Virus record (IMG/VR): IMGVR_UViG_3300009514_000007
Location: 41,381 to 105,380 of that record
Source of the DNA: a virus
Direction: 5' to 3' (one strand)
Length of the DNA: 64,000 bases
Below, piece by piece: positions 1-64,000 of the stretch. The notes below the pieces were generated by a model that saw only the letters and a list, made by a program, of their open reading frames with translations, searched no databases and had not been told where the DNA came from. Numbering within the stretch: position 1 is the first letter of the stretch; each line of letters begins with the position of its first letter. The position numbers and the translations under genes were made by a program.

Positions 1-3000
1 CCCAAAACCGAAACAGAGGCCGGTAGCCGAGCCCCTGGCAACGACACCCTCACGCTCCTGTCGGATCGGGCCATTGCCAAGCAGTACAACGCCGATGCGG
101 GGGATGGGTTCTGGCGCACGCTCGACATCGCTTACGAGCCGATCAACCGAGGCTTCCAAGCCGTCACGTTCTTGGGGAACCTCACCGCCCTGGCGATTGC
201 GGGCACGCTGCTGGAGATCGGGGGCTACCCCTTCATCGTCGCAGGCAACTCGCTTTCGGAGGATGGGACCAAGACGGTCGTGGACCTTACGACCCCATCT
301 CCCACGGGGTTCTTTGCTGCGCAGGACGAGGCGCGTCTGTCCGTGCGCCCCGTGTACCCGCCTAGCCCCACGATGTTCTTGGGGGTAGGGGCCATTCTGC
401 CCGAGGACGAGGTTGAGGCCGTTCTGTTTGGAGAGACTGATGAATCTGGCGATCTTCTTCCTGGCCGCACGCTCCGACTCACGCTCGACTACGCCCTCGA
501 TTTCGACACGGGTACGATCGAATTTCTCTCGCCGACGCAGGCGCCTCTCCGCTCTGGTCAAACGCTCTACCTTCGCCGCACGCAGGTCGGTGTCCTGGCT
601 CCGATCATCGCCGACGAGGTAGTGATCAACCCGCGCTTCTTGGCGCGTTACGCCCATGCCATCGCCCCGTCGAACGACAACGGCATCCTTGGGGAGACAC
701 TGCGGGCGAGCTACACGTTTGCAGCCCCCGACGCATTCTTCTACCGCTCCGTGCCGCTCGTGGACTACATGGCCGAGATCGCGGGTGAGATTTCGTCGGA
801 CATCGCCGCCCAACTGCCGAGCAACGGAGCCACCCCCGCCATCGCCCCCGCGATCAAAAACTACACGCAGGGTGGCCTTGGGCTCAAGGCACAACTTGAG
901 GATCTGCGCGACCAGGATCGTGCCGCCCGTGTGTTCATCGAGTTCTACAACGGGACCGTGCTCGCCTTTGAGCAGGTCTTGGAGACGATCTCGGGTGACA
1001 TAATCGGGGACCGTGATGGCAAGTTCAAATTCTTCATCGGCCGGGACAAGGACATCCCGCCACCCGGCTACGAGGATGCCATTACGGGGCGGCTCAACAC
1101 GCGCAACATCTTCTCGGAGTTGTTCTTTGCGTACAACCGCAACCTGATTTTTCTGACCCGAGACGCGCTGGTCGAGCCCGACACGGCGACCCTCGACGGT
1201 GATCGGATCGTCGGGAAATTCATCGATCCTGATTTCCTGTCTGACCTGTCAGATCAGCAACGCGAGTTTGTCCAGAACGACATTGACGATCTCGTGCTCG
1301 TCAAGCGAACGCGAAAGCGTCTGCGCCTCAATCCCTTCCGCCTGGAGGCGTTTGGACGCTATCGCACCTTGGGCGAGCCTTCTCGGTTCTCTCGTCTGTT
1401 CCCGCAGCGTTCCCAAGCCTTCATGCTGACGGACCCCGGCATCGAGGCGGACCTGGAATCAGACCCGATAGACCCCGGTGTTTACGCCTTCCGCAAGAAG
1501 ATCAGTCGCCTTTCGTTCAAGGGGGGCATCCAGCTTCCCAAACGAGCGAGTACGTTCCGCAAGACCATCGCGGACATCTCTAACCCGGTGCTCGGCACGA
1601 TGGAGGGTATCTCTCGTGTCGCGCTCCGCGAGCGCCTGCCTCGTGCCCGCGTGTTCGCCTACTCGGAGACAGGGTTCCCCGACCTGGATGCCGATCTGGT
1701 CGCGGCGGGCTTCGACTCGTTCACGGCAAGTCCTCGACCGGCTGTGATCGCCACGGTCCTGCCTCTACACCAGTTCCCGATCCGCGACGATGGTCTTCCC
1801 GACCTTGAGCAGTTGATCGCTAACGGTGGAGGACTGCCGGATCTTTCGACCGGCGACCCGGATCTGTTCACGCCTGAATTCATCACGACGGACCCCGACA
1901 ATGGGCGGTACCCGATGGTCGCGTTTGGGCGCCCAACCGGCCAGATCATCGACGTGGCCGTCACCGATACGCTCAACGTCGGATTCCTGACCTTTTCCTC
2001 CAAGGTGTTCCGCAAGGTCTTTGTCAACGAGGTCATGCTTGGGTGCGTCATTACGTTCGGCAAGGACGACGCCACCCGGATTGAGTCGGCCAGCGAGATC
2101 ATCGAGGTTGGCGAGGAACCTGACGAGGGCGAACCCCTGACCTTGGAGCGCGGGGACACGGTGTTTGTCACCCCGCCTGATGTGGACCTGGAGGCGGACG
2201 ACCCTCCCGACAACGAGGACACGGCGGTCGCTGCCACCGGGATCCCCGGCTATCGGATCGGCTTCGACGTGAAGGTGGACACGAACGATGGTGAGCTTGT
2301 CGAGAACACCTGGCCTTCGTTTACTGACCCGAGCATCTTCGGGCTCAAGGAGATCTTCGGACAGAAGCCTCCTAAGCCCCTCGATCATCTTGAGGCCATC
2401 GTGTCGTTCCGAAACACGCTGGTCGAGCCCGCACCCATCCCCGCTTTGACGGGTGGGCCTTTGAACGACTCGGGCGACTACACGCTCCCCTATCTGGTAG
2501 CAGGGAACACGGAGATCGATCGGTTGGGCGAGGTTACCAAGGCGTTCGACGCCCTGCTCGCCCTCGATACTCCGGTCCCATCGGCCGTCTACCCGGACGA
2601 GATCTTGGGCAACGACGGGCTAATCCTCGCCGACCTCGATGTCACAACTCCACCCGGCGCTCTTTTGACGGCACAGGATGCCACTCCTGTTGCCACGAAC
2701 GCCGGAGTGTATGTCGAGCATTCGGGTATTGGGGACGTGGGGCAGTTTGATTTCCTGTTGGTCGAGCGCGGCCAGCCTGGCTTGCTTGCCGACGCGACAG
2801 GCATCTTGTCTGTCGGGGCTGTCGAGGGGGATGCGAGCGGAAGCGTCATTGAGCCTCCGCGATTTGTGTCCCCATCGAGCGTAGGTACGCGGATCCGCTA
2901 CACGTTTAACAATGTGATCTCGTTCGTCAACCAACTGCCGAGCGCCAACCCGCCCGGCATGGTGATCTCGCGTTTCGGCACGGACACCATCTTTGACTGC

Positions 3001-6000
3001 ACGTCTATCTCCCCTGCGTTCCTGGTATTCAACGACGGCTCGCCTCCACCAAGCCCGACTGGCGGCTTGAACGACATTATCGACGCCGCTGCCATTGGCC
3101 TTGCCTATCCCGGTAGCACGAACGTCATACGCATTCACCTGTGGACGGCGGACGACGGGGTAACTCCGCCTACGTTCTTGCAGACGGTCGAGATCGACAT
3201 CAATGCTGGTGCGCCGGTCGAGGTCACGGGCAACGCTGGCACTGTGTCTCCGGCTGGTATCTCGGCATCAGAGATCGAATTCGATCAGCAGGTGCTCACC
3301 ATTGACTCGCCCGCTTTCGTGAGCATTGGCGGAGCCCCCGGAGACATTCCCGAGGACCCGACGAACCTTGGCTTCTCGGTGCCGCTGTGGTTCACGATCG
3401 ACGTTGACGTGTCTGATGTGGGAGCAGGCTCGGGAACGGGGTACATCGACACTGACCGGCTCTCGTTTGTGGAGAGCTACGACCTTCGCTCGGTGCGTAG
3501 TCGGGACGAGCCGGATGTAGACACCAGGAATGTCAGTGGTGATTTGGAGGTGTTCACCATTTCAGGGCCGGGGTCTAGCGACATCACCGTGAACGGAGCG
3601 ACCGAGGTTAACGGCGGCTTGGCCTTTACCTGGAAAGACCGCTCGGCTGTGTTCCCGTTCACGGGAGGCGAGTTTGATTTCACGGGCGAAGGTCGGATCA
3701 AGGTCATGGCCTTTGAGGGGCACGGCAACGTGGCTCTCGCCTCGACGCAACCCGTCGTGTTCTCGGCGATCCCATCCTCCCCGCAAGATGAAATCGGGGT
3801 GATCACGGCGGGTGAAGGCTCGTGTGAAGGTGGCCTGACTGATTTCGACAACCGGATTGCAGTGGACGATACGGACATCGACCCCGGCGTTGCGGGTTCG
3901 GGCGCTGTCTTGGGGAGGATCCAGCCTGGTGACATCGCTGTGATCACGGCTTCCAATCTTCCTGCGCTTGTAGGAACGAGCAAGGCTGGCACGTACCTTG
4001 TCAAGCACGCCGTTGCCCCTGACTCGGGGGCTAATTACGGCTCGTACACAATCCTGAGTAAGACACTCCCGCTCAACTCGACGGCAGGGGCTATTCAATT
4101 CCGCTTCCCCACGCTCGTTTCTCTGGATACCTTTGCGGGGAAACTGGTTCTTGACACCACTTTGCTGTCGGATGGCACGCCTGCATGGCGCCTACCCATC
4201 GCAGCGGACACCCGCATCTGGTTTATCCCCGACCCCACGGACATCCGAACGGTTGTGAGCGTCGAGTACACGGCTCACAACGCTTTGACCGGGGAGTTCA
4301 CCATCGACCTCGGTACGATCGAGGATATTTCGGGTGGTCTCGCTAGCTTCCCTGACTCTATCGTTCCTGGCATCACCGTCTCGGGTTTCGCTCGTGCGGA
4401 GATTCGGTTCGACCGCGCCGGGCTCGGGCTGCCTCGTAACCTCGTCGGGTACCGCAACGACCCCGCCGCTCCAGCCTTCCCCGATGCCGCGTTTGGGTTT
4501 GGCAAGGTCACGATCGGAAACCCGACCTCTCAAGATGTGGCTGGCGTGGATACTCCCCTCCAGCCTGGCATTGGCCCCTCTGTGCTCACTCGCGCGGCTT
4601 CGCTTGTGAATGAAGCTGCGGCTCCTACAGACACTCCAGCAATCCCTGAGATCTTGATCGCCGAGGGCACGCCGATCGCCAACACGTCCTTTGATTCGGA
4701 CCCTGATGCGTTGGTTTATGAGAGTGTTGCTGCGGTCTTTATCTTCGCTCTTGACGCTACCGAGTGGACGAAAGTACACGGAGAAATCCCCTTCCCCGGC
4801 GGAGCTTCTGGGCCGGGGGTGCGTTGTCTCTACCCGAGCGACACCGTTGAGGTAGAGTTTCGGGCACAGGCAGGAGTGTTCCTTGAGCCCTCGGTGCCCC
4901 GTCCCGTGCTCGACCTGGCGAGTGGCGGCCCCAAGGTGGTCGATGCCGGAAACTCGTTGGTCGCGTCTCAAATCGGGATGCGAGATGGCGGCTTTTTTGG
5001 CGTCTCTTTGGCCCCCAACGGGACTGAGAAGGTGCGGTTTGAGGTTCGGCGTATCCGTCGTTTTCACAAGGCGATGGACAACATCGGCGATCTGTTGGCC
5101 CCGTTGAGGTACGCCTACGAGATTCGCACTGGCGTTGTGGACTCGTTTGGCCCGCAGAACCTTCCGCCACAGAACCAGCCGTGGCCTTACGTGATTGAGG
5201 CGGCTGGCGGCACGCAGCTTGGCCCGTTTGACGACGATGACGTGAACGTGAATCCCGGTGATTTCTTCCGTCTGCTCGATGCGAACGGGAAGCTGATTGA
5301 CGAGGTAGAGATCGGGGCCGTGGTCGATGGGGATCGGCTGGCGTTGAAAGCTCCGGGGATCTTGGCAGTCACACCTGCCAACGCGGCGGGGCTCTCGTTT
5401 GAGATCTACTTGCGGAAGCCTCCCGTTCCACACGCACAGTCGAACGAGCAGCTTCTTGACCTGCTCACAGACGAGGTACTGGTCGAGCGTTCGGCTGACT
5501 ACGCCGCACAGACGGGCGGGTGGGCTCCGATCCAGGCTACACCCTTGGACCCGCGCAAGCTCAAGGACACCGACAACGCGATCAACTTTGCGGCAGCCGG
5601 GGTACAAGAGGGAGACATCGTGATCATCGACCCGGCTGGCGAGGTCCGTGGGCCGACTGGACTACCGGCGACCGGGCAAGAGCGAGGCATTCGTCCGTTC
5701 GGGGACCGCTCTGTCCCCAACCGGATCCTTGCGCAGCCGGGGCAAGAGGTTCCTTTCATCGCCGGGGCTCCCTCCGAGCTTGACGACAACCGTGGATGGT
5801 ATCGCGTCACTGAGGCTGACTCGGTGTCCGTCACGGTGAACGGCGAGAACACATTTGCCGGGCCTGGCGCAAGCCCGGTCACGTTCGGAGACGAGGCTGA
5901 GTACGCTGTCCTCCCAACGATCAGCAACTCGACGGCTCCGTTCGCTGATCCGGGAGGTGGGCCGGGGGTCGAGGGTCAAAATGACCTCCGACCGACCGGG

Positions 6001-6687
6001 TTCGCAGGAGAATACGGATCTGCGGGAGACTCGTACCAAGGCAACCTGTTCTCCATCGCCCCCTTCGGTTATCGGATCATCCGCCCTTCGGCGCTGTTCT
6101 CGGACGAGGCGGTGGATCTGATCTGCTTCATGCGAGAGCGAACCTTGAGCTTCATCGAGGAATTCGACGTATTGCTCCAGGGACGCAAGCACGGGAGCTA
6201 TTTCGTGTTTCAGCGCGACCAGCACATCGCGGATCTCGGGAATCCTCTTATCCCCGATGAAGGGTTGGGGGTTATGAGCAACGCGCTGATCAGAGGGGTA
6301 GCCGGGGAGACGCAGATCTCGCCGTTTGCGAACACCAGCGATTCGCTGGCTGTGCTTGATCGGCGCTTTTGGGTCAACGATTTCCGACTCGACGGTGAGA
6401 CGCCCTCGTTCCAGGCGGGTGTGCCGACCTACGCGACGTTGGAGAACAACAGTGGCAACCCGGCCGCGTCGGAGGGGGACGGCCGCCCCGTCCTGCCTGA
6501 TCTCATCACGGGCGTACTCGACAACAATGACCAATTCCGTCCGCTACGTCTGTCGTGGATCGATTACCGGGTCAATCGTGAGGATGGCAAGGCGCCCGAG
6601 ATCGAGAGGACTGCCGCCCGACTGCCAAAGGAGCGAAGCAAACAACGACGAGCCTTGCGTCAGAGCAAGGCGCTGGAGGACACCTGA
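1..6687 (+). CDS. Giant virion structural protein, 5'-truncated (over 2,200 aa), probably tail/baseplate
   Basis: Frame 1 is open from position 1 (PKTETEAGSRAPGNDTL...) to TGA 6685-6687, so the true start is upstream of the window, not the TTG at 172. Acidic, Gly/Pro/Thr-rich and upstream of baseplate genes. No family recognised. Confidence 0.8.
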   Translation, partial: PKTETEAGSRAPGNDTLTLLSDRAIAKQYNADAGDGFWRTLDIAYEPINRGFQAVTFLGNLTALAIAGTLLEIGGYPFIVAGNSLSEDGTKTVVDLTTPSPTGFFAAQDEARLSVRPVYPPSPTMFLGVGAILPEDEVEAVLFGETDESGDLLPGRTLRLTLDYALDFDTGTIEFLSPTQAPLRSGQTLYLRRTQVGVLAPIIADEVVINPRFLARYAHAIAPSNDNGILGETLRASYTFAAPDAFFYRSVPLVDYMAEIAGEISSDIAAQLPSNGATPAIAPAIKNYTQGGLGLKAQLEDLRDQDRAARVFIEFYNGTVLAFEQVLETISGDIIGDRDGKFKFFIGRDKDIPPPGYEDAITGRLNTRNIFSELFFAYNRNLIFLTRDALVEPDTATLDGDRIVGKFIDPDFLSDLSDQQREFVQNDIDDLVLVKRTRKRLRLNPFRLEAFGRYRTLGEPSRFSRLFPQRSQAFMLTDPGIEADLESDPIDPGVYAFRKKISRLSFKGGIQLPKRASTFRKTIADISNPVLGTMEGISRVALRERLPRARVFAYSETGFPDLDADLVAAGFDSFTASPRPAVIATVLPLHQFPIRDDGLPDLEQLIANGGGLPDLSTGDPDLFTPEFITTDPDNGRYPMVAFGRPTGQIIDVAVTDTLNVGFLTFSSKVFRKVFVNEVMLGCVITFGKDDATRIESASEIIEVGEEPDEGEPLTLERGDTVFVTPPDVDLEADDPPDNEDTAVAATGIPGYRIGFDVKVDTNDGELVENTWPSFTDPSIFGLKEIFGQKPPKPLDHLEAIVSFRNTLVEPAPIPALTGGPLNDSGDYTLPYLVAGNTEIDRLGEVTKAFDALLALDTPVPSAVYPDEILGNDGLILADLDVTTPPGALLTAQDATPVATNAGVYVEHSGIGDVGQFDFLLVERGQPGLLADATGILSVGAVEGDASGSVIEPPRFVSPSSVGTRIRYTFNNVISFVNQLPSANPPGMVISRFGTDTIFDCTSISPAFLVFNDGSPPPSPTGGLNDIIDAAAIGLAYPGSTNVIRIHLWTADDGVTPPTFLQTVEIDINAGAPVEVTGNAGTVSPAGISASEIEFDQQVLTIDSPAFVSIGGAPGDIPEDPTNLGFSVPLWFTIDVDVSDVGAGSGTGYIDTDRLSFVESYDLRSVRSRDEPDVDTRNVSGDLEVFTISGPGSSDITVNGATEVNGGLAFTWKDRSAVFPFTGGEFDFTGEGRIKVMAFEGHGNVALASTQPVVFSAIPSSPQDEIGVITAGEGSCEGGLTDFDNRIAVDDTDIDPGVAGSGAVLGRIQPGDIAVITASNLPALVGTSKAGTYLVKHAVAPDSGANYGSYTILSKTLPLNSTAGAIQFRFPTLVSLDTFAGKLVLDTTLLSDGTPAWRLPIAADTRIWFIPDPTDIRTVVSVEYTAHNALTGEFTIDLGTIEDISGGLASFPDSIVPGITVSGFARAEIRFDRAGLGLPRNLVGYRNDPAAPAFPDAAFGFGKVTIGNPTSQDVAGVDTPLQPGIGPSVLTRAASLVNEAAAPTDTPAIPEILIAEGTPIANTSFDSDPDALVYESVAAVFIFALDATEWTKVHGEIPFPGGASGPGVRCLYPSDTVEVEFRAQAGVFLEPSVPRPVLDLASGGPKVVDAGNSLVASQIGMRDGGFFGVSLAPNGTEKVRFEVRRIRRFHKAMDNIGDLLAPLRYAYEIRTGVVDSFGPQNLPPQNQPWPYVIEAAGGTQLGPFDDDDVNVNPGDFFRLLDANGKLIDEVEIGAVVDGDRLALKAPGILAVTPANAAGLSFEIYLRKPPVPHAQSNEQLLDLLTDEVLVERSADYAAQTGGWAPIQATPLDPRKLKDTDNAINFAAAGVQEGDIVIIDPAGEVRGPTGLPATGQERGIRPFGDRSVPNRILAQPGQEVPFIAGAPSELDDNRGWYRVTEADSVSVTVNGENTFAGPGASPVTFGDEAEYAVLPTISNSTAPFADPGGGPGVEGQNDLRPTGFAGEYGSAGDSYQGNLFSIAPFGYRIIRPSALFSDEAVDLICFMRERTLSFIEEFDVLLQGRKHGSYFVFQRDQHIADLGNPLIPDEGLGVMSNALIRGVAGETQISPFANTSDSLAVLDRRFWVNDFRLDGETPSFQAGVPTYATLENNSGNPAASEGDGRPVLPDLITGVLDNNDQFRPLRLSWIDYRVNREDGKAPEIERTAARLPKERSKQRRALRQSKALEDT

Positions 6688-6950
6688 TGTCTACTGACTG
6701 GCCCGACGATCTTACGCCGGAGGAAATTCGGCAGCGTCTCAAGGAGATGGGGATCCCCGTCGATCAATGGGAAGGTGACGCCGAGTCCGACAAGGACGCG
6801 AAGGCGTTTACCTTGCCGACCTTTGAACGCCTCGCCAGGAGTGCTGAGGTTTTGAAAGGGATGCTGGAGAAGCGGATCGAGGAAGACAAAGCCACCATCG
6901 CAACCCTCAAGGAAAAGGAATCCCGCTTGCTGCACGGCGGAGGAAGGTAG
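6687..6950 (+). CDS. Small coiled-coil hypothetical protein (87 aa)
   Basis: TGATG overlap with the upstream stop; C-terminal heptad-like segment LKGMLEKRIEEDKATIATLKEKE. Confidence 0.75.
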   Translation: MSTDWPDDLTPEEIRQRLKEMGIPVDQWEGDAESDKDAKAFTLPTFERLARSAEVLKGMLEKRIEEDKATIATLKEKESRLLHGGGR

Positions 6951-6953
6951 CCA

Positions 6954-9665
6954 GTGCCGAATCCCGAACAAGGTGGAGGGGAACAAGGGATCGTAGGGAC
7001 GTGGCAAACCGTCAACCTTGCGATTCCAGATTTCCTTGCGCAGATCCGCGAGGCGGTCAACGCCTTCTTTTCTGCGATCATCCAGCTACTCAACATTCTC
7101 CTGGCGATCCTGGAGGTCTTGAAAACGCTGGCGTTCGGGTTCCTCGATCCGATTATCGCACTGATCGAGGCACTGCTTGCTCAGATCGAAGCGTTCTTGC
7201 GTGACCTTCGGAACGCGGGCCTCTACATCCACGGCGATTTCTACATCCTTGAGGGGCCGGAGTTCAAAGACCTGCTCGGAGGCTACAACGCCTACGAGAC
7301 GCGGATGATCACTCGGTTCGTTGACCGCCGTGACCCGAATCGCCCAGACATCTCCAGCCGCTCGGCGTGCCTCGCTGTGTTCTTGTATGTGTCGGTGGAC
7401 CTCACGGCGTTCCATCGCCTGCTTCGCCTGCTTCGCGGCATCCTTGGGTTGTTCAACCGCAACGTGCCTCTGCCCCCCTCGGTGGGTCAGGTGACGAACC
7501 TGAACGCGAGCTTTGGGTTGGAGGGGGCATCGATCTTCTCGTTCAAGAAATCGTTTTTCCCCGACGCACGCCTCAAGACGAACGAGGGTCTGAATCAGGG
7601 GAACATCAACACGGTCAACTTGACCTGGAACATGGCCCCGACGCCGGGCAACTTTGTGACCCTGTTCCCGCAGCTTCCACCGCGTGGTTTCCTGGTCGAA
7701 ATCTCCACGATCTTTGAGCCGCTAAAACTCACCTACGAGAAGCCCCCCAAGGGAGCCGACCAAGCGGTTGAGTCTGACCCTTCGCTCTCGCCCCCCAAGC
7801 GCGAGGCTGGACCGATCACAGATCGTGATGGCAACCAGATTCTCCTGACGGGTGGTGCGGACTGGCTGGATTTCAACCCTGCTCTCAAGTTCAACTCCAT
7901 CGCGGGCTTTGGTCCTTCGCTTACCCCCAAGGTCTACGGGATCAAGGCACTCACCGATGCGGTGCCTGTGCCCTTGGAAGACCTCAAGCAAGGCAACAAG
8001 CACTACCTGCAAAAGACTTTCTTTGTCCCGACCGCGCAAAGCCTGTTTTTCCCCGGCAAGGGATACGGCGTCACTCTTAAATTTGACGAGATGCCGTTCG
8101 CGGCCGAGTGGGAATTCAAGTCGGGCTTGTTGGGGGGTAGCGTCACGGCAAAGCGCATCGCTGACGACGAGCAGCCGCAGCGTTATTACGTGCGCGTGCG
8201 TGCGGTTTCCAAGGCCATCTCCGACGTAGGTGATTTCCGTTGGCTGCTCGACAACCAAGATTTTGAGCGGGGTTCTCCAGTGATGGCTCGTCTTCCCGGT
8301 CAAGGGAACAATGCGATCACTCCCGAGGACGTGGGGCCAGCCTCGTCTCCTTTTGAGCTTGTGTGGCCGAGTGTCAACACGGAGGACTACCTGCGGTGTG
8401 TCGCCGAGGCCCTGTGCCTGATGGTCCTGGCGCGTGCTGACCTCTCGGTCAAGGTGGGATCGGATGCGGTGCCCGAGGACGGTAGCTCGGCGGGCGAGAT
8501 GATTCTCGATTACCCTCCGCGTGCCGGGCAACTTGAGGACGGGCATCAGATATACACCGGATGGCCCGCGTTTGAGGGGTCGGCCCGACTGCGAACACAG
8601 CTTGAGGACGCTGCCCAGATCCACATGGTCCGAGTGATCGGGCGGAACCGACGCGTCAGCAAATACTACTCCGGGGACCAAAGCGAACGCCTGACCAAAT
8701 GGAGACAGGGCCTCTACCACCGCTGCGTCAATTGGACGAGTCAGCTTTTCCGACAAAACCGGCCCACGGCTACGTTGGAGAAGCTGGTCGTAGACCGTTG
8801 CCAAGGGTTGCTCAACTTTGACCTTGGCGCGTTCGGCTACGAAGAAGAGGGGGACAACCCAGACCGTCCGTTGAATCTCGATGCCGACATGGTTGGCGGC
8901 GGGTTGTTGGCACTGCTTCTCGACACTCGTGAGTACGCGGGTATTGCCCCGAACCGGCTTTCCACGGGGGCGCCAAATATCCGCGCCCAAGTGCAGACTC
9001 GTGATCTTGGATTTCTGCAACGTGGTCCTCACTTTTTCAGCACGGCCCACGAGGGAACGCTCACCTTTGACGGCAAGGTGTTTTCGCAAGGTAAAGGCTC
9101 TCGTGACAGCGATGTGCCGGTGGTCTACCAGCGGAATTCTCGCGTGCTGATCAAGGCCGATTTCCTGCGCAATCTCGTCAACGACGACATCTATGAGCAG
9201 GCCGCGTTTGCACTCCGCATCGCCACGGGTCCGCTTGCTCGTCCACAGGAAAAGGGCTGGATCGCCATCCGTCTGTTTCCGCAGGGCATCCCTGACATCG
9301 ACCGCTTCTTGGAGGAATTGCTGGCGCTGCTCAAGTCGATCGCAGCCGCACTCCAATCGATCGCAGACCTGATTCGACGTTTCATTGAATTCCTGCAAGC
9401 TCGGATCATCGAGCTACAGGCGCTTCTCAACCGTATCAATGCCACCATCCAAAACCTCTTGACCCTGTTTGGAGGTCTTCCGGCTGTTGCCGGGCTCGTC
9501 ACGGTCGCCAATGGCACCGATGGGGTTCTGGCATCGTTTGTCAGCGCGCAGAACAAACCCTTTGACTCCCCGGCCGCCTACGGGGGCGGGGTCGTTCTGT
9601 TTGCTGGTGGCATACCTTCCATCGCCTTGGACATTTTCAAGGCGCTGGTTCAAGGAGACGACTGA
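6954..9665 (+). CDS. Virion protein with amphipathic helical segments at both termini (903 aa)
   Basis: Long ORF in the structural block with GGAGG upstream. N-terminal FFSAIIQLLNILLAILEVLKTL and C-terminal FLEELLALLKSIAAALQSIADLIRRF helices. Confidence 0.8.
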   Translation: MPNPEQGGGEQGIVGTWQTVNLAIPDFLAQIREAVNAFFSAIIQLLNILLAILEVLKTLAFGFLDPIIALIEALLAQIEAFLRDLRNAGLYIHGDFYILEGPEFKDLLGGYNAYETRMITRFVDRRDPNRPDISSRSACLAVFLYVSVDLTAFHRLLRLLRGILGLFNRNVPLPPSVGQVTNLNASFGLEGASIFSFKKSFFPDARLKTNEGLNQGNINTVNLTWNMAPTPGNFVTLFPQLPPRGFLVEISTIFEPLKLTYEKPPKGADQAVESDPSLSPPKREAGPITDRDGNQILLTGGADWLDFNPALKFNSIAGFGPSLTPKVYGIKALTDAVPVPLEDLKQGNKHYLQKTFFVPTAQSLFFPGKGYGVTLKFDEMPFAAEWEFKSGLLGGSVTAKRIADDEQPQRYYVRVRAVSKAISDVGDFRWLLDNQDFERGSPVMARLPGQGNNAITPEDVGPASSPFELVWPSVNTEDYLRCVAEALCLMVLARADLSVKVGSDAVPEDGSSAGEMILDYPPRAGQLEDGHQIYTGWPAFEGSARLRTQLEDAAQIHMVRVIGRNRRVSKYYSGDQSERLTKWRQGLYHRCVNWTSQLFRQNRPTATLEKLVVDRCQGLLNFDLGAFGYEEEGDNPDRPLNLDADMVGGGLLALLLDTREYAGIAPNRLSTGAPNIRAQVQTRDLGFLQRGPHFFSTAHEGTLTFDGKVFSQGKGSRDSDVPVVYQRNSRVLIKADFLRNLVNDDIYEQAAFALRIATGPLARPQEKGWIAIRLFPQGIPDIDRFLEELLALLKSIAAALQSIADLIRRFIEFLQARIIELQALLNRINATIQNLLTLFGGLPAVAGLVTVANGTDGVLASFVSAQNKPFDSPAAYGGGVVLFAGGIPSIALDIFKALVQGDD

Positions 9666-10579
9666 TGTTTGGGTTTCTGTGCGCGTTCCGACAGACGCAG
9701 TGGCGCAACTTTCGTGCCTTCATCTTGAATGAGCGCCGGGCCGTGGATGCTCGCTTGGCGATGATTGACGCAGAGCTTACCCGCATCGGGAAGATCCAGG
9801 CGATCTATGAAACCCGAGCCGAAGCAGTCGCCAACTCCACGGGTCAGACGGAGGTCGCGTCGGCCGTGAACGAGCGCCGCGTGGGCCTACTTGTCACGGA
9901 AGGGTCGAGCCTACACAAGCTGCTCCAGGCGTATATCGCTCAAGGGGGTAGCCCATGGGAGATTTCGCTGTTTCTCCAGCCTGACTCTGTGGAATTCGTG
10001 CGTGAGGTAGACCCGGAGGAAGACCCCGACGACAACCCCGACATCGAGATCAACGACCGTGAGGTAGAGGGGGTGGACAACCAACAGCCCCACTTTGGTG
10101 TGGTCGCAACGAAACCCGGAAGCCGAGGCTCGGGTGGCGGTGACGAGGGAGGGTGGCTGACGTGGGGTCGTTTCAGTTGGGCACGGGCTGGACGAATGGT
10201 GGACATCTCCGAAGCCGGGTCCGACATCGCGTTTCAGGTTGACCATGCGCGACGGTGGGCGAACCAGTCGATCGCGGCACTCAACCACTTGGAGTCCAAG
10301 GTGATCAAGTTGATGGACCTGCGCGAGCAACTGATCACGGAACGCGACGAGCTATTGACTCAATCCGTGGGGGGCTCGGTGGACAGTCTCCCGGTGCCGG
10401 ACGACAGCCGGTTTCACGCGGGCCTTCACGTTACTGCGATTGTCGAATACTTTGATCGGATCTTTTACGGGGAGGACGCCAACGGCAATCGGTCCTTCGC
10501 TATCTCCAACATTCAGGCTCTCGCCGAATTCGATGTCCTGTGGCCGGATCAGCCAGAGGACGACATCTATCACACGTAA
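9665..10579 (+). CDS. Hypothetical virion-associated protein (304 aa)
   Basis: TGATG coupling to the upstream gene; helical/coiled-coil character. Confidence 0.8.
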   Translation: MFGFLCAFRQTQWRNFRAFILNERRAVDARLAMIDAELTRIGKIQAIYETRAEAVANSTGQTEVASAVNERRVGLLVTEGSSLHKLLQAYIAQGGSPWEISLFLQPDSVEFVREVDPEEDPDDNPDIEINDREVEGVDNQQPHFGVVATKPGSRGSGGGDEGGWLTWGRFSWARAGRMVDISEAGSDIAFQVDHARRWANQSIAALNHLESKVIKLMDLREQLITERDELLTQSVGGSVDSLPVPDDSRFHAGLHVTAIVEYFDRIFYGEDANGNRSFAISNIQALAEFDVLWPDQPEDDIYHT

Positions 10580-10583
10580 TTCT

Positions 10584-10590
10584 GCCTATA
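10584..10590 (+). promoter_or_regulatory. Candidate late promoter element GCCTATA
   Basis: The same heptamer recurs in intergenic gaps at 16704 and 37888 (variant GCCTATG at 26042); 20 nt upstream of the GTG at 10611. Confidence 0.55.
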
Positions 10591-10610
10591 CCTAACCAGA
10601 GACAAGAACC

Positions 10611-11753
10611 GTGAGTCAGGATTTTCAACTCGGCTTCGCTTGCCCGCATCTCACCATCGAGGAACGGGTGCAGCTAGGCTCTGATCGCCGCTCCTTGGAG
10701 ACACGTCAGCCCGTGTCTTCCGAGGATTTCGTGCAGGTTATCGTCAATGACGACCTCACGGTACCCAAGGGTGGGCTGTTCTCGCCAGCGCGCGTGACGG
10801 GCTCGTTTGCGGGTCCATTCCATATCCGCGAAAACGAGAACACGCTCACGCTGATCAGCAGCACAGGGCGCATCGAGGAATATGCGCTCCCGGTCGGGCT
10901 CAGGGTCAAGGCAGCCCGTATCGTGGAATTGCTCGATGCTGTGCGTCGCAATCAAGGGATCGGAATCGTTCCTGAGAACGTCAAGGGGTATCTCCGGTTC
11001 AGTGACATCGACCAACTTGGCGGGGCGAGTCGCATCGAGGTCCGTGGGCCAGCCGCCGTTCAGATCGGATTCGTGAATCAGATCGCTGCCAAGGGACATT
11101 CGATTTTCCCTGGTTGGGAGATGGCTGAGCGCGCCGACATCGTGAACACGGTCAACATCAATCAGTTCGTCTCGATCAAGACCCGGTTTCCGAAATTCCG
11201 CGAGCCGATCAAGGGCGACCCCGTGTTCAAGGTTACTTACGCCACGGTGCAGTCGCGTTGTCGCAGGTGCCGGACGGCCGGCTTTGAGAACGATATGCGC
11301 TTCACCGAGCAGGGTGAGCCCGTACAGATCACGAACGAGAACCTGCTCAACCAGGCTCTACTCAAGATCATTATCACCGAGAAGGGCTCCAACGCCTTCC
11401 ACAATTTCTACGGGACCGATCTTCACGCTCGTATCGGCATGAAGGCAGCGGGCGCGGCAGTGACGACGATCAACGAGGACATCCTGCGTGCCATCGAGAA
11501 TTTCAAGAAGCTCCAGGCCGTGCAGGGGCAGTTCCAGAACCTCACAGCCAGGGAGCGCCTGTTTACCGTGTTGTCGGTCAATGTGATTCCGAGCGAGGTA
11601 GACCCAACTGTGTTTCTCGTGGAGATCGTCGGGACCAATGCTTCTGGCAAGCAAGTGGAGGTTTCCACTGTGTTCTCCGCGCCTGGGTCAGCCGCGCTCG
11701 TTGGTACGAACGGGCTGTCGCTCGGGCTTGCCCCCGAACCGGAGGATAGCTAG
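10611..11753 (+). CDS. Baseplate wedge protein with C-terminal gp25/GPW-like domain
   Basis: C-terminal LLNQALLKIIITEKGSNAFHNFYGTDLHARIG resembles the gp25 core. CRRC pair before it; lies immediately before the baseplate J-like gene. Confidence 0.7.
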   Translation: MSQDFQLGFACPHLTIEERVQLGSDRRSLETRQPVSSEDFVQVIVNDDLTVPKGGLFSPARVTGSFAGPFHIRENENTLTLISSTGRIEEYALPVGLRVKAARIVELLDAVRRNQGIGIVPENVKGYLRFSDIDQLGGASRIEVRGPAAVQIGFVNQIAAKGHSIFPGWEMAERADIVNTVNINQFVSIKTRFPKFREPIKGDPVFKVTYATVQSRCRRCRTAGFENDMRFTEQGEPVQITNENLLNQALLKIIITEKGSNAFHNFYGTDLHARIGMKAAGAAVTTINEDILRAIENFKKLQAVQGQFQNLTARERLFTVLSVNVIPSEVDPTVFLVEIVGTNASGKQVEVSTVFSAPGSAALVGTNGLSLGLAPEPEDS

Positions 11754-11755
11754 CC

Positions 11756-14700
11756 ATGACGACGACTCCCAAGATCATTGGCCCAGACGGCGTTAGTCGG
11801 GAAGATTCCGAATTCACGACCACACTCCCTACGAGGTTTTTCAACGGCACCATTGACGAGAACACCGTCGATATGCAGATCAGTATCCGGGGCGCACCTT
11901 TTGTGTCCAACCCGGATCTGGTCGTCTTTGAGGACACGAGTTTCACGGTCCCCAACCCGTCTGTATTCCCCGATGGCCTTGACCTCGCCGCAGGGCTCAA
12001 TGAGATCCTGATCCGTTCTGTGGGCACCTCGGGCTCCGTGTCGAATTCCGCACGAGTGGCCGTTCGACTCGTACAAGAGTCGGACCTTGGCAGCACGGGA
12101 GAGCCTCCGACCAACATCACCGTTGAACGCCGGGACAACGCGATTGTGATCACGGCCGAGGCATTGGACGACTCCAATGTCACTGGCTACAACATCTATG
12201 CCTCGCGGTTCACGGGCGGTGGCGCGACGGGTTACGTGCGGATCAACGTCAACCCGATCACAGACACCTTCACGAAAGCGGAGACGACCGAGCTTCGGAC
12301 CCTGGAGGTCGATGCGGACGTTGCCACAAACCCGGATGGTTCCCCGGCTGCCGACCCGTTGTTCGTTCAGCTACAGCAGACTCAGACCCGAGGCGGAGAC
12401 CTGATCGAGCGCCTGGAGGACGTGACGCTCACTGACGAGCTTGCGTCAGCCATCACAATCCAAGAGCAGGACAATCTGCTCCAGACCGATTTCACAGACG
12501 TAACAGAGGTACCGGAGACGACGACTAAGCTCCGCACGACGGTTCGCGTGGACTCGGTACGTGAGCGCCAATTCATCAGCTTTGAGCATGACCGCCGAGC
12601 GGGGCCGACGAGCAAGCCCGCAACGGTTCCGGTCGGTGAATTCGCTGCGACTCCGATCACCGATAGCTTGTTTTACGTCGTTACGGCAGTCGTGTTCGAC
12701 TCGGAGCTTCGGGTCGAGAACGAGTCTCCGTTCTCGATCGAGGTTGCGGCCAACCCGGTCACAGTTCAGTTGAACCTTGGTAACTTTCCCACGGTCACTC
12801 GCTCGGACATTACGCAGCAGACGATCACGGCGCTCTTGCGTACCAACCCGACCATCGCGGTCCAGCCCGGCGCCGTTGTCCGCGACATTTTTGTGGACCC
12901 CTTCGCCAGTGAGGCTGAGCGCGTCCGCTTCATCGTGGATTTCCTGCACCGCACGGAGTCGTTCGACACGTTGCTTCGCATCGACGGCATTGACGAGGAC
13001 GGCAACCCTGTTGCGGTCCAAAACTCGGCGTACAAGCAGGCTCTCCAACGTGCCTTTGGGCTCCAGCGTCCCGAGGCGGTCCAGGCGGTGATCGACCAAG
13101 CCTTTGAGCAGGGGGCAGCCAAGGTTGGGCAGTCGCGCCTGCCGGGTATCCGCGCTCGCGGTCAGGTCACGTTTTTCACGAACACCCGCCCCACTCAGAC
13201 CATCCCGATCCCGTTGGGGACGACGGTGGCTGCGGGTTCGGTGACGTTCGTGACGACGGCGGACTCCGCGATCCCATTTGAGAATGCGGCTTCGTTCTTT
13301 GACCCGACTACGGGGCTGTTTTCGGTGGACGTGTTGATCCGCGCCGAGGCGGTCGGTGAGGCAAGCAACGTCGCGCGGGGTCAGATCCGCACGGTGCTTT
13401 CAGGGACCTCGGGTCTCCAGGTGATCAACTCCAGTGACACGTTTGGAGGCTTGAACCTGGAGACGAATTTCAAGCTCGCTGTCCGTGCCAAGAACGCCCT
13501 TGCGTCCGTGGACTCGGGGACGGAGGCAGGCTACCGCCAAACCCTCGCCGCCATCCCTGGCGTGCAGGAGACAGTGATCGTCACTCCTGGCGACCAACTC
13601 ATGCAGCGGGATTTCGACGCTGATTTCGACAAGCACGTCAAGGGCAAGGTGGACATCTACATCCGTGGGCGGAACCTCGCCACGGTGACGGACACCTTCG
13701 CGTTCACGTTTGAGACGAGCAACGACGCCCAATTCAAAATCAAGGGCAACCCATCGAACCTCGTCTTTGAGGCGCTGGACGCAAGGCTCACGCCTGACAA
13801 CCCCCTTGCCGAGATGCTGGATTTTGCCGAGATCGGTCTTGGCTTCCGCAACGCGACCTCGGGTCAGAACTTCGACCTCACGAACGTCCAGATCCTCGAC
13901 TACAAGACCATTCAACTTGACGATTCGCTCGCACAACCGGGTGCGGCCCTTGGCGATGTGTTGCTCGGGGATTTCCGCTTCTTGGTCACCAACGAATTCA
14001 TCCTTCCGCGCCAGCCGGTCGCCGAGGTTATTGGGGTTACCGGGCAACTCACGGGAGCTTTGAGCGATGACCAATTTGCGCTGTACCGTCTCGACAACCC
14101 GCTGCTCGATGGGCGCTCGACGGAAGCGCAGTCGTTCGTGCGGATTAACCCGTCGAGCGGGGTGCCGACCGGCAACCTCGTCGCGGTCCAGAACGAGTCC
14201 CACATCGTCATCGGCGAGTTCTACGAAACGCTGAACAACCTCGGGGTCAACCCCCTCACGATCCGGGTGTTCAATTCGGGCAAGACGATCGAATACCGGG
14301 GACCGAATCACCCCTCGGGCATCTCCGATTTCACGATCATCCCTGGCGACTCCACGACGGCGACCTCCATTGTCCGTATCCCCTCGGGAGGCATTTCTTC
14401 GGGCCAGCGGCTTCTCGTGGACTACCAGCACAACGAGAATTTCACCGTCGAGTACACGATCAACTTGGCTGTCAGCACGGCGCAGGGTGTGATCAACGGC
14501 CGCAAAGGCAAGCACATCACGGGAGACATCCTCGTGAAAGAGGCCGTCCCGGTTCCCGTGGACCTGGCTGTCACGATCATTCGGCGCTCGGGCTTTGCGG
14601 TGAGCCAAGTGGACCGGGCGGTACGGACGAATCTCACTCAGTTTTTCAACAGCCTGCCGATGGGTACGCCTGTTCGCCAGTCGGACCTCGATGCGGTGAT

Positions 14701-15298
14701 CGAACGCACCGATGGGGTTTCGTTCGTGGACCTTCCGTTTACCAAGATGGTGCGTGCTCCCGACTCCTGCGTGATTCGTGAAGCCTTGCGTACCAGCCAG
14801 ACCGGAGACACCACACTCATTGAGGGGACGGATCTCCAGCCCATCTCAACGACGACCGTGCTGGTGTGGCTCATTGAGGACGAGTTGAACAGCGCGACTG
14901 CACAGGCGGGAGGCCCTGACAACGAATTCCGAGGCGTGACCAAGGACGACCGGGACATGGATCTCCAGCCGGTGCAGTTTGAGGCACTTGGGCTTGGCTC
15001 AGATCGCGCCTTCATTATCGGGGACGAGGGGCTGTCCATTCCGGGTTTCTCGGACAACGAGACGCTGCAAGCCGAGTTCCCCACGGCCAGCCTATCCGAG
15101 ATCGAAGCACAGCGACGGAAGCTCACGTCGAACCGTGTGGCCGTCTCCCTTGCTGTAGGAGACAGCCCAACCGCCCACACCTTCACCGTGACCTACGTGG
15201 TGAGCGCGGTGAATACCGGGACCAAGAACCTCGATGCCTTCGACATCGAATACTTTGAGGTTGGCGACCTCGATTTCACCCACTCCGAGGATAGCTAG
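11756..15298 (+). CDS. Baseplate J-like (T4 gp6/P2 gpJ family) wedge protein with extra domains (1180 aa)
   Basis: Baseplate-J signatures: GIRARGQVTFF...IPLGTTV, VLIRAEAVGEASNVARGQI...VINSSDTFGGLNLETNFKLAVR...SGTEAGY...AIPGVQETVIV. Gene order gp25-J-I. Confidence 0.85.
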   Translation: MTTTPKIIGPDGVSREDSEFTTTLPTRFFNGTIDENTVDMQISIRGAPFVSNPDLVVFEDTSFTVPNPSVFPDGLDLAAGLNEILIRSVGTSGSVSNSARVAVRLVQESDLGSTGEPPTNITVERRDNAIVITAEALDDSNVTGYNIYASRFTGGGATGYVRINVNPITDTFTKAETTELRTLEVDADVATNPDGSPAADPLFVQLQQTQTRGGDLIERLEDVTLTDELASAITIQEQDNLLQTDFTDVTEVPETTTKLRTTVRVDSVRERQFISFEHDRRAGPTSKPATVPVGEFAATPITDSLFYVVTAVVFDSELRVENESPFSIEVAANPVTVQLNLGNFPTVTRSDITQQTITALLRTNPTIAVQPGAVVRDIFVDPFASEAERVRFIVDFLHRTESFDTLLRIDGIDEDGNPVAVQNSAYKQALQRAFGLQRPEAVQAVIDQAFEQGAAKVGQSRLPGIRARGQVTFFTNTRPTQTIPIPLGTTVAAGSVTFVTTADSAIPFENAASFFDPTTGLFSVDVLIRAEAVGEASNVARGQIRTVLSGTSGLQVINSSDTFGGLNLETNFKLAVRAKNALASVDSGTEAGYRQTLAAIPGVQETVIVTPGDQLMQRDFDADFDKHVKGKVDIYIRGRNLATVTDTFAFTFETSNDAQFKIKGNPSNLVFEALDARLTPDNPLAEMLDFAEIGLGFRNATSGQNFDLTNVQILDYKTIQLDDSLAQPGAALGDVLLGDFRFLVTNEFILPRQPVAEVIGVTGQLTGALSDDQFALYRLDNPLLDGRSTEAQSFVRINPSSGVPTGNLVAVQNESHIVIGEFYETLNNLGVNPLTIRVFNSGKTIEYRGPNHPSGISDFTIIPGDSTTATSIVRIPSGGISSGQRLLVDYQHNENFTVEYTINLAVSTAQGVINGRKGKHITGDILVKEAVPVPVDLAVTIIRRSGFAVSQVDRAVRTNLTQFFNSLPMGTPVRQSDLDAVIERTDGVSFVDLPFTKMVRAPDSCVIREALRTSQTGDTTLIEGTDLQPISTTTVLVWLIEDELNSATAQAGGPDNEFRGVTKDDRDMDLQPVQFEALGLGSDRAFIIGDEGLSIPGFSDNETLQAEFPTASLSEIEAQRRKLTSNRVAVSLAVGDSPTAHTFTVTYVVSAVNTGTKNLDAFDIEYFEVGDLDFTHSEDS

Positions 15299-16686
15299 TG
15301 GCGACGGACGATCCAGATCGGGAGCGCAGCCTACTCCCGTATACGGTCGGGCAGAACCCTGCTCCGGTCGAGGTTGTCGGCCAACAGAGCACGGATCAGG
15401 TCCGTGCCCTGACCGAACAGATCTTGGGGACGTTCAGTCGTGTGCTCCCGTCCAACTACGTGAGCCAGATCTCCGGCCCGTTCTACAACACGCAATTCCA
15501 GGCGTTTGCGGAGGTGCTGGCCCGCATCCAGATCACAGCCGAGGAAGCCGCCCTGGATGGGCAGATCGATTTCACGCGCCCGGAGTTCCTGTGGCAGACG
15601 ATCGGCACGCTGGTCTTTCCCGACATTAACGAGGATGGCATCCCCGACATCCCCGGAGATGTCTCGTACCGCTGTTTCTTGAAACGGATGATCAACCTCC
15701 TGCTCAGGGGCGCTCGCCTCGACGTGCAGAAAGAGGGTATCGAGCTACTGACGAGTGCGGTCGTCACCATCTTGGAGAAGGTCGCCTTCCAACGTGACCC
15801 GAACACGGCATGGGGCTTTGCCGAGCAGCACGAGTTTGAGGTCAACGTCTCGGACACCTCGACGTGGACGGACCCTGAAACGGGGGAGTTGATCGAAGGC
15901 GTCGTCGGGACCGGCTTCCCCGAGGATCCGTTCCGGCTCCAAAAGAACGTCGCCATCGTCCTGCGGGCGCTCAAGCCTGCACACACGCTCTACGACTACC
16001 GGCACCTGTTCTTGGAGTCCTTTGAGGACATTTTCACGGACGACGTGTCTTGGGAGATTTCGCCGTACTACTACGACGATTTTCGCCGATTCTGTGAGGG
16101 GGCTCAGTGCATCGCGGGCACGGGCGACACGCTCAGTGACCGCACCCTGTTTACGGATCCGACTCTCGATTTCAGATCCATTTGCCCCGGAGCGTTGCTG
16201 GAGATCCTGAGTGGCCCGAACACCCCGCCTTCACAGGGCGGAGTCGATGAATTCAATTTGGGCCGGTACTACGTCCGCGAGGTACTGCGGATGCCGATCG
16301 GCGCGGAAAGCACGCCGAGGGCTTACACGACCTCCCCCACTGGCCTGAGTGGGACGGCCACGATCGGGGACAACGGCCAGATCACGGACGAAGCTCAGGA
16401 TTTCAGTCAGGTCGAGGAAGGCGAGATCCTGACCATCACCGAGGGCGGGAATGCCGGGAGCTACCGGATCGATACGCTTTTGGGGGTAAACGGCGGAGAA
16501 CCGGGCTTTGTAGCCTCTGGCTCTCTGATCGAGTCGATTCGGGTGGCCCCGAGCATGTTGCGGCTCGCCCGGATCATGCCTGAGCAGGCCACCGGGCAGA
16601 GCTACACGGTGGGTGTGGATCGTCTGGGAATTCGGAAACCCCAGATCGTCGTCGGAGAGGACGCTAGTGCCCAATTTTACCTGTGA
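15298..16686 (+). CDS. Baseplate wedge protein, P2 gpI / T4 gp7-like N-terminal domain
   Basis: GDVSYRCFLKRMINLLLRG...LRALKPAHT pattern typical of the gpI family; directly follows the J-like gene with a GTG overlapping its TAG. Confidence 0.75.
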   Translation: MATDDPDRERSLLPYTVGQNPAPVEVVGQQSTDQVRALTEQILGTFSRVLPSNYVSQISGPFYNTQFQAFAEVLARIQITAEEAALDGQIDFTRPEFLWQTIGTLVFPDINEDGIPDIPGDVSYRCFLKRMINLLLRGARLDVQKEGIELLTSAVVTILEKVAFQRDPNTAWGFAEQHEFEVNVSDTSTWTDPETGELIEGVVGTGFPEDPFRLQKNVAIVLRALKPAHTLYDYRHLFLESFEDIFTDDVSWEISPYYYDDFRRFCEGAQCIAGTGDTLSDRTLFTDPTLDFRSICPGALLEILSGPNTPPSQGGVDEFNLGRYYVREVLRMPIGAESTPRAYTTSPTGLSGTATIGDNGQITDEAQDFSQVEEGEILTITEGGNAGSYRIDTLLGVNGGEPGFVASGSLIESIRVAPSMLRLARIMPEQATGQSYTVGVDRLGIRKPQIVVGEDASAQFYL

Positions 16687-16703
16687 ATTCGGCTCGGTTG
16701 CGG

Positions 16704-16728
16704 GCCTATAGGGCGAGCTAGGTAGGAC
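16704..16728 (+). promoter_or_regulatory. Candidate late promoter GCCTATAGG plus leader element AGGTAGGAC
   Basis: GCCTATAGG-N7-AGGTAGGAC here and GCCTATAGG-N8-AGGTAGGAC at 37888-37913. RBS AAGGAG before the ATG at 16745. Confidence 0.6.
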
Positions 16729-16744
16729 CGTCCAAGGAGCATCA

Positions 16745-19700
16745 ATGGCCGCTAGCATTGAAAGCAAAGTCAACGCAGCCGCACCGCTGGTCGGCGTGAG
16801 CCGCGAAGATCTGCGGGCGGGCGACGTAATCACCCTGACGCATGTTGGAGCGCCAGCCACGACCTACGGGTGGTCGCTGCTGTTTACGCCTGACCAACCG
16901 GACGGTACCCCGTCCACCGCGACCCTTTCCTCGACGGTCGGGCCTGGTCCGATCACCTTCACGGTAGACAACGAGGGCGCGTATCTCGTCCAATTGATTG
17001 TCGATTTCGGCCTTGGGACCGAATCGAAGCAATCCGTTCGGCTGCGTTTTCAGACCGTATTTGCGGATCTGAAACTGGTCGCGGGCGGCGAGAAGCGAGA
17101 CACCACCGAGGCCATCCCGGTCGATGCGAGCCCCGAAGGTTGGGCCGACGACCAAAACCAGAATCTCCAGACGTTGCTGGCTCTCGTCCAGCACGTCTCG
17201 TCCAGCGGTCGAATTCTCTACATCGACGCGAACCGATCGAAAGACTCCAGCAACCCTCCGAACGACCCGACCATCGCGGAAGCGTTCGCGGACGGTTCCA
17301 CCTATGCCGAGGCAGCGGCCCTCGCCAACAACCCGGTCTGGAACGAAGGCGTGCCGCCCTCGTCCACGAGTCCGGTGATCGTTGCTGCCCGGCCCGGCCT
17401 CTACATCGAGAACCTGACCCTTGAGCCCTACGTCCACCTGATCGCGTGGCCCTCGACGGGGGGCTTCGATGGTGACACGGCGCTTGGCAAGGTAGACAAC
17501 TCGGTTCGATTCCGATGTGCCAACGGTGGCGGTGTTCCGGCCCTCACTCACACGGCTAGCGTTCCGCTCGTCGGTGATTTCGTGATGGCTGCGGGCGTGG
17601 TGTTTGAGAACATCGGCACGACGACCAATGCGGCGATCCGAAAGACCGGCGTTGGCGATTTCCACGCCGTCAATTGTCGGGTCGTTCAAAACGGCAATGG
17701 GGCGGGACAGGGCGCAGCGCTCTCCCCCGAGAACGGGCGCACTTTCCTGCGGGAAACCACGCTCGTCCAAAACGCAACCTTCTCGGACGACCTCGCAGCT
17801 TTGTCTTTGGCCCCTGCGGGTCCGAATACTGCATCCGTCGTCATGGACGGAGGCAAGATCCACGGTACGTCGGCTGCGCGCCTGGACATCAATCAGGTCG
17901 GTGGTGCGGGCACCTTCGCCACTTTCCGTGATGTCGAATTCCGCCAGGTCGGCATCGGCCCGAGCAGCTACGTCGTCCACACGTTTGCTCCGGTCACGTC
18001 TTTCGACCGCTGTAGCTTTAGCAATGAGAACGGCGGCGCCGATGCGATCGAGGGCAACCCTGGAGGCGTAGGTACGCCGGGTGCCATGACCATCGAGGTT
18101 CGTCGCAGCACTCTCGGGGCACCGGGCGCCTACTTGGGCATCCTGTTTGACGACACCGGCCTCGGTGGGGCAGCGCTTTTGCGCACAGGTTCGTCGGAAT
18201 TCTTGGAGCCCATCACGGAGCCCGGCGGGACGATTCCCCGTGAGGCCCTGACTCTTGGCACGACTCTGTTCTACGACAACACGGCATCTGGTATCACGGC
18301 CGAGAACGTCCAAGACGCCATCGACCAGACGTTCGATGCTGCGGACTCGATTGCCAACCTGGACGACGCCTATGACGGCTTCGATTTCTCGACTACCCCT
18401 CCGACTCGCCTCGTTGGCGGCGGTCGGGTCATTCTCGCAGACGCCGATGCGGTCGAGGTTCACGGTTCTGGTGTCTCGACGGACCCCCCGGCCATTGACG
18501 ACCTGAGTGGTGACGGTACCGTTCGGATCAATCAGGCGTTGGAGATCGGCGCGATCAATGCCCCCGAGGTTCTGATCGATTCCAACTTGTTCGGCAACGG
18601 GCCGTTTATGTCGATGGGCCAACTTGTTTGGTCCGACAGCCCACTCGGAGCCTCCGCGTATTTCGTCGCCAAGGCGACCGGGGACACGGGCGGAACCGAC
18701 GAATACCGAAACTACAATCTCCGCATCCAGACGCAGAGCGGCTACGGGCACACGATGGCCGGGCCGATGCTCTCGGAAATGGGCGCCCTGATCCTCCAGG
18801 GTGGGTCGGCCTACGCAATCGGTGGGGTCAACTCCCCGGCTGGCGGTTCGGTCTACGTCATGGCGGGCAACGTCGATACGGCGGCTGCCGCCCCGGATGG
18901 CGACCCCGGCAACGTGTGGGTAGTCCCCGGTGTCTCGCAGGTCGGTGGTACTCCGACTGTTGGCTCGATGAAGCTGGTCGATCCCGACTCAGCGACCTCG
19001 GCAACGCTCGTTCCCGTCAGCAACTTTGTGGACTCCGGTGCTCCAGCGGGCACGATCACGTTCGCAACCGACACGGGCAAGGTCACTGTTACCTTCACAG
19101 GCGGAGAGGTCTTTGCCGGACCTGGCGGCATTCAGGAGAAGCTGCAACTGGCTTCGGGCATGGTGGCGACCTGGCCGGGAGGCGCAACGCCGATCACCCT
19201 GACCACGACTGCCATTGGCCCGACCGCTGAGCTTCTGTACGTGGCAGACACGGGAGGCGTAAACGCTTTCCTCGGTGATTTCTCGATCACGGGTGGTGCT
19301 GTATTCACGCCGGGGACGTTCCCCGTCGTCGTGGATATGTGGGCCAATGGCTCGGGCGAGCTTGAGGTGGGGCCTGTTGGCGGTGGGTCCAACATGATCT
19401 ACAACCCGACCACCGGGAAGCTTACCGTCCCCGGCCTGATTGACCCGACCGGCATGGCCTTCACCAACGAGGCCGAGGCTACGATTGCCGCCGCCGTTGG
19501 GACGCTCGGCACTGCGTTCGTGTCAGACGGCACTGGCCTTGCCCCGAACGCTGACCACCTGTATTTCCGACGTGGCAGTGATGGCGTGCTGTTCGACCTG
19601 CTTGCTGCGGGTGGAGGCGGCGCACCGCTTGGGTCGCGCTATGTCCTTTCGCCCGGCGCGGCAGATGGCTCGCTGACGGCTGAGCGAATCATCGCGGACA

Positions 19701-20560
19701 CTGCCGACATCGCATGGACCGATGGTGGTGCGGGTGGCTCGTTGACTGCCGACCTGGCGGTTCAAGGAGCGGTCACGCCAGGCACTTACCTGCTCGCCGA
19801 TGTCACGGTGAACAGCAAGGGAGTCATCACTGGCATCGCGGCGGGTACGTCGGGTGGGGCCTCGTCGGCAGCCTCCTACGTGATCGTCGGTGGGGGTACG
19901 GGCGATGGTACGCTCACCGAGGAACGCACCCTTGCAGGAGATGCGGGCACTGCAAACGTCTCCGTCACCGATCTCGGTGTCGGCAACCCGGTTCGCATTG
20001 ACCTGATCAACACCGCAGTTACGCCGGGTGTTTACGGCGGAGCCGGAGCGGCTACGACCTTCACGGTGGATGCGAACGGGCGTCTCACCGCAGCAGCAAC
20101 GGAATCGGGGCCTTTCCCTGCGGTCCATACGATCTCGGAGCAAATGACTGTCCCGGTCGGGGTTGCGCCTCCGAACACGATCAACGAATTCCATGCTCTC
20201 GCGTTCCCGGCTGGCTTTACGCCCGTTCCTGTTCCGGGTGGAGGTGGCCCGGCTGCGGCCTACGTCTACATCGACGTGGCGTTGGGTATGGCTCCTGGTA
20301 CCGCTCTCTTGGAGATCTTCGCAGGGCCTCCGACTCCAGGTGTCCCTGCGGCCGGTACCTTGCCAGGACCACACCCCTCGTTCGTTTCGCTTGCGCCCCC
20401 CGTTGACATCGGGATTTTGGCTCCGGCGACGCATCTTGCAATCCCCATCGCTCTTGCCCCCATTCCGCCGGGTAGTTTCCTAGTGTTCAACACGGTCTAC
20501 ACGGCACCGGTGCCAACGGGTGATGGGCTGATCGTGTCCGTTTCCGGTATTGGCGCCTGA
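16745..20560 (+). CDS. Tail fibre/tailspike protein with putative beta-helix domain and fibre repeats (1271 aa)
   Basis: N-terminal PKD-like segment. TYAEAAALA...VIVAARPGLYIENLTLEPYVHL resembles the start of a parallel beta-helix. Also FYDNTASGITAENVQDAID trimer motif and two VTPGxY...VTVxxxGxIT repeats. Confidence 0.7.
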   Translation: MAASIESKVNAAAPLVGVSREDLRAGDVITLTHVGAPATTYGWSLLFTPDQPDGTPSTATLSSTVGPGPITFTVDNEGAYLVQLIVDFGLGTESKQSVRLRFQTVFADLKLVAGGEKRDTTEAIPVDASPEGWADDQNQNLQTLLALVQHVSSSGRILYIDANRSKDSSNPPNDPTIAEAFADGSTYAEAAALANNPVWNEGVPPSSTSPVIVAARPGLYIENLTLEPYVHLIAWPSTGGFDGDTALGKVDNSVRFRCANGGGVPALTHTASVPLVGDFVMAAGVVFENIGTTTNAAIRKTGVGDFHAVNCRVVQNGNGAGQGAALSPENGRTFLRETTLVQNATFSDDLAALSLAPAGPNTASVVMDGGKIHGTSAARLDINQVGGAGTFATFRDVEFRQVGIGPSSYVVHTFAPVTSFDRCSFSNENGGADAIEGNPGGVGTPGAMTIEVRRSTLGAPGAYLGILFDDTGLGGAALLRTGSSEFLEPITEPGGTIPREALTLGTTLFYDNTASGITAENVQDAIDQTFDAADSIANLDDAYDGFDFSTTPPTRLVGGGRVILADADAVEVHGSGVSTDPPAIDDLSGDGTVRINQALEIGAINAPEVLIDSNLFGNGPFMSMGQLVWSDSPLGASAYFVAKATGDTGGTDEYRNYNLRIQTQSGYGHTMAGPMLSEMGALILQGGSAYAIGGVNSPAGGSVYVMAGNVDTAAAAPDGDPGNVWVVPGVSQVGGTPTVGSMKLVDPDSATSATLVPVSNFVDSGAPAGTITFATDTGKVTVTFTGGEVFAGPGGIQEKLQLASGMVATWPGGATPITLTTTAIGPTAELLYVADTGGVNAFLGDFSITGGAVFTPGTFPVVVDMWANGSGELEVGPVGGGSNMIYNPTTGKLTVPGLIDPTGMAFTNEAEATIAAAVGTLGTAFVSDGTGLAPNADHLYFRRGSDGVLFDLLAAGGGGAPLGSRYVLSPGAADGSLTAERIIADTADIAWTDGGAGGSLTADLAVQGAVTPGTYLLADVTVNSKGVITGIAAGTSGGASSAASYVIVGGGTGDGTLTEERTLAGDAGTANVSVTDLGVGNPVRIDLINTAVTPGVYGGAGAATTFTVDANGRLTAAATESGPFPAVHTISEQMTVPVGVAPPNTINEFHALAFPAGFTPVPVPGGGGPAAAYVYIDVALGMAPGTALLEIFAGPPTPGVPAAGTLPGPHPSFVSLAPPVDIGILAPATHLAIPIALAPIPPGSFLVFNTVYTAPVPTGDGLIVSVSGIGA

Positions 20561-20566
20561 TGATCC

Positions 20567-23500
20567 ATGACGAGCGGGTACGGCTTCGATCCCTTCGGCG
20601 AAGGTCCATACGGATCTGTAGGGGGCGTGCTTATTCCCCCGCCCCACCCACCGGGCGGCGGATACGGCACGATGCCCTATGGGACGGGGCCTTACGGCGG
20701 AGTTTCGTACCCGCATCCGATTCCACCCGTCACTGACGGTTACGGCGGAATCCCCTACGGTCACGGATCCTATGGCTCGATCAGCCTAGAGGTCGGCGAG
20801 GTCACGGGTGCGACCTCGATCTCTGGGTTCCAACTGGAGGTCTTGTTCTCGACCTCCATGATCATCGACGCGACGCTGCTCGACCCGGCGTCGTACACGG
20901 TGACGGACATCGCAGGCGCGGCTCCGACGACGGTACTGAGTGTTCAGGTTGGAGTCGAAGGCGACCTTGGGGCTACGTCGGTCATTCTCACGACCACAGG
21001 CACGACGCTTGGAGGCACTTACGACATCACCGTGGTCGGCCCCAAGAACGTCGCAGGCACGCCCATCGAGGCAAGCCACCCGAACAACACAACGACCGTC
21101 CTGACCCGTGGTGAGCCGCCTGACTATGTGATCGACCCCTCGGCTGTTGTCGGGAACGAGATCACGATCACCTTCGACACGGATATGCTGCCCGAGGCCG
21201 GGTTCAGCCCTGGCATTGAGGACACGACCGCCTACAAGTTCATCCAACCGGCTGGTGTCGATCCGTATCCGGTGGAGATGACGGTGCTCGCAGTCGAGCA
21301 CCCCTACATGGGGGATCTATCGAAGGTCAACCTCACCGTCCAGGGCATGACCTCCGTTGCGTACCAGTCGGTGATCTCTCCGGCTGATGCGGTTCGGTGG
21401 GATGGGGACATTCTCCCCTCGGCGGCTGCGAGCTTTATCGGTACCGAGATCGGAACCGGAACCTCGTCGGTCAATACCACCGGACTCCTGCTCAGCAAGG
21501 GCCTCGGAGGCGGCTACGGGTGGGAATTCTCGGACACCACCGGCAAGGTACTACCGGGCTCGTCTTACCGAGCGGATGTCACGATCGACGTATCGGCGGC
21601 CGTGATCGCTCCGACTCTGTTCGACACGGTGTTCGCTACCTGGACGGTTTCGGATGGCGCAGTAGAGGCCACCATCACTCTGACTCGGGTTGCGGGCCTC
21701 GATTTCGTAGAGGTATCGAGTGGAGCGTTTTTCGTCACGGGCGCTCTCGCTTGGAGCAACGGCTTTGTTACGGTGTCGCTCGTCCGTAACCAAAAGGCCG
21801 ACACCTACACGGTCGTCGTCAACGACAACCCATTCGTCGCGGCCCCTACCGCGAGCTTCACAGGTGCTCCAACCATCGCTCCGGGTGCGCGCTTCATTCT
21901 CGACCCCGGTGGTGTTTACGCGATCACCAACCTCCCGCTGAAATCGGTTCTGTTCACATCGAGCCAAACCGTGTTCTCGGGAGCCTGGAATTTCCTGCAC
22001 GGCACGGGAAGCGTGTTCACGGGAAGCCCACTGCTCACTCGTGACAACCTACTCACGAAAAAAGGACCGCTGGTCAAGGGGTGGGGCGATGCGACACCCG
22101 CAACGAAACAGGATGTAGAGGTACGGATCAACGGCGTCCCCGTCGAGGTCGATCGAGTCAATCCGTATCTCGGCAAGATTTTCCCCACGATCCCAATCCC
22201 GCTGATGCCTCCCGGCGCGATTGAGGTCGAGGTTGACTACATTTGGTTCTGCTCGCCCCCGCTGGAGCTTGCAGGGCTCAACACGCCGGGCCTGGTCCTC
22301 AATAAGTACGACCTGCATCCCGGCAACAACATCGTTTTCTCGTCCGGCGTAGGGCTCCCTGGAGGCGGTTCGACTGAGGGCGAGCGATTCCCCTTTGGCG
22401 TTGTGCTCGGGCCTCGTGAGCCTCGCAAACCGCTGTTGATCTCGCACCGTTACATCGCCTACGAGAAGGAGTACACGGCCTCTCTCAATAGCCCGACCAC
22501 GCTGCTCCTAAATCGGAGCAACCATACGGTCGCGCTACCTGCCCAGAAGAAGGCGCCCGAGGGTGCCGTAGTCGCGTTCCTTGGTAACAAGGTGCCCACG
22601 GAGGCGGATCCGGTTTGGGTGCTGACTGGCGTGGACGCTAACCCAGATCCCGCTGAAAGCAACGTCACATCCGTCTACACCATCGTAGACGACCAGGCGG
22701 GTTCGTATGGGCAGGGCGATGTGGCGATGTATTCGCGGGAGGAAGACCTTTCCTTCGCATCGACCATCACCATCGTCACCCGGTTCCAATCGGACAAGGA
22801 TGACGCCACGTTCGATGGAGTGTTCTCTGGAGTGGGCTTCGGGGTCCACAACAATCAGCATCTCTATCTGGTTGGTGCGTTGCTCGTCAACGATGTGCAG
22901 CACGTCGCCATGTTGGTCGAGCCTTCGCGGTGGGAGGACGTGGAGTCCTGGCAGATCGCGTTTACAGCCCCGATCCAAATCGAGACGACGACCACGTTCT
23001 CCATCGCTACGGAGAATGTGCCGGCCCTTGTGCGCTCCGATGCCATCCTCGGTCGGAAGCCTCGGTTCCAGATCCTCGACGGAACACAGGCAGGGGTCTA
23101 CGAGATTGATTCGGTCGCGGATCAGACGGACGGAACCACAACCGTCACCGTCGTTGCGGACAACCCCTTCCCGAACAACCCCACCGTATTCGGCAACGCC
23201 TTTTTCGACATCCACTACGAGTCCAAGTGGGACGACGGAGAGGGAGGGGTGCGGCCCTCGACCTACCGCCTCGTCGTCAAATCGGATGTCAAAGGCACGC
23301 CGGAAGGGCGCGCGGAGCTTTACATCGGGGGCACTCTCGACGGCCTCGCGCTCACGCTTGAGGGCGCTCCAAGGTTCTCCCGCCCGCCGGACATCCCTCT
23401 GCTCCTGCCTGTGTCAGACAAGGGCCAGGTCTTTTTCGGGTCGGTCAGCCGCAAGGCTGCCAACGCGAGCGACTGGTCGTTCTACCGCTACGGCATCGAG

Positions 23501-26020
23501 CCCGATCGCTCGACCTTCCATTTCCGGGGCATCGTCGCTGCCGCAGAGATGAATGATCTGCCCGAGGACGATCCAAACAATATCTGGTTTTTCACGCAGA
23601 AATTCGGCGAGTCGGTCATCGACGCGACCGCCGACACCCTTCTGCTCAAGGGCACCTCTAGCAACGAGGTGCCCGAGGTCAATGGCCTGGACCTGACTTT
23701 TGGCTACGGGCGCATCGAGCCATTCCTTACGCGCCGCATGAATATCGACGTGGATGCGAAATTCCGGGTCGATAGCGGAATCCTCGGGGCAGGCGACGCG
23801 GAGATCATCGTCCGTGACGACCAGCGGGAGGTCCGGCTCTCCACGCTGCTCTACGAGGAAACGGGTACCAGGCAACTGCTCAACCTGCCTTCGGTGTCCC
23901 TTTCAGGCTTGCTCCTGCCTGACCTCCAGGGATGGGGGAAAACCGGCTCGGTCGTGGGGGAGAGCGTTCAAGGGCAACGGATCGAGTGGTCGCAGGCAAC
24001 CGGAGAGACGGTCGCCTACATTGAGAATTTCTCCGACCTTTTTCCTGACCCGTTGCCTTCCAAGGGTCGCATCTTGGAAGCCAGGTTCGCCGTCCCCTCG
24101 CTGACGACCACGGCCGTCACGGGAGACACGGGAATCATCTTCGGCACGGATGCGGACGACCCTGGTTCTGAGCGTGGTGTCGGCCTCGCTCTCCGTGTCC
24201 CCGTGGGAGGCGACCCGGCGCGTGTGGTGATGTTCTCGGTGGACACCGGGGCTGATGTCACGACCTACGATTTCGACTGGCAGGATGGCGAGTTTCACAC
24301 GTACCGTGTCCTGATCGACCCTGATCTCGACGCGGTGACGACCGTGTTGGATGACGTGGTGGTAGGCACCGTGCCGTTCACATCGTTTGCCGTGTCCTCA
24401 ACGGCGGACCAGATTGTCATTGGCCTCGTCAGTGCCGAAACCGTTGCGGAGGTCGAGCTTGACTCGTTCTCCGTAGTTGTCACGCCTCCGGTGACGGCCA
24501 AGCGCACCCTTGGAGTTTGGCTCGGGGGTGACCCCGACGAGATCACGAATTGGAAGATCCCACGGACGGACGGGCTCTCGGTTCCCAACGACGACCCGCT
24601 TGCAGTGATCGAGGAAATGGACTGGCGAGTGGATATGCTCGTCCGCATCCATAGAGATGTGACGTGGGGCGTCACCATTCTCCGACCTGATCTTCCGCCC
24701 CCGCCGTTCTTTACGGGAAATTTCGCCACGCAGATCACCGAGCCGAGCGCTGGTTGGATCAACGTGGAGTACCGCGATCTGCCGCTGCTCAAGAGCCCGC
24801 TGTTGCAGGGTACGAAGATCAGCCTTCTCCAATCGGCGACGCCACCGCCCCTCGGCTTTGTGGCTTTCGGCGCGCTCGACCCTCGCTCGATTTCGCAGCA
24901 GCGGTGGGACGAGGTTCGGTATCGAGTCTACGAGTACCCGAACGAGGACCTGATCGCCCCGCACCACATGGTCCTCAACCAGTACAACGTCATTTCCAGT
25001 GGCGAGCTAACCGAGGACATCACGATCGAAGAGGTCGAGGTCGTCTCGGTCAACAACTTTACGGTCAACTTGCGGGCGGCGAACATCACGGCCGACCGGG
25101 TGTTTAACCTCCAGTACGAGGACATCGACGGCAACACGGTCGTCCTACCCTGCGACCAATTCACGTTCGACCGTGAGACACAGATCCTCACGCTCAACGG
25201 CGATCTGACCTTCCGGCCGTTGGCCTTTTCCGAGCCAGGGCCGTCACCGGAGGACGACGCGATCGAGGAAGCCGGAGAGACGGCAGCCAGTTTCCTCCAA
25301 ACCACCGGGTTCGTGCTCGACAGCGATCTGGTGAACATCCCTGTGATCGTCCGGTTCAACCCCGGCAAGCCGGTTACCAAAACGTATCTGTGCTCGCAGC
25401 CGTTGGAAAACGGGATCACGAATCTCAACGAGGGCACGCCCCCGTACCCTAAGCATCAGACAGGGACGGAGCCTGGTTCGGTCACGTTCGGGTCGAAGAT
25501 CAACGACCCCCACGACACGCTCACGGACGACCCTGATTTCATTCTCAACGATCCGTATCGATCGATCGAATTCGACCCGAGAGATCCGAACGATCGTTAC
25601 GAGTGTCTGGAATTTTGCGAGGTCACGAACGAGGGTAAGACTCACCTGCTTTCGGCCATTTGCGATGATTCGTGCCCCGGCTCGGGCTGGATCGAGATGG
25701 CGCTGGAGGGCGTGGCCTTCCACGAAACCGAGCTTTTCCCATTGATCCAAGATGGCCCCAACGGCGGGGCAGGCGGAAACGGCCAGGGAGGGGGTGTTCC
25801 CAACGTGTTCTTGCACGCGATGGGTGGCGCTGCGCCACCCGGAGGCACCCTCAACAACACGATCTTGTTCCCGCCACCTTCACCGAGCGGCGGGGGCGCA
25901 GGGCCTCCCGTGGGCGGTCCTGGCGGTACTGTCCAATGGAGTGTGTGGGGCACCCTCTACGACACGGTGTCTGGCACGACCACCCCCCTCTATTTCGACA
26001 AACAGACTCCGTTCCCGTAG
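20567..26020 (+). CDS. Large baseplate/fibre-associated protein with Ig-like and beta-sandwich repeats (1817 aa)
   Basis: N-terminal GYGxxP(F/Y)GxGxYG x3. Two Big_5-like Ig domains (LEVLFSTSM..., ITITFDTDM...) and ConA/LamG-like segments (FDWQDGEFHTYRV). Confidence 0.7.
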   Translation: MTSGYGFDPFGEGPYGSVGGVLIPPPHPPGGGYGTMPYGTGPYGGVSYPHPIPPVTDGYGGIPYGHGSYGSISLEVGEVTGATSISGFQLEVLFSTSMIIDATLLDPASYTVTDIAGAAPTTVLSVQVGVEGDLGATSVILTTTGTTLGGTYDITVVGPKNVAGTPIEASHPNNTTTVLTRGEPPDYVIDPSAVVGNEITITFDTDMLPEAGFSPGIEDTTAYKFIQPAGVDPYPVEMTVLAVEHPYMGDLSKVNLTVQGMTSVAYQSVISPADAVRWDGDILPSAAASFIGTEIGTGTSSVNTTGLLLSKGLGGGYGWEFSDTTGKVLPGSSYRADVTIDVSAAVIAPTLFDTVFATWTVSDGAVEATITLTRVAGLDFVEVSSGAFFVTGALAWSNGFVTVSLVRNQKADTYTVVVNDNPFVAAPTASFTGAPTIAPGARFILDPGGVYAITNLPLKSVLFTSSQTVFSGAWNFLHGTGSVFTGSPLLTRDNLLTKKGPLVKGWGDATPATKQDVEVRINGVPVEVDRVNPYLGKIFPTIPIPLMPPGAIEVEVDYIWFCSPPLELAGLNTPGLVLNKYDLHPGNNIVFSSGVGLPGGGSTEGERFPFGVVLGPREPRKPLLISHRYIAYEKEYTASLNSPTTLLLNRSNHTVALPAQKKAPEGAVVAFLGNKVPTEADPVWVLTGVDANPDPAESNVTSVYTIVDDQAGSYGQGDVAMYSREEDLSFASTITIVTRFQSDKDDATFDGVFSGVGFGVHNNQHLYLVGALLVNDVQHVAMLVEPSRWEDVESWQIAFTAPIQIETTTTFSIATENVPALVRSDAILGRKPRFQILDGTQAGVYEIDSVADQTDGTTTVTVVADNPFPNNPTVFGNAFFDIHYESKWDDGEGGVRPSTYRLVVKSDVKGTPEGRAELYIGGTLDGLALTLEGAPRFSRPPDIPLLLPVSDKGQVFFGSVSRKAANASDWSFYRYGIEPDRSTFHFRGIVAAAEMNDLPEDDPNNIWFFTQKFGESVIDATADTLLLKGTSSNEVPEVNGLDLTFGYGRIEPFLTRRMNIDVDAKFRVDSGILGAGDAEIIVRDDQREVRLSTLLYEETGTRQLLNLPSVSLSGLLLPDLQGWGKTGSVVGESVQGQRIEWSQATGETVAYIENFSDLFPDPLPSKGRILEARFAVPSLTTTAVTGDTGIIFGTDADDPGSERGVGLALRVPVGGDPARVVMFSVDTGADVTTYDFDWQDGEFHTYRVLIDPDLDAVTTVLDDVVVGTVPFTSFAVSSTADQIVIGLVSAETVAEVELDSFSVVVTPPVTAKRTLGVWLGGDPDEITNWKIPRTDGLSVPNDDPLAVIEEMDWRVDMLVRIHRDVTWGVTILRPDLPPPPFFTGNFATQITEPSAGWINVEYRDLPLLKSPLLQGTKISLLQSATPPPLGFVAFGALDPRSISQQRWDEVRYRVYEYPNEDLIAPHHMVLNQYNVISSGELTEDITIEEVEVVSVNNFTVNLRAANITADRVFNLQYEDIDGNTVVLPCDQFTFDRETQILTLNGDLTFRPLAFSEPGPSPEDDAIEEAGETAASFLQTTGFVLDSDLVNIPVIVRFNPGKPVTKTYLCSQPLENGITNLNEGTPPYPKHQTGTEPGSVTFGSKINDPHDTLTDDPDFILNDPYRSIEFDPRDPNDRYECLEFCEVTNEGKTHLLSAICDDSCPGSGWIEMALEGVAFHETELFPLIQDGPNGGAGGNGQGGGVPNVFLHAMGGAAPPGGTLNNTILFPPPSPSGGGAGPPVGGPGGTVQWSVWGTLYDTVSGTTTPLYFDKQTPFP

Positions 26021-26041
26021 CCCACGGGGGCACGGTAGCTG

Positions 26042-26048
26042 GCCTATG
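26042..26048 (+). promoter_or_regulatory. Candidate late promoter variant GCCTATG
   Basis: One-base variant of GCCTATA in the 56-nt gap, 28 nt upstream of ATG 26077. Confidence 0.4.
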
Positions 26049-26076
26049 GAACACCCACAAACGAAGGCGGAAGCCA

Positions 26077-26751
26077 ATGTCTAAGCGCGAATCAAAAATC
26101 CGGGTCCAAGACCGGATCCAAACCGTCTCCCGAGCGGGGGTCAAGTGGGGCGCCGCCGTTCTGCACGAGGAACAAATGGTCCTCCCGGTCAAGGGGAGCG
26201 TGTTTCTGGAGATGCGCGATGCCCGTACCGGCGAGATTCTGGAAAAGTGGGAGAAGCACAACGTCATTACCTTTGACGCTGGAATCCTCGCGGCCCGACT
26301 GTTCAAGGATCCGTTGGAGCCCGCTCATGGGATCAACATGCTTGCGATCGGAACGGGAGGTTTGGGCGCGCTCCTGAACCCGGATGCGCCGAGCAAAGAG
26401 CAGCGCCGGCTCAACAATGAGATCGCGCGCAAGCCCTTTTCCACGACCTCGTTCCGTGACTCACAAGGGGCGGCTGTCGCCATCCCCACGAACGTAGTCG
26501 ATTTCACCGCGACCTTCGATGAAGCGGAGGCTGTCGGAGCCCTCAATGAGATGGGGCTGATGTCCACCATCTCCGACAACGTGGGCATCTTGAATCCGAA
26601 CACGAACGCCGCAGGGCAAGGAGGCCAGGCTTACGACCCGACAGTGGATGTGACGCAATTCGACATGCAGGTCAACCACCTCACCTTTGGCGTGATCGTC
26701 AAACCCGCTACGGCGATCTTGACGATCACCTGGCGCTTGACATTCGGATAG
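26077..26751 (+). CDS. Tail-collar/fibre attachment protein (P2 gpH N-terminal-like, 224 aa)
   Basis: Start moved from the track's 25672, which overlaps the upstream gene, to ATG 26077 after GAAGG. HNVITFDAG...MLAIGTGG...LNNEIARK...FDEAEAVGALNEMGL pattern. Confidence 0.7.
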   Translation: MSKRESKIRVQDRIQTVSRAGVKWGAAVLHEEQMVLPVKGSVFLEMRDARTGEILEKWEKHNVITFDAGILAARLFKDPLEPAHGINMLAIGTGGLGALLNPDAPSKEQRRLNNEIARKPFSTTSFRDSQGAAVAIPTNVVDFTATFDEAEAVGALNEMGLMSTISDNVGILNPNTNAAGQGGQAYDPTVDVTQFDMQVNHLTFGVIVKPATAILTITWRLTFG

Positions 26752-26752
26752 C

Positions 26753-29700
26753 ATGGCCCGTCACGACAAATTCCTCCCTGGAACGTCCCGGTACCTCAAG
26801 CCGGGTGAAACGGGATACAGCCAGGTCGTGTATCAGGCCGGCAAGCCTGTTCTGGATTCGGAGTTGAATTTCGACCAGGAGATCCGCACGCATCTGCGGT
26901 CGATCCTGGCGGAACGTCGTGTGCCAAGCGGGTGGGTGCGTGGGCAGACACGAGCCAACGCCTACGAGGACTACTCGTTCGATGCCCCATGGCTCGCGGG
27001 TCCGACTCTTAACCCTGATTTCCTCGCCAATGCTTTCCACCTGCGAAAGCTCCAAGCGATCGTTGCCGGCCACCTTGTCGATGTCGAGTACACGAATACC
27101 GACACAGACGGCGACAACGTGATTGTCCTTGACCGGGCAACCATCTTCGATGGGACTCCGCCGTCGTTCAAACGCACCGATTTCGTGTGGCTTGAGGTCT
27201 GGCTGGCACTGGTCGAGGACAGCCCGAATGCCACTGGCACCTTCACCATCGCTTCTCCCGTCACCGCTCTCCCTGGCGACACGGTGACTGTGGACGGCGT
27301 GGTGCTCACGGGCATCGCTCCGGGTCCGCCTCCCCTTCCCAACGAATTCACGATCGACCCGGCGTCGGCGACGAACACGGCAGCTAGCCTTGCGGCCCAG
27401 ATCCCCGGCGTCGTTCCTACGGTCACGACTCAAGTGAACGGGAACGTGGTCACGGTGATTGCTGTGGCTTCGGGTGCCGTTGGCAACCTGATCACCTTTT
27501 CGGCTACGGGTGTCGGCATCTTGGTGTTCCCAGGTACGGGGTTCCTTGGCGGTGGCGCAGACAAGCCGAACAAGCCCGCAGAGGATCTGATCTACCGGCA
27601 CGGTAACATTCAGTCGTCCACGACGGTCGCGCTGCCCGACGACATCGCCGATCCGGTCTTGAACGCTGAGTCCACGAAACGGGTTCAGGTCCAATACTGC
27701 ATCCGTCACTCGGGCGTAGCCGAGGGTGTCGATTTCAAGAGCCAAGCGGATGGGTTCTCCAATGCGGCTGTACTCGCACAAGGGCCGCAGCCTGCTCCTG
27801 TCGCCCTGTACCCGTTCGTTCCGGCCGACCTCAAATCGTTCCGCGACAACAGCGATGCCCGTGATCAGGTTGCAGGCACGGGGGTCGGCTACGGCATCGA
27901 AGACACGGGCTTGTGGATCGCCGGAGATGGTACGTCCTCGTCGGCGACTGACCTCGGAACCGTCGATGGGTACGTGTACGCGATTCCGATCTGCTTCGCC
28001 TTCCGTCGTAACGATGCTCAAGGGGGCGCGGGCTTTGAGCCTTTGCAAAACACGAACGGTGCCCTCGCGCACAATCATGGCCCGTTCGTCAACCCAAGCA
28101 TTTACTCCGTCGTGGCTATGGGTGAATCGGATCGGCCTGACCAGGCATTCCACGATGCGATCCGAGACAACGACATCCTCGACCTTCGCCGGCACACCAG
28201 TTTCCAAGGCGTAGACCTTGCGGCCGAGTTGCAACACCAGATGCAGTCGCTTCTGGACGGCAATTTCCGAACGTGGGCCATCGACGGGGCGGACAAGAAC
28301 GTGCTTGGGGCGGGCTCAGGAGATGTTTCTACGCGCTTCATGGTCTGCAACCAAGTGGGGCGCACCGAGACGAACCCGCCCGGCCTGAATGGCGTGGCGC
28401 CGCTCTCAGGCAACACCACGCGCGGCGACACGATCCGCAACTTTGACCACGTAGCTCGTCGTTTCGGCGACCAGTCGGTTGTTGAACGGTTCGTACTCAG
28501 CTTTACGCCCCCCGAAGATTTCGCCACGAACCCTGGCAAGTTTGTGACCCGAGCAGGGTATGCGGCAGCCTTTGCCGGATGGGCCGAGGGTGACGTGCTC
28601 AACCTCGATTTCGCCGCCCTCAATGCGACGACGCTCGGTGATTTCGACCCCACTTACACGTCCTTGCCGCTTGGCGACGTGTTCGATTTCATGCCTGCGG
28701 GCACGATCATCACCGATGTCCTGTCGATCTACCACGATGACGGAAACTACGATTCGGTGGAGGATCAGCGGTGCAAGCCATCGCTGATTGTCGGCTTGGG
28801 TACTGAGCACGTCGAGATCACGCTCGATGCCAACGCGACTCAGGTAAACGGGGGCGTGGATACGGGCGCCGTCTATCACGACATGGTTGGCACGCTGATC
28901 TCAGGGGACGTGGGGTCCGCGCGGCGCATCTTCTTGGAGATCGAGGTCACCTACCCACTCGGCGAGGGTCTGACCGATACCCCCGATTTGGAGGTCGTGC
29001 AGGACGCGGCGCCTTATCCTCACGGCCCGTTGATCGAGAACGACATCACGCTCGCCCAACGACCTCCCGACATGGAGAACCCGCTGGCTCCGAATTTCCG
29101 TCCAGGGTTCCGCGAGGTTCAGCTTGAATACATCGCTCGTGACCCAACAGGGGGCGTCGCCAATGCGGGCGCTCCGATTGGATCCATCACGGCTGAGTCG
29201 ATCGTATCTCGTAACGACCTGGAGCTTGTGCTTGGACGACGCGCCTTCGGCTCGACGGTTTCGACCATCGGCGTGACTGATCAGGTCGATTTTGGGGGCC
29301 GCACGCTCGACGTGGGGGCTACCGATTTCGGGTCCTCGTCTCGCCTCGTCACGTTGCTTAACTCCGGCCTGGCTCCGGCTGTGCCGCTCTCAGGTGCAGG
29401 GCAGACGTTGTGCGCCGTGACCTACTTTGCCCAAGACCCTATCCCCAACTACGGCCCGAATGGCGCCGGGTATCAGGTCGGCGTGTACTATCGATCCAAC
29501 GCTCCGCAGACGGTCGGGGTGAAGGCAGGTGTGATCACGACGGGCGGGGTGTCTGATTTCCCCTACACCGGAGCCACGGGACCGTTGCCCGAGGAAATGA
29601 TCGTGGAGCCGCTGGTCATGGCGGACAGCCTGTGGACCGGCACGGTGGGGATGGGCTCGGTCGAGCTTCCGTTCCCGTACTTTGCGCCGCTGGATCAGAT

Positions 29701-30208
29701 CCCGATCAACGACGGCAGTACCTCTCCTGTACCTCCGGCGCCTGGCGATGAATTCCCCGGTGAGTGGTACTTTGCGGCCACGGCCAACATCTCGATCGAT
29801 GATTTCGATGCACAGACGGGCCTGCTTGCCTTGCACCCATTCGTTCAAGTGGACGGGACTCAGGAGTACACGATAGGCGGAGTCAACATTGACGAGACGC
29901 CGTTCAAGGACGCCGAATTCCGGGCCGCGTACCCGGTGATCAACCTCGACACGTATCGTCCCACGGTGTTCTCACAGCCGCTCAGCGGCGTGGTCCGACA
30001 CAAGGTTTTCTTGCCGTTCCTGGCCCGAGCAACCGCCGACTCGGTTCTGTTCCGCAAGCACGAGATTTTGCTCGTCGTGATCAGCCGATGGGCTGAGTTG
30101 GACGACGAAAACACGGTCAGGTTCATCGACACCGATGCTGGCAACCGTACTTGTGCGGGGGTCTATCGGACACGGAGCCTTCTACTGACGGCAGGTAACG
30201 GAGAGTAA
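26753..30208 (+). CDS. DUF4815-like virion protein, paralogue 1 (1151 aa)
   Basis: N-terminal YSQVVYQAGKPVLDSELN. Shares several blocks with 38759-44377 (DFVWLEVW, TVDGYVYAIP, RPD...D...DLRR). Confidence 0.7.
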   Translation: MARHDKFLPGTSRYLKPGETGYSQVVYQAGKPVLDSELNFDQEIRTHLRSILAERRVPSGWVRGQTRANAYEDYSFDAPWLAGPTLNPDFLANAFHLRKLQAIVAGHLVDVEYTNTDTDGDNVIVLDRATIFDGTPPSFKRTDFVWLEVWLALVEDSPNATGTFTIASPVTALPGDTVTVDGVVLTGIAPGPPPLPNEFTIDPASATNTAASLAAQIPGVVPTVTTQVNGNVVTVIAVASGAVGNLITFSATGVGILVFPGTGFLGGGADKPNKPAEDLIYRHGNIQSSTTVALPDDIADPVLNAESTKRVQVQYCIRHSGVAEGVDFKSQADGFSNAAVLAQGPQPAPVALYPFVPADLKSFRDNSDARDQVAGTGVGYGIEDTGLWIAGDGTSSSATDLGTVDGYVYAIPICFAFRRNDAQGGAGFEPLQNTNGALAHNHGPFVNPSIYSVVAMGESDRPDQAFHDAIRDNDILDLRRHTSFQGVDLAAELQHQMQSLLDGNFRTWAIDGADKNVLGAGSGDVSTRFMVCNQVGRTETNPPGLNGVAPLSGNTTRGDTIRNFDHVARRFGDQSVVERFVLSFTPPEDFATNPGKFVTRAGYAAAFAGWAEGDVLNLDFAALNATTLGDFDPTYTSLPLGDVFDFMPAGTIITDVLSIYHDDGNYDSVEDQRCKPSLIVGLGTEHVEITLDANATQVNGGVDTGAVYHDMVGTLISGDVGSARRIFLEIEVTYPLGEGLTDTPDLEVVQDAAPYPHGPLIENDITLAQRPPDMENPLAPNFRPGFREVQLEYIARDPTGGVANAGAPIGSITAESIVSRNDLELVLGRRAFGSTVSTIGVTDQVDFGGRTLDVGATDFGSSSRLVTLLNSGLAPAVPLSGAGQTLCAVTYFAQDPIPNYGPNGAGYQVGVYYRSNAPQTVGVKAGVITTGGVSDFPYTGATGPLPEEMIVEPLVMADSLWTGTVGMGSVELPFPYFAPLDQIPINDGSTSPVPPAPGDEFPGEWYFAATANISIDDFDAQTGLLALHPFVQVDGTQEYTIGGVNIDETPFKDAEFRAAYPVINLDTYRPTVFSQPLSGVVRHKVFLPFLARATADSVLFRKHEILLVVISRWAELDDENTVRFIDTDAGNRTCAGVYRTRSLLLTAGNGE

Positions 30209-30210
30209 AA

Positions 30211-33200
30211 ATGCCTCGTAGTGGAGATCCGAAAGACATCCGAGTAGGCACTGGTAAGGCAAACCAGGCGTCGGTCGATGCCAATTCGTTCACGCAGGAT
30301 CTTGCGGTGGGGGCGGGTGGCAAGCACGGGGTCAAGGCGCACGTCAATGACCCCAAGGGAGCCCACCCGGCTTCGGCGATCTCGACTACAACGACCCAAG
30401 GATTCTACGACAGCGAGAGTGTGCAGGGCGACCTGGACGAGCTTTCCAGTTTGATCCCTCCGCGTCCCCCCGTGATTGGCGAGTACCTGACCAACCTCGG
30501 CACCATCTTGTCGGGATCGGACGCCCTCAACGGTATCCCTGATTGGGGACATTTCAAGCTCGCTGATGCGGGACACATCGCTCGCGGAAACGTGGTCCCT
30601 CCCGTCCCGGCGACGCCCAACGCTGACGCGGACGTGTACCCGTACTATCACTTTGCTCCGCTGTACGCGGACGACACTCCGCCGTTCACCTTGCCTGGTA
30701 ACGACCCGGCCACGGACCCGACGTTCAACGTGGATCCAGCAGGCACGGGCGACCCCACCTACAAGGGGGGAGGCCCCGGCAAGGCGCACCACGGCGGCTT
30801 CACCCGTGGCCCGGCCGGTGGCATTGGCACGTTGGGGCCGGTGATTGAATCGGCTCGTCTGATGGACACGAGCGGCGGCGCCTTCCGGCCCATCGTCGTT
30901 TCGGGAATGGTTTACCCGGCCGACCGGGGGGTGCTCGCGCTCCTTCACTGGCCCGCAGATGGGGACATTGGCGATTTCCTGGCGCTCGACCTTACTGACC
31001 GTTGCCCCGCCGCCCTTCTGCTCGGCCAAGGCATCTTGGACGAGTGTGATGGTGAGCCCGGCAAGATTTTCTCTGAGGGTGACCCAGACATCCTTGCTTA
31101 TCCCGGCCGTGCCTCGGGCCAGTACGACCTCGTAGAGCTTCACACGGGCTTGGAGGGCGGCTCAGGTCCGGCCCTTCCGCCCCCCTTCGATGTGGGTGCC
31201 CCCTCCGCAGGGCAGGTCCGGCTCGGCATTGACCCCGATGCAGGGGTGACTCCGGTGACGGGCGGTATCCCGATCCTCGGTGGCACCACGAATTCCCTCG
31301 GAGCGGACGGCAACCCGTACACTCCCTCGGGGAACGACAACAATTTCTTCCGCTACCGGCTGCCGTACCTTGAGGACTACACGGCTGGATCGGGACCGAC
31401 TTACACGCCCATTGCTGAGCGGCCGAGGTATTTCTCCAAGCCTGACGTGGCCGAGGACTACCTCGTGGATCTTACGCAGGCCGGGGATTACCCGAACCTG
31501 CCCGATGACTACTGGCATTTCCAGATCGCTCGTTACCGTCACCAATTCAATTTCATCGAGAACGCACCGCTGCCACCGTTTGCGATCGATGCCGGTTCTT
31601 GGATGCTCCTGCATTTCAAGAAAGAGGCGGACTTTGAGGCGTTCGTGCGTGATGGCATCTTGCCGGATGACGCGACGTTCGGGTATGAGCTTTGGAGCGC
31701 GGGTCTGGCTGATTTTGCGGGCGGGCCGGAGAGCACGGACAACATCGCCGACCCGACAACTCCGTTCGACACGTCGGAGGGCTACCACGTTCTGCGTGCG
31801 GCGACGATGGAGGACCCGACCGCCAACGTGATCACGTCACCCGCCAAGAGCTTCACGTTCACGGCCACTGTGGACGAGGTAACGATCATTTCGGGCGTGC
31901 AGTATTTCGTGCCCGGCACGATCGGCGCGCAGTGGACGATTGATTCGCTGAGTCATATCATCGACCCCGGCGCCTGGACGTATAACTATCACCTTGGACG
32001 CTCTGCGCCGACACCCGCCGAGATCACGCCAGGGATGGAAGGGCAGTACCCGATGTTCCTGTACCTCGGCATGTTCGCCGCCGAGCTTGGCAACATCAAT
32101 GAGCCTACGGCTACGGCTTCGTTCGACGGGGACGAGTACCTGCAACGCCTGGAATTCCGCTATGACACGCTCGATGCTGCTTCGGGACACGGCACCTTTG
32201 ACCTGACCAATGGACCGATCGCCGGGGACAACATGACCCTGGCTTTGTTTGCGGGCGATCCCATGACGTTCGCTGGAGACACGAGCGTCCCCCACTTTAC
32301 GACCGACGCCCGGATCCGATCGTTTGTGCGCAAGCCCTTGGGCCAGGATGTGCCGGCCGAAACGGCTTTGGAGACTCTGTTTGATCGGCCTGCTGGTAAC
32401 GGTATCCTATTCCACACGACGGGCCAAAATCCCGGTGGCGGCGCAGGGGAGTACGGCAATTTCCTGACGGGTGGTGTCCCTTCCCCGGCTCGTGCGAGTT
32501 TGGAAACGGCCCTCAAGGACGTGCAAGAGCGGTTCTTGGACGAGGTATACCGCTTCCGGGCCGCAGCCTTGGAGCTTGCAACCATTGACCCCACTTGGGA
32601 TGGCGCACGCGGAAATCTCCGAGGGCCGGGGTTGCCTTTCGCTGCGGCCCCGCAGGATGTTCCTGTCCGCATCGGTACGGTGGGGGTTCCTTGGGATGCG
32701 GCGTCGTGGGTCCAACAGGGCAATCATCTCCTCGACCTCGGTTCGGCGGCTCCTGTCGCGGTTGAGGCACAGGTTGGCGGTTTGCCGGATCGTAACCCCC
32801 CGATCACGGACGGTGTGGTAGCTCCGGTCCCGTCCTCGGGCATCCTGCTCTACCCGCAGACGGACTACACGACCGGGTTCCGGCCATCCAATCCCACCGA
32901 CATCACGACCCCTCAATTCGATTACACCGTCGTCGCTGAGCCACAGCGCGAGTACATCCGTGTGCTCGATGCCTCGTACTCGCGTGATGCGACGCCCGAA
33001 CCGGGAGTGGTCGGCCAGAACATCGTCAAGTTCCGCATCGACGGATTGCGCCTGGTTGATTTCGCTTGGGTGCCTCCCGCCGGTCCTCCGCACGGTTCCA
33101 ATGAGATCGCCATCTTGTGCAAGGTGCCAGGTCTTACCTCGTGGATGGATCTCGGCCGTGTCGATGGGGCTGGACCTTCCAAGCAAGACCCGTTGAACGA

Positions 33201-33465
33201 CGGAGCAGGCTGCCAGGTTGTCGGCCCCGACACCTTCGACGCCCGTGACCCGGCTACCGGCATTTGGTACAGCCAAGTGAAGGTCAACGTCGGGCCGGCT
33301 GCGGCGCTGTTCCTGAACAGCTTTGGCGAGGCGCCGATCATGGTGTGGGCGATCGTCAAGGCAGCCGGAGCAACCCTGAATTTCCAGCAAGGGGGTACGG
33401 GCGGCACCACGAACGACGTGCGTGGTCTGATCGGTATTGAGGTGCTGCGACCGGGAGTTTCCTGA
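30211..33465 (+). CDS. Virion/tail-fibre-associated protein (1084 aa)
   Basis: N-terminal HVNDPKGAHPASAIS...SVQGDLDEL motif typical of trimeric fibre proteins; in the structural operon. Confidence 0.65.
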   Translation: MPRSGDPKDIRVGTGKANQASVDANSFTQDLAVGAGGKHGVKAHVNDPKGAHPASAISTTTTQGFYDSESVQGDLDELSSLIPPRPPVIGEYLTNLGTILSGSDALNGIPDWGHFKLADAGHIARGNVVPPVPATPNADADVYPYYHFAPLYADDTPPFTLPGNDPATDPTFNVDPAGTGDPTYKGGGPGKAHHGGFTRGPAGGIGTLGPVIESARLMDTSGGAFRPIVVSGMVYPADRGVLALLHWPADGDIGDFLALDLTDRCPAALLLGQGILDECDGEPGKIFSEGDPDILAYPGRASGQYDLVELHTGLEGGSGPALPPPFDVGAPSAGQVRLGIDPDAGVTPVTGGIPILGGTTNSLGADGNPYTPSGNDNNFFRYRLPYLEDYTAGSGPTYTPIAERPRYFSKPDVAEDYLVDLTQAGDYPNLPDDYWHFQIARYRHQFNFIENAPLPPFAIDAGSWMLLHFKKEADFEAFVRDGILPDDATFGYELWSAGLADFAGGPESTDNIADPTTPFDTSEGYHVLRAATMEDPTANVITSPAKSFTFTATVDEVTIISGVQYFVPGTIGAQWTIDSLSHIIDPGAWTYNYHLGRSAPTPAEITPGMEGQYPMFLYLGMFAAELGNINEPTATASFDGDEYLQRLEFRYDTLDAASGHGTFDLTNGPIAGDNMTLALFAGDPMTFAGDTSVPHFTTDARIRSFVRKPLGQDVPAETALETLFDRPAGNGILFHTTGQNPGGGAGEYGNFLTGGVPSPARASLETALKDVQERFLDEVYRFRAAALELATIDPTWDGARGNLRGPGLPFAAAPQDVPVRIGTVGVPWDAASWVQQGNHLLDLGSAAPVAVEAQVGGLPDRNPPITDGVVAPVPSSGILLYPQTDYTTGFRPSNPTDITTPQFDYTVVAEPQREYIRVLDASYSRDATPEPGVVGQNIVKFRIDGLRLVDFAWVPPAGPPHGSNEIAILCKVPGLTSWMDLGRVDGAGPSKQDPLNDGAGCQVVGPDTFDARDPATGIWYSQVKVNVGPAAALFLNSFGEAPIMVWAIVKAAGATLNFQQGGTGGTTNDVRGLIGIEVLRPGVS

Positions 33466-36400
33466 TGGCTGATTTTTCAGATTTCGATGCCGAAACCCTA
33501 GAGCGTCTGCGTAAGGCTCTCGACAAGGCCGTGGAAACCGGCCAGGGCCGTCAGCCTTGGCAGGAGCTTTTCGACCGCGAGACCTCGGCGTTTTCTGAGG
33601 GGGTCCTGAGCAACGACATTATCCAGGGTCTCTCGGGCTCATGGGCAGCGTCGTACAACTTTGCGTGGGGCGCCGGGACCACGACCGACACCGTGCCGAC
33701 GCAGGCTGCCGACCCAAACATCCCGGCACCGTTGCGCGCCCGCACGAGCAAGTTTGGCCGACGTGGCGTGCCGGACATTGATTTCGTCCCCTACAACTGG
33801 AGGACGAACCGCTTTTCGATCAAAGGGCCTGCTCTGGTCGGGAACCCGATTTCGTTTGAGCCCTTTGGGCCGACCCTCAAATCCGAGGGGATGGACTGGA
33901 CGTGGGAGATCGTGCCGGGCGCCGGACCCAACGGTGGCGACCTTCTGACGCAAACGGATCGTCCAGACGGTGCGAGCCCGGCGGCGATCTCGATCGAACA
34001 GATCTACAACACCGGCCCGTGGGTCATTGGTGGTGCAGGGGAACCCAACGGCGGGCTGTACCTGATCTTTTCAGACCCCGGCGAGTTTGACGGTGCTCTG
34101 CCCGGCGGTGCTTCGGCACCCTTGGACCCGTTGCCTGCGTATTTCGATGTGGCGAGGGTTGAGATTTTCCGCGTCAGTGAAATGCTCAACGACGTAGCTA
34201 GCGGCCGAGCACAGATTGAGCTTCACCCGAGCAAGCCGGTCGGCAACTACTTTGATCTTCCGGCAGCGCGGAGTGTCCGGGCTGTCACATTGTTCCAGCC
34301 TTACGCGAGTAGGCTCGCCGCGATCCCCGAATCGGGAGCAGGTGTTGGCCGCGAGCGTGTGTTCCAGGTGGTCTCGCCTGTTCGCGCGGCGGCTTCTGAC
34401 TACTACCCTCCCTACGACGGCGGTACTTTGGGCGATGGGACGTGGCTGCAAGGCGGCTTCCCTTCGCACCCCGCAGGTTGGGATCCTGGTACGGCGGCAA
34501 CGTGGATGGGCAAGGCAGTGTTGCCTTGTCCGTTGCCGCTCCGCGAGACCCAAGGGACGGTCGAGAAGCTGGCGCCGTTCACGATTTCGTCGGCGGAAGC
34601 GGGTACCTCCAAGATTTTCAACGTCGCCGACGTGGACCCAACCGATGTAGGCCGGGTCATTCGGATCTACCACGTCGATTCGGACGATGGGGATCCGTTC
34701 AACACCGGAGACGTGACTAAGATCCTCGGGTGGTTTGAGGTACTGGCGATCGACGCTGACATTTACACCATTCGACACGTCCCCGACATCCCGCCGTTGA
34801 CGGGGCAGGTGTTTCATGGGCAGGTCACACACGCCAACGTAGGCACTCCTTTCATCCACGTCCGCTTCACCGTCCACGACCCGGTGTCCGAAATCTTCCA
34901 AGGGGATTTCGACCATGACAAGGTAGAGGCGTGTCGGCTCAAGCATCTGATCGACCCCCATTTGGTCGAGCGTTTCGGCAAGAAGCGGGTCGCACAGTCC
35001 CCGGCTCTTTCGGCAGGGTTCAATCCTGGCCGTGGGGATCGGGCCGCGTTTGGGACCGTCTCGATCACAAGCGGCCCTGCTCCGGGTCAGGTTGAGAATC
35101 CCGGCAACCTGCTCGACCTCGGCTTTCGCATGGTGCTGTTTCCGGCCAAGGACGACGGCAGCGGCAACCCCATTCCTGATTTCGACAAGCCAATCGACTC
35201 TCTGGAGGCGGTGATCGACCCCGACATCACCGAACAGCAATTCCTTGAGATCGACTACTCGGCAGGTGTTGTGACCCTGAGCCACCCGCCGCCCGATGCC
35301 CCGCGTGTCGGGGGCCTTGGTCAAATCATCCCGAACGGGATCATCGGTGGCGTAGGTACGACGAACCCACGCGAGGAAGCCGTGTTGTTTGCCTCGTGCG
35401 TCCCCTACTCGCGTGAGCCGCAGTCGAATGCACCGGGCATCCGTGCCATCGTCCGCAACCCCGATGGGAACAACGAGCACGTTGACGTATTCAGCAATCG
35501 GATCACCGCTCAGATCGACCTGCTTGCTACGACCTTCATCGCAGCCGCACCTTGGATCGATGAAGCGACGGGCATCGTGCTCACGGGCACATGGGGTGGT
35601 CCACAGACGGGAATCATCGACATTATCGACGGTGACATCGGGGATGTCAGTATCGGGACGTGGGCTTATACGCAAGTTGACTCGGCTGGCCCTGGAGTGG
35701 ACACGCTCAGACTCGTATCCAGTATGAGTGGAGCGGCGGATCCCTCGGCATTTGGTCCTCGCATGACCGTCGTGTTGCGCCGGGAGGCGCGAACCTCGAT
35801 CAACCTCACGCCGGACAATTCGTTCGACGTTGACGACTACCGCTTCGACACGACCTATGGGAGCACAGCGCGGTTCAACACCATGCGCTTCGGGTCCACG
35901 GCAACGCCTTACATCGACGGCTCCGTGCTGATTACCTCTGGTGGGGGTGGCGCTGGCCTCGCAGAAGGGTTCCCTCAATACTACATCGACCAGGCAGCCT
36001 CCAGCGACTCTAGTCCGATTTTCACTGACATCGTGGGAGCCTTTGCAGCTATTGGGGCGCTTCCGGTGCTCCCCGGCCCCGTCCACCCCATCGAAAACAC
36101 TCTGGCTTTGCCGGGGTTCACTGACATGGGGTCTTTCACGACCGGCGTGTACTCGTTGATCAATACGAACCTCAAGGGCACGGGGCTTCCGGGGGGTTTC
36201 TTTGGGGGCGACAATCCCTTTGTGTTTGCGTCTGGTGGGGTGGCGGTCCTGGAGGACATACGATCGTTCAAGGGGATCACGATCGGGAAATTTGGCTTTC
36301 ACGCTGCGCCCACGTTCACGTTTCCGTCTAATGACTATGTTGTGTGGGACGATGTGGCTACCTCGTCGCCCACTAATGGTCCTCCAGGGGCCGCACCTTT

Positions 36401-37076
36401 CGATGCTTCGGGCTTTTCCCATCGCTTGCGTGCAACTAAGACTTTCATGGACGCCGCCACATGGGATGTCGGCGGGAGCTTGGAAATCGAGCTTGAGAAC
36501 GACAATCAGATTGCCCCTGGCGCTATCGGAGGGGGTGGGTTCTGTTTGATCAAGATCAAGGGGTCTGGGAATCACGTCAATACCGCTCAATCCGTGGGCA
36601 CGCTCGACATCGACATCGGGGACGCTTTTGCTTCTGGCGGCGCAAAATTCAGCGGGGCAGAAGCCGTTACGTTCGGAGCCGGGCCACTTACGTGGTCGGG
36701 GGTTGGAACCTGGCAGTTGCAACCTGGAGGGGCCATCGTGGGAAGCCCACCCCCCGTTCCCGGCGCCTCCCCGTTGGTGTCTGCTGCACGGCCCATGCGG
36801 GGAATCGTGCGTGGGATCCATGTGCAGACCGGCACTGCCAGTCCGCCGGGTGATTTTGACGTGTGGATCTTGGAAAGCGGAGTGATCAAGTATTTGGAAG
36901 GCCCCTTCGATTCGGGCCTTGCTGCGGGATTTGGCACCTACCTCTCCACTACCTTTGGTGAGATCGTCGGGACTGGATTTGGCGGAGCGCCGATGGCAGT
37001 TTGGATCGACGTGAATCCCTCGCATTCGGGCGCTGGTGGGTGGGATTTCATCAATGTCACCTTCTTTGTGAAATAG
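33465..37076 (+). CDS. Large virion structural protein (1203 aa)
   Basis: TGATG coupling; Gly/Pro/Asp-rich beta-type composition; ends in aromatic-rich WDFINVTFFVK. Confidence 0.75.
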   Translation: MADFSDFDAETLERLRKALDKAVETGQGRQPWQELFDRETSAFSEGVLSNDIIQGLSGSWAASYNFAWGAGTTTDTVPTQAADPNIPAPLRARTSKFGRRGVPDIDFVPYNWRTNRFSIKGPALVGNPISFEPFGPTLKSEGMDWTWEIVPGAGPNGGDLLTQTDRPDGASPAAISIEQIYNTGPWVIGGAGEPNGGLYLIFSDPGEFDGALPGGASAPLDPLPAYFDVARVEIFRVSEMLNDVASGRAQIELHPSKPVGNYFDLPAARSVRAVTLFQPYASRLAAIPESGAGVGRERVFQVVSPVRAAASDYYPPYDGGTLGDGTWLQGGFPSHPAGWDPGTAATWMGKAVLPCPLPLRETQGTVEKLAPFTISSAEAGTSKIFNVADVDPTDVGRVIRIYHVDSDDGDPFNTGDVTKILGWFEVLAIDADIYTIRHVPDIPPLTGQVFHGQVTHANVGTPFIHVRFTVHDPVSEIFQGDFDHDKVEACRLKHLIDPHLVERFGKKRVAQSPALSAGFNPGRGDRAAFGTVSITSGPAPGQVENPGNLLDLGFRMVLFPAKDDGSGNPIPDFDKPIDSLEAVIDPDITEQQFLEIDYSAGVVTLSHPPPDAPRVGGLGQIIPNGIIGGVGTTNPREEAVLFASCVPYSREPQSNAPGIRAIVRNPDGNNEHVDVFSNRITAQIDLLATTFIAAAPWIDEATGIVLTGTWGGPQTGIIDIIDGDIGDVSIGTWAYTQVDSAGPGVDTLRLVSSMSGAADPSAFGPRMTVVLRREARTSINLTPDNSFDVDDYRFDTTYGSTARFNTMRFGSTATPYIDGSVLITSGGGGAGLAEGFPQYYIDQAASSDSSPIFTDIVGAFAAIGALPVLPGPVHPIENTLALPGFTDMGSFTTGVYSLINTNLKGTGLPGGFFGGDNPFVFASGGVAVLEDIRSFKGITIGKFGFHAAPTFTFPSNDYVVWDDVATSSPTNGPPGAAPFDASGFSHRLRATKTFMDAATWDVGGSLEIELENDNQIAPGAIGGGGFCLIKIKGSGNHVNTAQSVGTLDIDIGDAFASGGAKFSGAEAVTFGAGPLTWSGVGTWQLQPGGAIVGSPPPVPGASPLVSAARPMRGIVRGIHVQTGTASPPGDFDVWILESGVIKYLEGPFDSGLAAGFGTYLSTTFGEIVGTGFGGAPMAVWIDVNPSHSGAGGWDFINVTFFVK

Positions 37077-37082
37077 GAAGCC

Positions 37083-37853
37083 ATGCACAAAGCAGATCAC
37101 CAAGATGTGAACCTGGCCGGAACCCCGGCCGGGTGGAGGCGTGTGGGTTTTGTCGATGACCGGGGTATGTCGGTCGTCGCCATGGTTCGGATGGCCTCAG
37201 ATTGGACGGTCGAGGTTCACATTGACGAGACGACCAACACCTGTTTTTGCATTGGCGTGAGCCCGGATGACACGCAGGTGATTGCCGAACGGTGGGTCAG
37301 CGTTCACGGGCCGAGACGCCAGGAGTATGCCGATCTAGCCTCCCAACAGGCAGCGATGTCGGGTAACGATGCGACGACCCTTGACCACGCAGGCATTTTG
37401 TCCGAGTTGCAGAGTACGCTCACAGCCGGAGACACGGCACCGGCTGTACCCTCTCGGACGTTTAATTGGACAACGGTGGATGATTCGCACACGCTCGCTA
37501 GCTTGGCTTCCAACGCCCATCAGTACGGCGACCTTCTTTATTCGGGCTCGGGAGGTGAGGCAGCATGGGGCTTCTCGCTAGGGAACCGCTTTCGATCCAT
37601 GCGGACCAAAGCCGTCTTGACTGACACGCGCTATGTGCTCAAGGACGGGGAGAACGAGATCTTTTTCCTTTACGAGTCCGGTGCCGACTACTTTTTGGAG
37701 GCTTTGCGGTTGTGGGGGGGTAACGACCAACGTCGTGAGGTCACGGTGACCCAACAAAGTGTGATCGATGCCATCGGAGCTAGCCCGGCCCCCTCGGATG
37801 TGGTTGAGCATCTTGAGCCGCAGCTTGTCTACGATCCAAACGCCTTCCCGTAG
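37083..37853 (+). CDS. Hypothetical protein (256 aa)
   Basis: AGGAAG before ATG; fills the gap between structural genes. Confidence 0.7.
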   Translation: MHKADHQDVNLAGTPAGWRRVGFVDDRGMSVVAMVRMASDWTVEVHIDETTNTCFCIGVSPDDTQVIAERWVSVHGPRRQEYADLASQQAAMSGNDATTLDHAGILSELQSTLTAGDTAPAVPSRTFNWTTVDDSHTLASLASNAHQYGDLLYSGSGGEAAWGFSLGNRFRSMRTKAVLTDTRYVLKDGENEIFFLYESGADYFLEALRLWGGNDQRREVTVTQQSVIDAIGASPAPSDVVEHLEPQLVYDPNAFP

Positions 37854-37887
37854 GCCCGAATTCCGGCCTCTAGCGTAGCGTTTTCCT

Positions 37888-37930
37888 GCCTATAGGAGCG
37901 CCACAGGTAGGACACCTGTGCCATGGGCGC
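37888..37930 (+). promoter_or_regulatory. Candidate late promoter GCCTATAGG with leader hairpin
   Basis: GCCTATAGG 37888-37896 and AGGTAGGAC 37905-37913. Hairpin CACAGGT(37902-37908)-AGGAC-ACCTGTG(37914-37920), extendable by GCGC/GCGC pairs. Confidence 0.6.
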
Positions 37931-37948
37931 AGGTACAGTGATCCGGCC

Positions 37949-38749
37949 ATGCGCGTCCTAGTCGATTACCCCACACACGACATCCTCCAGGTGGAGAAAA
38001 CGCCACCGGAGGGCGAAGGGGAGCCCGTAAACGGGAAATACTCGGTTCCGATCCCGGAGGCCGTAACGGTCTACGTGAACCCGGATTCGTTCGTTCTCCC
38101 GTCCTCGGACCCCGGATCGATTGTGGCCCAATCCTACGCCGGATTGCTTGCCGCGTTTCCGCAGTACGAGAACATCCTCTACAACCCTCTGATCGAGGAC
38201 ACGGACATTGACGATCTCGACCTGACGGCGACGCTGAAAGAGGGCCTACCCCCCACCGAGACTCACATCACGAGGGCTCAGGTAGGGCGCGGTACAGGCG
38301 GCCCCTTCACGAGCGGGCAAGCCGCAAATACCACGGCGGTCTTGGCGGCCAACGAGGGGGTGGTTCCGACTCGCCCCGGCGTGCTGATCACGGACACCAT
38401 CGACATCGCTCCCCTCACCATTGATCCGATTACGCTCCTGGCGGTGGGCGCTGACGAATTCGTTGTCTACTGGTATCTCTACGAATTCGAGACGACTGAC
38501 GACATCCGATCCGATTATGGTGCCCAAGCCGGCAAAAATGAACCCGCCCTTCGTCGGATTGTCGAAACCGACCAGGAGCCCTCGGACCTCCAGGTGTTCC
38601 TGTCGATCAACGACGGGGCAACCTACTTTGAGGTTCAGCGGCTAGTGCCGATCGCCTTTTGCGAGCCCGGCACCCTGCTTCGGATTGCATTCAAGAACAA
38701 CAACCCGGACGGCAAAAAGTACATCGCGGCCTACGCAATTCTTTTCTGA
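37949..38749 (+). CDS. Virion structural protein (266 aa)
   Basis: Acidic, beta-rich ORF; first gene after the candidate late promoter. Confidence 0.75.
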   Translation: MRVLVDYPTHDILQVEKTPPEGEGEPVNGKYSVPIPEAVTVYVNPDSFVLPSSDPGSIVAQSYAGLLAAFPQYENILYNPLIEDTDIDDLDLTATLKEGLPPTETHITRAQVGRGTGGPFTSGQAANTTAVLAANEGVVPTRPGVLITDTIDIAPLTIDPITLLAVGADEFVVYWYLYEFETTDDIRSDYGAQAGKNEPALRRIVETDQEPSDLQVFLSINDGATYFEVQRLVPIAFCEPGTLLRIAFKNNNPDGKKYIAAYAILF

Positions 38750-38758
38750 GGACCACAA

Positions 38759-41700
38759 ATGGCTGATCTTGGCAACGGCGTATCGCGCACCCTCTCCGCT
38801 CTCATGCGGCAGTTCCAGCTTGTCGTCTACCAACGCGGCAAGCCCCCGCTGGACTCGGAGCACAACCTGCTCCAACAGATCCAGAACGAGACGGCCGCCA
38901 ATTGGGTGCGGAGTCAGATGCCCTCGGGCTTTTTCCTTGACCCGACTCGACCCCTGGACGATTTCGTAACCGACTCGCTGAACGCCAATCAGTTTCGTTT
39001 CGGCCAACAGAAGCGGAACGACGCGGGAAATGTCGAGGAATTGGCCCCGATCATGTGGGCCAACGTCAACGGCTGGCTCGTCCCGGTTGTTGGCACGAAC
39101 AACCCCGAGTCCAACGCCACTGACAACATCGTGACCCTCAATCCCCCGCCTGACTCGGACACGCGCGTCGATTTCGTGTTCCTTGAGGTCTGGCGGGTCA
39201 ATGTCGCTGCCAACGACTCGACCAAGAACAAGCCAAGCGCGGACAAGATCTGGAAATACGGCAACGTCGAATTCGGCCAAGCGAACATTGACGACGACCT
39301 GACCGATCCGGCCATCGGCTACGAAACGACCGAGCGCGTCCAACTCCAGTACCGGATCCGCGTCGTCGGAGAGGGCTCAGGGGCCGGCGTCAGCCCGGCG
39401 CTCGACGTGTACCCCGATGGTCTGGACGACCCCAACGTGCGCGCTCAGGGGCCGCTGTCGGCTCCCTCGGCCCAAGCCTACGCCGTGTGGACGAACATGC
39501 GGGCAGACCTTGGGGATGCGAGCCTGTGGCGTGCAGGTGACGGCGATCCGGCCAACGATTTCGGGACCGTGGATGGCTATGTGTACGCCATCCCCATGTG
39601 CGGCATCTTCCGCCGCAACAACCAGCCCTACGTGGCGGTGAACACAGCAGGCAACCCGAACCAGAACGGTGCCTTCAATCGCACCCCAAGTTCGGCGCTT
39701 CTGACCAATCCCCGTGACGGAGCCCGGTTGCTCAACCAAGCGGCGTTGGTTAGCGATATGCCCGCCGAGCAATTCACCGTGCTCACCGAGGTTGAGGTAG
39801 ACGGCCTGATCGGTTCGGGCTTTGACGACGCCGGGATCAGCTTCACCAACACATTCCTGGTGATCGATGACGAGGTAATTGCCATCGACTCGATCGACAC
39901 CACCGTATCCCCGGCGCGCATCCGCATTCCAGCGAACGGCCGTGGTCAATGGGGTTCCGATCCGCTCGGACACGCTGGACGTTCGGACCCCGCCGTCGCT
40001 GGCAGCGGCACGGCGATCACGTTTTTCAATACCCGGCCGGACGGCAAGTTTGCCGACGAGGTAGCCCTGGACGACGTATTCGATATGCGTCGCGGGGTCA
40101 ATTTCGGCGATTGGGACTACGAGCGCCTGCTCATGCACAACGCCGCCGCTCTGATGCGCAACCGTTTGCGCTCGACGTGGAAGCAGACGGGTGTGCCTTC
40201 GGGTGACACGGAAGGTGTTACGGTCCACGAGGTTGACTACCTGCTCCAAGACGGGGCGACCGCTGTACCCAACGGCACCGAGGCGATGGATGGCCCTGAT
40301 GGTATCCGTACCGTCTTTTCCGACGCCGCTACCCTGCAAGCCGATGTGACCTCGTTGCTCGACAACGAGGGCACGATGAATTCGGGCTTCATCCAGACCT
40401 TCGATGATCTCGTGTTCTGGGACGCCGGGGCGGATTTCAAGCCCGGCGGCTTTATGAATAACCGGAACAACACCGATCCGGGATTCAAAAACGGCACGAC
40501 GATCTTCATGTACATCGGTGGTGACGACGGCAACGAGGGGGCACGCAAGACCTTCCGTAACGGAGCAACCCGAGCGGTTCGCTACGTCATGCCGCGCGAG
40601 CATTTTGTGAGCCGCCAAGACGACCCCGACACGGGCCGTCAGCATCCGGTCACATTGTCGTGGACGAGCAGTGACCAGCAGAACGCTGTCGCCACGGGGC
40701 CGGGTTCCGGGCTTCAAGCGCTCACCCCGGCTGGTCCCGGTGAGGCAGCCAGTGAGCACCCCGGCGCGATGTACCCTCTGAGCTTCCTCAACTTTGAGAA
40801 GCCCTTTATCGTGCTCGGCGGCGTTATCGAGTCGTCGCTGAACCTCTCGGGTTTGGTCGCGGCCACGCTGCACGACAACACCACGGACCCCGGCACCATC
40901 CCGCTTGGCGAAGGTGAGATCGAGCTTCCCGGCTTCGATTTCGATGCGGTGAACGACTGGTATACGCTCGACACCAATGGTGAGTACGAGCTTACGCCAA
41001 CCGCCAACCTGAGCTTCCCGGTCCTTCGCGGGCAACGGACGCTCTACGATATGCTCACCGCTGGAGGGCGCGACCGCACGGGGTCCTCGTCCGAGGTCTA
41101 CCTGATCCTCTACGGGGACATCGACGCCGAAGAAAACAACGGCGCCTTCCAAGTGATCGGCGCCGGTACGGGCGGCATGACTCAGAAGATCGCGGGCGGG
41201 TCGAACCGTCTCCGAGTCCGTTTCCTGAGTCAGAACGTGACGACCTTCGACGTGACCTCTACCTCCGTCACGATTTCTCTCCAAGTGCGTTCGCAACACT
41301 CCAACGCCGAGGATGGCGGCGGTCAAGCTACGGGTCCGTCCGCCATGACCATCACCCTCACGGATATTCAAGCCGAGGAAGGTGGCGGCGCGAACCCGTG
41401 GAACGAGGCGAACATCAATCCGGGCACGGTCGATGGTAAGACCTTGGAGCAGCCGTTCGACTACAAGTGCCTGGCGAACATGACGCTCCAGTACCACCCT
41501 GGCCGTGGTGCGATGGCCCGCGTTCCCGATCACATCGAGCGGGTGGCGATCCAGCAACCCAACGTCCAGATGCTTCGGCAGTCACGGGCGAATCTCGACA
41601 CGGATTTCCCGGCGCTGACGGGCGCTCCTGGCTCGCCCCCGGAAGCGGAGTTCACGCCCACGCACATTCAAACGTGGAACCGTTTGCCGAGCCTCGGCCA

Positions 41701-44377
41701 GCACGAGCCCGATGCCCCTAACTACGGTGGGAACGTGGTGCTGTTCTCCGAGATCGACCGCGAGAACGAGGCTTTCATCGACAGAGGGTCCAAGACCCTT
41801 CTCCTGCGTCCGTACCAGGATCTCAGCATGACCATGCGAGGGTTCACGACGGAAGCCTCGCCCTCTCTGCTCGGTCCTACGGGCTACCCTGCTGTGCCAC
41901 TGATCCCGAACGGGTGGAACGGACCCAAGGACGACGCTCAGATCTTCACGACGACCTGGCTGATGGGCTACACGGTGCCGCATGAGTGGATGCCTCGTTT
42001 TGGCCGTCAGGACATTCCCTACTACCAGGACAACGGACCCAACTACGGCACTGGCCGGTTCTTGGAGGGGATCAATCACCTGTTCACGGACGGCACGGAC
42101 CTGACCAACCCGGTTTTCAGCGTCATTGGCGGTGAGGACAACACCACGGGCGGGCAGCTTGTGACCCGTTTCTTGGCGCAGACGGGCACGACCTCCGGGT
42201 TCAAGTACGGGCAGTATGGAACTGTCACGGGTCCGACGACTCCGGCATATCAGGGCCGACTCCTGAGTGCCATCGGTACGGGCACCCCCGAAGCCGAGGC
42301 CATCACGAATCGGGTCAACTCCATCGTATCCTCGGATTTTGGTGTGGGCCTCAACGGCATCCAGCTTCCGCCCTACCTCGGCATCGCCCGCTTGTTCGGC
42401 GTGTATGACCGTCGAGACTACGTGGCGAAGGGTGGAGTGTCGTTTGACACGGATCGCGTGACGCCGCTGGCGAACAACGCGGTCAACCTGCTCAGGCGAG
42501 ACGCAGACAAGCAGACCCTTTTCATCCTCCAAGACGGAGCAAAGGATCTGACCGGCGAGGACGACGACCACACCTACGTCATTCCCGAGAACGCGATCGA
42601 CATCACCCGGTCCCCCAATTTCGTGGGCGGGGAGACGTTCTCTGACCTGGAGTACGTGGTCGAGTTCACCTGTTTCGGATTCGCACGCGGGTTCGTAAAC
42701 AAGAACAACTTTGTTCTGGCTCGCCGTCACGATGGTCAAGGGAACAGCATTACCGATGGGGATAACCCCGAGCTTGAGAACATCCGCATGACCATCCCGC
42801 ACGCGGCTCCTGACTCGTCACGAGCCTACGTCGCGTACAACCGCACGGTCTACCAGGGCGACCCCTACATGAGCCGTGCGGGCTCCGTGAGGACCAATAG
42901 CGACTACGAGCACCGCTACGGTCAGGTCGCTGTCTCCGACGCTTTCGCTGTGGGTGACGACATCCAGCAATTCGACGCGGACGGGGTGCAGATCCCTGAG
43001 CGTCCGAACGCGCGTGCGTTTGAGGTCATGGCCTCGCTCGATTTCTACACGACGATGGGAACTGGCAACATCGGCGGGCGCTTGTACGCGGGCACCGTGA
43101 CCGACGTGGGCTACACCGAGGACAACGAGATCAGCGCGACCAGGATCCCGCCCGAGGTAGATACTCCGGCGAACCGGGTCCTTGCGCGTGCCTTCACCGA
43201 GGGTCAAAAGGAGAACCAGAGTCGAGCCTCCATCAATCTGCGGATTGAGGGCACGGCCATGACATTCTTCCCTGCGGCAGACGCTACAAAGGTCACGATC
43301 AAGAAGCTCAACGGTGACCTTGTTTCGTTCACAGCCAACAACGGCGCCACGGTGGACGCGGATAAGTTCGATGCGTCCTCGCCTGACGAGGTAGTGATTG
43401 CCAAGGAGCTTACGGACAAAATCAACGCCCGTACTGCTCTGGACGACACGCTGGTCGCGTTCAACGACATTGACGATCAGGTGCTTCGGCTCGTTTCGCG
43501 GGTCGTCGGGGACGAGGGCAACGGCATCCGTGTCTCGATCAATGACATCACGAATCTAAAACTCCAGAAGCCGGTCACGGGCGAGGAAACTCTCGATGCC
43601 GTGTTCACCGACTGTTTCTTGGAGGGCGGGATCGATCTGGCAGTCAACGGCGGGAACGGCACGACCCAGATCGACCTGACCGGCATGACCGAGCGGTTCC
43701 CACTTGGCATCTTGTTTCAAGACTCCGATTTCATCGGGGAGAACCCGCTTGGAGACAGCGCTTCGGCGGTGCAGACGGTGCTTGGAGGTATCCGCCCGGT
43801 GCAGAATCTCTTGCCGCTCACTCGTAGCGGGGGTGAGGAATTCACCCGATTTGCGGGCGCCCCCGGCGAGTTGATCGGCATGGGGGATGGCGCGATTCTC
43901 CAGTACAGCGCGTTTGACGAGAACACGAACCCCGGAGGCAGTCGCCGGTTCCGTCTGTTCCGTGGCGGCGGCTCGGTGTTCGTACTCGGCGGCCGTAACC
44001 CCGGAGGCCCGATCGACTACGTGTCCGGTTCCCTGGAGCCGCCCCTCAACCCGGTCCTCAAGGGCGGCTTGCTCGCGTGCAAGGTGCTTTTGGTCCGTAA
44101 CCTGACCGAGCGTGCTTTTTCCACGGACGATGTGACGACCGAGGGAGACGAGCTACAGATGGTGGTGATCACCACGGGCATCCTTGGCAACGGTAGAACC
44201 CGCCGCGAAGGGGTCACACTTGACGGAATCATTGGCCCGACTGGATTCGGGGAAGGCGACGCGGCCTCTGACCGCTACCGCCTCAATGGCAAGCCCATGT
44301 GGAAGGGTCGGGTCCGCGTGACCAATGACCCGGCCACCATCGCCCTCGCCCCATTCCCAGGACGAGACACGGAGTAG
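38759..44377 (+). CDS. DUF4815-like virion protein, paralogue 2 (1872 aa)
   Basis: VVYQRGKPPLDSEHN N-terminus; collinear similarity with 26753-30208. Confidence 0.75.
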   Translation: MADLGNGVSRTLSALMRQFQLVVYQRGKPPLDSEHNLLQQIQNETAANWVRSQMPSGFFLDPTRPLDDFVTDSLNANQFRFGQQKRNDAGNVEELAPIMWANVNGWLVPVVGTNNPESNATDNIVTLNPPPDSDTRVDFVFLEVWRVNVAANDSTKNKPSADKIWKYGNVEFGQANIDDDLTDPAIGYETTERVQLQYRIRVVGEGSGAGVSPALDVYPDGLDDPNVRAQGPLSAPSAQAYAVWTNMRADLGDASLWRAGDGDPANDFGTVDGYVYAIPMCGIFRRNNQPYVAVNTAGNPNQNGAFNRTPSSALLTNPRDGARLLNQAALVSDMPAEQFTVLTEVEVDGLIGSGFDDAGISFTNTFLVIDDEVIAIDSIDTTVSPARIRIPANGRGQWGSDPLGHAGRSDPAVAGSGTAITFFNTRPDGKFADEVALDDVFDMRRGVNFGDWDYERLLMHNAAALMRNRLRSTWKQTGVPSGDTEGVTVHEVDYLLQDGATAVPNGTEAMDGPDGIRTVFSDAATLQADVTSLLDNEGTMNSGFIQTFDDLVFWDAGADFKPGGFMNNRNNTDPGFKNGTTIFMYIGGDDGNEGARKTFRNGATRAVRYVMPREHFVSRQDDPDTGRQHPVTLSWTSSDQQNAVATGPGSGLQALTPAGPGEAASEHPGAMYPLSFLNFEKPFIVLGGVIESSLNLSGLVAATLHDNTTDPGTIPLGEGEIELPGFDFDAVNDWYTLDTNGEYELTPTANLSFPVLRGQRTLYDMLTAGGRDRTGSSSEVYLILYGDIDAEENNGAFQVIGAGTGGMTQKIAGGSNRLRVRFLSQNVTTFDVTSTSVTISLQVRSQHSNAEDGGGQATGPSAMTITLTDIQAEEGGGANPWNEANINPGTVDGKTLEQPFDYKCLANMTLQYHPGRGAMARVPDHIERVAIQQPNVQMLRQSRANLDTDFPALTGAPGSPPEAEFTPTHIQTWNRLPSLGQHEPDAPNYGGNVVLFSEIDRENEAFIDRGSKTLLLRPYQDLSMTMRGFTTEASPSLLGPTGYPAVPLIPNGWNGPKDDAQIFTTTWLMGYTVPHEWMPRFGRQDIPYYQDNGPNYGTGRFLEGINHLFTDGTDLTNPVFSVIGGEDNTTGGQLVTRFLAQTGTTSGFKYGQYGTVTGPTTPAYQGRLLSAIGTGTPEAEAITNRVNSIVSSDFGVGLNGIQLPPYLGIARLFGVYDRRDYVAKGGVSFDTDRVTPLANNAVNLLRRDADKQTLFILQDGAKDLTGEDDDHTYVIPENAIDITRSPNFVGGETFSDLEYVVEFTCFGFARGFVNKNNFVLARRHDGQGNSITDGDNPELENIRMTIPHAAPDSSRAYVAYNRTVYQGDPYMSRAGSVRTNSDYEHRYGQVAVSDAFAVGDDIQQFDADGVQIPERPNARAFEVMASLDFYTTMGTGNIGGRLYAGTVTDVGYTEDNEISATRIPPEVDTPANRVLARAFTEGQKENQSRASINLRIEGTAMTFFPAADATKVTIKKLNGDLVSFTANNGATVDADKFDASSPDEVVIAKELTDKINARTALDDTLVAFNDIDDQVLRLVSRVVGDEGNGIRVSINDITNLKLQKPVTGEETLDAVFTDCFLEGGIDLAVNGGNGTTQIDLTGMTERFPLGILFQDSDFIGENPLGDSASAVQTVLGGIRPVQNLLPLTRSGGEEFTRFAGAPGELIGMGDGAILQYSAFDENTNPGGSRRFRLFRGGGSVFVLGGRNPGGPIDYVSGSLEPPLNPVLKGGLLACKVLLVRNLTERAFSTDDVTTEGDELQMVVITTGILGNGRTRREGVTLDGIIGPTGFGEGDAASDRYRLNGKPMWKGRVRVTNDPATIALAPFPGRDTE

Positions 44378-44380
44378 ACC

Positions 44381-44782
44381 ATGGCTAACCCTTCCGCAAC
44401 CCGAGTCGCGTCTCGCCACATCGAGGCGTACCGGAATCGACACGACAAGATCATTGACGACTGGTTTGACGACCAGCTTGACCCTCGCACGAAACGGCTC
44501 ATTCAACAGGCCAACCATGACCTCTATGAAGGTCCGCACTCGTCACCGGGATACCCTGGCTTTGAGCGGGCGACTCGCATGATCGGGCAGGCCCTTGATC
44601 GGTTCCGCACCGATCTGTGGCTCGACCAGCAAAGCGATATGGTTCAAGACTCGGAGCCGGAAGGGTGGGAGGACGAGGAAACGGGGGAGTGGATCGAGCC
44701 AGACTGGCATGACTGGATCCACTACGACTGGTCGGATGTGAAACGCATCGGGCTCGGAGCTTTGGCTGAGTACGTGAACTGA
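44381..44782 (+). CDS. Small acidic, Trp-rich protein; candidate internal head protein (133 aa)
   Basis: GGAG RBS; N-terminal RVASRH motif; acidic C-terminus EPEGWEDEETGEWIEPDW. Confidence 0.75.
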   Translation: MANPSATRVASRHIEAYRNRHDKIIDDWFDDQLDPRTKRLIQQANHDLYEGPHSSPGYPGFERATRMIGQALDRFRTDLWLDQQSDMVQDSEPEGWEDEETGEWIEPDWHDWIHYDWSDVKRIGLGALAEYVN

Positions 44783-45150
44783 TGTCCCCGCTCGATCTCA
44801 AGAGGCTTGCCATTCGGATCGAGCGGTTGCAGCGAATGAGCCGGCACGGCTGGTCGCCCGCTGATGACCTGGAGTTCAAGAACAAGCTCCCTGGTGGTCG
44901 AGACTCGCGCCGTGCGTTGCCCGACCCCAAAGACCTGCGGGAGTGGGCCAAGACGATCGGCAAGGATCTCCAGCTACAGCGGAACATCCGGCCCAAGTGG
45001 CGGCAGTGGATCACGACGACGCTGAACCTGGAGAGCGCGGCGTCGAGCAACGACCCACGCAACCCGAAGCGAATCATGCGTGACCTGTCTCGCGGGCGGT
45101 TCCCGCGACGGGCTGCCGTGGCGCGACGGTATTTGGCGCGTCAAAAATGA
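44782..45150 (+). CDS. Small basic protein; candidate internal head protein (122 aa)
   Basis: TGATG coupling; Arg/Lys-rich; C-terminal AVARRYLA motif. Confidence 0.7.
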   Translation: MSPLDLKRLAIRIERLQRMSRHGWSPADDLEFKNKLPGGRDSRRALPDPKDLREWAKTIGKDLQLQRNIRPKWRQWITTTLNLESAASSNDPRNPKRIMRDLSRGRFPRRAAVARRYLARQK

Positions 45151-45827
45151 CGCCCGACCCTTCCAAGGTCGCGGCTCGTTGGGCATCGCAGGACGAGCCG
45201 ATCCCCGACGAGTATGCCGGGGACCTGGAGTTGGTTGAGCAGTGGCAGGGCGGCACTCAATTCCATGTGCGCTGGCTGTCTGACGAGGTGAAAGACCTTT
45301 TGCGATCCGGGGATGTCCCCATGGACCTGATTGTGGCGCTCCGTCGTCACTACGGGTTCACTGAGGACGCTCGGGAGAGCGCCGGACACAAGGCGTTGAC
45401 GGCGAGACACCTGCGACTGCTCTACGCGCTCCGTGACAAGCATCCGTACTTTTTCAAGCCTCCGAGACAACGGGCCTACTACCGGGGGGTGGGCCTGCGC
45501 CGCGCGTCGGTCGAGAAGCTGATCGGCCCCATCGAACCTGCGCGGGGCAAGACCTCTAAGGTTCCCGTGGACCTGACGTTCCCTCTCCGGTGGAACAAGC
45601 ACTGGACCACGAATCTGCGGCTGGCTCGCTCGTGGGCCTCGGGGTTGGGAGGGCGAATCCCTCTCGTGCTGCACACGAATGCAACTGATCTGTTCGTACT
45701 CAACGTCCGGGGGATGCACGACCTGATCGGTTTCGATCGGGGCCGGTGGTCTGAGCAAGAGGTTGTGCCGGTGAAAAGCATCCCCGTGTCGCTGATCGAA
45801 TTACAGGGTTGGAAGCTGGCCGGGTAG
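45147..45827 (+). CDS. ADP-ribosyltransferase (R-S-E clade) with N-terminal KVAARW motif (226 aa)
   Basis: YYRG (45477-45488), HWTTxxxxAxxWA (from 45600) and EQE (45753-45761) in canonical ART order; ATGA overlap. Confidence 0.7.
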   Translation: MTPDPSKVAARWASQDEPIPDEYAGDLELVEQWQGGTQFHVRWLSDEVKDLLRSGDVPMDLIVALRRHYGFTEDARESAGHKALTARHLRLLYALRDKHPYFFKPPRQRAYYRGVGLRRASVEKLIGPIEPARGKTSKVPVDLTFPLRWNKHWTTNLRLARSWASGLGGRIPLVLHTNATDLFVLNVRGMHDLIGFDRGRWSEQEVVPVKSIPVSLIELQGWKLAG

Positions 45828-45836
45828 CATAGGGCG

Positions 45837-46229
45837 ATGCACCACCTGTCTCAACAACACATTGATATGAAGGTGCGCCGTCCTCACCTGGCGCGGTTCA
45901 AGAAGCAGTTGATCGAATCTCTCCGCGACCCCGGATTGTCCGCTGAGCAGGTTCAGATGATCCGCTCGCGCCTGGAGCGCCTGGGAAAACCCAAGGAATA
46001 TCGGGAGGGTACGACCCCTCCAGGGGGCCTCAATCCTGGTCCTATACCGAAGCGCCCTAGTAAAGAGATCGCTGTCGAGATCGGAACCTTCACCAACGAC
46101 TACCTATTTGGATTACCTCACTCCACGCTTGCTCGTTACTGCAAGCAAGAGGGCTTGGAGGTCAGGATGACCGACCCCAAGGCGACGCTCGTAGCAGCCA
46201 TTCTCAACTCAAAGGGAAACAACCAATGA
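45837..46229 (+). CDS. Hypothetical protein with C-terminal Rho-N/HeH-like helix-extension-helix (130 aa)
   Basis: LFGLPHSTLARYCKQEGLEVRMTDPKATLVAAIL matches the L..L...L...G......K..L...I pattern. Confidence 0.55.
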   Translation: MHHLSQQHIDMKVRRPHLARFKKQLIESLRDPGLSAEQVQMIRSRLERLGKPKEYREGTTPPGGLNPGPIPKRPSKEIAVEIGTFTNDYLFGLPHSTLARYCKQEGLEVRMTDPKATLVAAILNSKGNNQ

Positions 46230-46813
46230 TCAACCGACTCACGGTCCTTTTCGCTTTTCTCGTGGCGTTCGTTTTCACCGCTCCGCTGGCCCTCGCAGGT
46301 CCGCCGGAGGGTGACACGGCCGTTGAAACCAAGGCCGACGTAAAGGCCGATGCACCCGACGCCAAGGCAGACGAAAAAGCCGACGCGACAGAGGATGCCA
46401 AGGCAGACGAAAAAGCCGAGGCCAAGACAGATGACACCGATGGAACTGGAGGGACCGATGGGACCGATGGGACCGATGGCACGGATGGCACGGACGAGGC
46501 CGACGAAAAGCTCGGCGAGCATGTGGATGCTGCGATTGAGGCGGCTCGCTCCGGCGAGTGGGCTCTGATGGTGTCCGCTCTGATCATGCTGCTGCTCGGT
46601 GTCGGCCGGAAATTCAAGGTGCTCGACAAGGTGCCCTCCAAGACGTTGCCTTGGGTGGCCGTCATCTTGGGTGTCGCCGTCGCCGTCGCTGACGCCCTCG
46701 CCACAGGCGGAGAGCTTTCGCTGGAGCGGGTGCTGCAAGGTGTCATGGCTGGCGCGGCAGCATCCGGTCTGTGGGGGATGATCGGCAAGCACGTTCTTGG
46801 CAGCAAAAAGTAG
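46226..46813 (+). CDS. Holin-like membrane protein with N-terminal signal peptide and acidic linker (195 aa)
   Basis: Signal peptide ending ALA|GPPE and a D/E/T/A-rich linker. Three hydrophobic segments follow, ending in GVMAGAAASGLW, which resembles the GLAASGLY holin motif. Last gene of the late block. Confidence 0.6.
   Translation: MINRLTVLFAFLVAFVFTAPLALAGPPEGDTAVETKADVKADAPDAKADEKADATEDAKADEKAEAKTDDTDGTGGTDGTDGTDGTDGTDEADEKLGEHVDAAIEAARSGEWALMVSALIMLLLGVGRKFKVLDKVPSKTLPWVAVILGVAVAVADALATGGELSLERVLQGVMAGAAASGLWGMIGKHVLGSKK
46361..46419 (+). repeat. 23-bp direct repeat x2 (GCCAAGGCAGACGAAAAAGCCGA)
   Basis: Copies at 46361-46383 and 46397-46419, encoding AKADEKA. Confidence 0.9.
46451..46495 (+). 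repeat. 9-bp tandem repeat x5 encoding (GTD)5
   Basis: GGGACCGAT x3, GGCACGGAT, GGCACGGAC. Confidence 0.9.
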
Positions 46814-46835
46814 CTGCCCGCCCAACTTGCCCATT

Positions 46836-46872
46836 CAAGGGCCGCTCGGGAAACCGGGCGGCCCTTGCTTTT
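46836..46872 (+). terminator. Rho-independent terminator ending the late operon
   Basis: 14-bp stem CAAGGGCCGCTCGG / CCGGGCGGCCCTTG (one G-U), GAAA tetraloop 46850-46853, followed by CTTTT. Confidence 0.85.
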
Positions 46873-46900
46873 GGTTTCGGATCGTAGGCGCGTGTCGTTA
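46873..46900 (+). promoter_or_regulatory. Bipartite promoter motif GGTTTC-N14-TGTCGTTA
   Basis: Same spacing as the copies at 60745, 61184 and 61391; GTG start 5 nt downstream. Caveat: GGTTTC abuts the terminator T-tract. Confidence 0.55.
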
Positions 46901-46905
46901 AGGGG

Positions 46906-47160
46906 GTGGAGGAATTACGCCCTATGTCACGCGAACAAGATCGATGCTGGTGGTGTGACGAGCCCGCATCGAGCCGCAAGGCCCTGATCCTGGCTCCTGT
47001 TTCCGAGGCGCACTACCATGCCGCTTGCAAGAAGATCGCCGATCGTCAGCGTGCCCGAGGGGGCGTGAAGGTGGTCAAGCTCAAGAAGGCGCCTCCGCGC
47101 GTAGGTACGCGGGCGTTCAAGCGCGCCGTGAAGGCTGCCGAGGCCCGCAAGGCCGCGTAA
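46906..47160 (+). CDS. Small basic zinc-finger-like protein
   Basis: CWWC...HYHAAC and a Lys/Arg/Ala-rich tail. Start is GTG 46906 or ATG 46924. Confidence 0.65.
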   Translation: MEELRPMSREQDRCWWCDEPASSRKALILAPVSEAHYHAACKKIADRQRARGGVKVVKLKKAPPRVGTRAFKRAVKAAEARKAA

Positions 47161-47195
47161 TCGCTCAGATCAACGCCCATTTGGCGTAAGCAGCT

Positions 47196-47792
47196 ATGGT
47201 GAAGGACTACGTGACAAGCCTGGCTGAGATCCGTGCCGAGCAACGGAAGGGCCATGTGTGGACCGCGTACCTGGAAAAGCGCACTGGCGGGCTTGTTACG
47301 TCGTATGCGCGATACGTGTGGAACCCGCACCACTCCCGCTCCTTGGTTCAGGTGACCGTGGGCGCATTTTCAGAGGGCAAAAATCGTAAGAAATCCAGTG
47401 TTCAAGCGGCGGAAACGTCGTCGTTGCCCGTTTCGGCGGCAATTTCGTCCCTGGAAAGCAAGCTCGGGCACGGGTACGCTTTCACGGAACCAAAGGGGTC
47501 GATTGTTGTCTCCAATGTTCGCTCGTTCACCGAGCGCCGGGAAGCCATCGAGCAACCATCTCGTTCGGTGCCCCCCGATTTCGTGGACCCCTATGACCGC
47601 ATCCTCCGCATCGACCTTGATCTCGACTCGGGTCAATGGAGTGCTTTCGACAGCCTCGACCTGCGGGAAGCGAATTTCATCCTGTCACTCGACAGCCACG
47701 GGGCGGCGGACCTGTACGCGGAGCGCCCGCGCCGTCGTCTCAAAAAGAAAGGCCGGGTCGTTCGCTACGAATTGAGCCCGCCGGAGAGTTAG
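47196..47792 (+). CDS. Hypothetical protein with divergent WGR-like N-terminal domain (198 aa)
   Basis: AYLEK...VQVTVGAF...AISSLESKLGHGY follows the WGR layout (YLE...WGR...K.KKGY), but the WGR triad itself is not conserved. TGGCGTAA lies 6 nt upstream. Confidence 0.55.
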   Translation: MVKDYVTSLAEIRAEQRKGHVWTAYLEKRTGGLVTSYARYVWNPHHSRSLVQVTVGAFSEGKNRKKSSVQAAETSSLPVSAAISSLESKLGHGYAFTEPKGSIVVSNVRSFTERREAIEQPSRSVPPDFVDPYDRILRIDLDLDSGQWSAFDSLDLREANFILSLDSHGAADLYAERPRRRLKKKGRVVRYELSPPES

Positions 47793-47795
47793 ACC

Positions 47796-48029
47796 ATGCA
47801 GTCCAAGTGGAAAAAACTGAGGGAAGGGCATTGGGTGTCTTGGAACGGATACGAGATCCAAAAAGACGCCAAGGCCAAATCCAAGTGGCATCTCTACGAC
47901 CCTGACGGCGCGGCTGTCCACGTCGAAGGCCAGTGTACGTGGGGTAGTCTACGTGGAGCGCAACGAGCCCACGCAACGGTACAGTCCACAGGTGAAGCGC
48001 TCGCGGCGAGACACATCCACACCGCGTAA
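47796..48029 (+). CDS. Hypothetical protein (77 aa)
   Basis: GAGAG RBS and ATG; Trp/Lys-rich; overlaps the likely GroEL start region. Confidence 0.55.
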   Translation: MQSKWKKLREGHWVSWNGYEIQKDAKAKSKWHLYDPDGAAVHVEGQCTWGSLRGAQRAHATVQSTGEALAARHIHTA

Positions 48030-49608
48030 GCCCGTCACCATCACCACAGGCTCGTCCGCTCGCGGCCGTTTGGTTCGTGGTGCCGACGAGCTTCATCGTG
48101 TGGTGCGTGTAACCTACGGACCTTCGGGTGGCACGGTCATGCTTGACCGTGCGTTTGGTTTGCTTTCCACGCGCGATGGGGTCACCGTTGCCTGCGAGGT
48201 TGCGCCATCGGACCCGGTTGCTCGGCTCGGCGCCGACGTTCTCCGACGAGCGTGTGTTCGCGTGAACGAGGATGCGGGCGACGGAACCTCGACCGCTGCG
48301 ATTCTCGCAGGAGCCTTGCTCACTGAGGGGCACAAGATCGTGACAGGCGGGGCAGACCCCGGCGAGGTTGCACGCGGGATGCTCGATGCGGCTCAGATCG
48401 CCAGCGAGGTCGTGGGCGAGCTTGTTGTGCCCGTGGACGACGAAGACACGCTTCGCCAGATTGCCTTGCATACGACCAAACGAGACGAGCCGGTAGCCGA
48501 GGCCCTGGCCGAAGCCTGCATGTTGGTTGGGTCCAAGGGAATGATCGTGATCGAGGACGGCAAGGGGCGCGGCATCGAGGTCGTCCCGAAGCACGGGGTC
48601 GAGGTCAAGCAGGGATGGCAGTCGATGGAATTCGGGGACGACACTGGCGAGTGGAGCCAGGACGTGTGCCTCGTTGCCGTGATCGCCAAGCCCCTGATGC
48701 GCTTTGACGACGTGGCTTCGATCTTGGAGGCCGCGAGCATGGTCGCACCGGGCAACCTCCCTCTCCTGATCGTTGGCGAGGGCGTGTATGGTGAGGCGCT
48801 TGTCACGATGGTCACGAACCACAACAAGGACGTGATCCGGTGTTGTGCGATCCAAGGGCCGGGGCACGGGCCGTTCGTGAAGGACCACTTGCAGGACATC
48901 GCCGCATTCACGCAAGCCAAGCTCGTTGACCCCGAGGCAGGGATGGACCACAAGAGCTTTCAGTCCGAGTGGCTTGGTTCGATCCAGCAAGTGAGCGTCG
49001 GGCCAAAAAAGACGACGCTCGTTGCGTTTGACGATGCTCTCGATTCGATCCAATCAAGAATTCGATCGTTGGAACGGCGGCGAGATGCTGCTGAGCACAG
49101 CCATGACCGAGATCGCCTCAGTGAGCGGATCGCCAAGCTCGCGGATGGGCTGTGCGTCCTGCGAGTGGGCGGAGTCACCGAGGCCGAGGCCAAGGAGCGT
49201 CGAGGCCGCGTCGAGGACGCTCTGCACGCTGTCCGGGCCGCTTTGACCGAGGGCGTGGTGCCCGGAGCCGGCATGGCGTACCTTGCGGCATCCGAAGTTA
49301 TTGAAACCATTGGCTTTTCTCCGGGAGACCGTGGAGCCGGTCAACGGGCGCTCGTGAAGGCGCTCAGGGAGCCTCTGAGAGCCCTTGTAACTAACGCGGG
49401 CCAGGAGCCGTCCGTGGTGCTGGAACGCCTGAGATTGGCGTCAGATGGCGCGTACTGGCATGGTTGGGACGCCTTGTCGGGGCAGGTCCGCGACCTGCTT
49501 GAGCCGCCAATTCTGGCTGATCCCTTGCGGGTTGTGCGCTCGACCATTGAGACAGCCGCCTCGGCAGCGGCCACCTTGCTCACTGCCGAGGTAGCGATCA
49601 CGGCGTAA
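47953..49608 (+). CDS. groEL: GroEL-like (group I) chaperonin
   Basis: VTYGPSG, TRDGVTVA, NEDAGDGTSTA, IAKLADG, RVEDALHAVRAALTEGVVPGAG, DPLRVVRSTIETAASAAATLLT. No GGM tail. Start uncertain (GTG 47953 or 47992). Confidence 0.95.
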   Translation: MERNEPTQRYSPQVKRSRRDTSTPRKPVTITTGSSARGRLVRGADELHRVVRVTYGPSGGTVMLDRAFGLLSTRDGVTVACEVAPSDPVARLGADVLRRACVRVNEDAGDGTSTAAILAGALLTEGHKIVTGGADPGEVARGMLDAAQIASEVVGELVVPVDDEDTLRQIALHTTKRDEPVAEALAEACMLVGSKGMIVIEDGKGRGIEVVPKHGVEVKQGWQSMEFGDDTGEWSQDVCLVAVIAKPLMRFDDVASILEAASMVAPGNLPLLIVGEGVYGEALVTMVTNHNKDVIRCCAIQGPGHGPFVKDHLQDIAAFTQAKLVDPEAGMDHKSFQSEWLGSIQQVSVGPKKTTLVAFDDALDSIQSRIRSLERRRDAAEHSHDRDRLSERIAKLADGLCVLRVGGVTEAEAKERRGRVEDALHAVRAALTEGVVPGAGMAYLAASEVIETIGFSPGDRGAGQRALVKALREPLRALVTNAGQEPSVVLERLRLASDGAYWHGWDALSGQVRDLLEPPILADPLRVVRSTIETAASAAATLLTAEVAITA

Positions 49609-49615
49609 GGGAATC

Positions 49616-49855
49616 ATGGACACGGAATTTGAGCATCGATCATCGGCGGACATCGGGCTTGGCCTTGAACAAGCTAGGCGTGATCTGGAAAAACGGATCG
49701 CTTCGGCGTGCCCCGACCGTGACCGCTCCGAGGTCGAAACCGAGGCGTTGCAGTGGTACTTGCTTCTCCGCGAGAAGGTTCAAGAGGGGTGTACGATCAA
49801 AGCGCACCACTCGGACGGGACGATCATGGTGCTTATGCGTGAGGGTAACCCATGA
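49616..49855 (+). CDS. Hypothetical protein (79 aa)
   Basis: ATG 7 nt after CGGCGTAA, which overlaps the groEL stop. Not recognisably GroES. Confidence 0.65.
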   Translation: MDTEFEHRSSADIGLGLEQARRDLEKRIASACPDRDRSEVETEALQWYLLLREKVQEGCTIKAHHSDGTIMVLMREGNP

Positions 49856-50661
49856 AACGAACGTCACTCGTACAAGCTCGTAGCGGATCGATTACGGCGG
49901 ACACGGCCGAAGCGATCAGGCAACTGGAGATGCGCGCAGTCAAGCGAGGGAACGTCACGCTCCACGTTCAAGCGACACCGCTCACTGAGCACGCGTGGGA
50001 GCCGTGGCCGCATCCTGGTCGTCCTCCGTACTCAATGGTGCCGAGTGGGCGCGAGGTTTCTTTGTCGCTCATATTCAAAGAGGACGAGGTTCCCTCCGAC
50101 GTGGCGAAGGCGCATGAGATTGCGACCTTGTGGGCGTTGGCGATCCCTTGTGGGTTCACGCCGTACCAGCGGTACCCGACGCCGAACAGTTCCCACGACG
50201 ATCTGTTTCACTGCTTTGGGCCGTGGCAGATTCTCTACGACCATCTCGTAAGCGAGGGCCGAGGGGAGGAAGCCTGGCCTTCGTTGTGCGCGGCGGCGCA
50301 GTCGGATGTCGGAGCCTGGCAAGGTGAGCGGAAGGTCGAGCGTTTCATCCAAGCTCAGCTTCACCGCGTCGGCGTCAACGTCGGCCCCATCGACGGCCAG
50401 GTAGCCCACCGAACGCTGACGGGGTTGAAACGGCTCGGGCTCGACGGGATGGCGTTGGAGGATGCGGCCGTGAAACTGATCGGGATGAATTCGATCGAGC
50501 ACGAATCGCAGGACCGTAGAATCGGGCACATCGTCGTTCCGGGCCAGAATGCTTCTATAGTTTGCTCTGGGCAGGTGTACTCGACCAAGACAGCGACCGG
50601 CGCAGCCCTCACCATCGACGGGCCAGGGCGCGTGATCCTTGACCTGACTCCGAAAGGCTGA
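49852..50661 (+). CDS. Peptidoglycan-binding protein with degenerate M15-like peptidase domain (269 aa)
   Basis: FIQAQLHRVGVNVGPIDGQVAHRTLTGLK matches PG_binding_1. The N-terminal half aligns by eye with M15 motifs but has SMV in place of SxH. Confidence 0.55.
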   Translation: MKRTSLVQARSGSITADTAEAIRQLEMRAVKRGNVTLHVQATPLTEHAWEPWPHPGRPPYSMVPSGREVSLSLIFKEDEVPSDVAKAHEIATLWALAIPCGFTPYQRYPTPNSSHDDLFHCFGPWQILYDHLVSEGRGEEAWPSLCAAAQSDVGAWQGERKVERFIQAQLHRVGVNVGPIDGQVAHRTLTGLKRLGLDGMALEDAAVKLIGMNSIEHESQDRRIGHIVVPGQNASIVCSGQVYSTKTATGAALTIDGPGRVILDLTPKG

Positions 50662-50663
50662 CA

Positions 50664-51287
50664 ATGGAAGATCTGGACGACCTCAAACTCGCTGGCGCCT
50701 GGCCCGCTTCCATTTCGGCAGCACGCAAGGCCGAGATGCTGAAAGCCGGTCGGCAAGGCGCCCGCGAGGTATTTCGCCTCTTGCTCCCCAAGGTGCTCGA
50801 TGCGGGCGAAGAGATCGATTCGCAGTTGATCAAGCTCGGGCGAAAATACGGGATCGATCCTGATTACCTGCGCTTCACGCTTGGACGCGGGCACTTGTGG
50901 CCTTCCATGACCCCGGAGGATCGGAAGTTGGTCGGCCTTGCCGCCGAGATCGTGAAGGCGGGAGGCTCGGTCCCGAGCTACAAGAGCATGAGTATCCCCG
51001 AGGCTGAGCTTGAGGATATGGCGATGGACCTGGCCTTCATGGACCTCGGAAGCTGGATGGCGCTCAAGCTCGCCGGGAAGCTCGACAAGGCGTATACCGA
51101 CGCCGGGTGGGAGGTTGCGTCGAAATACACGCACATCCTGACCATTCCCGGTGATCCCGCCGATCCACGGCTCCAAGCTGCCGGGATGATTCAAGCAACC
51201 CTAAAGCACCAGTTGGCGCGGGGCGGCTTCGGCTCTCCCCACAAATACGTGGTGCTCGGCGTGCTGCAAGACCTCTTGAACGTCTAG
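50664..51287 (+). CDS. Hypothetical protein (207 aa)
   Basis: Clean ORF between flanking genes; AAAGG RBS. Confidence 0.75.
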   Translation: MEDLDDLKLAGAWPASISAARKAEMLKAGRQGAREVFRLLLPKVLDAGEEIDSQLIKLGRKYGIDPDYLRFTLGRGHLWPSMTPEDRKLVGLAAEIVKAGGSVPSYKSMSIPEAELEDMAMDLAFMDLGSWMALKLAGKLDKAYTDAGWEVASKYTHILTIPGDPADPRLQAAGMIQATLKHQLARGGFGSPHKYVVLGVLQDLLNV

Positions 51288-51317
51288 GCGTTCACATCCT
51301 CCGCTGCGGGGGTAAGG

Positions 51318-54300
51318 GTGGTGATGGACGACGCGCTTAAAGCCGTGTACGGCAAGCTCAAGGACTACCGCACGCGGACGGATCTTTCCCTGCGCGCATC
51401 TCCATTCCTCAAGCCCACGTTCACTGGCTTTGACGGCTCGGAGAAACCGTTGAGCCATCGCTACTACCAAGTGCAGGGGATCCTGCACTTGGTCGCCATG
51501 ACCCGGTTCTTGCTCGGCGACGACTGTGGACTCGGCAAGTGCGTGACCGGCGATACGTTGGTTTTGACCGATCAGGGCCTCCGCGAGATCCATACCTTGC
51601 GTGCCGATTTGAGCGAACCGGCCGAACCAGGCACGTTCCTCAAGGCCGAGCCGTGTCGAGTGTGGACTGGACGAGAATGGGCTCCGATTAAGTCGTTCTA
51701 TTTCGATGGGGAAAAACCAACGAAGCGGATCCAAACCCGCTACGGGTTCACCATCGAGGGCTCGTATCGTCACCCGCTGTGGGTTCGTAAATCGGAAGGT
51801 GAAGGTTGGAGGCGGCTGCCTGACCTCGCGGCGGGGGATTTCGTGTGCATTGAACGACGCGAGATGGCATGGCCGGAGGACAAGGTGCCTCTGCATTGGG
51901 TCACGGATCGCCCGTCCAATGCCAAGCAATACAAAACGCCCGAGTGTCTGACCCCGGAGCTTGCCCGGTTGCTCGGGTATTTCGTGGCGGAGGGAAATTC
52001 AACGAACCCAAACGGGTTCACGATCACGCAATTCGACCCCGAGGTACACGCGGACATCCGTGATTTGCTGGATGGCTGTTTTGGTTGGACGGGCAACGCC
52101 CATAGCCAGAAGGCCGACACGGAGATTCAAATATCGAGTGTCGTGCTCCGCGATTTCGTTGCGCACTGCGGGGCTCTGCATGTTAAATCGGCCAAGAAAC
52201 AGATCCCGTGGCGAATCCTCCGCTCCCCGCGTGAGGTCGTGGTTCAATTTCTACGCGGACTATTTGAGGGGGACGGCCATGCTCTCCCCGGATCCGGGAT
52301 CGAGTACACCTCAAAATCGAGGCGGCTGTGTTCGGAGGTCCAGGCCACGCTCCTGCGTTTTGGGATTGTGTCGAAAGTAAGCTGCAAACCCGTCAACGGT
52401 GAGGACTATTGGAGGCTGACGATCTTTGGCGACGACGCGAGGGGGTTTGCGCAGAAGATTGGGTTTGTGACGGCGCGCAAGAACGAAGCCTTGGATCAAG
52501 TGCTGTCGAAAAACGGCAACCCGAACCACGACGTGCTTCCGTTTGTTGCACCCCTTGTGTCCGCTTTGTATGCCAAGCTCAAAGATGCCACGACGGTTCG
52601 TGGAGCGAATGTCGCCAAACGCGGGTCGGGGATCAAGCAATTTGGCAACGGATTTCGGCTCGCCATGCGCGAGGTGATCAGGGGAGAGCGTGACCTGACC
52701 TATGCCAAGCTGGACGAGCTTCTTTCCCGGTGCCTGGATTTCGGATTGTCGTCGGAACCTGAGTTCCAAAAACTGCATACGCTTGCATCTCGTCGGTTTT
52801 TCTACGACCCCGTTGTGTCGATCGAGGACGGCCACGCTCCTGTCATGGACCTGGAGATCGATCACGACGACCACAGCTTCGTGGGCAACGGGTTCGTCAA
52901 CCACAACACACTCCAGGCGATCACCGCGCTGTGTTTCCTGTGGGAGCGCGATCCGAATCAAAAGGTCGTGATCCTGACGAACAAGAGTGCGGTCGGTCAG
53001 TGGTGCAAGGAATTCGACAAGTTCTGTCACTCGGACAAGCTCACGATTCTTCGCTGCATCGGCACCCCCGCCAAGCGCAAGAAGGTCTACGCCGAGTTTG
53101 AGGCCGCGACGGGGCCGACCATCCTGGTCATGGGGTACGCGACGGCGCGCCAGGACATCAGCCTGATCCAAGATTGGTCCGACTACATCGTGATCTTCGA
53201 TGAAGCCACGGCGTTCAAGAACCCCAAGACACAGATCTACAAGGTCGCTCGCCACCTGTCGGAGCGGGCAGCGGGGCTCGACCGGGAAAGTGGTGAGTGG
53301 CGTAAGGGTCGCGTGTGGGCGCTGACGGCGACGCTGATCAAGAACCACCTGATTGAAGGTTACGGGATCTACAGTGTGATCGTGCCGGGTCTGTTTCCGT
53401 CGAGCAAAAACAAATTCGTCAACCGCTTCTGCATCACCAAGCTCCAACGGATCAAGGGCAACCGCCATATCCCGATCATCGTCGGCTACCGCGACGGAGC
53501 CATTCCCGAGTTCAAGGAGAAGATCGACCCGTACTACCTTGGGCGACCCAAGCACGAGGTAGCCAAGGAGCTTCCGCCGCTCACGACCCGCATCGAGAAG
53601 GTCGGGTTGACTAAGGCGCAGAAGGACAAATACGCCGAGGCGCTTGCCGGGTTGTTGGAGATCGACAAGACGGGCGAGGAAAAGGAAACGACCAAGCTGA
53701 CGGCGTTGATCTACTGTCAGCAGATCGTAGACCACCCGGCGCTGGTCGAGTGCGAGGGAGAGTCGGAGAAGCTGGAGACGCTGATCGACCTCGTGACCAA
53801 TGGGGAATTCGCCGAGGAAAACGTGATCGTCTACTCGCGCTTCCGCAAGATGGTGGATTACATGCAGCCCATCTTGGAAAAGAAGGGCGTCAAGACGGTG
53901 CGCATCACAGGCGCCGAGAAGGACGACGAGCGCTTGGAGGCGATGGAGGCATTTCAGAACCCGAAAGCGGAAGCCCGTTGCGCGCTGATCACCGACGCGG
54001 CCTCCGAGGCGATCAACCTCCAGTCGGCCAAGGTGATCATCTTCTACGACTCGCCGTGGTCGGCAGGTAACCTGCTCCAGATCCTTGGCCGTATGATCCG
54101 AATCGGGTCTGAGCATGATCGCTGCTACGCCATTCATCTATGCGCGCGGCGAACCATTGACGAGAAGGTGCTCGCCGTCCTCAAAAAGAAGATGAAGCTG
54201 ATCGAGTCCATTATCGGTAAGCGGATCAAGGGCGAGGACGACGACGTAGAGGTTGCAGAGGTTAACGACATCACCGAGATCTTCGACGCCATGAAGGCCG

Positions 54301-54326
54301 ACGCATTGGGCTTCTTGAACGAATGA
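51318..54326 (+). CDS. SNF2/SWI2-family helicase interrupted by an intein
   Basis: Walker A GDDCGLGK|T, Walker B IFDEA, LTAT, EAINLQ, QILGRMIRIG. About 546 aa after splicing. Confidence 0.93.
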   Translation: MVMDDALKAVYGKLKDYRTRTDLSLRASPFLKPTFTGFDGSEKPLSHRYYQVQGILHLVAMTRFLLGDDCGLGKCVTGDTLVLTDQGLREIHTLRADLSEPAEPGTFLKAEPCRVWTGREWAPIKSFYFDGEKPTKRIQTRYGFTIEGSYRHPLWVRKSEGEGWRRLPDLAAGDFVCIERREMAWPEDKVPLHWVTDRPSNAKQYKTPECLTPELARLLGYFVAEGNSTNPNGFTITQFDPEVHADIRDLLDGCFGWTGNAHSQKADTEIQISSVVLRDFVAHCGALHVKSAKKQIPWRILRSPREVVVQFLRGLFEGDGHALPGSGIEYTSKSRRLCSEVQATLLRFGIVSKVSCKPVNGEDYWRLTIFGDDARGFAQKIGFVTARKNEALDQVLSKNGNPNHDVLPFVAPLVSALYAKLKDATTVRGANVAKRGSGIKQFGNGFRLAMREVIRGERDLTYAKLDELLSRCLDFGLSSEPEFQKLHTLASRRFFYDPVVSIEDGHAPVMDLEIDHDDHSFVGNGFVNHNTLQAITALCFLWERDPNQKVVILTNKSAVGQWCKEFDKFCHSDKLTILRCIGTPAKRKKVYAEFEAATGPTILVMGYATARQDISLIQDWSDYIVIFDEATAFKNPKTQIYKVARHLSERAAGLDRESGEWRKGRVWALTATLIKNHLIEGYGIYSVIVPGLFPSSKNKFVNRFCITKLQRIKGNRHIPIIVGYRDGAIPEFKEKIDPYYLGRPKHEVAKELPPLTTRIEKVGLTKAQKDKYAEALAGLLEIDKTGEEKETTKLTALIYCQQIVDHPALVECEGESEKLETLIDLVTNGEFAEENVIVYSRFRKMVDYMQPILEKKGVKTVRITGAEKDDERLEAMEAFQNPKAEARCALITDAASEAINLQSAKVIIFYDSPWSAGNLLQILGRMIRIGSEHDRCYAIHLCARRTIDEKVLAVLKKKMKLIESIIGKRIKGEDDDVEVAEVNDITEIFDAMKADALGFLNE
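51540..52907 (+). mobile_element. Intein with LAGLIDADG homing endonuclease (456 aa)
   Basis: Starts CVTGDT and ends FVNHN, followed by extein Thr. LAGLIDADG helices LARLLGYFVAEG and FLRGLFEGDG. Confidence 0.93.
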
Positions 54327-55363
54327 AGATCCGCAACAACAGTAACCATCCGCTCGTCGTAGCGGATGTGAAGGTACAGCCGCACGAGGTCCGCGAGGTC
54401 CGTGGGGACGTGTGGGCTCGCATGAAGGCCGAGCGTCCTGAGTTTGCCGAGGCTGTGGCGGAGGGTGTTTACGAGGAATTGGCGCACCTACTCCCTGGCG
54501 ACGGCTCCCCCGGCTGCCAGTTGTGCTTGGGCCGAGGCTTCATCTCCGAGGGTGTGGTCGGCCGTCGATGTACGTGCGTCCGCACGCGTGACGTGATCGC
54601 CAACGTCAACAAGATCTGGCCGATGTACCAGTTGATCAAGGCGGACAAGTTGCCCAAGGGTCACCGCTCCCCGCTGATGGATTTCGTGGACCGGAACCTC
54701 TACATCACCGCCCCCGAGGATCTGTTCAAGGCTCACCTGCGAGCCACGGCGATCCGGCAGGGGTCCGATTGGTACGCCCGTGTCCGTGGCGACAACGACC
54801 TGCTCCGAGCTTGGTTTTTCACAGCCAAAGCCAAGGGCGTCGAGATCTACGATGTGGACGTGGCTGACTCGCCCATTTCTGAGGACCCGAGCATCGAGGA
54901 TCTGGCTTTGCCGCCGGACCTGTTGATCGTGCTCATGGGGGTCAAGCGGACGCGCAACGTGGCCTCGCCCGAGACGCTGCTGGAGGTACTGAAACTCCGC
55001 GAGTTCCGCTCCAAGCCGACGTGGATCGTAGACCAGCCCAACTATCTGCTCACGTCAGATTTCCACCTGTTCAACGAAGCGGCGATCACGACGATCTTGG
55101 AGGCATGGAATCATGTCGAGCTTACTCGGCACATGCCTGTTGTCTCGCAGACGGATCCAGACGACATCCTGGCGGCCAGTAGCTCACCTTCGGCAACCGT
55201 CACCGCACCTACGGCAAAGCCCGCGCGACCGGGCAAGATTACGTTGTCGAGCCAGGTAGGTGCTGATCGAGGCAGAACGAAATCTGAGGATATTGTAGAG
55301 ACAGAGGAACCGTGGAAGCCGGGTAAGCCGAGCACATCGAGTAAGAGGGGGAAGGGCAAATGA
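54323..55363 (+). CDS. DnaC/IstB-like helicase-loader homologue with degenerate ATPase motifs (346 aa)
   Basis: CQLCLGRG...CTC zinc knuckle. NLYITAPEDLFKAHL at the Walker A position, DLLIVLMG at Walker B, then REFRSKPTWIV. Overlaps the DnaB-like gene. Confidence 0.6.
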   Translation: MKIRNNSNHPLVVADVKVQPHEVREVRGDVWARMKAERPEFAEAVAEGVYEELAHLLPGDGSPGCQLCLGRGFISEGVVGRRCTCVRTRDVIANVNKIWPMYQLIKADKLPKGHRSPLMDFVDRNLYITAPEDLFKAHLRATAIRQGSDWYARVRGDNDLLRAWFFTAKAKGVEIYDVDVADSPISEDPSIEDLALPPDLLIVLMGVKRTRNVASPETLLEVLKLREFRSKPTWIVDQPNYLLTSDFHLFNEAAITTILEAWNHVELTRHMPVVSQTDPDDILAASSSPSATVTAPTAKPARPGKITLSSQVGADRGRTKSEDIVETEEPWKPGKPSTSSKRGKGK

Positions 55364-56907
55364 AAACCCTCTTACGCTCTACGTTTCTCGTCAAGCCTGA
55401 CGAGAGTGCGGATCTGTTTCTCTCCAATTACCTCGCCCTGAGTAATTCGGGCCTCGGTTTTGAGACGACCGAGGACAACCTGATCTGGACCTACGTTCAA
55501 GAATTCTTCCGAACGCATAACCACGTCCCGACTCTCTCCACGCTCCGTGCTCACTTTGAACGGATCAAGGAGATGGAGGTCGTTGATCGTCTGGAGCAGC
55601 TTGGACAATTCCCGAGCCGCACCCGAGGCGATTTCCTGCGGCACCTTGAGGAAAAGGCCGAGGACCGCAAGATCCGAATGGTCCGTACCTACCTCAAGAC
55701 GGCGGCTGAGATCACCGAAACGGGGTACGAGGAAAAAGACGCACGCGGCAAGGTGGCTCGCAAGCTGATGGGCGCCGTCGATGCGATGCGGTTCTTGTTG
55801 GAAAAGAGCCACGACATCGTGGCCCCCACGCTCGGGAGTCGGCTCAGCGGTGGTGTGCTCGGGGCCGTCGATACGTTCAAGGAGAGGTATGAGCGTGTCG
55901 AGTCCGACCCGCAATTCGGGCGCGGGCAGTTCAGCGGGATCAAGCAGCTAGACGAGACGATGGGTGGCTGCAAGAAGGGCGAGCTTTGGACGCACGCGGC
56001 ATTCACCGGGCACATGAAATCGTCGTTGGCGATGTCGTGGTGCTACATGCAGGCCGTCTACTACTCCAACGACTCGCTCTACTTTTCGTTGGAGATGCCA
56101 TGGGAGCAGGTGCAGAACATCCTGTGGACGATGCACAGCTACCACGAGAAATTCCGCACGATTCGGATCAAGCTCGGGATTCAGCCAGCATCGAGCAAGA
56201 CACCGGGAGGCAAGGAGATCCACTACGACCGGGGCCTTGATTACGAGAAGGTCAAGTACGCACAGCTAAGCAAGAAGGAAAAGAGTTTCCTGTTTGACAT
56301 TGTAGCCGTGGATTTCAAGGACCCCGCCAACGGGTATGGCGAGGTTCACGTCGAGGTCGCCGATCCAGACAAGAGCGATTTCACGGTCGCCGATGCGCGA
56401 AGCAAGGCCGAGATCCTGTACGCCAAGAATCCGTTTTCGATGATCGTATTCGACCACATGGGGCTGATGGCTCCGCGCAAGTGGGTGGCGAGTACGACCG
56501 AGCGATCGAACGAGGTCATCCGAGATACGAAGCGGTTGGCGATGTCGTTCAACCGGGGCCAAGGTATCGCCGTCCTCGGCCTGTTTCAGATCAACCGTGA
56601 TGGTTTCCGGGCCGCTGAGAAAAACGAGGGTAAGTACAACCTCACTCACCTGGCCTACGCGAATGAATGCGAAAAGTCGTCCGACGTGGTGTCGGCCTCG
56701 TGGATTGACGATGACCTGCGTAAGCAGGGTCGTTTCTACATGCAGTGTCTCAAATCTCGTGACGTTGCCCCGTTTGAGCGGTTCGGCATCCGGGTAGAGT
56801 TTCACTGTCGGCGCCTGCTCACCGATGAATCGGGTGTCGAGATGATCGACGCGAAGCAAGAGAACGAGGCTATCGGTGACGAGATCGATCTACTGGAGGA
56901 TCTGTAA
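55360..56907 (+). CDS. dnaB: DnaB-like replicative helicase
   Basis: SGIKQLDETMGG..KGEL, AAFTGHMKS (H1), YFSLEM (H1a), VFDHMGLM (H2), LFQINR (H3), ECEKSSDVV and KSRD (H4). Confidence 0.88.
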   Translation: MKTLLRSTFLVKPDESADLFLSNYLALSNSGLGFETTEDNLIWTYVQEFFRTHNHVPTLSTLRAHFERIKEMEVVDRLEQLGQFPSRTRGDFLRHLEEKAEDRKIRMVRTYLKTAAEITETGYEEKDARGKVARKLMGAVDAMRFLLEKSHDIVAPTLGSRLSGGVLGAVDTFKERYERVESDPQFGRGQFSGIKQLDETMGGCKKGELWTHAAFTGHMKSSLAMSWCYMQAVYYSNDSLYFSLEMPWEQVQNILWTMHSYHEKFRTIRIKLGIQPASSKTPGGKEIHYDRGLDYEKVKYAQLSKKEKSFLFDIVAVDFKDPANGYGEVHVEVADPDKSDFTVADARSKAEILYAKNPFSMIVFDHMGLMAPRKWVASTTERSNEVIRDTKRLAMSFNRGQGIAVLGLFQINRDGFRAAEKNEGKYNLTHLAYANECEKSSDVVSASWIDDDLRKQGRFYMQCLKSRDVAPFERFGIRVEFHCRRLLTDESGVEMIDAKQENEAIGDEIDLLEDL

Positions 56908-57369
56908 ATGGAAATCTCGCTGAGACTAGGCGATTGCCGCGAGCGGCTTGCTGAGCTTGAGGACGAGTCGATGGACGCCGTGATCTTCGATCCCCCATAC
57001 GAGCTAGGCTTCATGGGCAAGGATTGGGATGCCTCGGGAGTCGCTTACGACCCGGAGCTTTGGGAAGAAATCATGCGTGCCCTCAAACCAGGCGGAGTCG
57101 TCAAGGCGTTCGGCGGGACACGGACATTTCACCGCATGGCTGCGGTGATGGAGAGAGTGGGTTTCGTAGGCGTTGCGACACAAATGGAGGCATGGACCTA
57201 CGGGAGTGGCTTCCCAAAAAGTCTAAACATTTCAAAGGCTTTGCGGAAAAAGGCCAAACAAGATTCTGATCCGTCGCTCGCCAAGCTCGCCGAAACATGG
57301 GAAGGGTACGGCACTGCGCTTAAACCAGCGTGGGAGCCGGTCCTTGTTGCCCACAAGCCGGAGGCGTAG
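56908..57369 (+). CDS. Beta-class DNA N6-A/N4-C methyltransferase, catalytic (DPPY) N-terminal module only (153 aa)
   Basis: GDC...DAVIFDPPYELGFMGKDWD...LKPGG...YGSGFPKS...ALKPAWEP. No FxGxG motif in this ORF. Confidence 0.88.
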   Translation: MEISLRLGDCRERLAELEDESMDAVIFDPPYELGFMGKDWDASGVAYDPELWEEIMRALKPGGVVKAFGGTRTFHRMAAVMERVGFVGVATQMEAWTYGSGFPKSLNISKALRKKAKQDSDPSLAKLAETWEGYGTALKPAWEPVLVAHKPEA

Positions 57370-58863
57370 GTGCGCGTCGTGACCCTGGCTCGCTCGCCTG
57401 TTCTTGGTGCTATGGCGGCGTGTATCGAGCAAGGGGCAGGCGCGCTCAACATCGACGGAACGCGGGTGGGCTTTCAAGGGGATAGTGATCGCGCCTCCGC
57501 GAAGCCGGGAGGGAAGCTGACAGCCAGAACGGGAGCCTTGGCGGGTAAGACTCAGAACCCAGATCAGAAGCGGACGGAGTTCACGTCGGACAACAACAAG
57601 GGGAGGTGGCCTGCCAACCTGATCCTCCAACACCGGGCGTCGTGTACCCAGACAGGTTCAACCACTGCACCGGGCTACACGATCAACCGCTGGACGGACG
57701 GAGCCAAGCCGTTTGGCGGTGGGGCAGGTCACGAGTACGAGAGCGAGAAGCAGCCCGACGAGAGCGTGGCGGTCTGGGAGTGCGCAACTGAGTGTGCGAT
57801 CGGGTTGTTGAATCGAGATGCTGGCGTGCTCACGAGCGGGGGCGGAAAGAAGCATCCAGTAGGAAGCAAGATCTACGGGCGAAGTTCGTATTTGGAGAGC
57901 GCAACTGCGGGCGATGGTTCGGATTGGCAAGCGAGCAAAGGAACCGCATCGAGATTCTTTCAACAGGTTCAGGAGACAACGATGAACGAGCTACCGCAAG
58001 AACTGGTCGATTACCTGGAGACGATGATCACGCCGCCCGATGGTGAGGTCTTGATCGTGCCGGATGTGTCGGCCGTCAACTGGACCGAGTACGACGACAA
58101 CCAGCTACACGGGGTCGTGGTCATCGGGAAGCGGGCGGATGAATTCAAGGGCAACGACTACCTCGATCAGATCTATCGGGTGCTTCGACCCGGTGCTCAT
58201 GTCGCCATGATTGCTTCCGACGAGCAGCCGACCGGGCACACGAACACCTGCGCCCTAGAGGACCAGGGCTTTGAGATCCGCGATGCCCTTTTGGTCGTGC
58301 AGGAGCCGGGGCGCATCCACTATGTCGCCAAAGCTGCAACTGCCGAGCGCAATGCAGGCGTCGCCCCGATCAAGCAAGAGGTCACGGTCGAACGGTGGTT
58401 CCCCAAAGACGACGCGGACCTTGACGAGATTATGGAGGCCCTGGCCGAGTCGCTTGAGCCTGAGCAAATTGACGAGATGGAGGTGGAAGGGCTCGACAAG
58501 AAAGAGGTCCCCAAGCATCTGCGCGATCAGTTTGAGTCGGCCACCTTTGAGCGGACGATCACACACCAGAACAACCACCCGACCTGCAAACCAATTGCCG
58601 TCATGGAGCGGTTGTTGGCGAACGTCCCCGAGGGCGCCGTCGTGTGTGACCCTTTCATGGGAAGCGGGACCACGGGCATCGCGTGTCTCAACACGAACCA
58701 CAGCTTCATCGGCATCGACCTGGAGGAACCCCACGTCAAGATCGCCGACGCTCGGATCCGACATTGGGATACGAAAAAGCGGCGGACCTGGGTGGCGGAG
58801 ATTGAGTCCGAGGTCGAGCCCGAGAAACAAGATGACCCGTTTGGCGGAATGTTCGGGGGATGA
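57370..58863 (+). CDS. Beta-class methyltransferase: variable module fused to a DPPY-less catalytic-domain copy and the SAM-binding module (497 aa)
   Basis: VTLARSP...GALNIDG.R...GRWPAN...ASRFF, then YRVLRPGAHV, HPTCKP and DPFMGSGTT. Internal AGGAGA RBS with in-frame ATG at 57982. Confidence 0.85.
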   Translation: MRVVTLARSPVLGAMAACIEQGAGALNIDGTRVGFQGDSDRASAKPGGKLTARTGALAGKTQNPDQKRTEFTSDNNKGRWPANLILQHRASCTQTGSTTAPGYTINRWTDGAKPFGGGAGHEYESEKQPDESVAVWECATECAIGLLNRDAGVLTSGGGKKHPVGSKIYGRSSYLESATAGDGSDWQASKGTASRFFQQVQETTMNELPQELVDYLETMITPPDGEVLIVPDVSAVNWTEYDDNQLHGVVVIGKRADEFKGNDYLDQIYRVLRPGAHVAMIASDEQPTGHTNTCALEDQGFEIRDALLVVQEPGRIHYVAKAATAERNAGVAPIKQEVTVERWFPKDDADLDEIMEALAESLEPEQIDEMEVEGLDKKEVPKHLRDQFESATFERTITHQNNHPTCKPIAVMERLLANVPEGAVVCDPFMGSGTTGIACLNTNHSFIGIDLEEPHVKIADARIRHWDTKKRRTWVAEIESEVEPEKQDDPFGGMFGG

Positions 58864-59498
58864 AGATCGTCACCCTCGCCCGTAAGCCTTTGGGGGGTTC
58901 GGTTGCTCAGGGGGTGGTCGAGCACAGAGCCGGTGCGATCAACATCGGTGGCACGCGAATTTCTGCGCATGGCCGTCCTTTGCGGACGTTCGACCCGAAG
59001 CCGGGGGTTGAGCGTAGCGTTGGTTGGGAGCCGGGGTGGGCGGGAGGCAGTAAGGCTAGCGGTCAGACCTCACTCGGCCGATGGCCTGCGAACGTCCTGC
59101 TCCAGCACACGGCCGGCTGTAAGTGTCGGGGGACCAAGAGGATACGGCCCGGTAACGGGTCGGGGCGTACAGGAAAAGGGGCACACGGCTTTCAGACCGC
59201 CTACGTCGGTGGCGACAAGAAATCCGATGGGTGGGTCGGCGACCATGTTGACGACAACGGTATGGAGACGGTCGATGCGTGGGAGTGCTCCGAGGGCTGT
59301 CCCATGCTTGACCTGGACGGACAAAGCGGTGTGACGCTCTCGTCGGGAGGCCGCACCGCGAACATCTCCAAGGGCCAACGGATCTACGGTGGCGGTCGAG
59401 GGCTCGGCCAAGACCTCACGCCCGACGAGGTACGTGGGGATCCTGGCTACGGGGACGTGGGTGGAGCGAGCCGCTTTTTCAAGCAGATTCAGCGGTAG
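58860..59498 (+). CDS. Stand-alone paralogue of the methyltransferase variable (TRD-region) module (212 aa)
   Basis: IVTLARKP...GAINIGGTR...GRWPANVLLQH...C..W.C...C...GASRFF. No DPPY and no FxGxG. Confidence 0.8.
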   Translation: MKIVTLARKPLGGSVAQGVVEHRAGAINIGGTRISAHGRPLRTFDPKPGVERSVGWEPGWAGGSKASGQTSLGRWPANVLLQHTAGCKCRGTKRIRPGNGSGRTGKGAHGFQTAYVGGDKKSDGWVGDHVDDNGMETVDAWECSEGCPMLDLDGQSGVTLSSGGRTANISKGQRIYGGGRGLGQDLTPDEVRGDPGYGDVGGASRFFKQIQR

Positions 59499-59704
59499 TA
59501 GTCGCGGACCTCGCCGACCGTCGAGCACCCGGCCGCGATGGCGACCTTGACTGCGCCTACGGTGATGCCGAGAGCACCTGCGATCACCGGAGCCGTCACG
59601 AGCGCGACAGGGGTGGCGAGGGTGATGCCGATGTCCTTGCCCATCTCAAAGAAGGGCTCGGTCACGTCGGATACGAGATCAACTACGTCGTCAAACAGAC
59701 CCAT
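59489..59704 (-). CDS. Small hydrophobic/membrane protein (71 aa)
   Basis: MGLFDDVVDLV...VALVTAPVIAGALGITVGAVKVAIAAG. Start reassigned to ATG 59704, just after the stop of 59722-60714. Confidence 0.6.
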   Translation of the reverse strand: MGLFDDVVDLVSDVTEPFFEMGKDIGITLATPVALVTAPVIAGALGITVGAVKVAIAAGCSTVGEVRDYYR

Positions 59705-59721
59705 CGCCAGCACTCTAGCGG

Positions 59722-60714
59722 CTACGCCTTGGCGGCGCCAGCCTGATCGAGCAGCTTGTTCAGGTCCTTGGTCGTGCTGTTCAAGCTGCGGACCCACGAG
59801 GCCACGCTGGCGGCAGCGGACTGAATGGCACGCCATGCGCCGCTCAGCATTCGGGTCAGGTCGCTCCAACCGAACGCGACGCGAGCGCCCTCGGCAACGG
59901 ACTCGACATGCTCCATCTGAGCCATCGCCGCGTTGAAATCATTGATCCCCGCGAGCACCTTGGTCAGAACCTCTTGGTGGGAAAGCTCGCGGAGAGCTTC
60001 GCGCAGCAACGTCTGGAATTTTTCCTCAAACGTGATCGTCGGCTCTGTGTGCGACTCGTGACGAGCAGCGGCAGCGGTTACGGCTTGCACGCTGTCTTGC
60101 ACGCTTTTGACCTCTTTTTGGAGAGCCTTGAGCTTCTTTTCCGCTCCGGCGAGCCATTTCTTGCGGCGTTCACCGCCGCGACCAGCTTCGACCTCTTTGG
60201 CGTGTTTGGCGACCAGGGCTTCGGCTTCCTCGATCTTGCCTTCCAAGGACCCGATCATGATCTCGGCTTCCAAGGCAGAGCGGCCGACCGCAGTGATCAG
60301 GCCCTCAGATTTCATCTTGGCCTTGACCCATTCCTCGATCTGATCGCCGTTCTTGATCCCGGCCAGGCTCATCTGCTTCGCCACGCCCTTACCACCCATG
60401 CCCTCGATGAATTCCTCGGGGAGCGTGATCCCAAACCCTTGCGGACGGCCCTTCTGGCACTTGTTTCGCCAGTAGGCCGTGGCACCGCCATAGTCAAAGT
60501 GATCCCCGAGCTTTTCCACGACCATCTTCCACGCGAGCAGACACTCGGGAGGCAGCTTGCCATCGTGTACGGCCGCCGCGATTCCACGCGGAGGACGGAA
60601 ACGGGAGTCAGGTGGCCCGGAGATGCGGGCCTCGTGGATCAACGGCAAAAGCTCGTCCCGAAGCTCAGGCTTCTCGTAGGCGAGCCGAACAAGGGAGCTT
60701 CGCAGATTCATCAC
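59722..60714 (-). CDS. Coiled-coil protein; candidate internal head protein (330 aa)
   Basis: N-terminal LRSSLVRLAYEKPELRDELLPL and a long heptad region. Preceded on the minus strand by GTCTATAG, a late-motif variant. Confidence 0.8.
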   Translation of the reverse strand: MMNLRSSLVRLAYEKPELRDELLPLIHEARISGPPDSRFRPPRGIAAAVHDGKLPPECLLAWKMVVEKLGDHFDYGGATAYWRNKCQKGRPQGFGITLPEEFIEGMGGKGVAKQMSLAGIKNGDQIEEWVKAKMKSEGLITAVGRSALEAEIMIGSLEGKIEEAEALVAKHAKEVEAGRGGERRKKWLAGAEKKLKALQKEVKSVQDSVQAVTAAAARHESHTEPTITFEEKFQTLLREALRELSHQEVLTKVLAGINDFNAAMAQMEHVESVAEGARVAFGWSDLTRMLSGAWRAIQSAAASVASWVRSLNSTTKDLNKLLDQAGAAKA

Positions 60715-60725
60715 CGAGGGCTGGC

Positions 60726-60732
60726 TATAGAC
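60726..60732 (-). promoter_or_regulatory. Candidate late promoter variant GTCTATA(G)
   Basis: Minus strand reads CCGTCTATAGCC, 11 nt upstream of ATG 60714. Confidence 0.45.
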
Positions 60733-60744
60733 GGACTAGGGCGA

Positions 60745-60772
60745 GGTTTCCGCTGGCGGGTGCCTGGCGTAA
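60745..60772 (+). promoter_or_regulatory. Bipartite promoter motif GGTTTC-N14-TGGCGTAA
   Basis: Exact spacing shared by four copies; in-frame GTG 60777 and ATG 60783 follow. Confidence 0.7.
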
Positions 60773-60782
60773 ATACGTGTGT

Positions 60783-61202
60783 ATGGACCGCTGCAAGCGT
60801 TGTGATGGAGCAGGCTTTCTCCCACAGTTTCGCCACGTCGAAAACGGCGTTTGTTGGCGTTGTGAGGGCTCAGGCACCGATCCGGGCAAGGCGCCGAAGC
60901 GACGGACCATCCGTCGCAGCCGAGTCGTGCGGGGGCCTCGGCTCAGCCGCGAGGCGAGATCGCGTCTGGATGCCCTGATCCGATCTGGCGGGAGCAAAGA
61001 ATTCACGCGGGTCACGCCGATTGGGCGTGAGCTACAGCGGCTCGGGCTCGTGCGGATTGAATTCGATCGCACCCGTGGGCGTGGACGGGCGATGGCGACT
61101 GACCGTGGCGCACGTAGCCATTGGAAGGCTATCGTCGCAGGATTGTTGCCAAATCCCCGCCACGAATCCGATCACGCCCGCACGGTTTCGCTTCGTTTCT
61201 AG
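60783..61202 (+). CDS. DnaJ-type zinc-finger (CxxCxGxG x2) basic protein (139 aa)
   Basis: CKRCDGAG and CWRCEGSG. Start reassigned from 60612, which overlaps the minus-strand gene. Confidence 0.7.
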   Translation: MDRCKRCDGAGFLPQFRHVENGVCWRCEGSGTDPGKAPKRRTIRRSRVVRGPRLSREARSRLDALIRSGGSKEFTRVTPIGRELQRLGLVRIEFDRTRGRGRAMATDRGARSHWKAIVAGLLPNPRHESDHARTVSLRF

Positions 61203-61211
61203 GCGTCGTAC
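61184..61211 (+). promoter_or_regulatory. Bipartite promoter motif GGTTTC-N14-CGTCGTAC
   Basis: Same spacing as the other copies; 7 nt upstream of the first base of the ncRNA closing stem. Confidence 0.6.
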
Positions 61212-61218
61212 TCAGTAC

Positions 61219-61374
61219 GCCCCGTGGGAATGACCAGCGTGGCAACCCCTTCCAAGGCGATGTTTGCCCATCGCTTAGGTAGTCCAAGGCAAGGGCCGGT
61301 CCAGGATCGGAAACCTACCGAACGGACAGCGGCCTTGACTGGCCGTGTAGGGAGGCTGGTCAGACCTGCGGGGC
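61219..61374 (+). ncRNA. Putative structured ncRNA of unknown family (about 156 nt)
   Basis: Nested stems 61219-61228/61365-61374, 61231-61238/61355-61362 and 61249-61253/61350-61354, a hairpin 61255-61276, and a long apical arm 61278-61344. Has its own promoter motif. Confidence 0.6.
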
Positions 61375-61390
61375 ACGCATTTAAGGTCCA

Positions 61391-61418
61391 GGTTTCCCGA
61401 TCGAAGGCTCTGGCGTAA
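61391..61418 (+). promoter_or_regulatory. Bipartite promoter motif GGTTTC-N14-TGGCGTAA
   Basis: GTG start of the HD gene is 7 nt downstream with no SD between. Confidence 0.7.
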
Positions 61419-61425
61419 GTAGGCT

Positions 61426-61944
61426 GTGGAGAGACTCAACGAACAGGCGCGGGAGTACGCCGTCGAGGCGCACGGCGACCAAAAGTACGGGGACGAGCCT
61501 TACGTCGTTCATCTGGATGCTGTGGTCGCCATCGTGCGCGAGGCGGACGGGTCGGAGCTTGCCGAAGCTGTCGCCTGGCTGCACGACGTTCAAGAGGATA
61601 CGGATCGCAACTCGGCCGAGTTGGAGCGGCTGTTCGGTCCCGTTGTGTCGGTCGCTGTTTCGTGCGTCACGGATCCCAACGGGCCGAATCGCCGGACACG
61701 CAAGGCGCGGCTGCACGCTCAACTGGCGAAGCTCGATCACGAGCAGCATGAGAGCTACCGGATCGCGTTGCTGGTGAAGGCAGCCGATCGGCTCGCCAAT
61801 CTCCGAGCCTCGGAAGCGAACAACGAGCGTCTGCTCAAGATGTACCAGCGGGAGGCCAAGGCTTTCCGCGAAGCCGCGTATCGCCCTGGCCTCGCCGATG
61901 GTGTGTGGGCCGAGATCGATCGCATCACAGGAGACACGGTTTAA
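61426..61944 (+). CDS. HD-domain (p)ppGpp hydrolase-like protein (small alarmone hydrolase / Mesh1-like)
   Basis: AHGDQ...PYVVH...AWLHDVQEDT...V..VT...VKAADRLANLR. Confidence 0.85.
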   Translation: MERLNEQAREYAVEAHGDQKYGDEPYVVHLDAVVAIVREADGSELAEAVAWLHDVQEDTDRNSAELERLFGPVVSVAVSCVTDPNGPNRRTRKARLHAQLAKLDHEQHESYRIALLVKAADRLANLRASEANNERLLKMYQREAKAFREAAYRPGLADGVWAEIDRITGDTV

Positions 61945-62411
61945 TGGACCACCGCAATCTCAAGAAAAAGCCGTGGCTCGTCCAACGAGTGCTGCGGAAG
62001 GACTCCGAGGAGAAGGGCATCGACGGCGCGTTTGGGTTCGACTACATGGGCTCGGCCGAGTTTGAATTCGGCTCGCTGTTCCATGCCCTCAAGGCCATGC
62101 GCGCCACATGGGACCAGTACCTTCCCGAGCCGAAGCGGATCAAAGACGAGAACGGACGCATCGTGTGGTACGTCGGACCCGACGACGCCGAGATCTTGGC
62201 CTTTGCCGAGTGGTTCTTTGTCGATCAGAGCTACGGACACTGCGAACATGACCTCAAAGAGCGCACGGACATGCGTCGCGCCTACGAGGACGAGCCCGAT
62301 CGGTGGGCTCCGACTGGTTGGTGGGCCATCGACCACGACACTCCCTGGCTCCTGTTCGTCAAAAAGGACGACGCACGGGAGTGGATCAAGCGGACGAAGG
62401 AGCAGGAATGA
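61944..62411 (+). CDS. Phage hypothetical protein (155 aa)
   Basis: TAATG coupling; FDYMGSAEFEFG motif. Confidence 0.75.
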   Translation: MDHRNLKKKPWLVQRVLRKDSEEKGIDGAFGFDYMGSAEFEFGSLFHALKAMRATWDQYLPEPKRIKDENGRIVWYVGPDDAEILAFAEWFFVDQSYGHCEHDLKERTDMRRAYEDEPDRWAPTGWWAIDHDTPWLLFVKKDDAREWIKRTKEQE

Positions 62412-63157
62412 CGACTCCCTGGTACGACACAAAAGAGGGCCTGGAGGCCCGCCTGAAATCTGGCATCGCTGGACTCCGCGAGATTGCCCGCGCGCGGCAT
62501 ACGGCCGGGTACGAACGTCGGGAGCGGATGGCTGAATGGTGTCTGATTGGACGTTTCTGGACCGACTCTTGTGGGAATTTCTCGCGCTTCACGGAGGGGG
62601 CTCCCCACGATCAGAGGGGCCGGATCGAGATCCCGGACGTGATGTCCCGAGAACAAGCTCTTGGGATCTCCGAGTGGATCACGACCACCTTCACCGAGCT
62701 TCCGCCCGAGGATGGTCGGTGCGATCGGTGCGATGGCGTGTGGACGATGCGCAACGTGGACGATTTCATGTGGAAGCGGGATCGCGGCGACCTGCCCGTG
62801 GCCCGAGCCCGTCACAAGACCTGCAACCGCCTGGCGATCATCGAGGCGGAGGCTGACGAGATCCGCAAGATCGTGGAGCGTTCGGAGATGCCGTTCAACT
62901 CGATCCACATGATCCCGAACGAGTATTTCCCCGACCCCGACGTGTACGGCCCCTGGTTTATGATCGAGACTCCCAAGGGTCGGATCAAGATCGGATGGCG
63001 CAAGCGGGTGATCAACATCGACTGGTCGCTCTCGGGCTACGGTGCCAAGGGCGAGGACGTTGTGGACGAGGCCAACGTGACGTACGGGCCTCAGTACGTC
63101 CATGCTTACGGTGCAGACAAGGCCGTGGAGGCCCTGCGGAAGATTGCGGGGGCTTAG
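62408..63157 (+). CDS. Phage hypothetical protein (249 aa)
   Basis: ATGA overlap; C-terminal IPNEY...PWF...GRIKIGWRKRVINIDW; CDRC pair. Confidence 0.75.
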   Translation: MTTPWYDTKEGLEARLKSGIAGLREIARARHTAGYERRERMAEWCLIGRFWTDSCGNFSRFTEGAPHDQRGRIEIPDVMSREQALGISEWITTTFTELPPEDGRCDRCDGVWTMRNVDDFMWKRDRGDLPVARARHKTCNRLAIIEAEADEIRKIVERSEMPFNSIHMIPNEYFPDPDVYGPWFMIETPKGRIKIGWRKRVINIDWSLSGYGAKGEDVVDEANVTYGPQYVHAYGADKAVEALRKIAGA

Positions 63158-63159
63158 CC

Positions 63160-63549
63160 ATGTCTCGTTCCCTACTCGTTCCTGACATCGGCACGGACCT
63201 GACTCTTGCCGAGGACTGGACGTTCGTGCTCGTGCCTGAGTACCGTAACGACAAGCTGTGGACGGCGGCAGGGCTGCCCAACTACGGGCATAGCCAAGCC
63301 GTCAAGGTCAAGCGTGGCGATGCCCCCGGCGAGGTATTCCTCGTGGACGAGCAAGGGACTGAATTCGTCCCGCAGGTGACGTTGCCCAAAGGGACGGTGC
63401 TCCGATGCGCGCGCGTCTACATTCGCAACGGCAAGAACGCATCGAATTTCTCGTCGCTCACCTGGACGATCAAAAAGTGCCCCGACAAGACACTCAAGGG
63501 GCGCTTTTGGGCGAGACTCCACGACTGCAACAACATGATCGTGGAGTAG
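63160..63549 (+). CDS. Phage hypothetical protein (129 aa)
   Basis: ATG 2 nt after the upstream stop; start reassigned from 62995. Confidence 0.7.
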   Translation: MSRSLLVPDIGTDLTLAEDWTFVLVPEYRNDKLWTAAGLPNYGHSQAVKVKRGDAPGEVFLVDEQGTEFVPQVTLPKGTVLRCARVYIRNGKNASNFSSLTWTIKKCPDKTLKGRFWARLHDCNNMIVE

Positions 63550-63552
63550 AAC

Positions 63553-63774
63553 ATGGGATTTTTCACTTTCCTTGCGGTCTGTATTGCTGCCGGGTGCGCC
63601 ATGCACGGTTACGAGATCTGGATCAAGCACCGCGAGACGATGGCGATGTTGCGCATGGGCGAGCGTGCTGCCAAGGCGCTTATGGAAGCGCCCGACCATG
63701 AGCGGAGTGCTCTGGCTCGGGAGTTGTTGGAAGCCTACGACGAGGCCGGGCAGGGCTTGGAGAACGACGTTTGA
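63553..63774 (+). CDS. Small membrane-anchored protein (73 aa)
   Basis: N-terminal hydrophobic segment MGFFTFLAVCIAAGCAM; GGAG RBS. Confidence 0.65.
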   Translation: MGFFTFLAVCIAAGCAMHGYEIWIKHRETMAMLRMGERAAKALMEAPDHERSALARELLEAYDEAGQGLENDV

Positions 63775-64000
63775 CCGCGCCCTACCGTGACGACGACCCG
63801 ATGCGCTGCGACTGCGGGCAACACCCGATGGTCTTGGAGGTCTACTGGAAAGGCACCGAGCGCGAGCGCCGTATCTGCCATCACTGCACGCCCGAAATTC
63901 TGCGGATCGAAACACGATGCGTCGATCCGGCCGGGTCAGGGGAAACCTTCACCATCACAAAGAACCTGGCGATGCGATGGGGCGCAGACCAGGAGCACGC
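63771..64000 (+). CDS. Small Cys/His-rich hypothetical protein, 3'-truncated
   Basis: TTGA overlap; frame open to the window end (MTAPYRDDDPMRCDCGQHP...RICHHCTPE...). Confidence 0.5.
   Translation, partial: MTAPYRDDDPMRCDCGQHPMVLEVYWKGTERERRICHHCTPEILRIETRCVDPAGSGETFTITKNLAMRWGADQEH

Follow-up and report, generated by a model that had tools for sequence, protein, structure and literature searches.

The window, a stretch of 64,000 nucleotides from the 116-kb IMG/VR virus record IMGVR_UViG_3300009514_000007 (positions 41,381 to 105,380), contains three consecutive small genes whose products each begin or end with a variant of the same short peptide, here called the tag. The genes lie after the gene for a 1872-aa virion protein and before a holin-like gene. 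Their features, together with a fourth string that was rejected, are as follows.

44381..44782, plus strand: gene for a 133-aa acidic, Trp-rich protein with an N-terminal tag (ORF and translation)
44390..44428, plus strand: tag copy 1, PSATRVASRHIEA, residues 4-16, N-terminal, 29.0 bits
44782..45150, plus strand: gene for a 122-aa basic protein with a C-terminal tag (ORF, coding score +13.0)
45103..45141, plus strand: tag copy 2, PRRAAVARRYLAR, residues 108-120, C-terminal, 15.3 bits
45147..45827, plus strand: gene for a 226-aa protein with an N-terminal tag, probable ADP-ribosyltransferase (ORF, coding score +38.0)
45153..45191, plus strand: tag copy 3, PDPSKVAARWASQ, residues 3-15, N-terminal, 18.4 bits
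47997..48014, plus strand: ALAARH, rejected as a member of the tag family, -3.3 bits

All three ORFs have positive codon-usage scores in frame and strongly negative ones out of frame (for the 133-aa ORF, +25.1 versus -35.7 and -102). A GGAG lies 8 nt upstream of the ATG of the 133-aa gene, and the three genes are translationally coupled: the start of the 122-aa gene overlaps the preceding stop (TGATG) and an ATGA overlap links the 226-aa gene to the gene upstream. The sequence-only reading had noticed RVASRH, AVARRY and KVAARW at the ends of three neighboring proteins, and these strings indeed occupy residues 8-13, 112-117 and 7-12, respectively, of genuine, unrelated and coupled gene products that share no pairwise similarity beyond the tag. 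Copy 1 is the closest fit to the clade-wide consensus, and the core of copy 2 lies 5 residues from the C-terminus of its protein. The 133-aa gene is missing from two 85%-identical relatives (L002 and L003), in which the counterpart of the 122-aa gene has been disrupted by a deletion or frameshift; its final piece still ends in ...IKRVAARFTSRGG*. No match to the 133-aa protein was found in Pfam, PHROG or ESM Atlas searches, and Pfam and PHROGs returned nothing usable for any of the seven tagged proteins of the genome, even with E values up to 10. The fourth string, ALAARH, had been proposed as a looser instance of the motif and does not belong to it. It scores -3.3 bits and ends a 77-aa ORF (47796-48029) that has a coding score of -2.9, overlaps the probable GTG start of a chaperonin gene and has no equivalent in L002 or L003.

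The motif is not explained by an Ala/Arg-rich composition. In the whole record, the pattern of the sequence-only reading has 6 in-frame matches versus 0.36 expected from 1000 composition-preserving shuffles, none of which reaches 6, and 5 or 6 of the 6 lie within 25 residues of a protein end (0.055 expected). Two of the six copies are C-terminal. Outside the window, in sequence held out from the first reading, the genome has 3 matches versus 0.145 expected, and all three are terminal. When the proteome is scored with a matrix whose training set was solely 36 N-termini from other metagenomes, the six copies take the first six places, at 29.0 to 12.3 bits, with the next best at 9.8; shuffles give 0.17 matches at 12 bits or more against this matrix, and their maximum of 17.9 bits compares with 29.0 for copy 1. 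When terminal k-mers of this genome alone are enumerated without bias, RVA.R ranks fourth and is not significant after multiple testing. Other top-ranking k-mers (T.E.IR and VE..EP) occur in inconsistent contexts and look like chance. The proof of the motif lies in the held-out and cross-genome tests, not in the k-mer ranking within a single genome.

Two other origins can be weighed against these data. The motif could have arisen by chance in a high-GC proteome rich in Ala and Arg, a view for which the single-genome k-mer result speaks, as do the spurious fourth instance and the eight pattern matches that the other five reading frames yield. The held-out, shuffle and cross-genome tests reject this, however, and the tag is equally present in relatives of 48-52% GC; we consider chance highly improbable. 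Alternatively, a nucleic-acid element at gene boundaries, such as a recombination linker or a signal for translation or transcription, could encode the peptide incidentally. Boundary sequences have been proposed as sites of module exchange in mosaic phages, and no copy in this genome is more than about 70 nt away from a gene boundary. Yet all four Val codons, all four Ala codons and five or six Arg codons are used across the copies. Synonymous codons therefore vary freely, indicating selection on the peptide, and the codon data largely refute a DNA-level signal. In addition, the end placement is confined to the six coding-frame matches and is not seen for the eight in other frames, and many copies lie deep within long ORFs. 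An origin at the DNA level is accordingly hardly credible.

The full tag is about 11 residues long and reads [A/P]-S-[A/P]-x-R-V-A-x-R-[Y/F/H/W]-[A/L]. Positions -1, 0, +1, +3, +4 and +5 are conserved, +2 and +6 are free, and a Ser N-cap stands at -4. This conservation has helical periodicity and predicts an N-capped amphipathic helix. In the AlphaFold model of a 445-aa relative, helices are predicted at both tags with low confidence (tag pLDDT about 35-55); the internal tag forms helix 191-201, which follows a disordered stretch (110-187) and precedes a confidently modeled ART domain. Residues 5-13 are likewise helical, at low confidence, in a model of the 226-aa protein. Between the tag and the ART domain there are linkers of 5-10 residues. 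At least two further tag families, YSYDRR... and ...LRS[RK][VL]IRLAH..., coexist with it in the same genomes, an observation that complicates a single-receptor model. A strict assignment of one tag class to each genome was rejected, as classes A, B and C occur side by side in single genomes and loci.

The idea of a portable tag, carried by unrelated proteins at either terminus, is well borne out among the relatives of this phage. The tag was found N-terminally, C-terminally and at the joints between modules in at least 12 related phage contigs, among them relatives whose core proteins are about 40% identical, and it is conserved while the bodies of the proteins are not. In G004 and G005, homologues exist for the flanking core genes and not for the tagged proteins of this genome, and 57 of the 81 modules that flank tags are BLAST singletons. 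At a threshold of at least 12 bits, G006 has 29 tags on 22 proteins (9 N-terminal, 2 C-terminal and 18 internal) and G007, a complete genome of 398 kb, has 10, of which 8 are N-terminal; G004 and G005 are likewise tag-bearing. C-terminal copies recur in G003/G005, G004, G006, L093, L094, L105 and L110. About 36-40 of 120 stand-alone ART-PolyVal homologues, on contigs of up to 530 kb, begin with the tag. It also recurs in most of 24 further IMG/VR loci that were scanned, 15 of which have class A tags. A terminal enrichment of ...LARKPF in G004 reflects paralogy of the methyltransferase modules and is not a tag. No published description of the tag was found in the literature.

The tagged proteins of the relatives are of the effector type. 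Their domains include ART-PolyVal (twice), HAD with topoisomerase IB, NUDIX, a nucleotidyltransferase of the poly(A)-polymerase type and a C39 peptidase; Iyer et al. 2017 (PMC5512222) predict that such domains are packaged in virions. Tagged proteins of G006 carry at least two effector-type domains per polypeptide, the criterion for polyvalent proteins, while the three window proteins are small, with at most one domain each, and fall outside that definition. Judged from its ESM Atlas neighbors, the 226-aa protein resembles an ADP-ribosyltransferase and is probably one. Its nearest ESM Atlas clusters by features include DRAT (0.93), and by structure ART, ADPrib_exo_Tox, Lart1 and the T4 ModB type (TM 0.54/0.58); an 844-aa portal-fused relative is also among its neighbors. 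Its ART-family neighbors, by features and by structure, have TM values of 0.36-0.62, and as candidate elements of an ART fold with an R-S-E type catalytic triad its translation contains YYRG, HWTT and EQE. A Pfam search gave no hit, no relatives were found in IMG/VR, and among 5.8 billion proteins the search returned only the protein itself. Its AlphaFold model, made without an alignment, has a pLDDT of 36 and is unfit for a fold search.

Tagged genes lie in virion modules. On the strand with identified structural genes, 21 of 200 genes are tagged versus 1 of 78 on the opposite strand (p = 0.011). In G006 the portal and major head genes flank the genes of tagged enzymes; in L100 tagged genes directly follow the portal gene, in L110 they are about 3.4 kb downstream of it, and in L111 they are no more than 5 kb from the major head gene. 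At other loci they adjoin neck, sheath or baseplate genes. The tagged genes of this genome adjoin neck, tail and baseplate genes, not head genes, in a fragment that does not include the head module; this placement counts against a capsid-loading reading. Taken together, these data show a real tag that is under selection as a peptide. It is portable, not bound to one terminus and conserved in the clade, and it sits on effector-type domains encoded in virion modules.

What the tag does can be approached from its bearers. Dozens of enzyme-like proteins with no relation to one another carry this peptide in related phages, so that it probably serves as an address for loading accessory proteins into the particle. 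Targeting of injected cargo to the capsid is plausible because the effector-type domains are typical of polyvalent proteins predicted to be packaged in the head, because the tagged genes lie in virion modules (in three relatives between or beside portal and major head genes), and because the tagged 226-aa protein resembles an ADP-ribosyltransferase, as T4 Alt is. Our best reading, to which as a whole we give a probability of about 0.5, is that the tag is a position-independent docking peptide for virion cargo loading. A clade of huge phages, with genomes of roughly 0.3-0.5 Mb, would use flexible or short linkers to attach the tag helix to accessory proteins that change fast, either at the N- or C-terminus or, in multi-enzyme proteins, between modules. 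We infer that a conserved phage-encoded partner would read it independent of position, and that this partner most likely belongs to the assembling virion (the prohead interior). Tagged proteins made late would then be incorporated into the particle and delivered together with the DNA; in the window, the cargo would be the ADP-ribosyltransferase-like protein, the acidic 133-aa protein and the basic 122-aa protein.

The same peptide might instead be mainly a cleavage signal, with a phage protease cutting multi-module polyproteins and trimming small proteins, and with targeting secondary or absent. Such a role would suit the 18 of 29 G006 tags that are internal and at module boundaries. One 1519-aa protein has five tags, an ART domain at 745-901 is bracketed by tags at 581 and 918, and in the 445-aa protein a tag stands 20 residues ahead of the ART domain; the same modules are separate tagged genes in other genomes, and the residues ahead of the core are small (S/A/P). 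Both ends of T4 Alt are trimmed (PMC9026906), and for polyvalent proteins proteolytic processing is predicted (PMC5512222). Nevertheless, the periodicity of conservation is helical and not that of an extended cleavage site, and cleavage at tags 5-13 residues from a C-terminus would free only a tiny peptide, yet these tags are kept across genomes. The portal and major head proteins lack the motif, which therefore is not a general maturation site. The more specific proposal that a prohead protease removes the tag, as in T4, found no support: in the 20 residues after tags, neither the T4-type L/I-x-E (0.14 versus 0.18 in random 20-mers) nor the S/A/G-x-E of phiKZ-like phages (0.20 versus 0.24) is enriched. 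A search for Peptidase_S77 in five genomes, one of them complete, gave no match, in a test in which control genomes were equally silent and diverged proteases are easily missed. With no known prohead-protease motif after the tag and no S77 protease detected, the T4 mechanism is not simply transferable. We regard processing as the main role of the tag as unlikely.

Because tagged genes neighbor the phage actin gene in several loci, a hub other than the capsid is also possible, though rather doubtful. The tag would then dock its bearers to filaments of a volactin-type phage actin, by analogy with the actin-binding helix of ParR or with WH2 motifs, or to a host machine (RNA polymerase, ribosome, chaperone, or a protease adaptor reading it as a degron). 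Within the clade, conservation is highest for actin (65-69% identity versus 30-58% for other core proteins), as expected of a hub with many clients, and a short basic amphipathic helix usable at any position would suit a generic docking motif. Tagged genes flank the actin gene in this genome (the tagged one is a 95-aa gene, L038:10734-11021), in G006 (123.8-130 kb and 287-292 kb) and in L088, L092 and L097. The actin gene is itself inside the neck/tail module, however, so that proximity to it is indistinguishable from placement in a virion module, and many tagged genes are far from actin, beside a portal or major head gene. Moreover, the dedicated partner protein of the actin (ending in ...KRKRKKDQTND) has no tag, and it is not obvious why effector enzymes such as ARTs would need a filament. 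For a degron read by the host, the invariance of the tag would be unexpected across phages of 48 to 64% GC with presumably different hosts. The phage chaperonin was rejected as the tag reader, there being no GroEL homologue in the incomplete records G004, G005 and G006.

The preferred reading, a docking peptide for virion cargo, has parallels in several known systems. Encapsulin cargo-loading peptides are short amphipathic helices that target cargo to the shell, and encapsulin shells share the HK97 fold with phage capsids. The encapsulation peptides of bacterial microcompartments function at either terminus (PMC4594438), and like them the tag is predicted to be a short amphipathic helix, joined by linkers at either end of unrelated enzymes; unlike these peptides, which share only a hydrophobic pattern, its basic-aromatic core R-V-A-x-R-Y is nearly invariant, and its context is the virion. 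Foreign proteins can be loaded by the T4 capsid-targeting sequence (CTS), and T4 Alt has a propeptide at each end (PMC9026906). As in T4, a short peptide of about 10 residues sits on unrelated, fast-evolving late accessory proteins, one bearer is ADP-ribosyltransferase-like, and both protein ends are used. In contrast to the strictly N-terminal propeptide CTS, the tag is also C-terminal and at internal joints; it has no sequence similarity to the CTS, no L/I-x-E follows it, and no gp21-type protease was detected in the five genomes searched. The tagged proteins of the relatives are polyvalent proteins as described by Iyer, Burroughs, Anand, de Souza and Aravind in 2017 (PMC5512222), including Pfam PF18760 ART-PolyVal, and as in that description the tagged modules (ART-PolyVal, topoisomerase IB, HAD, NUDIX, nucleotidyltransferase and peptidase) are encoded in virion modules, with delivery alongside the DNA predicted. 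The text of PMC5512222 does not contain the word 'linker', and no junction or terminal peptide is described in its passages on processing and packaging; here, by contrast, the same peptide marks the limits of modules and also stands at the start or end of single-domain proteins, as it does in the window.

A more far-reaching version of the cargo-loading reading, which we offer only tentatively, is a programmable code. One conserved prohead pocket would read the 11-residue helix PSxSRVAxRYA wherever it occurs, at least two other interchangeable tags, YSYDRR... and ...LRS[RK][VL]IRLAH..., would address other cargo or sites, any enzyme gene that gains the tag would become an injected effector, and polyvalent proteins would be strings of tagged cassettes.

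Should the tag prove to be a loading signal, the proteins that an uncultured clade of 0.3-0.5 Mb phages injects could be read straight from sequence. In the window these would be an ADP-ribosyltransferase-like protein and the 133-aa and 122-aa proteins, and in the relatives they would include topoisomerase IB, NUDIX, nucleotidyltransferases and peptidases. The construction of polyvalent proteins would also be explained, as cassettes each with its own tag, and an 11-residue handle that serves at either terminus could be used to bring proteins of choice into phage particles.

The IMG/VR virus record in which the window occupies bases 41381-105380 comprises 115,952 bp with a G+C content of ~61%, has nearly all of its genes on the plus strand and is estimated by CheckV to be 22% complete. 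It is a member of a clade of uncultured huge phages. Its 1872-aa protein, whose gene immediately precedes the tagged genes, has relatives on contigs of 68-452 kb, and one relative, G007, is complete at 398 kb with terminal repeats. Three consecutive genes in the window carry a short peptide (the tag) near one end:

44381-44782, plus strand: 133-aa ORF, RVASRH at residues 8-13 (44402-44419)
44782-45150, plus strand: 122-aa ORF, AVARRY at residues 112-117 (45115-45132)
45147-45827, plus strand: 226-aa ORF, KVAARW at residues 7-12 (45165-45182)

All three peptides lie where the sequence-only reading had placed them. The ORFs are linked by TGATG and ATGA overlaps, and in each the codon-usage score is clearly positive for the reading frame but strongly negative for the others. 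The proteins are indeed mutually unrelated, the tag being the sole similarity among them. ALAARH, proposed as a looser fourth instance, has to be dropped: the tag matrix gives it -3.3 bits, and the coding score of the 77-aa ORF that holds it is negative. That ORF, which does not occur in the closest relatives, also overlaps the probable GTG start of the chaperonin gene. This GroEL-like gene probably starts at the GTG near 47995 and not at 47953 (window 47953-48029); from there its N-terminus aligns with the orthologue (MKRLRRG...) in L002, an 85%-identical relative.

The motif is commoner than an Ala/Arg-rich composition predicts. The pattern proposed in the sequence-only reading, [RKA]-[VL]-A-x-R-[HWY], has six in-frame matches in the whole record, all at protein ends, against 0.36 expected from 1000 shuffles preserving each protein's composition, none of which reaches six. 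Three of the matches (0.145 expected) fall in the 52 kb outside the window and therefore constitute a held-out test:

L038 (same record, outside the window) 3222-3443: 73-aa protein, N-terminal tag
L038 3443-4195: 250-aa protein, N-terminal tag
L038 10734-11021: 95-aa protein, C-terminal tag

When a position matrix is trained solely on ART-PolyVal homologues from other metagenomes (36 N-termini), the same six copies come out as the top six sites of the proteome (29.0, 18.4, 15.9, 15.3, 14.5 and 12.3 bits); the next-best site scores 9.8 bits, and 0.17 sites of at least 12 bits are expected in a shuffled proteome. Every synonymous codon is used for the invariant Val, Ala and Arg, in the record and in relatives, so selection acts on the peptide and not on DNA or RNA. 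An unbiased k-mer search restricted to this single genome did not return the tag as significant; that it exceeds chance is established by the held-out and cross-genome tests.

The consensus drawn from 65 copies in six genomes is [A/P]-S-[A/P]-x-R-V-A-x-R-[Y/F/H/W]-[A/L]. Its conserved positions are -1, 0, +1, +3, +4 and +5, whereas +2 and +6 vary freely, and Ser stands at -4. This pattern is that of a putative N-capped amphipathic helix with one face exposed. N-terminal copies begin 1-5 residues past the initiator Met, and 4-13 mostly basic residues come after C-terminal copies. An AlphaFold model of a 445-aa relative, built on an alignment of 85 sequences and with a mean pLDDT of 73.5, shows the internal tag as a helix (191-201) where a disordered stretch (110-187) ends, directly ahead of a confident ADP-ribosyltransferase (ART) domain (210-445); the N-terminal tag is modelled as a short, low-confidence helix.

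Among the tagged proteins of the window, the 226-aa one is probably itself an ART. Its nearest Atlas neighbours, by language-model features and by predicted structure alike, are ART families; the neighbours include DRAT, ART, ADPrib_exo_Tox and T4 ModB-type clusters and a portal-fused relative. YYRG, HWTT and EQE occur in its translation. A search of 5.8 billion proteins gave no sequence homologue, and its single-sequence model is too poor for checking the assignment. The tagged proteins of the 297-kb relative G006 bear ART-PolyVal (PF18760, twice), HAD with topoisomerase IB, NUDIX, a poly(A)-polymerase-type nucleotidyltransferase and a C39-like peptidase, with tags at the domain boundaries. 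This set is the repertoire of the polyvalent proteins, which are predicted to be packaged and delivered with DNA (Iyer et al. 2017, PMC5512222); the word 'linker' does not occur in the text of that paper, and its passages on processing and packaging mention no junction peptide.

Among 120 mostly stand-alone ART-PolyVal homologues, on contigs of up to 530 kb, the N-terminus carries the RVAxRY tag in ~36-40, a second peptide, x-Y-S-Y-D-R-R..., in ~35 and a third, ...LRSRVIRLAH..., in ~10, and all three lead into the same conserved domain start. Several unrelated proteins of G007 and G006 likewise carry the second and third. The second, M-x(0-3)-[Y]-x-Y-D-R-R..., stands at the start of at least five unrelated G007 proteins; it takes the place of the RVAxRY tag at the same position. 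The third is a leader of ~30 residues, ...LRS[RK][VL]IRLAH-x-x-P-x-L..., on several unrelated proteins, one of them encoded right after the portal gene.

G007 (loci L057-L076) 263916-265367, 301699-302463, 310226-310471, 310480-310758, 385224-385697: second tag; also proteins P0008, P0025, P0117 and others
G006 (L042, L051) at 4734, 196643, 197240, 198260: third leader
L091 9444-11719: third leader, three adjacent genes
L093, L096, L103, L106: third leader

Homologues of this genome's tagged proteins were not found by BLAST in the more distant relatives G004 or G005, where the flanking core virion genes have them. The 133-aa and 226-aa genes are absent from L002 and its equally close counterpart L003, and the 122-aa gene is broken there by deletion or frameshift (L002:15617-15906 and L003:15617-15808), its last piece still reading ...RVAARF...; we therefore regard the region between the 1872-aa and 130-aa genes as a fast-turnover accessory slot. 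Relatives carry tagged accessory proteins of their own, some at the same genomic positions. G003 and G005 encode, right after the 1872-aa homologue, a 177-aa protein ending in ...SVSRVA[LF]RYASKSM, and G004 a 151-aa protein with one copy per end. At a threshold of at least 12 bits, G006 has 29 tags, spread over 22 proteins (9 N-terminal, 2 C-terminal, 18 internal; five on one 1519-aa protein) and G007 has 10, eight of them N-terminal; 57 of 81 tag-flanking modules are BLAST singletons. The suggested portability to either terminus thus holds in this genome and its relatives, and internal copies extend it.

Tagged genes keep company with virion genes. The order in G006 is large terminase, portal, third-tag gene, several unknowns, a tagged 905-aa nucleotidyltransferase, a tagged 1255-aa HAD-topoisomerase protein, more unknowns, major head protein and two more tagged proteins; 21 of 200 genes on the strand with the identified structural genes are tagged versus 1 of 78 on the other (Fisher p = 0.011). 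Tagged multi-module ART proteins lie immediately (L100) or ~3.4 kb (L110) downstream of the portal gene, and tagged genes within 5 kb of the major head gene (L111); at other loci, the window included, they adjoin neck, actin, sheath or baseplate genes. The end of the window's virion block is marked by a 195-aa protein (46226-46813) that combines a signal-like N-terminus with a (TDG)n/acidic repeat and, at its C-terminus, a holin-like domain (PHROG 1299, E = 2e-10). Separately, G-x-G-V-S-R or G-V-S-R-[ED] occurs in the first 7-29 residues of four giant structural proteins (window 38759-44377, 16745-20560, 11756-15298 and one whose gene ends at 6687; relatives L004-L018). Distant relatives retain the motif in their homologues of the 1872-aa protein (GNGVSRTLSA, GPGVSRVL), and it may be an N-terminal assembly element common to paralogous baseplate or fibre proteins.

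The data are consistent with a position-independent docking helix, which a conserved phage partner would read wherever it is placed in a protein, and the destination is most likely the assembling virion. Docking to another hub is an unlikely alternative, one candidate being the clade's volactin-type actin, which is very conserved and whose gene is often near tagged genes. (G006 has two copies of that gene, 131822-132835 on the plus and 293972-294976 on the minus strand, 67% and 62% identical to this genome's and each with the same upstream neighbours.) That the tag is mainly a processing site at polyprotein joints we consider improbable.

Such docking has known analogues. The T4 capsid-targeting sequence (CTS) loads foreign proteins, and Alt, an ART bearing it, is trimmed at its two termini (PMC9026906). 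The details of the T4 mechanism cannot be carried over: protease motifs are not enriched after tags, the portal and major head proteins bear no tag, and a search of five genomes for an S77 protease found none, its control being equally silent. Microcompartment encapsulation peptides act at either terminus through a linker (PMC4594438). Our literature search found no paper describing the present peptide. As a class, the tags are candidate virion- or shell-targeting peptides, a known kind, with loading and a reader protein predicted.

What the first reader, a model, noticed from the sequence alone, without database searches (positions are those of the whole stretch)
56908..59498. Beta-class DNA methyltransferase split into separately encoded modules, with a pseudo-catalytic partner and two alternative variable cassettes
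Established: this phage family of beta-class amino-MTases is normally one chain (DPPY...EPIVLARKP...GALNID...GRWPAN...ASRFF.Y.AKA...HPTxKP...DPFxGSG). Seen here: module A (56908-57369) has DPPY but no SAM motif. Module B1 (57370-57981) is the variable middle region. Module C (from 57982) repeats the N-terminal domain (YRVLRPGAHV, ALEDQGFEIRD) without DPPY and carries HPTCKP and DPFMGSG. B2 (58860-59498) is a free-standing paralogue of B1. The junction motif is duplicated (A ends VLVAHKP; B1 and B2 begin VTLARSP and VTLARKP), which argues for an evolved split rather than decay. Inference: a hetero-oligomeric MTase in which A and C complement each other, loosely like an active/pseudo pair such as METTL3-METTL14, while B1 and B2 act as swappable specificity subunits against host restriction.
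Basis: partly seen in the sequence, partly recalled or inferred. Interest (0 to 1): 0.75.

Follow-up and report, generated by a model that had tools for sequence, protein, structure and literature searches.

The report
Three-part split phage DNA methyltransferase
A very large uncultured phage encodes one DNA amino-methyltransferase as separate proteins: a catalytic half, a cofactor-binding body and several different copies of the middle piece that probably reads DNA. This conserved and apparently undescribed layout could let one enzyme mark several sequences to escape host restriction.

Summary
A (56908-57369) has DPPY but no SAM motif. BC (57370-58863) has the middle module B1, a DPPY-less copy of the N-terminal half (N') and the SAM-binding half (Ct). 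B2 (58860-59498) is a free B paralogue. A third B lies 15 kb downstream, outside the window.

This is not decay. Free A proteins (1383 hits) nearly all end right after EPxxxxKP. About 120 BC-type proteins start at M.V.TLARKP and lack DPPY. Free B and free N'-Ct proteins also exist. Related loci carry up to seven B genes in a row. Natural fusions occur as A-B-N'-Ct, B-N'-Ct-A and B-B-B-N'-Ct. dN/dS is 0.08-0.27.

A complex model (ipSAE 0.84, best control 0.00) pairs A's DPPY strand with Ct's DPFMGSG strand, which gives a composite active site. N' packs on A like a vestigial dimer partner. B's conserved motifs touch A and its three hypervariable segments do not. A conserved AGGAG-N6-ATG at the B1/C junction suggests that free C is also made.

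The role of B in specificity is inferred, not shown. I found no paper describing this design. The scan has noted the same kit in at least eight other huge-phage genomes.

The parts
56908..57369 (+). Gene A: free-standing N-terminal (motif IV-VIII) half of a beta-class amino-MTase. DPPY is at 56989-57000. It ends just after strand beta7 (EPVLVAHKPEA) at a TAG stop.
   Evidence: 1383 free-standing homologues were found, and 100 of the 120 listed end 1-6 aa after EPxxxxKP. dN/dS against L086 is 0.08.
57360..57372 (+). A/BC junction: GGAGG, 5 nt, then TAG (A stop) followed directly by GTG (BC start), in the same frame. This is probably translational coupling.
   Evidence: Relatives have A in another frame or kilobases away, so the shared frame here is not a conserved feature.
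57370..58863 (+). Gene BC (497 aa): B1 + N' + insert + Ct in one chain, with no DPPY.
   Evidence: 120 relatives have the B-N'-Ct layout. The AF2 model has pLDDT 79.9.
57370..57981 (+). Module B1: conserved frame (VTLARSP strand, GALNID, GRWPAN-H..C, W.C...C, ASRFF) holding three variable, low-confidence segments.
57970..57984 (+). CAGGAG (AGGAG) + 6 nt + in-frame ATG at the B1/C boundary. This is a candidate internal start that would give free C.
   Evidence: The same signal is present in 9 of 10 related loci. A Met is in the linker of 44 of 51 BC proteins, and the other seven have Val. Free N'-Ct proteins start at this point.
57982..58359 (+). N': a copy of the N-terminal half (RVLRPGAH, GFEIRD, HYVAKA..ERNAG) that has lost DPPY and the roughly 25 residues after it.
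   Evidence: In the complex model, residues 285-321 pack on A 70-79, 89-101 and 130-146.
58360..58560 (+). 67-residue insert (a beta hairpin plus helices) between ERNAG and HPTCKP. Some relatives have it and others do not.
58561..58779 (+). Ct: motif X/I-III half, with HPTCKP and DPFMGSG (58648-58668). This is the SAM-binding half.
   Evidence: matches M.BceJIV, M1.HpyAVI, CcrM and M.MboIIA by sequence. (RsrI Z 7.1, rmsd 2.5, 89 aligned; BceJIV Z 6.9, rmsd 1.4, 76 aligned).
58860..59498 (+). Gene B2: free-standing B module (212 aa). Its ATG overlaps the BC stop, and it ends TAGTAG.
   Evidence: Orthologues (about 50% identical) sit in B arrays next to free C and A genes. dN/dS is 0.27. It has no Pfam, NCBIfam, PADLOC or PDB match.

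Best explanation
This is a functional, naturally split beta-class DNA amino-methyltransferase made of three kinds of part.

- A is the catalytic half. It has strands beta4-beta7 and motif IV (DPPY).
- C (N'-Ct) is the hub. Its Ct half binds SAM through DPFMGSG. N' is a degenerate second N-half.
- B is the middle module, which in one-chain relatives lies between the two halves.

A docks on Ct so that its DPPY strand lies beside the DPFMGSG strand, giving one complete Rossmann fold and one composite active site. N' packs against A like the remnant of the second protomer of a class-beta dimer. B docks through its conserved motifs (GALNID, GRWPAN, SRFF). It presents three hypervariable segments that most likely read the DNA sequence.

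B1 is tethered to C. B2 and B3 are free paralogues that would use free C made from a conserved internal start, giving the phage several methylation specificities from one core.

Shown here: the modules, their boundaries, their conservation and selection, and the natural fusions. Predicted by modelling: A-BC binding and the composite site. Inferred: B as the specificity subunit, the internal start, and protection from host restriction.
For: 1. Motifs are distributed in a complementary way. DPPY is only in A and DPFMGSG only in C. The 116-kb contig has one A, one Ct and three B modules.

2. The parts are conserved as separate genes.
- 1383 free A-type proteins were found, and 100 of the 120 listed end 1-6 aa after EPxxxxKP.
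- 120 proteins have the B-N'-Ct layout without DPPY.
- Free B proteins start M.V.TLARKP and end GGASRFFKQ.
- Seven free N'-Ct proteins were found.

3. The gene neighbourhood is conserved. Of 12 loci with a BC or C gene, 8 have a free A gene and 11 a free B gene within the fetched flanks. B arrays reach 5-7 genes (L089, L090, L100, L117). L170 is a minimal C|A|B kit.

4. Natural fusions occur in several orders: A-B-N'-Ct (L007, P0364 and others), N'-Ct-A (P0367, P0388, L114), B-N'-Ct-A (P0390) and B-B-B-N'-Ct (P0363).

5. Selection is purifying. dN/dS is 0.08 for A, 0.14-0.21 for BC and 0.27 for B2, though dS is near saturation.

6. The complex model of BC + A scores ipSAE 0.84, against 0.00 for the best of 3 controls.
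- That mark was reached by 58 of 80 solved complexes and 2 of 110 mismatched pairs. These counts hold only roughly because I used my own alignments.
- The runs agree in at least 89% of contacts, and the partner's pLDDT is at least 83.
- A 24-25 (before DPPY) pairs with BC 425-427 (before DPFMGSG). A 3-6 pairs with BC 445-449. N' 285-321 lies on A 70-79, 89-101 and 130-146. B1 24-30 and 79-84 touch A 134-138.

7. B1 residues that touch A lie in conserved columns of the B family (0.78 against 0.43, Mann-Whitney p 6e-8). The three variable segments do not touch A.

8. In the AF2 model of BC alone, beta-class MTases align only to residues 316-483 (RsrI Z 7.1, rmsd 2.5, 89 aligned; CcrM Z 6.7, rmsd 3.0, 92 aligned). 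N' aligns separately to generic Rossmann MTases (PrmA Z 5.6, rmsd 2.7, 97 aligned). This fits a Ct half that waits for A. These Z values are middling.

9. AGGAG-N6-ATG at the B/C junction is kept in 9 of 10 loci.

10. Class-beta MTases are known to work as dimers that divide recognition and catalysis between subunits (PMC7544214).
Against: - There is no biochemical or methylome evidence at all. The activity, the target base and the motifs are unknown.
- The complex model may pass from memory, because A + Ct simply rebuild the solved one-chain fold, and the tool warns that halves of a split gene tend to pass. All its runs come from one predictor.
Docking of a free B is therefore inferred from B1.
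- B2 alone folds poorly (pLDDT 60) and has no fold match, so nothing shows that it binds DNA.
- B1's middle segment is highly conserved among BC proteins, which is not what a fast-changing specificity loop would show. It may reflect one widespread specificity type.
- The AGGAG-ATG could be a relic of the gene fusion, kept because CAG and GAG are the preferred codons at 60% G+C.
- The contig is only about 22% of the estimated genome, so other partners may exist elsewhere.
Confidence: 0.66

Rival explanations
1. This is a real multi-subunit methyltransferase (A + C form the enzyme), but the B modules do not set sequence specificity. They could be non-specific DNA clamps, assembly or stability factors, regulators, or adaptors for different substrates (ssDNA, RNA, modified DNA) or different hosts.
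For: B2 has no recognisable DNA-binding fold, and its model is poor. Relatives of this class such as M.EcoGII are sequence non-specific (PMC7544214). The B1-type middle segment is strongly conserved.
Against: Loci keep 5-7 diverged B paralogues side by side. Each has orthologues in other phages and is under purifying selection. The variation is concentrated in three segments that do not touch A. B sits where the target recognition domain lies in class-beta enzymes. Tandem B-B-B fusions parallel the tandem target recognition domains of multispecific phage C5-MTases (references 86 and 87 in PMC7544214).
Confidence: 0.17
2. In this phage, A and BC are really one gene. The in-frame TAG would then be an assembly error, a recent nonsense mutation or a read-through site, and the working product would be an A-B-N'-Ct single chain as in L007.
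For: A and BC share a frame, with only a TAG between them. Natural single-chain A-B-N'-Ct proteins exist and carry the same duplicated junction strand.
Against: In relatives A is a separate gene, in another frame (L086) or 1-3 kb away (L006, L087, L089). Free A proteins end at exactly this point. GGAGG lies 5 nt before the GTG, and BC relatives start there. TAG is a common stop in this contig, and B2 ends TAGTAG. Either way the protein parts would be the same.
Confidence: 0.07
3. These are decaying remnants of ordinary one-chain methyltransferase genes (pseudogenes) with no joint function.
For: A's Pfam score is below the gathering threshold (21.9 against 26.7), and C has lost DPPY.
Against: The same modules, with the same precise boundaries, occur in hundreds of diverged genomes. 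dN/dS is 0.08-0.27. The genes are translationally coupled. Some relatives carry inteins, which usually sit in proteins that matter to the host genome. Natural fusions occur in several orders.
Confidence: 0.03

Closest known systems
One-chain phage beta-class N6A/N4C DNA methyltransferases with the GALNID / GRWPxN / SRFF middle segment (Pfam PF01555, phrog_67), for example Mycobacterium phage Mahavrat gp63 and Rimmer gp97
   Same: A, B and Ct align in order with the N-terminal, middle and C-terminal thirds of these enzymes. All the motifs are shared: DPPY, EPxxxARKP, GALNID, GRWPxN, SRFF, Y.AKA..ER, HPTxKP and DPFxGSG.
   Different: Here the thirds are separate genes. The junction strand is duplicated. 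The SAM-binding part carries an extra DPPY-less N-half (N'). The middle part is present in several free copies.
Dimeric class-beta MTases with division of labour (CcrM, M.EcoP15I Mod2) and the active/inactive heterodimers METTL3-METTL14 and MTA1-MTA9
   Same: They share the fold family. One subunit supplies catalysis, and a partner that is dead or silent at motif IV supplies support or recognition. The modelled A-N' contact uses equivalent elements of both halves, like a dimer interface.
   Different: In those enzymes both protomers are complete MTase domains. Here the active domain is itself assembled from two chains, and the 'partner' N' is only a half-domain fused to the SAM-binding half.
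Naturally split C5-cytosine MTases M.AquI and M.EcoHK31I
   Same: One methyltransferase is encoded as two polypeptides, and both are needed (PMC3404938).
   Different: They belong to a different enzyme class (C5), have two parts only, have no spare half-domain, and have no family of alternative recognition subunits.
Multispecific Bacillus phage C5-MTases with several target-recognising domains in tandem (Trautner and co-workers, references 86 and 87 in PMC7544214)
   Same: A phage enzyme carries several recognition modules on one catalytic core. Relatives here have B-B-N'-Ct and B-B-B-N'-Ct chains.
   Different: Those are C5 enzymes whose modules all lie in one chain. Here the modules are mostly separate genes in arrays, and the catalytic core is itself split.
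Type I restriction-modification HsdS specificity subunits
   Same: The working principle is shared: a separate protein would give sequence specificity to a methylase core, and multiple or variable copies diversify the targets.
   Different: There is no sequence relation (B2 has no Pfam, NCBIfam or PADLOC match). The core is gamma-class rather than beta-class. No restriction partner is present here.

Membership tests
Class-beta N6A/N4C DNA amino-methyltransferase (Pfam PF01555 N6_N4_Mtase) | Motif IV (D/N/S)PP(Y/F/W) | tested here: met
   DPPY is at A residues 28-31 and is invariant in 51 A-type proteins. It is absent from BC and from 120 BC-type relatives.
Class-beta N6A/N4C DNA amino-methyltransferase (Pfam PF01555 N6_N4_Mtase) | Motif I FxGxG (SAM binding), lying after motif IV in the same chain | tested here: not met
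   DPFMGSG is present, but on a different polypeptide (BC 427-433) from DPPY (A). The motif order IV...I holds only across the A-stop-BC reading.
Class-beta N6A/N4C DNA amino-methyltransferase (Pfam PF01555 N6_N4_Mtase) | Score above Pfam's gathering threshold | tested here: met
   BC scores 72.8 bits against a threshold of 26.7. A alone scores 21.9 bits, below the threshold, and covers profile positions 2-107. B2 has no match.
Class-beta N6A/N4C DNA amino-methyltransferase (Pfam PF01555 N6_N4_Mtase) | SAM-dependent methylation of adenine N6 or cytosine N4 in DNA | not testable with these tools
   This needs expression and methylome reading.
Naturally split (multi-polypeptide) DNA methyltransferase | The parts bind each other and rebuild one catalytic domain | tested here: inconclusive
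   The complex model scores ipSAE 0.84 against 0.00 for the best control. The mark was reached by 58 of 80 solved complexes and 2 of 110 mismatched pairs. Runs agree in at least 89% of contacts, and the partner's pLDDT is at least 83. The DPPY strand pairs with the DPFMGSG strand. This is a prediction that may rest on memory of one-chain structures. Natural fusions support it.
Naturally split (multi-polypeptide) DNA methyltransferase | The split is conserved and under selection, so it is not a pseudogene | tested here: met
Active/pseudo heterodimer of two whole MTase domains (METTL3-METTL14 type) | The inactive partner is a complete MTase fold with an eroded motif IV | tested here: inconclusive
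   N' has an eroded motif IV, with the loop deleted. In the models it does not form a whole domain with Ct. Beta-class chains align to 316-483 only (for example RsrI Z 7.1, rmsd 2.5, 89 aligned). N' matches generic Rossmann folds separately (PrmA Z 5.6, rmsd 2.7, 97 aligned). The Z values are middling, and this rests on a model only.
Separate specificity subunit (Type I HsdS-like principle) | Homology to HsdS (Methylase_S) | tested here: not met
   B2 has no Pfam, NCBIfam, PADLOC or PDB sequence match. The resemblance is in principle only.
Separate specificity subunit (Type I HsdS-like principle) | Exchanging the subunit changes the methylated sequence | not testable with these tools
   Only indirect support is available: arrays of diverged B genes, variable segments outside the docking surface, and tandem B fusions.

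The most novel reading that the evidence does not exclude
This would be a combinatorial plug-in methyltransferase. One SAM-binding hub (C, also made free from an internal start), one catalytic half (A) and a library of interchangeable recognition subunits (B1 in cis, B2 and B3 in trans) assemble by completing each other's fold. A huge phage could then write as many methylation motifs as it has B genes. That would be an HsdS-like principle that arose independently inside a beta-class enzyme, with the catalytic domain itself built from two chains.
Probability: 0.45. Interest if true: 0.82.

Novelty: new variant of a known kind. Interest (0 to 1): 0.72.

Why it matters
If the parts assemble as predicted, this is a widespread and so far undescribed way of building a DNA methyltransferase. 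The Rossmann fold would be completed across two polypeptides, a vestigial half-protomer would be kept as scaffold, and the recognition module would be detached and multiplied.

It would explain how huge phages with broad or shifting host ranges protect their DNA against many restriction systems at little coding cost. It would also give a natural test bed for the 'division of labour' idea in class-beta dimers.

The system could offer a modular scaffold for programmable DNA methylation. It is directly testable in laboratory E. coli with long-read methylome reading.

Tried and rejected
1. A scan of viral contigs with the whole-BC alignment used generic motifs (DPFxGSGT, GFEIRD). It returned mostly ordinary MTases, and only L006-L008 were useful. 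A B-N' sub-alignment (A4) on metagenome contigs worked better.

2. I built an alignment for a pseudo-fused A-Q-BC chain (A6). MAFFT laid the N' of the BC rows onto A, so I did not fold it.

3. B2 folded alone gave a poor model (pLDDT 60, pTM 0.45). The wide VIA search found nothing at Z 2 or more. This says nothing about whether the fold is new.

4. B2 had no sequence match in the PDB, Pfam, NCBIfam or PADLOC. It gave only a weak phrog_3008 match over residues 6-87. The ESM Atlas lists only unnamed viral clusters.

5. TAG recoding is rejected. TAG ends 65 of 149 long frames in the contig, and B2 ends TAGTAG.

6. The sigma-70 promoter and terminator scan of 54000-60900 found nothing above shuffles.

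7. The locus of the closest B2 relative (P0244) had no DNA available. Only its gene table could be read.

8. Five literature searches found no description of this split layout. The library lacks most subscription papers, so this is not proof of absence.

9. In the fold search of the BC model, no solved beta-class chain aligned N' and Ct together. This is an absence in a second-look search of a 497-residue model, so I treat it as weak.
Full report
**What is in the window.** The window lies on a 115,952-bp IMG/VR virus contig that CheckV rates about 22% complete, so the phage is probably very large. Three co-directional genes follow the DnaB-like helicase (55360-56907).
- A (56908-57369, 153 aa) carries DPPY and ends EPVLVAHKPEA.
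- BC (57370-58863, 497 aa) starts at a GTG directly after A's TAG, in the same frame, with GGAGG 5 nt upstream.
- B2 (58860-59498, 212 aa) has an ATG that overlaps BC's TGA.

Pfam places A on positions 2-107 of the N6_N4_Mtase profile and BC residues 264-459 on positions 35-219. B2 matches nothing. BC therefore holds the middle segment (B1), a second DPPY-less copy of the N-terminal half (N') and the SAM-binding half (Ct, with HPTCKP and DPFMGSG). A third B module lies 15 kb downstream, at the contig end and outside the window.

**Reference enzymes.** The nearest named phage proteins are one-chain mycobacteriophage methylases, Mahavrat gp63 and Rimmer gp97. They read DPPY...EPVVVARKP-GALNID...GRWPTN...SRFF..Y.AKA..ER...HPTVKP...DPFAGSG. 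A, B and Ct correspond to their three thirds. A and BC both hit phrog_67.

**The split is conserved, not decay.**
- BC has thousands of relatives. The 120 best nearly all begin M.V.TLARKP, lack DPPY and have the B-N'-Ct order. In them DPPY is replaced by G[DN]P[STE], and the roughly 25 residues that follow it in active enzymes are deleted.
- Free A-type proteins number 1383. Of the 120 listed, 100 end 1-6 residues after EPxxxxKP.
- Free B-type proteins of about 200-225 aa begin M.V.TLARKP and end GGASRFFKQ.
- Free N'-Ct proteins begin at PQEL.DYL.
- dN/dS against the nearest relatives with DNA in hand is 0.08 (A), 0.14-0.21 (BC) and 0.27 (B2). dS is near saturation, so these are rough, but they are far from 1.

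**Neighbourhoods.** I built HMMs of the four modules and scanned all fetched loci.
- Of 12 loci with a BC or C gene, 8 have a free A gene and 11 a free B gene inside the fetched flanks.
- L089 and L090 have A, BC and five B genes. L117 has seven B genes in a row and L100 has five.
- L008 reads C|A|A|B|A|B|B.
- L170 is a minimal C|A|B kit on a 205-kb contig.
- The closest B2 relative sits in a run of five B-sized genes before a 294-aa PF01555 gene.

**Natural fusions.** The parts also occur joined in several orders:
- A-B-N'-Ct, in L007 (577 aa, with the duplicated junction strand) and in P0364 and others
- N'-Ct-A, in P0367, P0388 and L114
- B-N'-Ct-A, in P0390
- B-B-N'-Ct and B-B-B-N'-Ct, the latter in P0363 (899 aa)
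- one-chain A-B-B-Ct forms

Fusion of A to either end of BC argues that they act together. Ct followed by A gives the ordinary I-III then IV-VIII motif order of a contiguous Rossmann fold.

**Modelling.** The complex job on BC (66-row alignment) plus A (51 rows) gave ipSAE 0.84, 0.84 and 0.85 in three runs, against 0.00 for the best of three controls.
- That mark was reached by 58 of 80 solved complexes and 2 of 110 mismatched pairs. The counts hold only roughly with my own alignments.
- The runs share at least 89% of contacts, and the partner's pLDDT is at least 83.

The contacts are informative:
- A 24-25 (AV, the strand before DPPY) pairs with BC 425-427 (VCD, the strand before DPFMGSG).
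- A's first strand (residues 3-6) pairs with BC 445-449 (SFIGI).
- N' 285-321 lies on A 70-79, 89-101 and 130-146, which are the equivalent elements of the two halves.
- B1's GALNID and RWPANL touch A's GTALK loop.

So the model completes Ct with A, puts DPPY next to the SAM site, and leaves N' as a half-domain on A's flank. This may be partly memory of solved one-chain enzymes.

AlphaFold2 on BC alone (pLDDT 79.9; N' and Ct above 90; B's variable segments below 50) fits this picture.
- Solved beta-class MTases align only to residues 316-483 (RsrI Z 7.1, rmsd 2.5, 89 aligned; M.BceJIV Z 6.9, rmsd 1.4, 76 aligned; CcrM Z 6.7, rmsd 3.0, 92 aligned).
- N' matches generic Rossmann MTases separately (PrmA Z 5.6, rmsd 2.7, 97 aligned).
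- These Z values are middling, so this is weak support.

**What B is.** An alignment of 53 B modules shows a fixed frame:
- strand plus helix, GALNID..R
- GRWPAN..H...C
- W.C...C, a likely H/C3 zinc site
- GGASRFFKQ

This frame encloses three hypervariable segments. The B1 residues that touch A in the model lie in conserved columns (mean 0.78 against 0.43, p 6e-8). The variable segments do not touch A.

B occupies the place of the target recognition domain of class-beta enzymes. Those enzymes work as dimers in which the recognition domain of one subunit faces the catalytic site of the other (PMC7544214). Diverged paralogues kept side by side, orthologues shared between phages, and tandem B fusions make alternative recognition modules the best reading. 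Nothing here shows DNA binding, and B2 alone folds poorly with no fold match.

**How free B modules could be used.** At the B1/C junction, CAGGAG plus 6 nt plus ATG (57970-57984) is present in 9 of 10 diverged loci. The linker holds a Met in 44 of 51 BC proteins, and the other seven have Val. Free C proteins start at this point. An internal start that yields free C would let B2 and B3 use the hub.

**Known or new.** Known relatives in principle are:
- the split C5 enzymes M.AquI and M.EcoHK31I (PMC3404938)
- multispecific phage C5-MTases with tandem recognition domains
- Type I HsdS subunits
- the METTL3-METTL14 and MTA1-MTA9 pairs

None combines a catalytic fold built from two chains, a vestigial half-protomer and arrays of detached recognition modules. 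Five literature searches found no description of this layout. The scan itself has recorded the same kit in at least eight other huge-phage genomes. I reached my reading before seeing those notes, and they agree with it.

**Verdict.** The specificity role of B, and the purpose of escaping restriction, remain inference.

Noticed in passing
outside the window: G000:C1:115570-115950 (L005 1498-1878): A third B module (B3) begins MMRVVTLARKP..GGLSID..GRWPTN. It is a short type without the Cys-rich insert, like the mycobacteriophage one-chain enzymes, and it runs off the contig end at GGGASR.
   Followed up: partly
L006 3498-6056; L007 74-1606; proteins P0005, P0018, P0019, P0038, P0039, P0054, P0056, P0089, P0104: Many relatives of BC, and one A-type gene, carry intein or homing-endonuclease insertions (Pfam LAGLIDADG_3, Hint_2). 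These raise the protein length to about 780-870 aa.
   Followed up: no
window 58360-58560 (BC residues 331-397): A 67-residue insert between ERNAG and HPTCKP is confidently modelled as a beta hairpin plus helices. It is present in close relatives but absent in others (P0033, P0108, P0122). Its role is unknown.
   Followed up: no
window 57370-57411: The collection's gene call for BC (P0003, 483 aa) starts at the ATG 14 codons inside. All relatives begin at the M.V.TLARKP strand, so the GTG at 57370 is the likely start.
   Followed up: yes
window 55360-57369 and L089 306-2500: The order DnaB-like helicase then gene A is shared with the 116-kb relative L089. The methylase kit therefore sits in the replication module in both.
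   Followed up: partly
L087 1283-1948; L088 379-1053: An MT-A70 family methyltransferase gene lies a few genes upstream of the split kit in two relatives, so these phages carry more than one methylation system.
   Followed up: no
L008 3045-7782; L094 253-3853: Some relatives have several different free A genes (three each) beside one C gene, so the catalytic half may also come in alternative versions.
   Followed up: partly
L170 4919-15393: Next to its C|A|B kit, the 205-kb relative encodes a type IB topoisomerase, a thymidine kinase, a SET-domain protein and an AcrVA2-like protein.
   Followed up: no

Follow-up and report, generated by a model that had tools for sequence, protein, structure and literature searches.

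A structured element that is a candidate non-coding RNA (ncRNA) of 156 nt (positions 61219–61374, + strand) sits in a 223-nt intergenic gap between a zinc-finger gene and an HD gene, in the early region of a phage genome. The upstream gene (60783–61202, + strand) encodes a 139-residue protein with a CxxCxGxG zinc finger that shares 54% identity with its counterpart in the closest relative, hereafter called G005. The downstream gene (61426–61944, + strand) has a GTG start, is apparently leaderless, and encodes a RelA/SpoT-type HD hydrolase (HD_4; PF13328, 1.8e-11). Exact-protein look-ups returned no record for the product of either flanking gene.

The window that we analysed is the whole 64,000-nucleotide stretch of DNA, bases 41381–105380 of a 115,952-bp IMG/VR virus record (IMGVR_UViG_3300009514_000007); the GC content is 60.6%. 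CheckV puts the completeness of the 115,952-bp record at 22%, so that the full genome would be roughly half a megabase. Very large open reading frames (ORFs), probably virion genes, fill the left 44 kb of the window, where they gave no PHROG match. Among the genes of the right part are those for a GroEL-like chaperonin, a helicase, a DnaB-like helicase and DNA methyltransferases, along with many small ones. tRNAs, tmRNAs and CRISPR arrays are well known from huge phages; to our knowledge, such phages hold hardly any stand-alone structured RNAs with a known role.

The two ends of the element are predicted to pair with each other. A 10-bp closing stem joins GCCCCGTGGG (61219–61228) to CCTGCGGGGC (61365–61374) and includes two G-U pairs. 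It is followed by a perfect 8-bp second stem, TGACCAGC (61231–61238) with GCTGGTCA (61355–61362), and by the pairing of CTTCC (61249–61253) with GGGAG (61350–61354). Three branches complete the fold: an 8-bp side hairpin (61255–61276; AGGCGATG, loop TTTGCC, CATCGCTT), a central arm (about 61281–61327) and a third hairpin (61329–61346). In this single-sequence prediction, the minimum-free-energy (MFE) structure and the centroid agree on the closing stem and on a four-way junction bearing three hairpins. The MFE structure makes up 9.9% of the ensemble, and its 54 pairs comprise 38 GC, 11 AU and 5 GU. Pair probabilities are 0.9 or more for the closing stem, the second stem and the side hairpin; the interior is less certain. 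The closed unit is retained when the element is folded within 311 nt of context. A repeat search recovers the same arms, as inverted repeats of 20 nt that are 80% complementary and 116 nt apart.

An earlier note on this DNA, made from the letters alone, had listed pairings for the element, and every one of them is found in its place by inspection and by the repeat search. The note had also drawn a long apical arm (AGTC-C-AAGGC/GCCTTGACT). This arm survives as a legal alternative that lies 5.4 kcal/mol above the MFE four-way junction; when the fold is constrained accordingly, the long arm forms together with the side hairpin and without a large bubble.

The fold is well beyond chance and is exceptional, yet not unique, in the record. 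With RNAfold, the segment 61217–61376 (+) reaches −81.3 kcal/mol, whereas dinucleotide shuffles average −61.5 ± 4.3 (n = 200) and none of the 200 is as stable (z −4.65), just as the earlier note had expected of a real structure. We scanned both strands of the 115,952-bp record in 160-nt windows, with GC correction and with the register optimised for the best candidates, and the element ranks third (GC-corrected z −3.60). The two stronger folds are at 46713–46872 (+), which holds a classical terminator, and at 51337–51496 (−).

The fold also has a preferred strand. On the − strand, RNAfold gives −73.0 (z −2.85), and the mirrored fold has an energy of −74.9, which is 6.4 kcal/mol weaker than the −81.3 of the + strand. 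The outer inverted repeat has two mismatches, each a transition that reads as G-U on the + strand and as C-A on the − strand; all five G-U pairs of the fold turn into C-A mismatches when the other strand is read. The G-U pairs and the weaker mirrored fold are modest evidence in favour of a structure kept in a + strand RNA rather than a DNA palindrome.

Two copies of a promoter-like motif flank the element. The upstream copy, P1 (61184–61212, + strand), consists of a −35-like GGTTTC (61184–61189), a 17-nt spacer and a −10-like CGTACT (61207–61212), and the zinc-finger gene ends inside it, with its last codons and its stop. The downstream copy, P2 (61391–61419, + strand; GGTTTC-N14-TGGCGTAAG), is the predicted promoter of the HD gene; over its downstream half it matches, letter for letter, the only promoter that the closest relative has at this position. 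The general form of the motif is GGTTTC-N17-CGT[AT][AC]N (with the −10 box CGTWMN), which corresponds to the GGTTTC-N14-YGGCGTAA of the earlier note. The motif that the note had singled out is real: the record has eight copies, where Markov-1 simulations with equal composition predict 0.23. Seven of the eight lie on the coding strand and are closely followed by a start codon or by the structured element; in the sister copies the start codon follows the −10 box by 6–11 nt. G005 has kept the motif at the homologous site. Within the 116-kb record, the −10 variant of P1, CGTCGTACT, recurs in front of a protein gene at 18989 (−). By its sequence, P1 is a predicted promoter that belongs to a repeated phage motif and stands in the correct register upstream of the element. 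We take the CGT −10 box to resemble those of ECF-type sigma promoters. No Sigma70_r2 or other sigma-factor domain was found in the record, and this absence is uninformative because the record spans only about 22% of the genome.

The register of P1 can be calibrated from its sister copies. An in-frame TAG at 61420 forces the start of the HD gene to the GTG at 61426, 6 nt after the −10 box of P2; in the relative, the HD gene begins with an ATG 7 nt past an identical −10 box. Starts 6–7 nt after the −10 box imply that the sister transcripts are leaderless, and they thereby calibrate the transcription start site. Applied to P1, this calibration predicts a start at G61219 (61218–61220), the first paired base of the closing stem. 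In our view, nothing else argues as strongly for an independent transcription unit as this predicted register of P1 relative to the closing stem. No intrinsic terminator was found after the element, while the same phage has a canonical one elsewhere (46827–46872). The 3′ end is therefore undefined and read-through from P1 is possible.

The central arm contains GGATCGGAAACC (61304–61315, + strand), the reverse complement of a −35-type box, GGTTTCCGATCC (compare GGTTTCCCGATC in P2), so that GGTTTC can be read on the − strand at 61315. This −35-box complement could be a trace of how the cassette originated, or it could be a recognition feature. We also observed that GGTCCAGG precedes both 61304–61315 and the −35-type box of P2.

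Comparison with related phages shows that the element comes and goes between otherwise conserved genes. Relatives were sought with the helicase and a tail protein (G005–G008) and by alignment of DnaB against metagenomes (L039–L045). The closest, G005 (IMGVR_UViG_3300031539_005138; 39,989 bp), has a helicase that is 79% identical and a DnaB that is 81% identical; L040, a metagenome contig, is a near-duplicate of it. More distant huge phages are G008 (152 kb) and Ga0180437_10000004 (499 kb). Between about 45.8 kb and 63.7 kb, the window is matched collinearly by both G005 and L040, and both keep the two flanking genes and one promoter while lacking the element and the second promoter copy. In these relatives, the zinc-finger gene leads directly into one GGTTTC-N14-TGGCGTAAGTAG promoter: the gene takes its stop codon from the TAA of the −10 box, and the HD gene begins 7 nt after that promoter. 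Excising 61212–61374 from the window restores the 10-mer TCGTACACGC, which lies upstream of the promoter by 15 nt in G005 and by 12 nt in the window. From the aligned sequences, this looks like a precise insertion or deletion. The absence of the element from syntenic relatives makes it accessory, a recent and strain-specific gain or loss, for which recombination between copies of the promoter module is a plausible route; the element is probably a promoter-bounded cassette. G005 and the window also differ by a 2.6-kb block just downstream.

Other routes to relatives of the locus yielded little. A search of IMG/VR with the HD protein found non-syntenic loci only, and searches with the zinc-finger protein and with a 168-residue protein found almost nothing. 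Relatives of the zinc-finger protein were also collected from 1.84 billion representative proteins, along with their contigs (L052–L059).

We then searched for the element itself with R1, a single-sequence covariance model that scores 201.8 bits against its own sequence. R1 found no second copy in the 115,952-bp record and nothing in eleven other virus records, among them complete genomes of 112, 171, 193 and 395 kb; about 1.3 Mb of related or huge-phage records hold no copy. Nor did it match any of the syntenic, metagenome and pattern-scan loci that were fetched. In IMG/VR, a pattern built from the terminal repeats retrieved six chance hairpins, and a promoter pattern retrieved 67 mostly random loci with no R1 match, four whole records included. 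The stem pattern gave 42 matches in the GTDB genomes (596 Gb), as against about 28 expected by estimate, and none of them fits R1. An exact-pattern scan with an 18-mer from the core of the element returned 0 matches. Against GenBank phages and PLSDB plasmids, blastn at E ≤ 10 gave only chance matches of 22–28 nt. One R1 match of 30.9 bits, in an Acidobacteriota metagenome-assembled genome (from 5 + 302 bacterial genomes), covers the closing stems only and was rejected as a generic long hairpin. No public sequencing run, of DNA or of RNA, was found to contain the sequence.

The element also matches no known RNA family. The earlier note had recognised none and had suggested a covariance-model scan. 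Run with all 4,227 Rfam 15 families, cmscan gave no match in the window at the gathering score, and at E ≤ 10 it gave none between 60900 and 61700, whether to 6S, SRP, tmRNA, RNase P, Y/YrlA, pRNA, riboswitches or ribozymes. ARAGORN found no tRNA or tmRNA in the window. We call the element an orphan in the sense that it has no relative by the searches used, which miss distant homologues in large collections.

An ORF of 64 codons (61224–61418, + strand) overlaps the element, open from a GUG at 61224. The earlier note had seen this ORF and found neither a ribosome-binding site nor recognisable features. GC at the three codon positions is flat (.64/.58/.59), as against.63/.46/.74 in 17 long genes. 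The codon log-odds score is −0.27, where in-frame 64-codon windows score 0.40 ± 0.14 (5th percentile 0.16), though the test is weak because the genuine, conserved zinc-finger gene also falls below zero (−0.13). A search of 5.8 billion protein clusters found no homologue, not even one that shares three 5-residue words. AF2 models the 64-residue product with a pLDDT of 65 and a pTM of 0.21, as two 7-residue helices. Moreover, the last nine codons of the ORF are the P2 promoter: the −35 GGTTTC reads V-S and the −10 CTGGCGTAA reads L-A-stop. A promoter tail in the same frame ends the zinc-finger gene of G005 (…GLVSAQAPLA-stop versus …VQVSRSKALA-stop). The ORF is probably spurious.

Nor does the fold follow from the peptide. 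Permuting synonymous codons while keeping composition gave −64.7 ± 4.6, and none of 300 permutations reached the native −81.3 (z −3.62); the fold exceeds these composition-preserving permutations and is therefore no by-product of an encoded peptide. Resampling codons by genome usage gave z −1.54, and this control was discarded because it raises GC. A finding on the other side concerns the zinc-finger protein. Its best full-length relative (P0001; 42% identity, a singleton) is encoded on a Logan contig of 1,269 bp (SRR14739669), where a called 64-residue ORF (913–1107) follows 35 nt past the zinc-finger gene (441–878) and is itself followed by another gene, from 1142; the gap measures 263 nt there and 223 nt in the window. 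If it is homologous, the ORF on the Logan contig mildly favours a protein.

The reading that we prefer, at about even chances, is a stand-alone, promoter-driven cassette for a stable ncRNA that acts in trans. Transcription from P1 (GGTTTC-N17-CGTACT) would begin near 61219 and yield a 156-nt RNA with that base at its 5′ end; the two ends of this RNA would pair as a 10 + 8 bp closing stem carrying a multi-branched core. The cassette would be accessory and strain-specific, gained or lost between conserved early genes by recombination at promoter modules. Its RNA would act in trans early in infection, most likely as a protein-binding or decoy RNA. With both ends buried in a helix, the RNA would be protected from exonucleases, and buried ends together with the lack of a U-rich tail would fit a protein-binding or decoy role better than that of an Hfq-type base-pairing small RNA. 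We infer that the element is transcribed, that it accumulates as a discrete RNA, where its 3′ end lies and that it has a binding partner. As it stands, a credible but unproven orphan phage ncRNA candidate, drawn from one sequence, is a plausible description.

The earlier note had proposed much the same, a promoter-driven and heavily base-paired ncRNA, and had added that it might be 6S-like. The fold, its strand bias, the promoter motif with its predicted start at the first paired base, the lack of an Rfam or ARAGORN match and the poor coding signal of the overlapping ORF speak for the former; the likeness to 6S is not supported. The note had further pointed out that an anti-Shine-Dalgarno-like segment of the RNA complements GGUAGG in two late leaders, and had called 6 bp weak support. 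Such targeting is at chance level: GGTAGG occurs 17 times where 14.9 are expected, and the pairing to the two leaders amounts to 6 bp. The two leader copies of GGTAGG belong to another promoter-like motif, GCCTATAGG-N5-8-...AGGTAGGAC.

A bolder version of the preferred reading is one that we offer tentatively and think rather unlikely. The element would then represent a new family of stable structured phage RNAs, mobile between huge phages as promoter-bounded cassettes. Their early-infection activity in trans might be that of a decoy, say for a protein of host defence or RNA processing, or might be directed at the form of polymerase or sigma factor that reads the GGTTTC promoters. The latter target is suggested by the −35-box complement in the central arm of the RNA.

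Several other explanations have to be set against a trans-acting ncRNA. The element might be a selfish or vestigial DNA insertion (a miniature inverted-repeat element, a palindrome or a recombination scar), with a functionless RNA and a fold that is a by-product of the 20-bp terminal repeats. We consider this unlikely. Its inverted-repeat ends (20 nt, 80% complementary) and its absence from the closest relatives, where deletion of 61212–61374 would recreate TCGTACACGC, are what such an insertion would look like. Its length of about 160 bp, its imperfect 20-bp terminal inverted repeats, its non-coding character and its presence/absence polymorphism likewise recall MITE and REP elements. The family that should go with such an element is missing, however: it is single-copy in 116 kb and absent from about 1.3 Mb of related or huge-phage records, and its terminal-repeat pattern occurs at chance level in IMG/VR and in the 596 Gb of GTDB, with no occurrence that matches the model and no family member in the collections searched. 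There is no target-site duplication, and the flanks (…CAGTAC and ACGCAT…) share no direct repeat. Moreover, both mismatches of the outer repeat keep a G-U pair on the + strand, which would happen by chance about 3% of the time, and the interior is highly paired as well. More doubtful than a DNA insertion is a structure that acts in cis, either as a 3′-end stabiliser or U-tract-less terminator of the zinc-finger mRNA or as the 5′ leader of a transcript that runs from P1 into the HD gene. The element does lie 17 nt past the zinc-finger stop and has no terminator of its own, so that read-through from P1 into the HD gene is likely, and in such a transcript 61304–61315 could pair with 61391–61402. 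Against this, the closing stem begins exactly at the predicted P1 start, and relatives carry both genes without the element. Furthermore, the HD gene has its own promoter, between itself and the element, is leaderless and lacks a Shine-Dalgarno sequence, and with the in-frame stop at 61420 a leader from P1 could hardly control its translation. A riboswitch in an HD leader was rejected on the same separate promoter, on the lack of a Shine-Dalgarno sequence and a terminator, and on the lack of a match to any riboswitch family.

The overlapping ORF raises the question of a small basic protein of 64 residues, translated from a nearly leaderless GUG, for which the fold would be incidental or merely regulatory; we judge this improbable. 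The frame is open, its GUG at 61224 lies 5 nt past the predicted start in a phage that seems to use leaderless GUG and ATG codons, and the Logan contig has a 64-residue ORF directly after its 42%-identical zinc-finger gene, with a similar gap. The poor codon statistics lose some force because the genuine zinc-finger gene fares poorly too. On the other side stand a codon score and GC3 like those of non-coding DNA, the lack of a homologue and of a confident AF2 fold, a start codon buried in the 18-bp closing helix, and nine terminal codons that are the P2 promoter read in the frame V-S ... L-A-stop. By our own calculation, an open run of 64 codons has a chance of about 12% per frame at this GC content, and the fold exceeds that of composition-preserving synonymous permutations. 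Finally, a role as a 6S-like decoy, one that would tie up RNA polymerase holoenzyme, strikes us as very improbable. An RNA of about 156 nt that is promoter-driven and stable-looking, is placed in the early region and carries a −35-box complement in its central arm invites the idea. Yet it has no match to 6S at E ≤ 10 in Rfam 15, its predicted fold is a four-way junction without a large central bubble, its nearest relative has the same promoters without the element, and no sigma-factor domain was found in the 22% of the genome that is covered. Of the readings considered, we prefer the trans-acting ncRNA cassette.

If that reading is true, the phage would have, in an exonuclease-proof, promoter-driven RNA that its near kin may have or lack, a candidate for an accessory or counter-defence factor based on RNA, and the locus would be an example of the exchange of gene cassettes at repeated promoter modules. 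At present, its value is that of a well-defined target known from a single sequence, not yet a discovery.

How does the element compare with known systems? Like 6S RNA (RF00013 and related families), it is small and highly paired with a closing stem at its ends, and it would have its own promoter. However, 6S is a rod with a central bubble that resembles an open promoter, whereas the element is predicted to form a multi-branch junction instead, has no covariance-model match and is not conserved even in its closest relative. Membership of the 6S family was rejected on these grounds. In the alternative fold, the bulged-C helix AGUC-C-AAGGC/GCCUUGACU resembles the Ro-binding GGUCCGA/UUGACU of vertebrate Y RNAs. 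Bacterial YrlA RNAs carry a 5′ GNCGAA(N)G motif and tRNA-like T and D arms (PMC4201824). The element has neither the motif nor the arms, it matches no Rfam Y or YrlA model, and its Y-like fold lies 5.4 kcal/mol above the MFE; membership of the Y RNA or YrlA families was accordingly rejected. No TROVE gene (PF05731, Ro60/Rsr) was found in the 116-kb record, which is about 22% of the genome.

Two sets of phage RNAs also invite comparison. The phi29 pRNA and the stable 'species 1/2' RNAs of T4 are about 120–175 nt long, their 5′ ends pair with their 3′ ends, and their cores are branched; we know of no function for the T4 species. The element shares with them its phage origin, its size, and its predicted paired ends and branched core. 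It differs in having no Rfam pRNA match and no sequence similarity to any GenBank phage, and in lying in the early region rather than in a packaging or tRNA region.

In its genomic behaviour, the element recalls the phage morons, transcription units of their own that sit, in one phage, between two genes which are neighbours in its relatives. A classical moron carries a protein gene with a terminator at its end, whereas the element seems to specify an RNA and shows no terminator that can be recognised; like morons, it lies between genes that are adjacent in relatives, brings its own copy of the promoter, and is present in one phage and absent from another.

Genes behind the predicted GGTTTC promoters begin close to them. 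At window positions 60745, 61391 and 64141, and at L035:12810 in the closest syntenic relative (IMGVR_UViG_3300031539_005138, hereafter called G005), an ATG or GTG start codon lies 6–11 nt past the −10 box and no Shine-Dalgarno sequence is present at any of the four genes. This combination of spacing and missing ribosome-binding sequence implies that early mRNAs made from these promoters would be leaderless or near-leaderless. In G005, the TAA of the −10 box doubles as the stop codon of the gene before. At P1, the predicted promoter ahead of the candidate non-coding RNA, a perfect 13-nt palindrome (CGTACT-C-AGTACG, window 61207–61219) takes in both the −10 box and the predicted start; a dimeric regulator might use it as an operator, or it could have arisen by chance.

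The 116-kb record also carries another promoter-like motif class, consisting of GCCTATAGG, a gap of 5–8 nt, and then (C)ACAGGTAGGAC or CACAGGATGCC. Three intergenic copies are on the + strand: two lie upstream of ORFs in the structural region (window 16706–16728 and 37890–37913) and the third is at position 4841 of the record, outside the window. This may be a late promoter class. The GGTAGG that the earlier note had described in late leaders belongs to it.

Relative to window 61944–62417, G005 has ∼2.6 kb of additional DNA right after the HD gene (33.4–36.0 kb, loci L034/L035), which makes the whole stretch around this gene a hotspot for the flux of accessory genes. The promoter-bounded cassette may occur a second time on a 1,269-bp Logan contig (SRR14739669), known here from its called genes and proteins. 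The called order is a gene for a Zn-finger homologue (P0001, 42% identity), a 64-aa ORF and another gene; the C-terminus of P0001, ...EQVSFA*, may conceal a GGTTTC box.

We rejected one candidate homologue of the phage element. A 135-nt element in an Acidobacteriota MAG (G014:C23:31155–31289; L169:1501–1635, − strand) scores 30.9 bits against the single-sequence covariance model, and the match is a 20-bp closing helix whose interior fails to align; we class the element as a generic long hairpin.

Two other predicted structures stand out. The second-ranked local fold of the record (window 51337–51496, − strand; −79.9 kcal/mol, GC-corrected z −4.46) contains a perfect 12-bp hairpin and lies antisense to the helicase gene (51318–54326), over its 5′ part; this predicted structure could represent an antisense RNA or a site that acts at the DNA level. 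The other, at window 46827–46872, closes the virion operon, is immediately adjoined by a GGTTTC promoter at 46873, and is a textbook intrinsic terminator, with a 14-bp GC-rich stem, a GAAA loop and a CUUUU tail.
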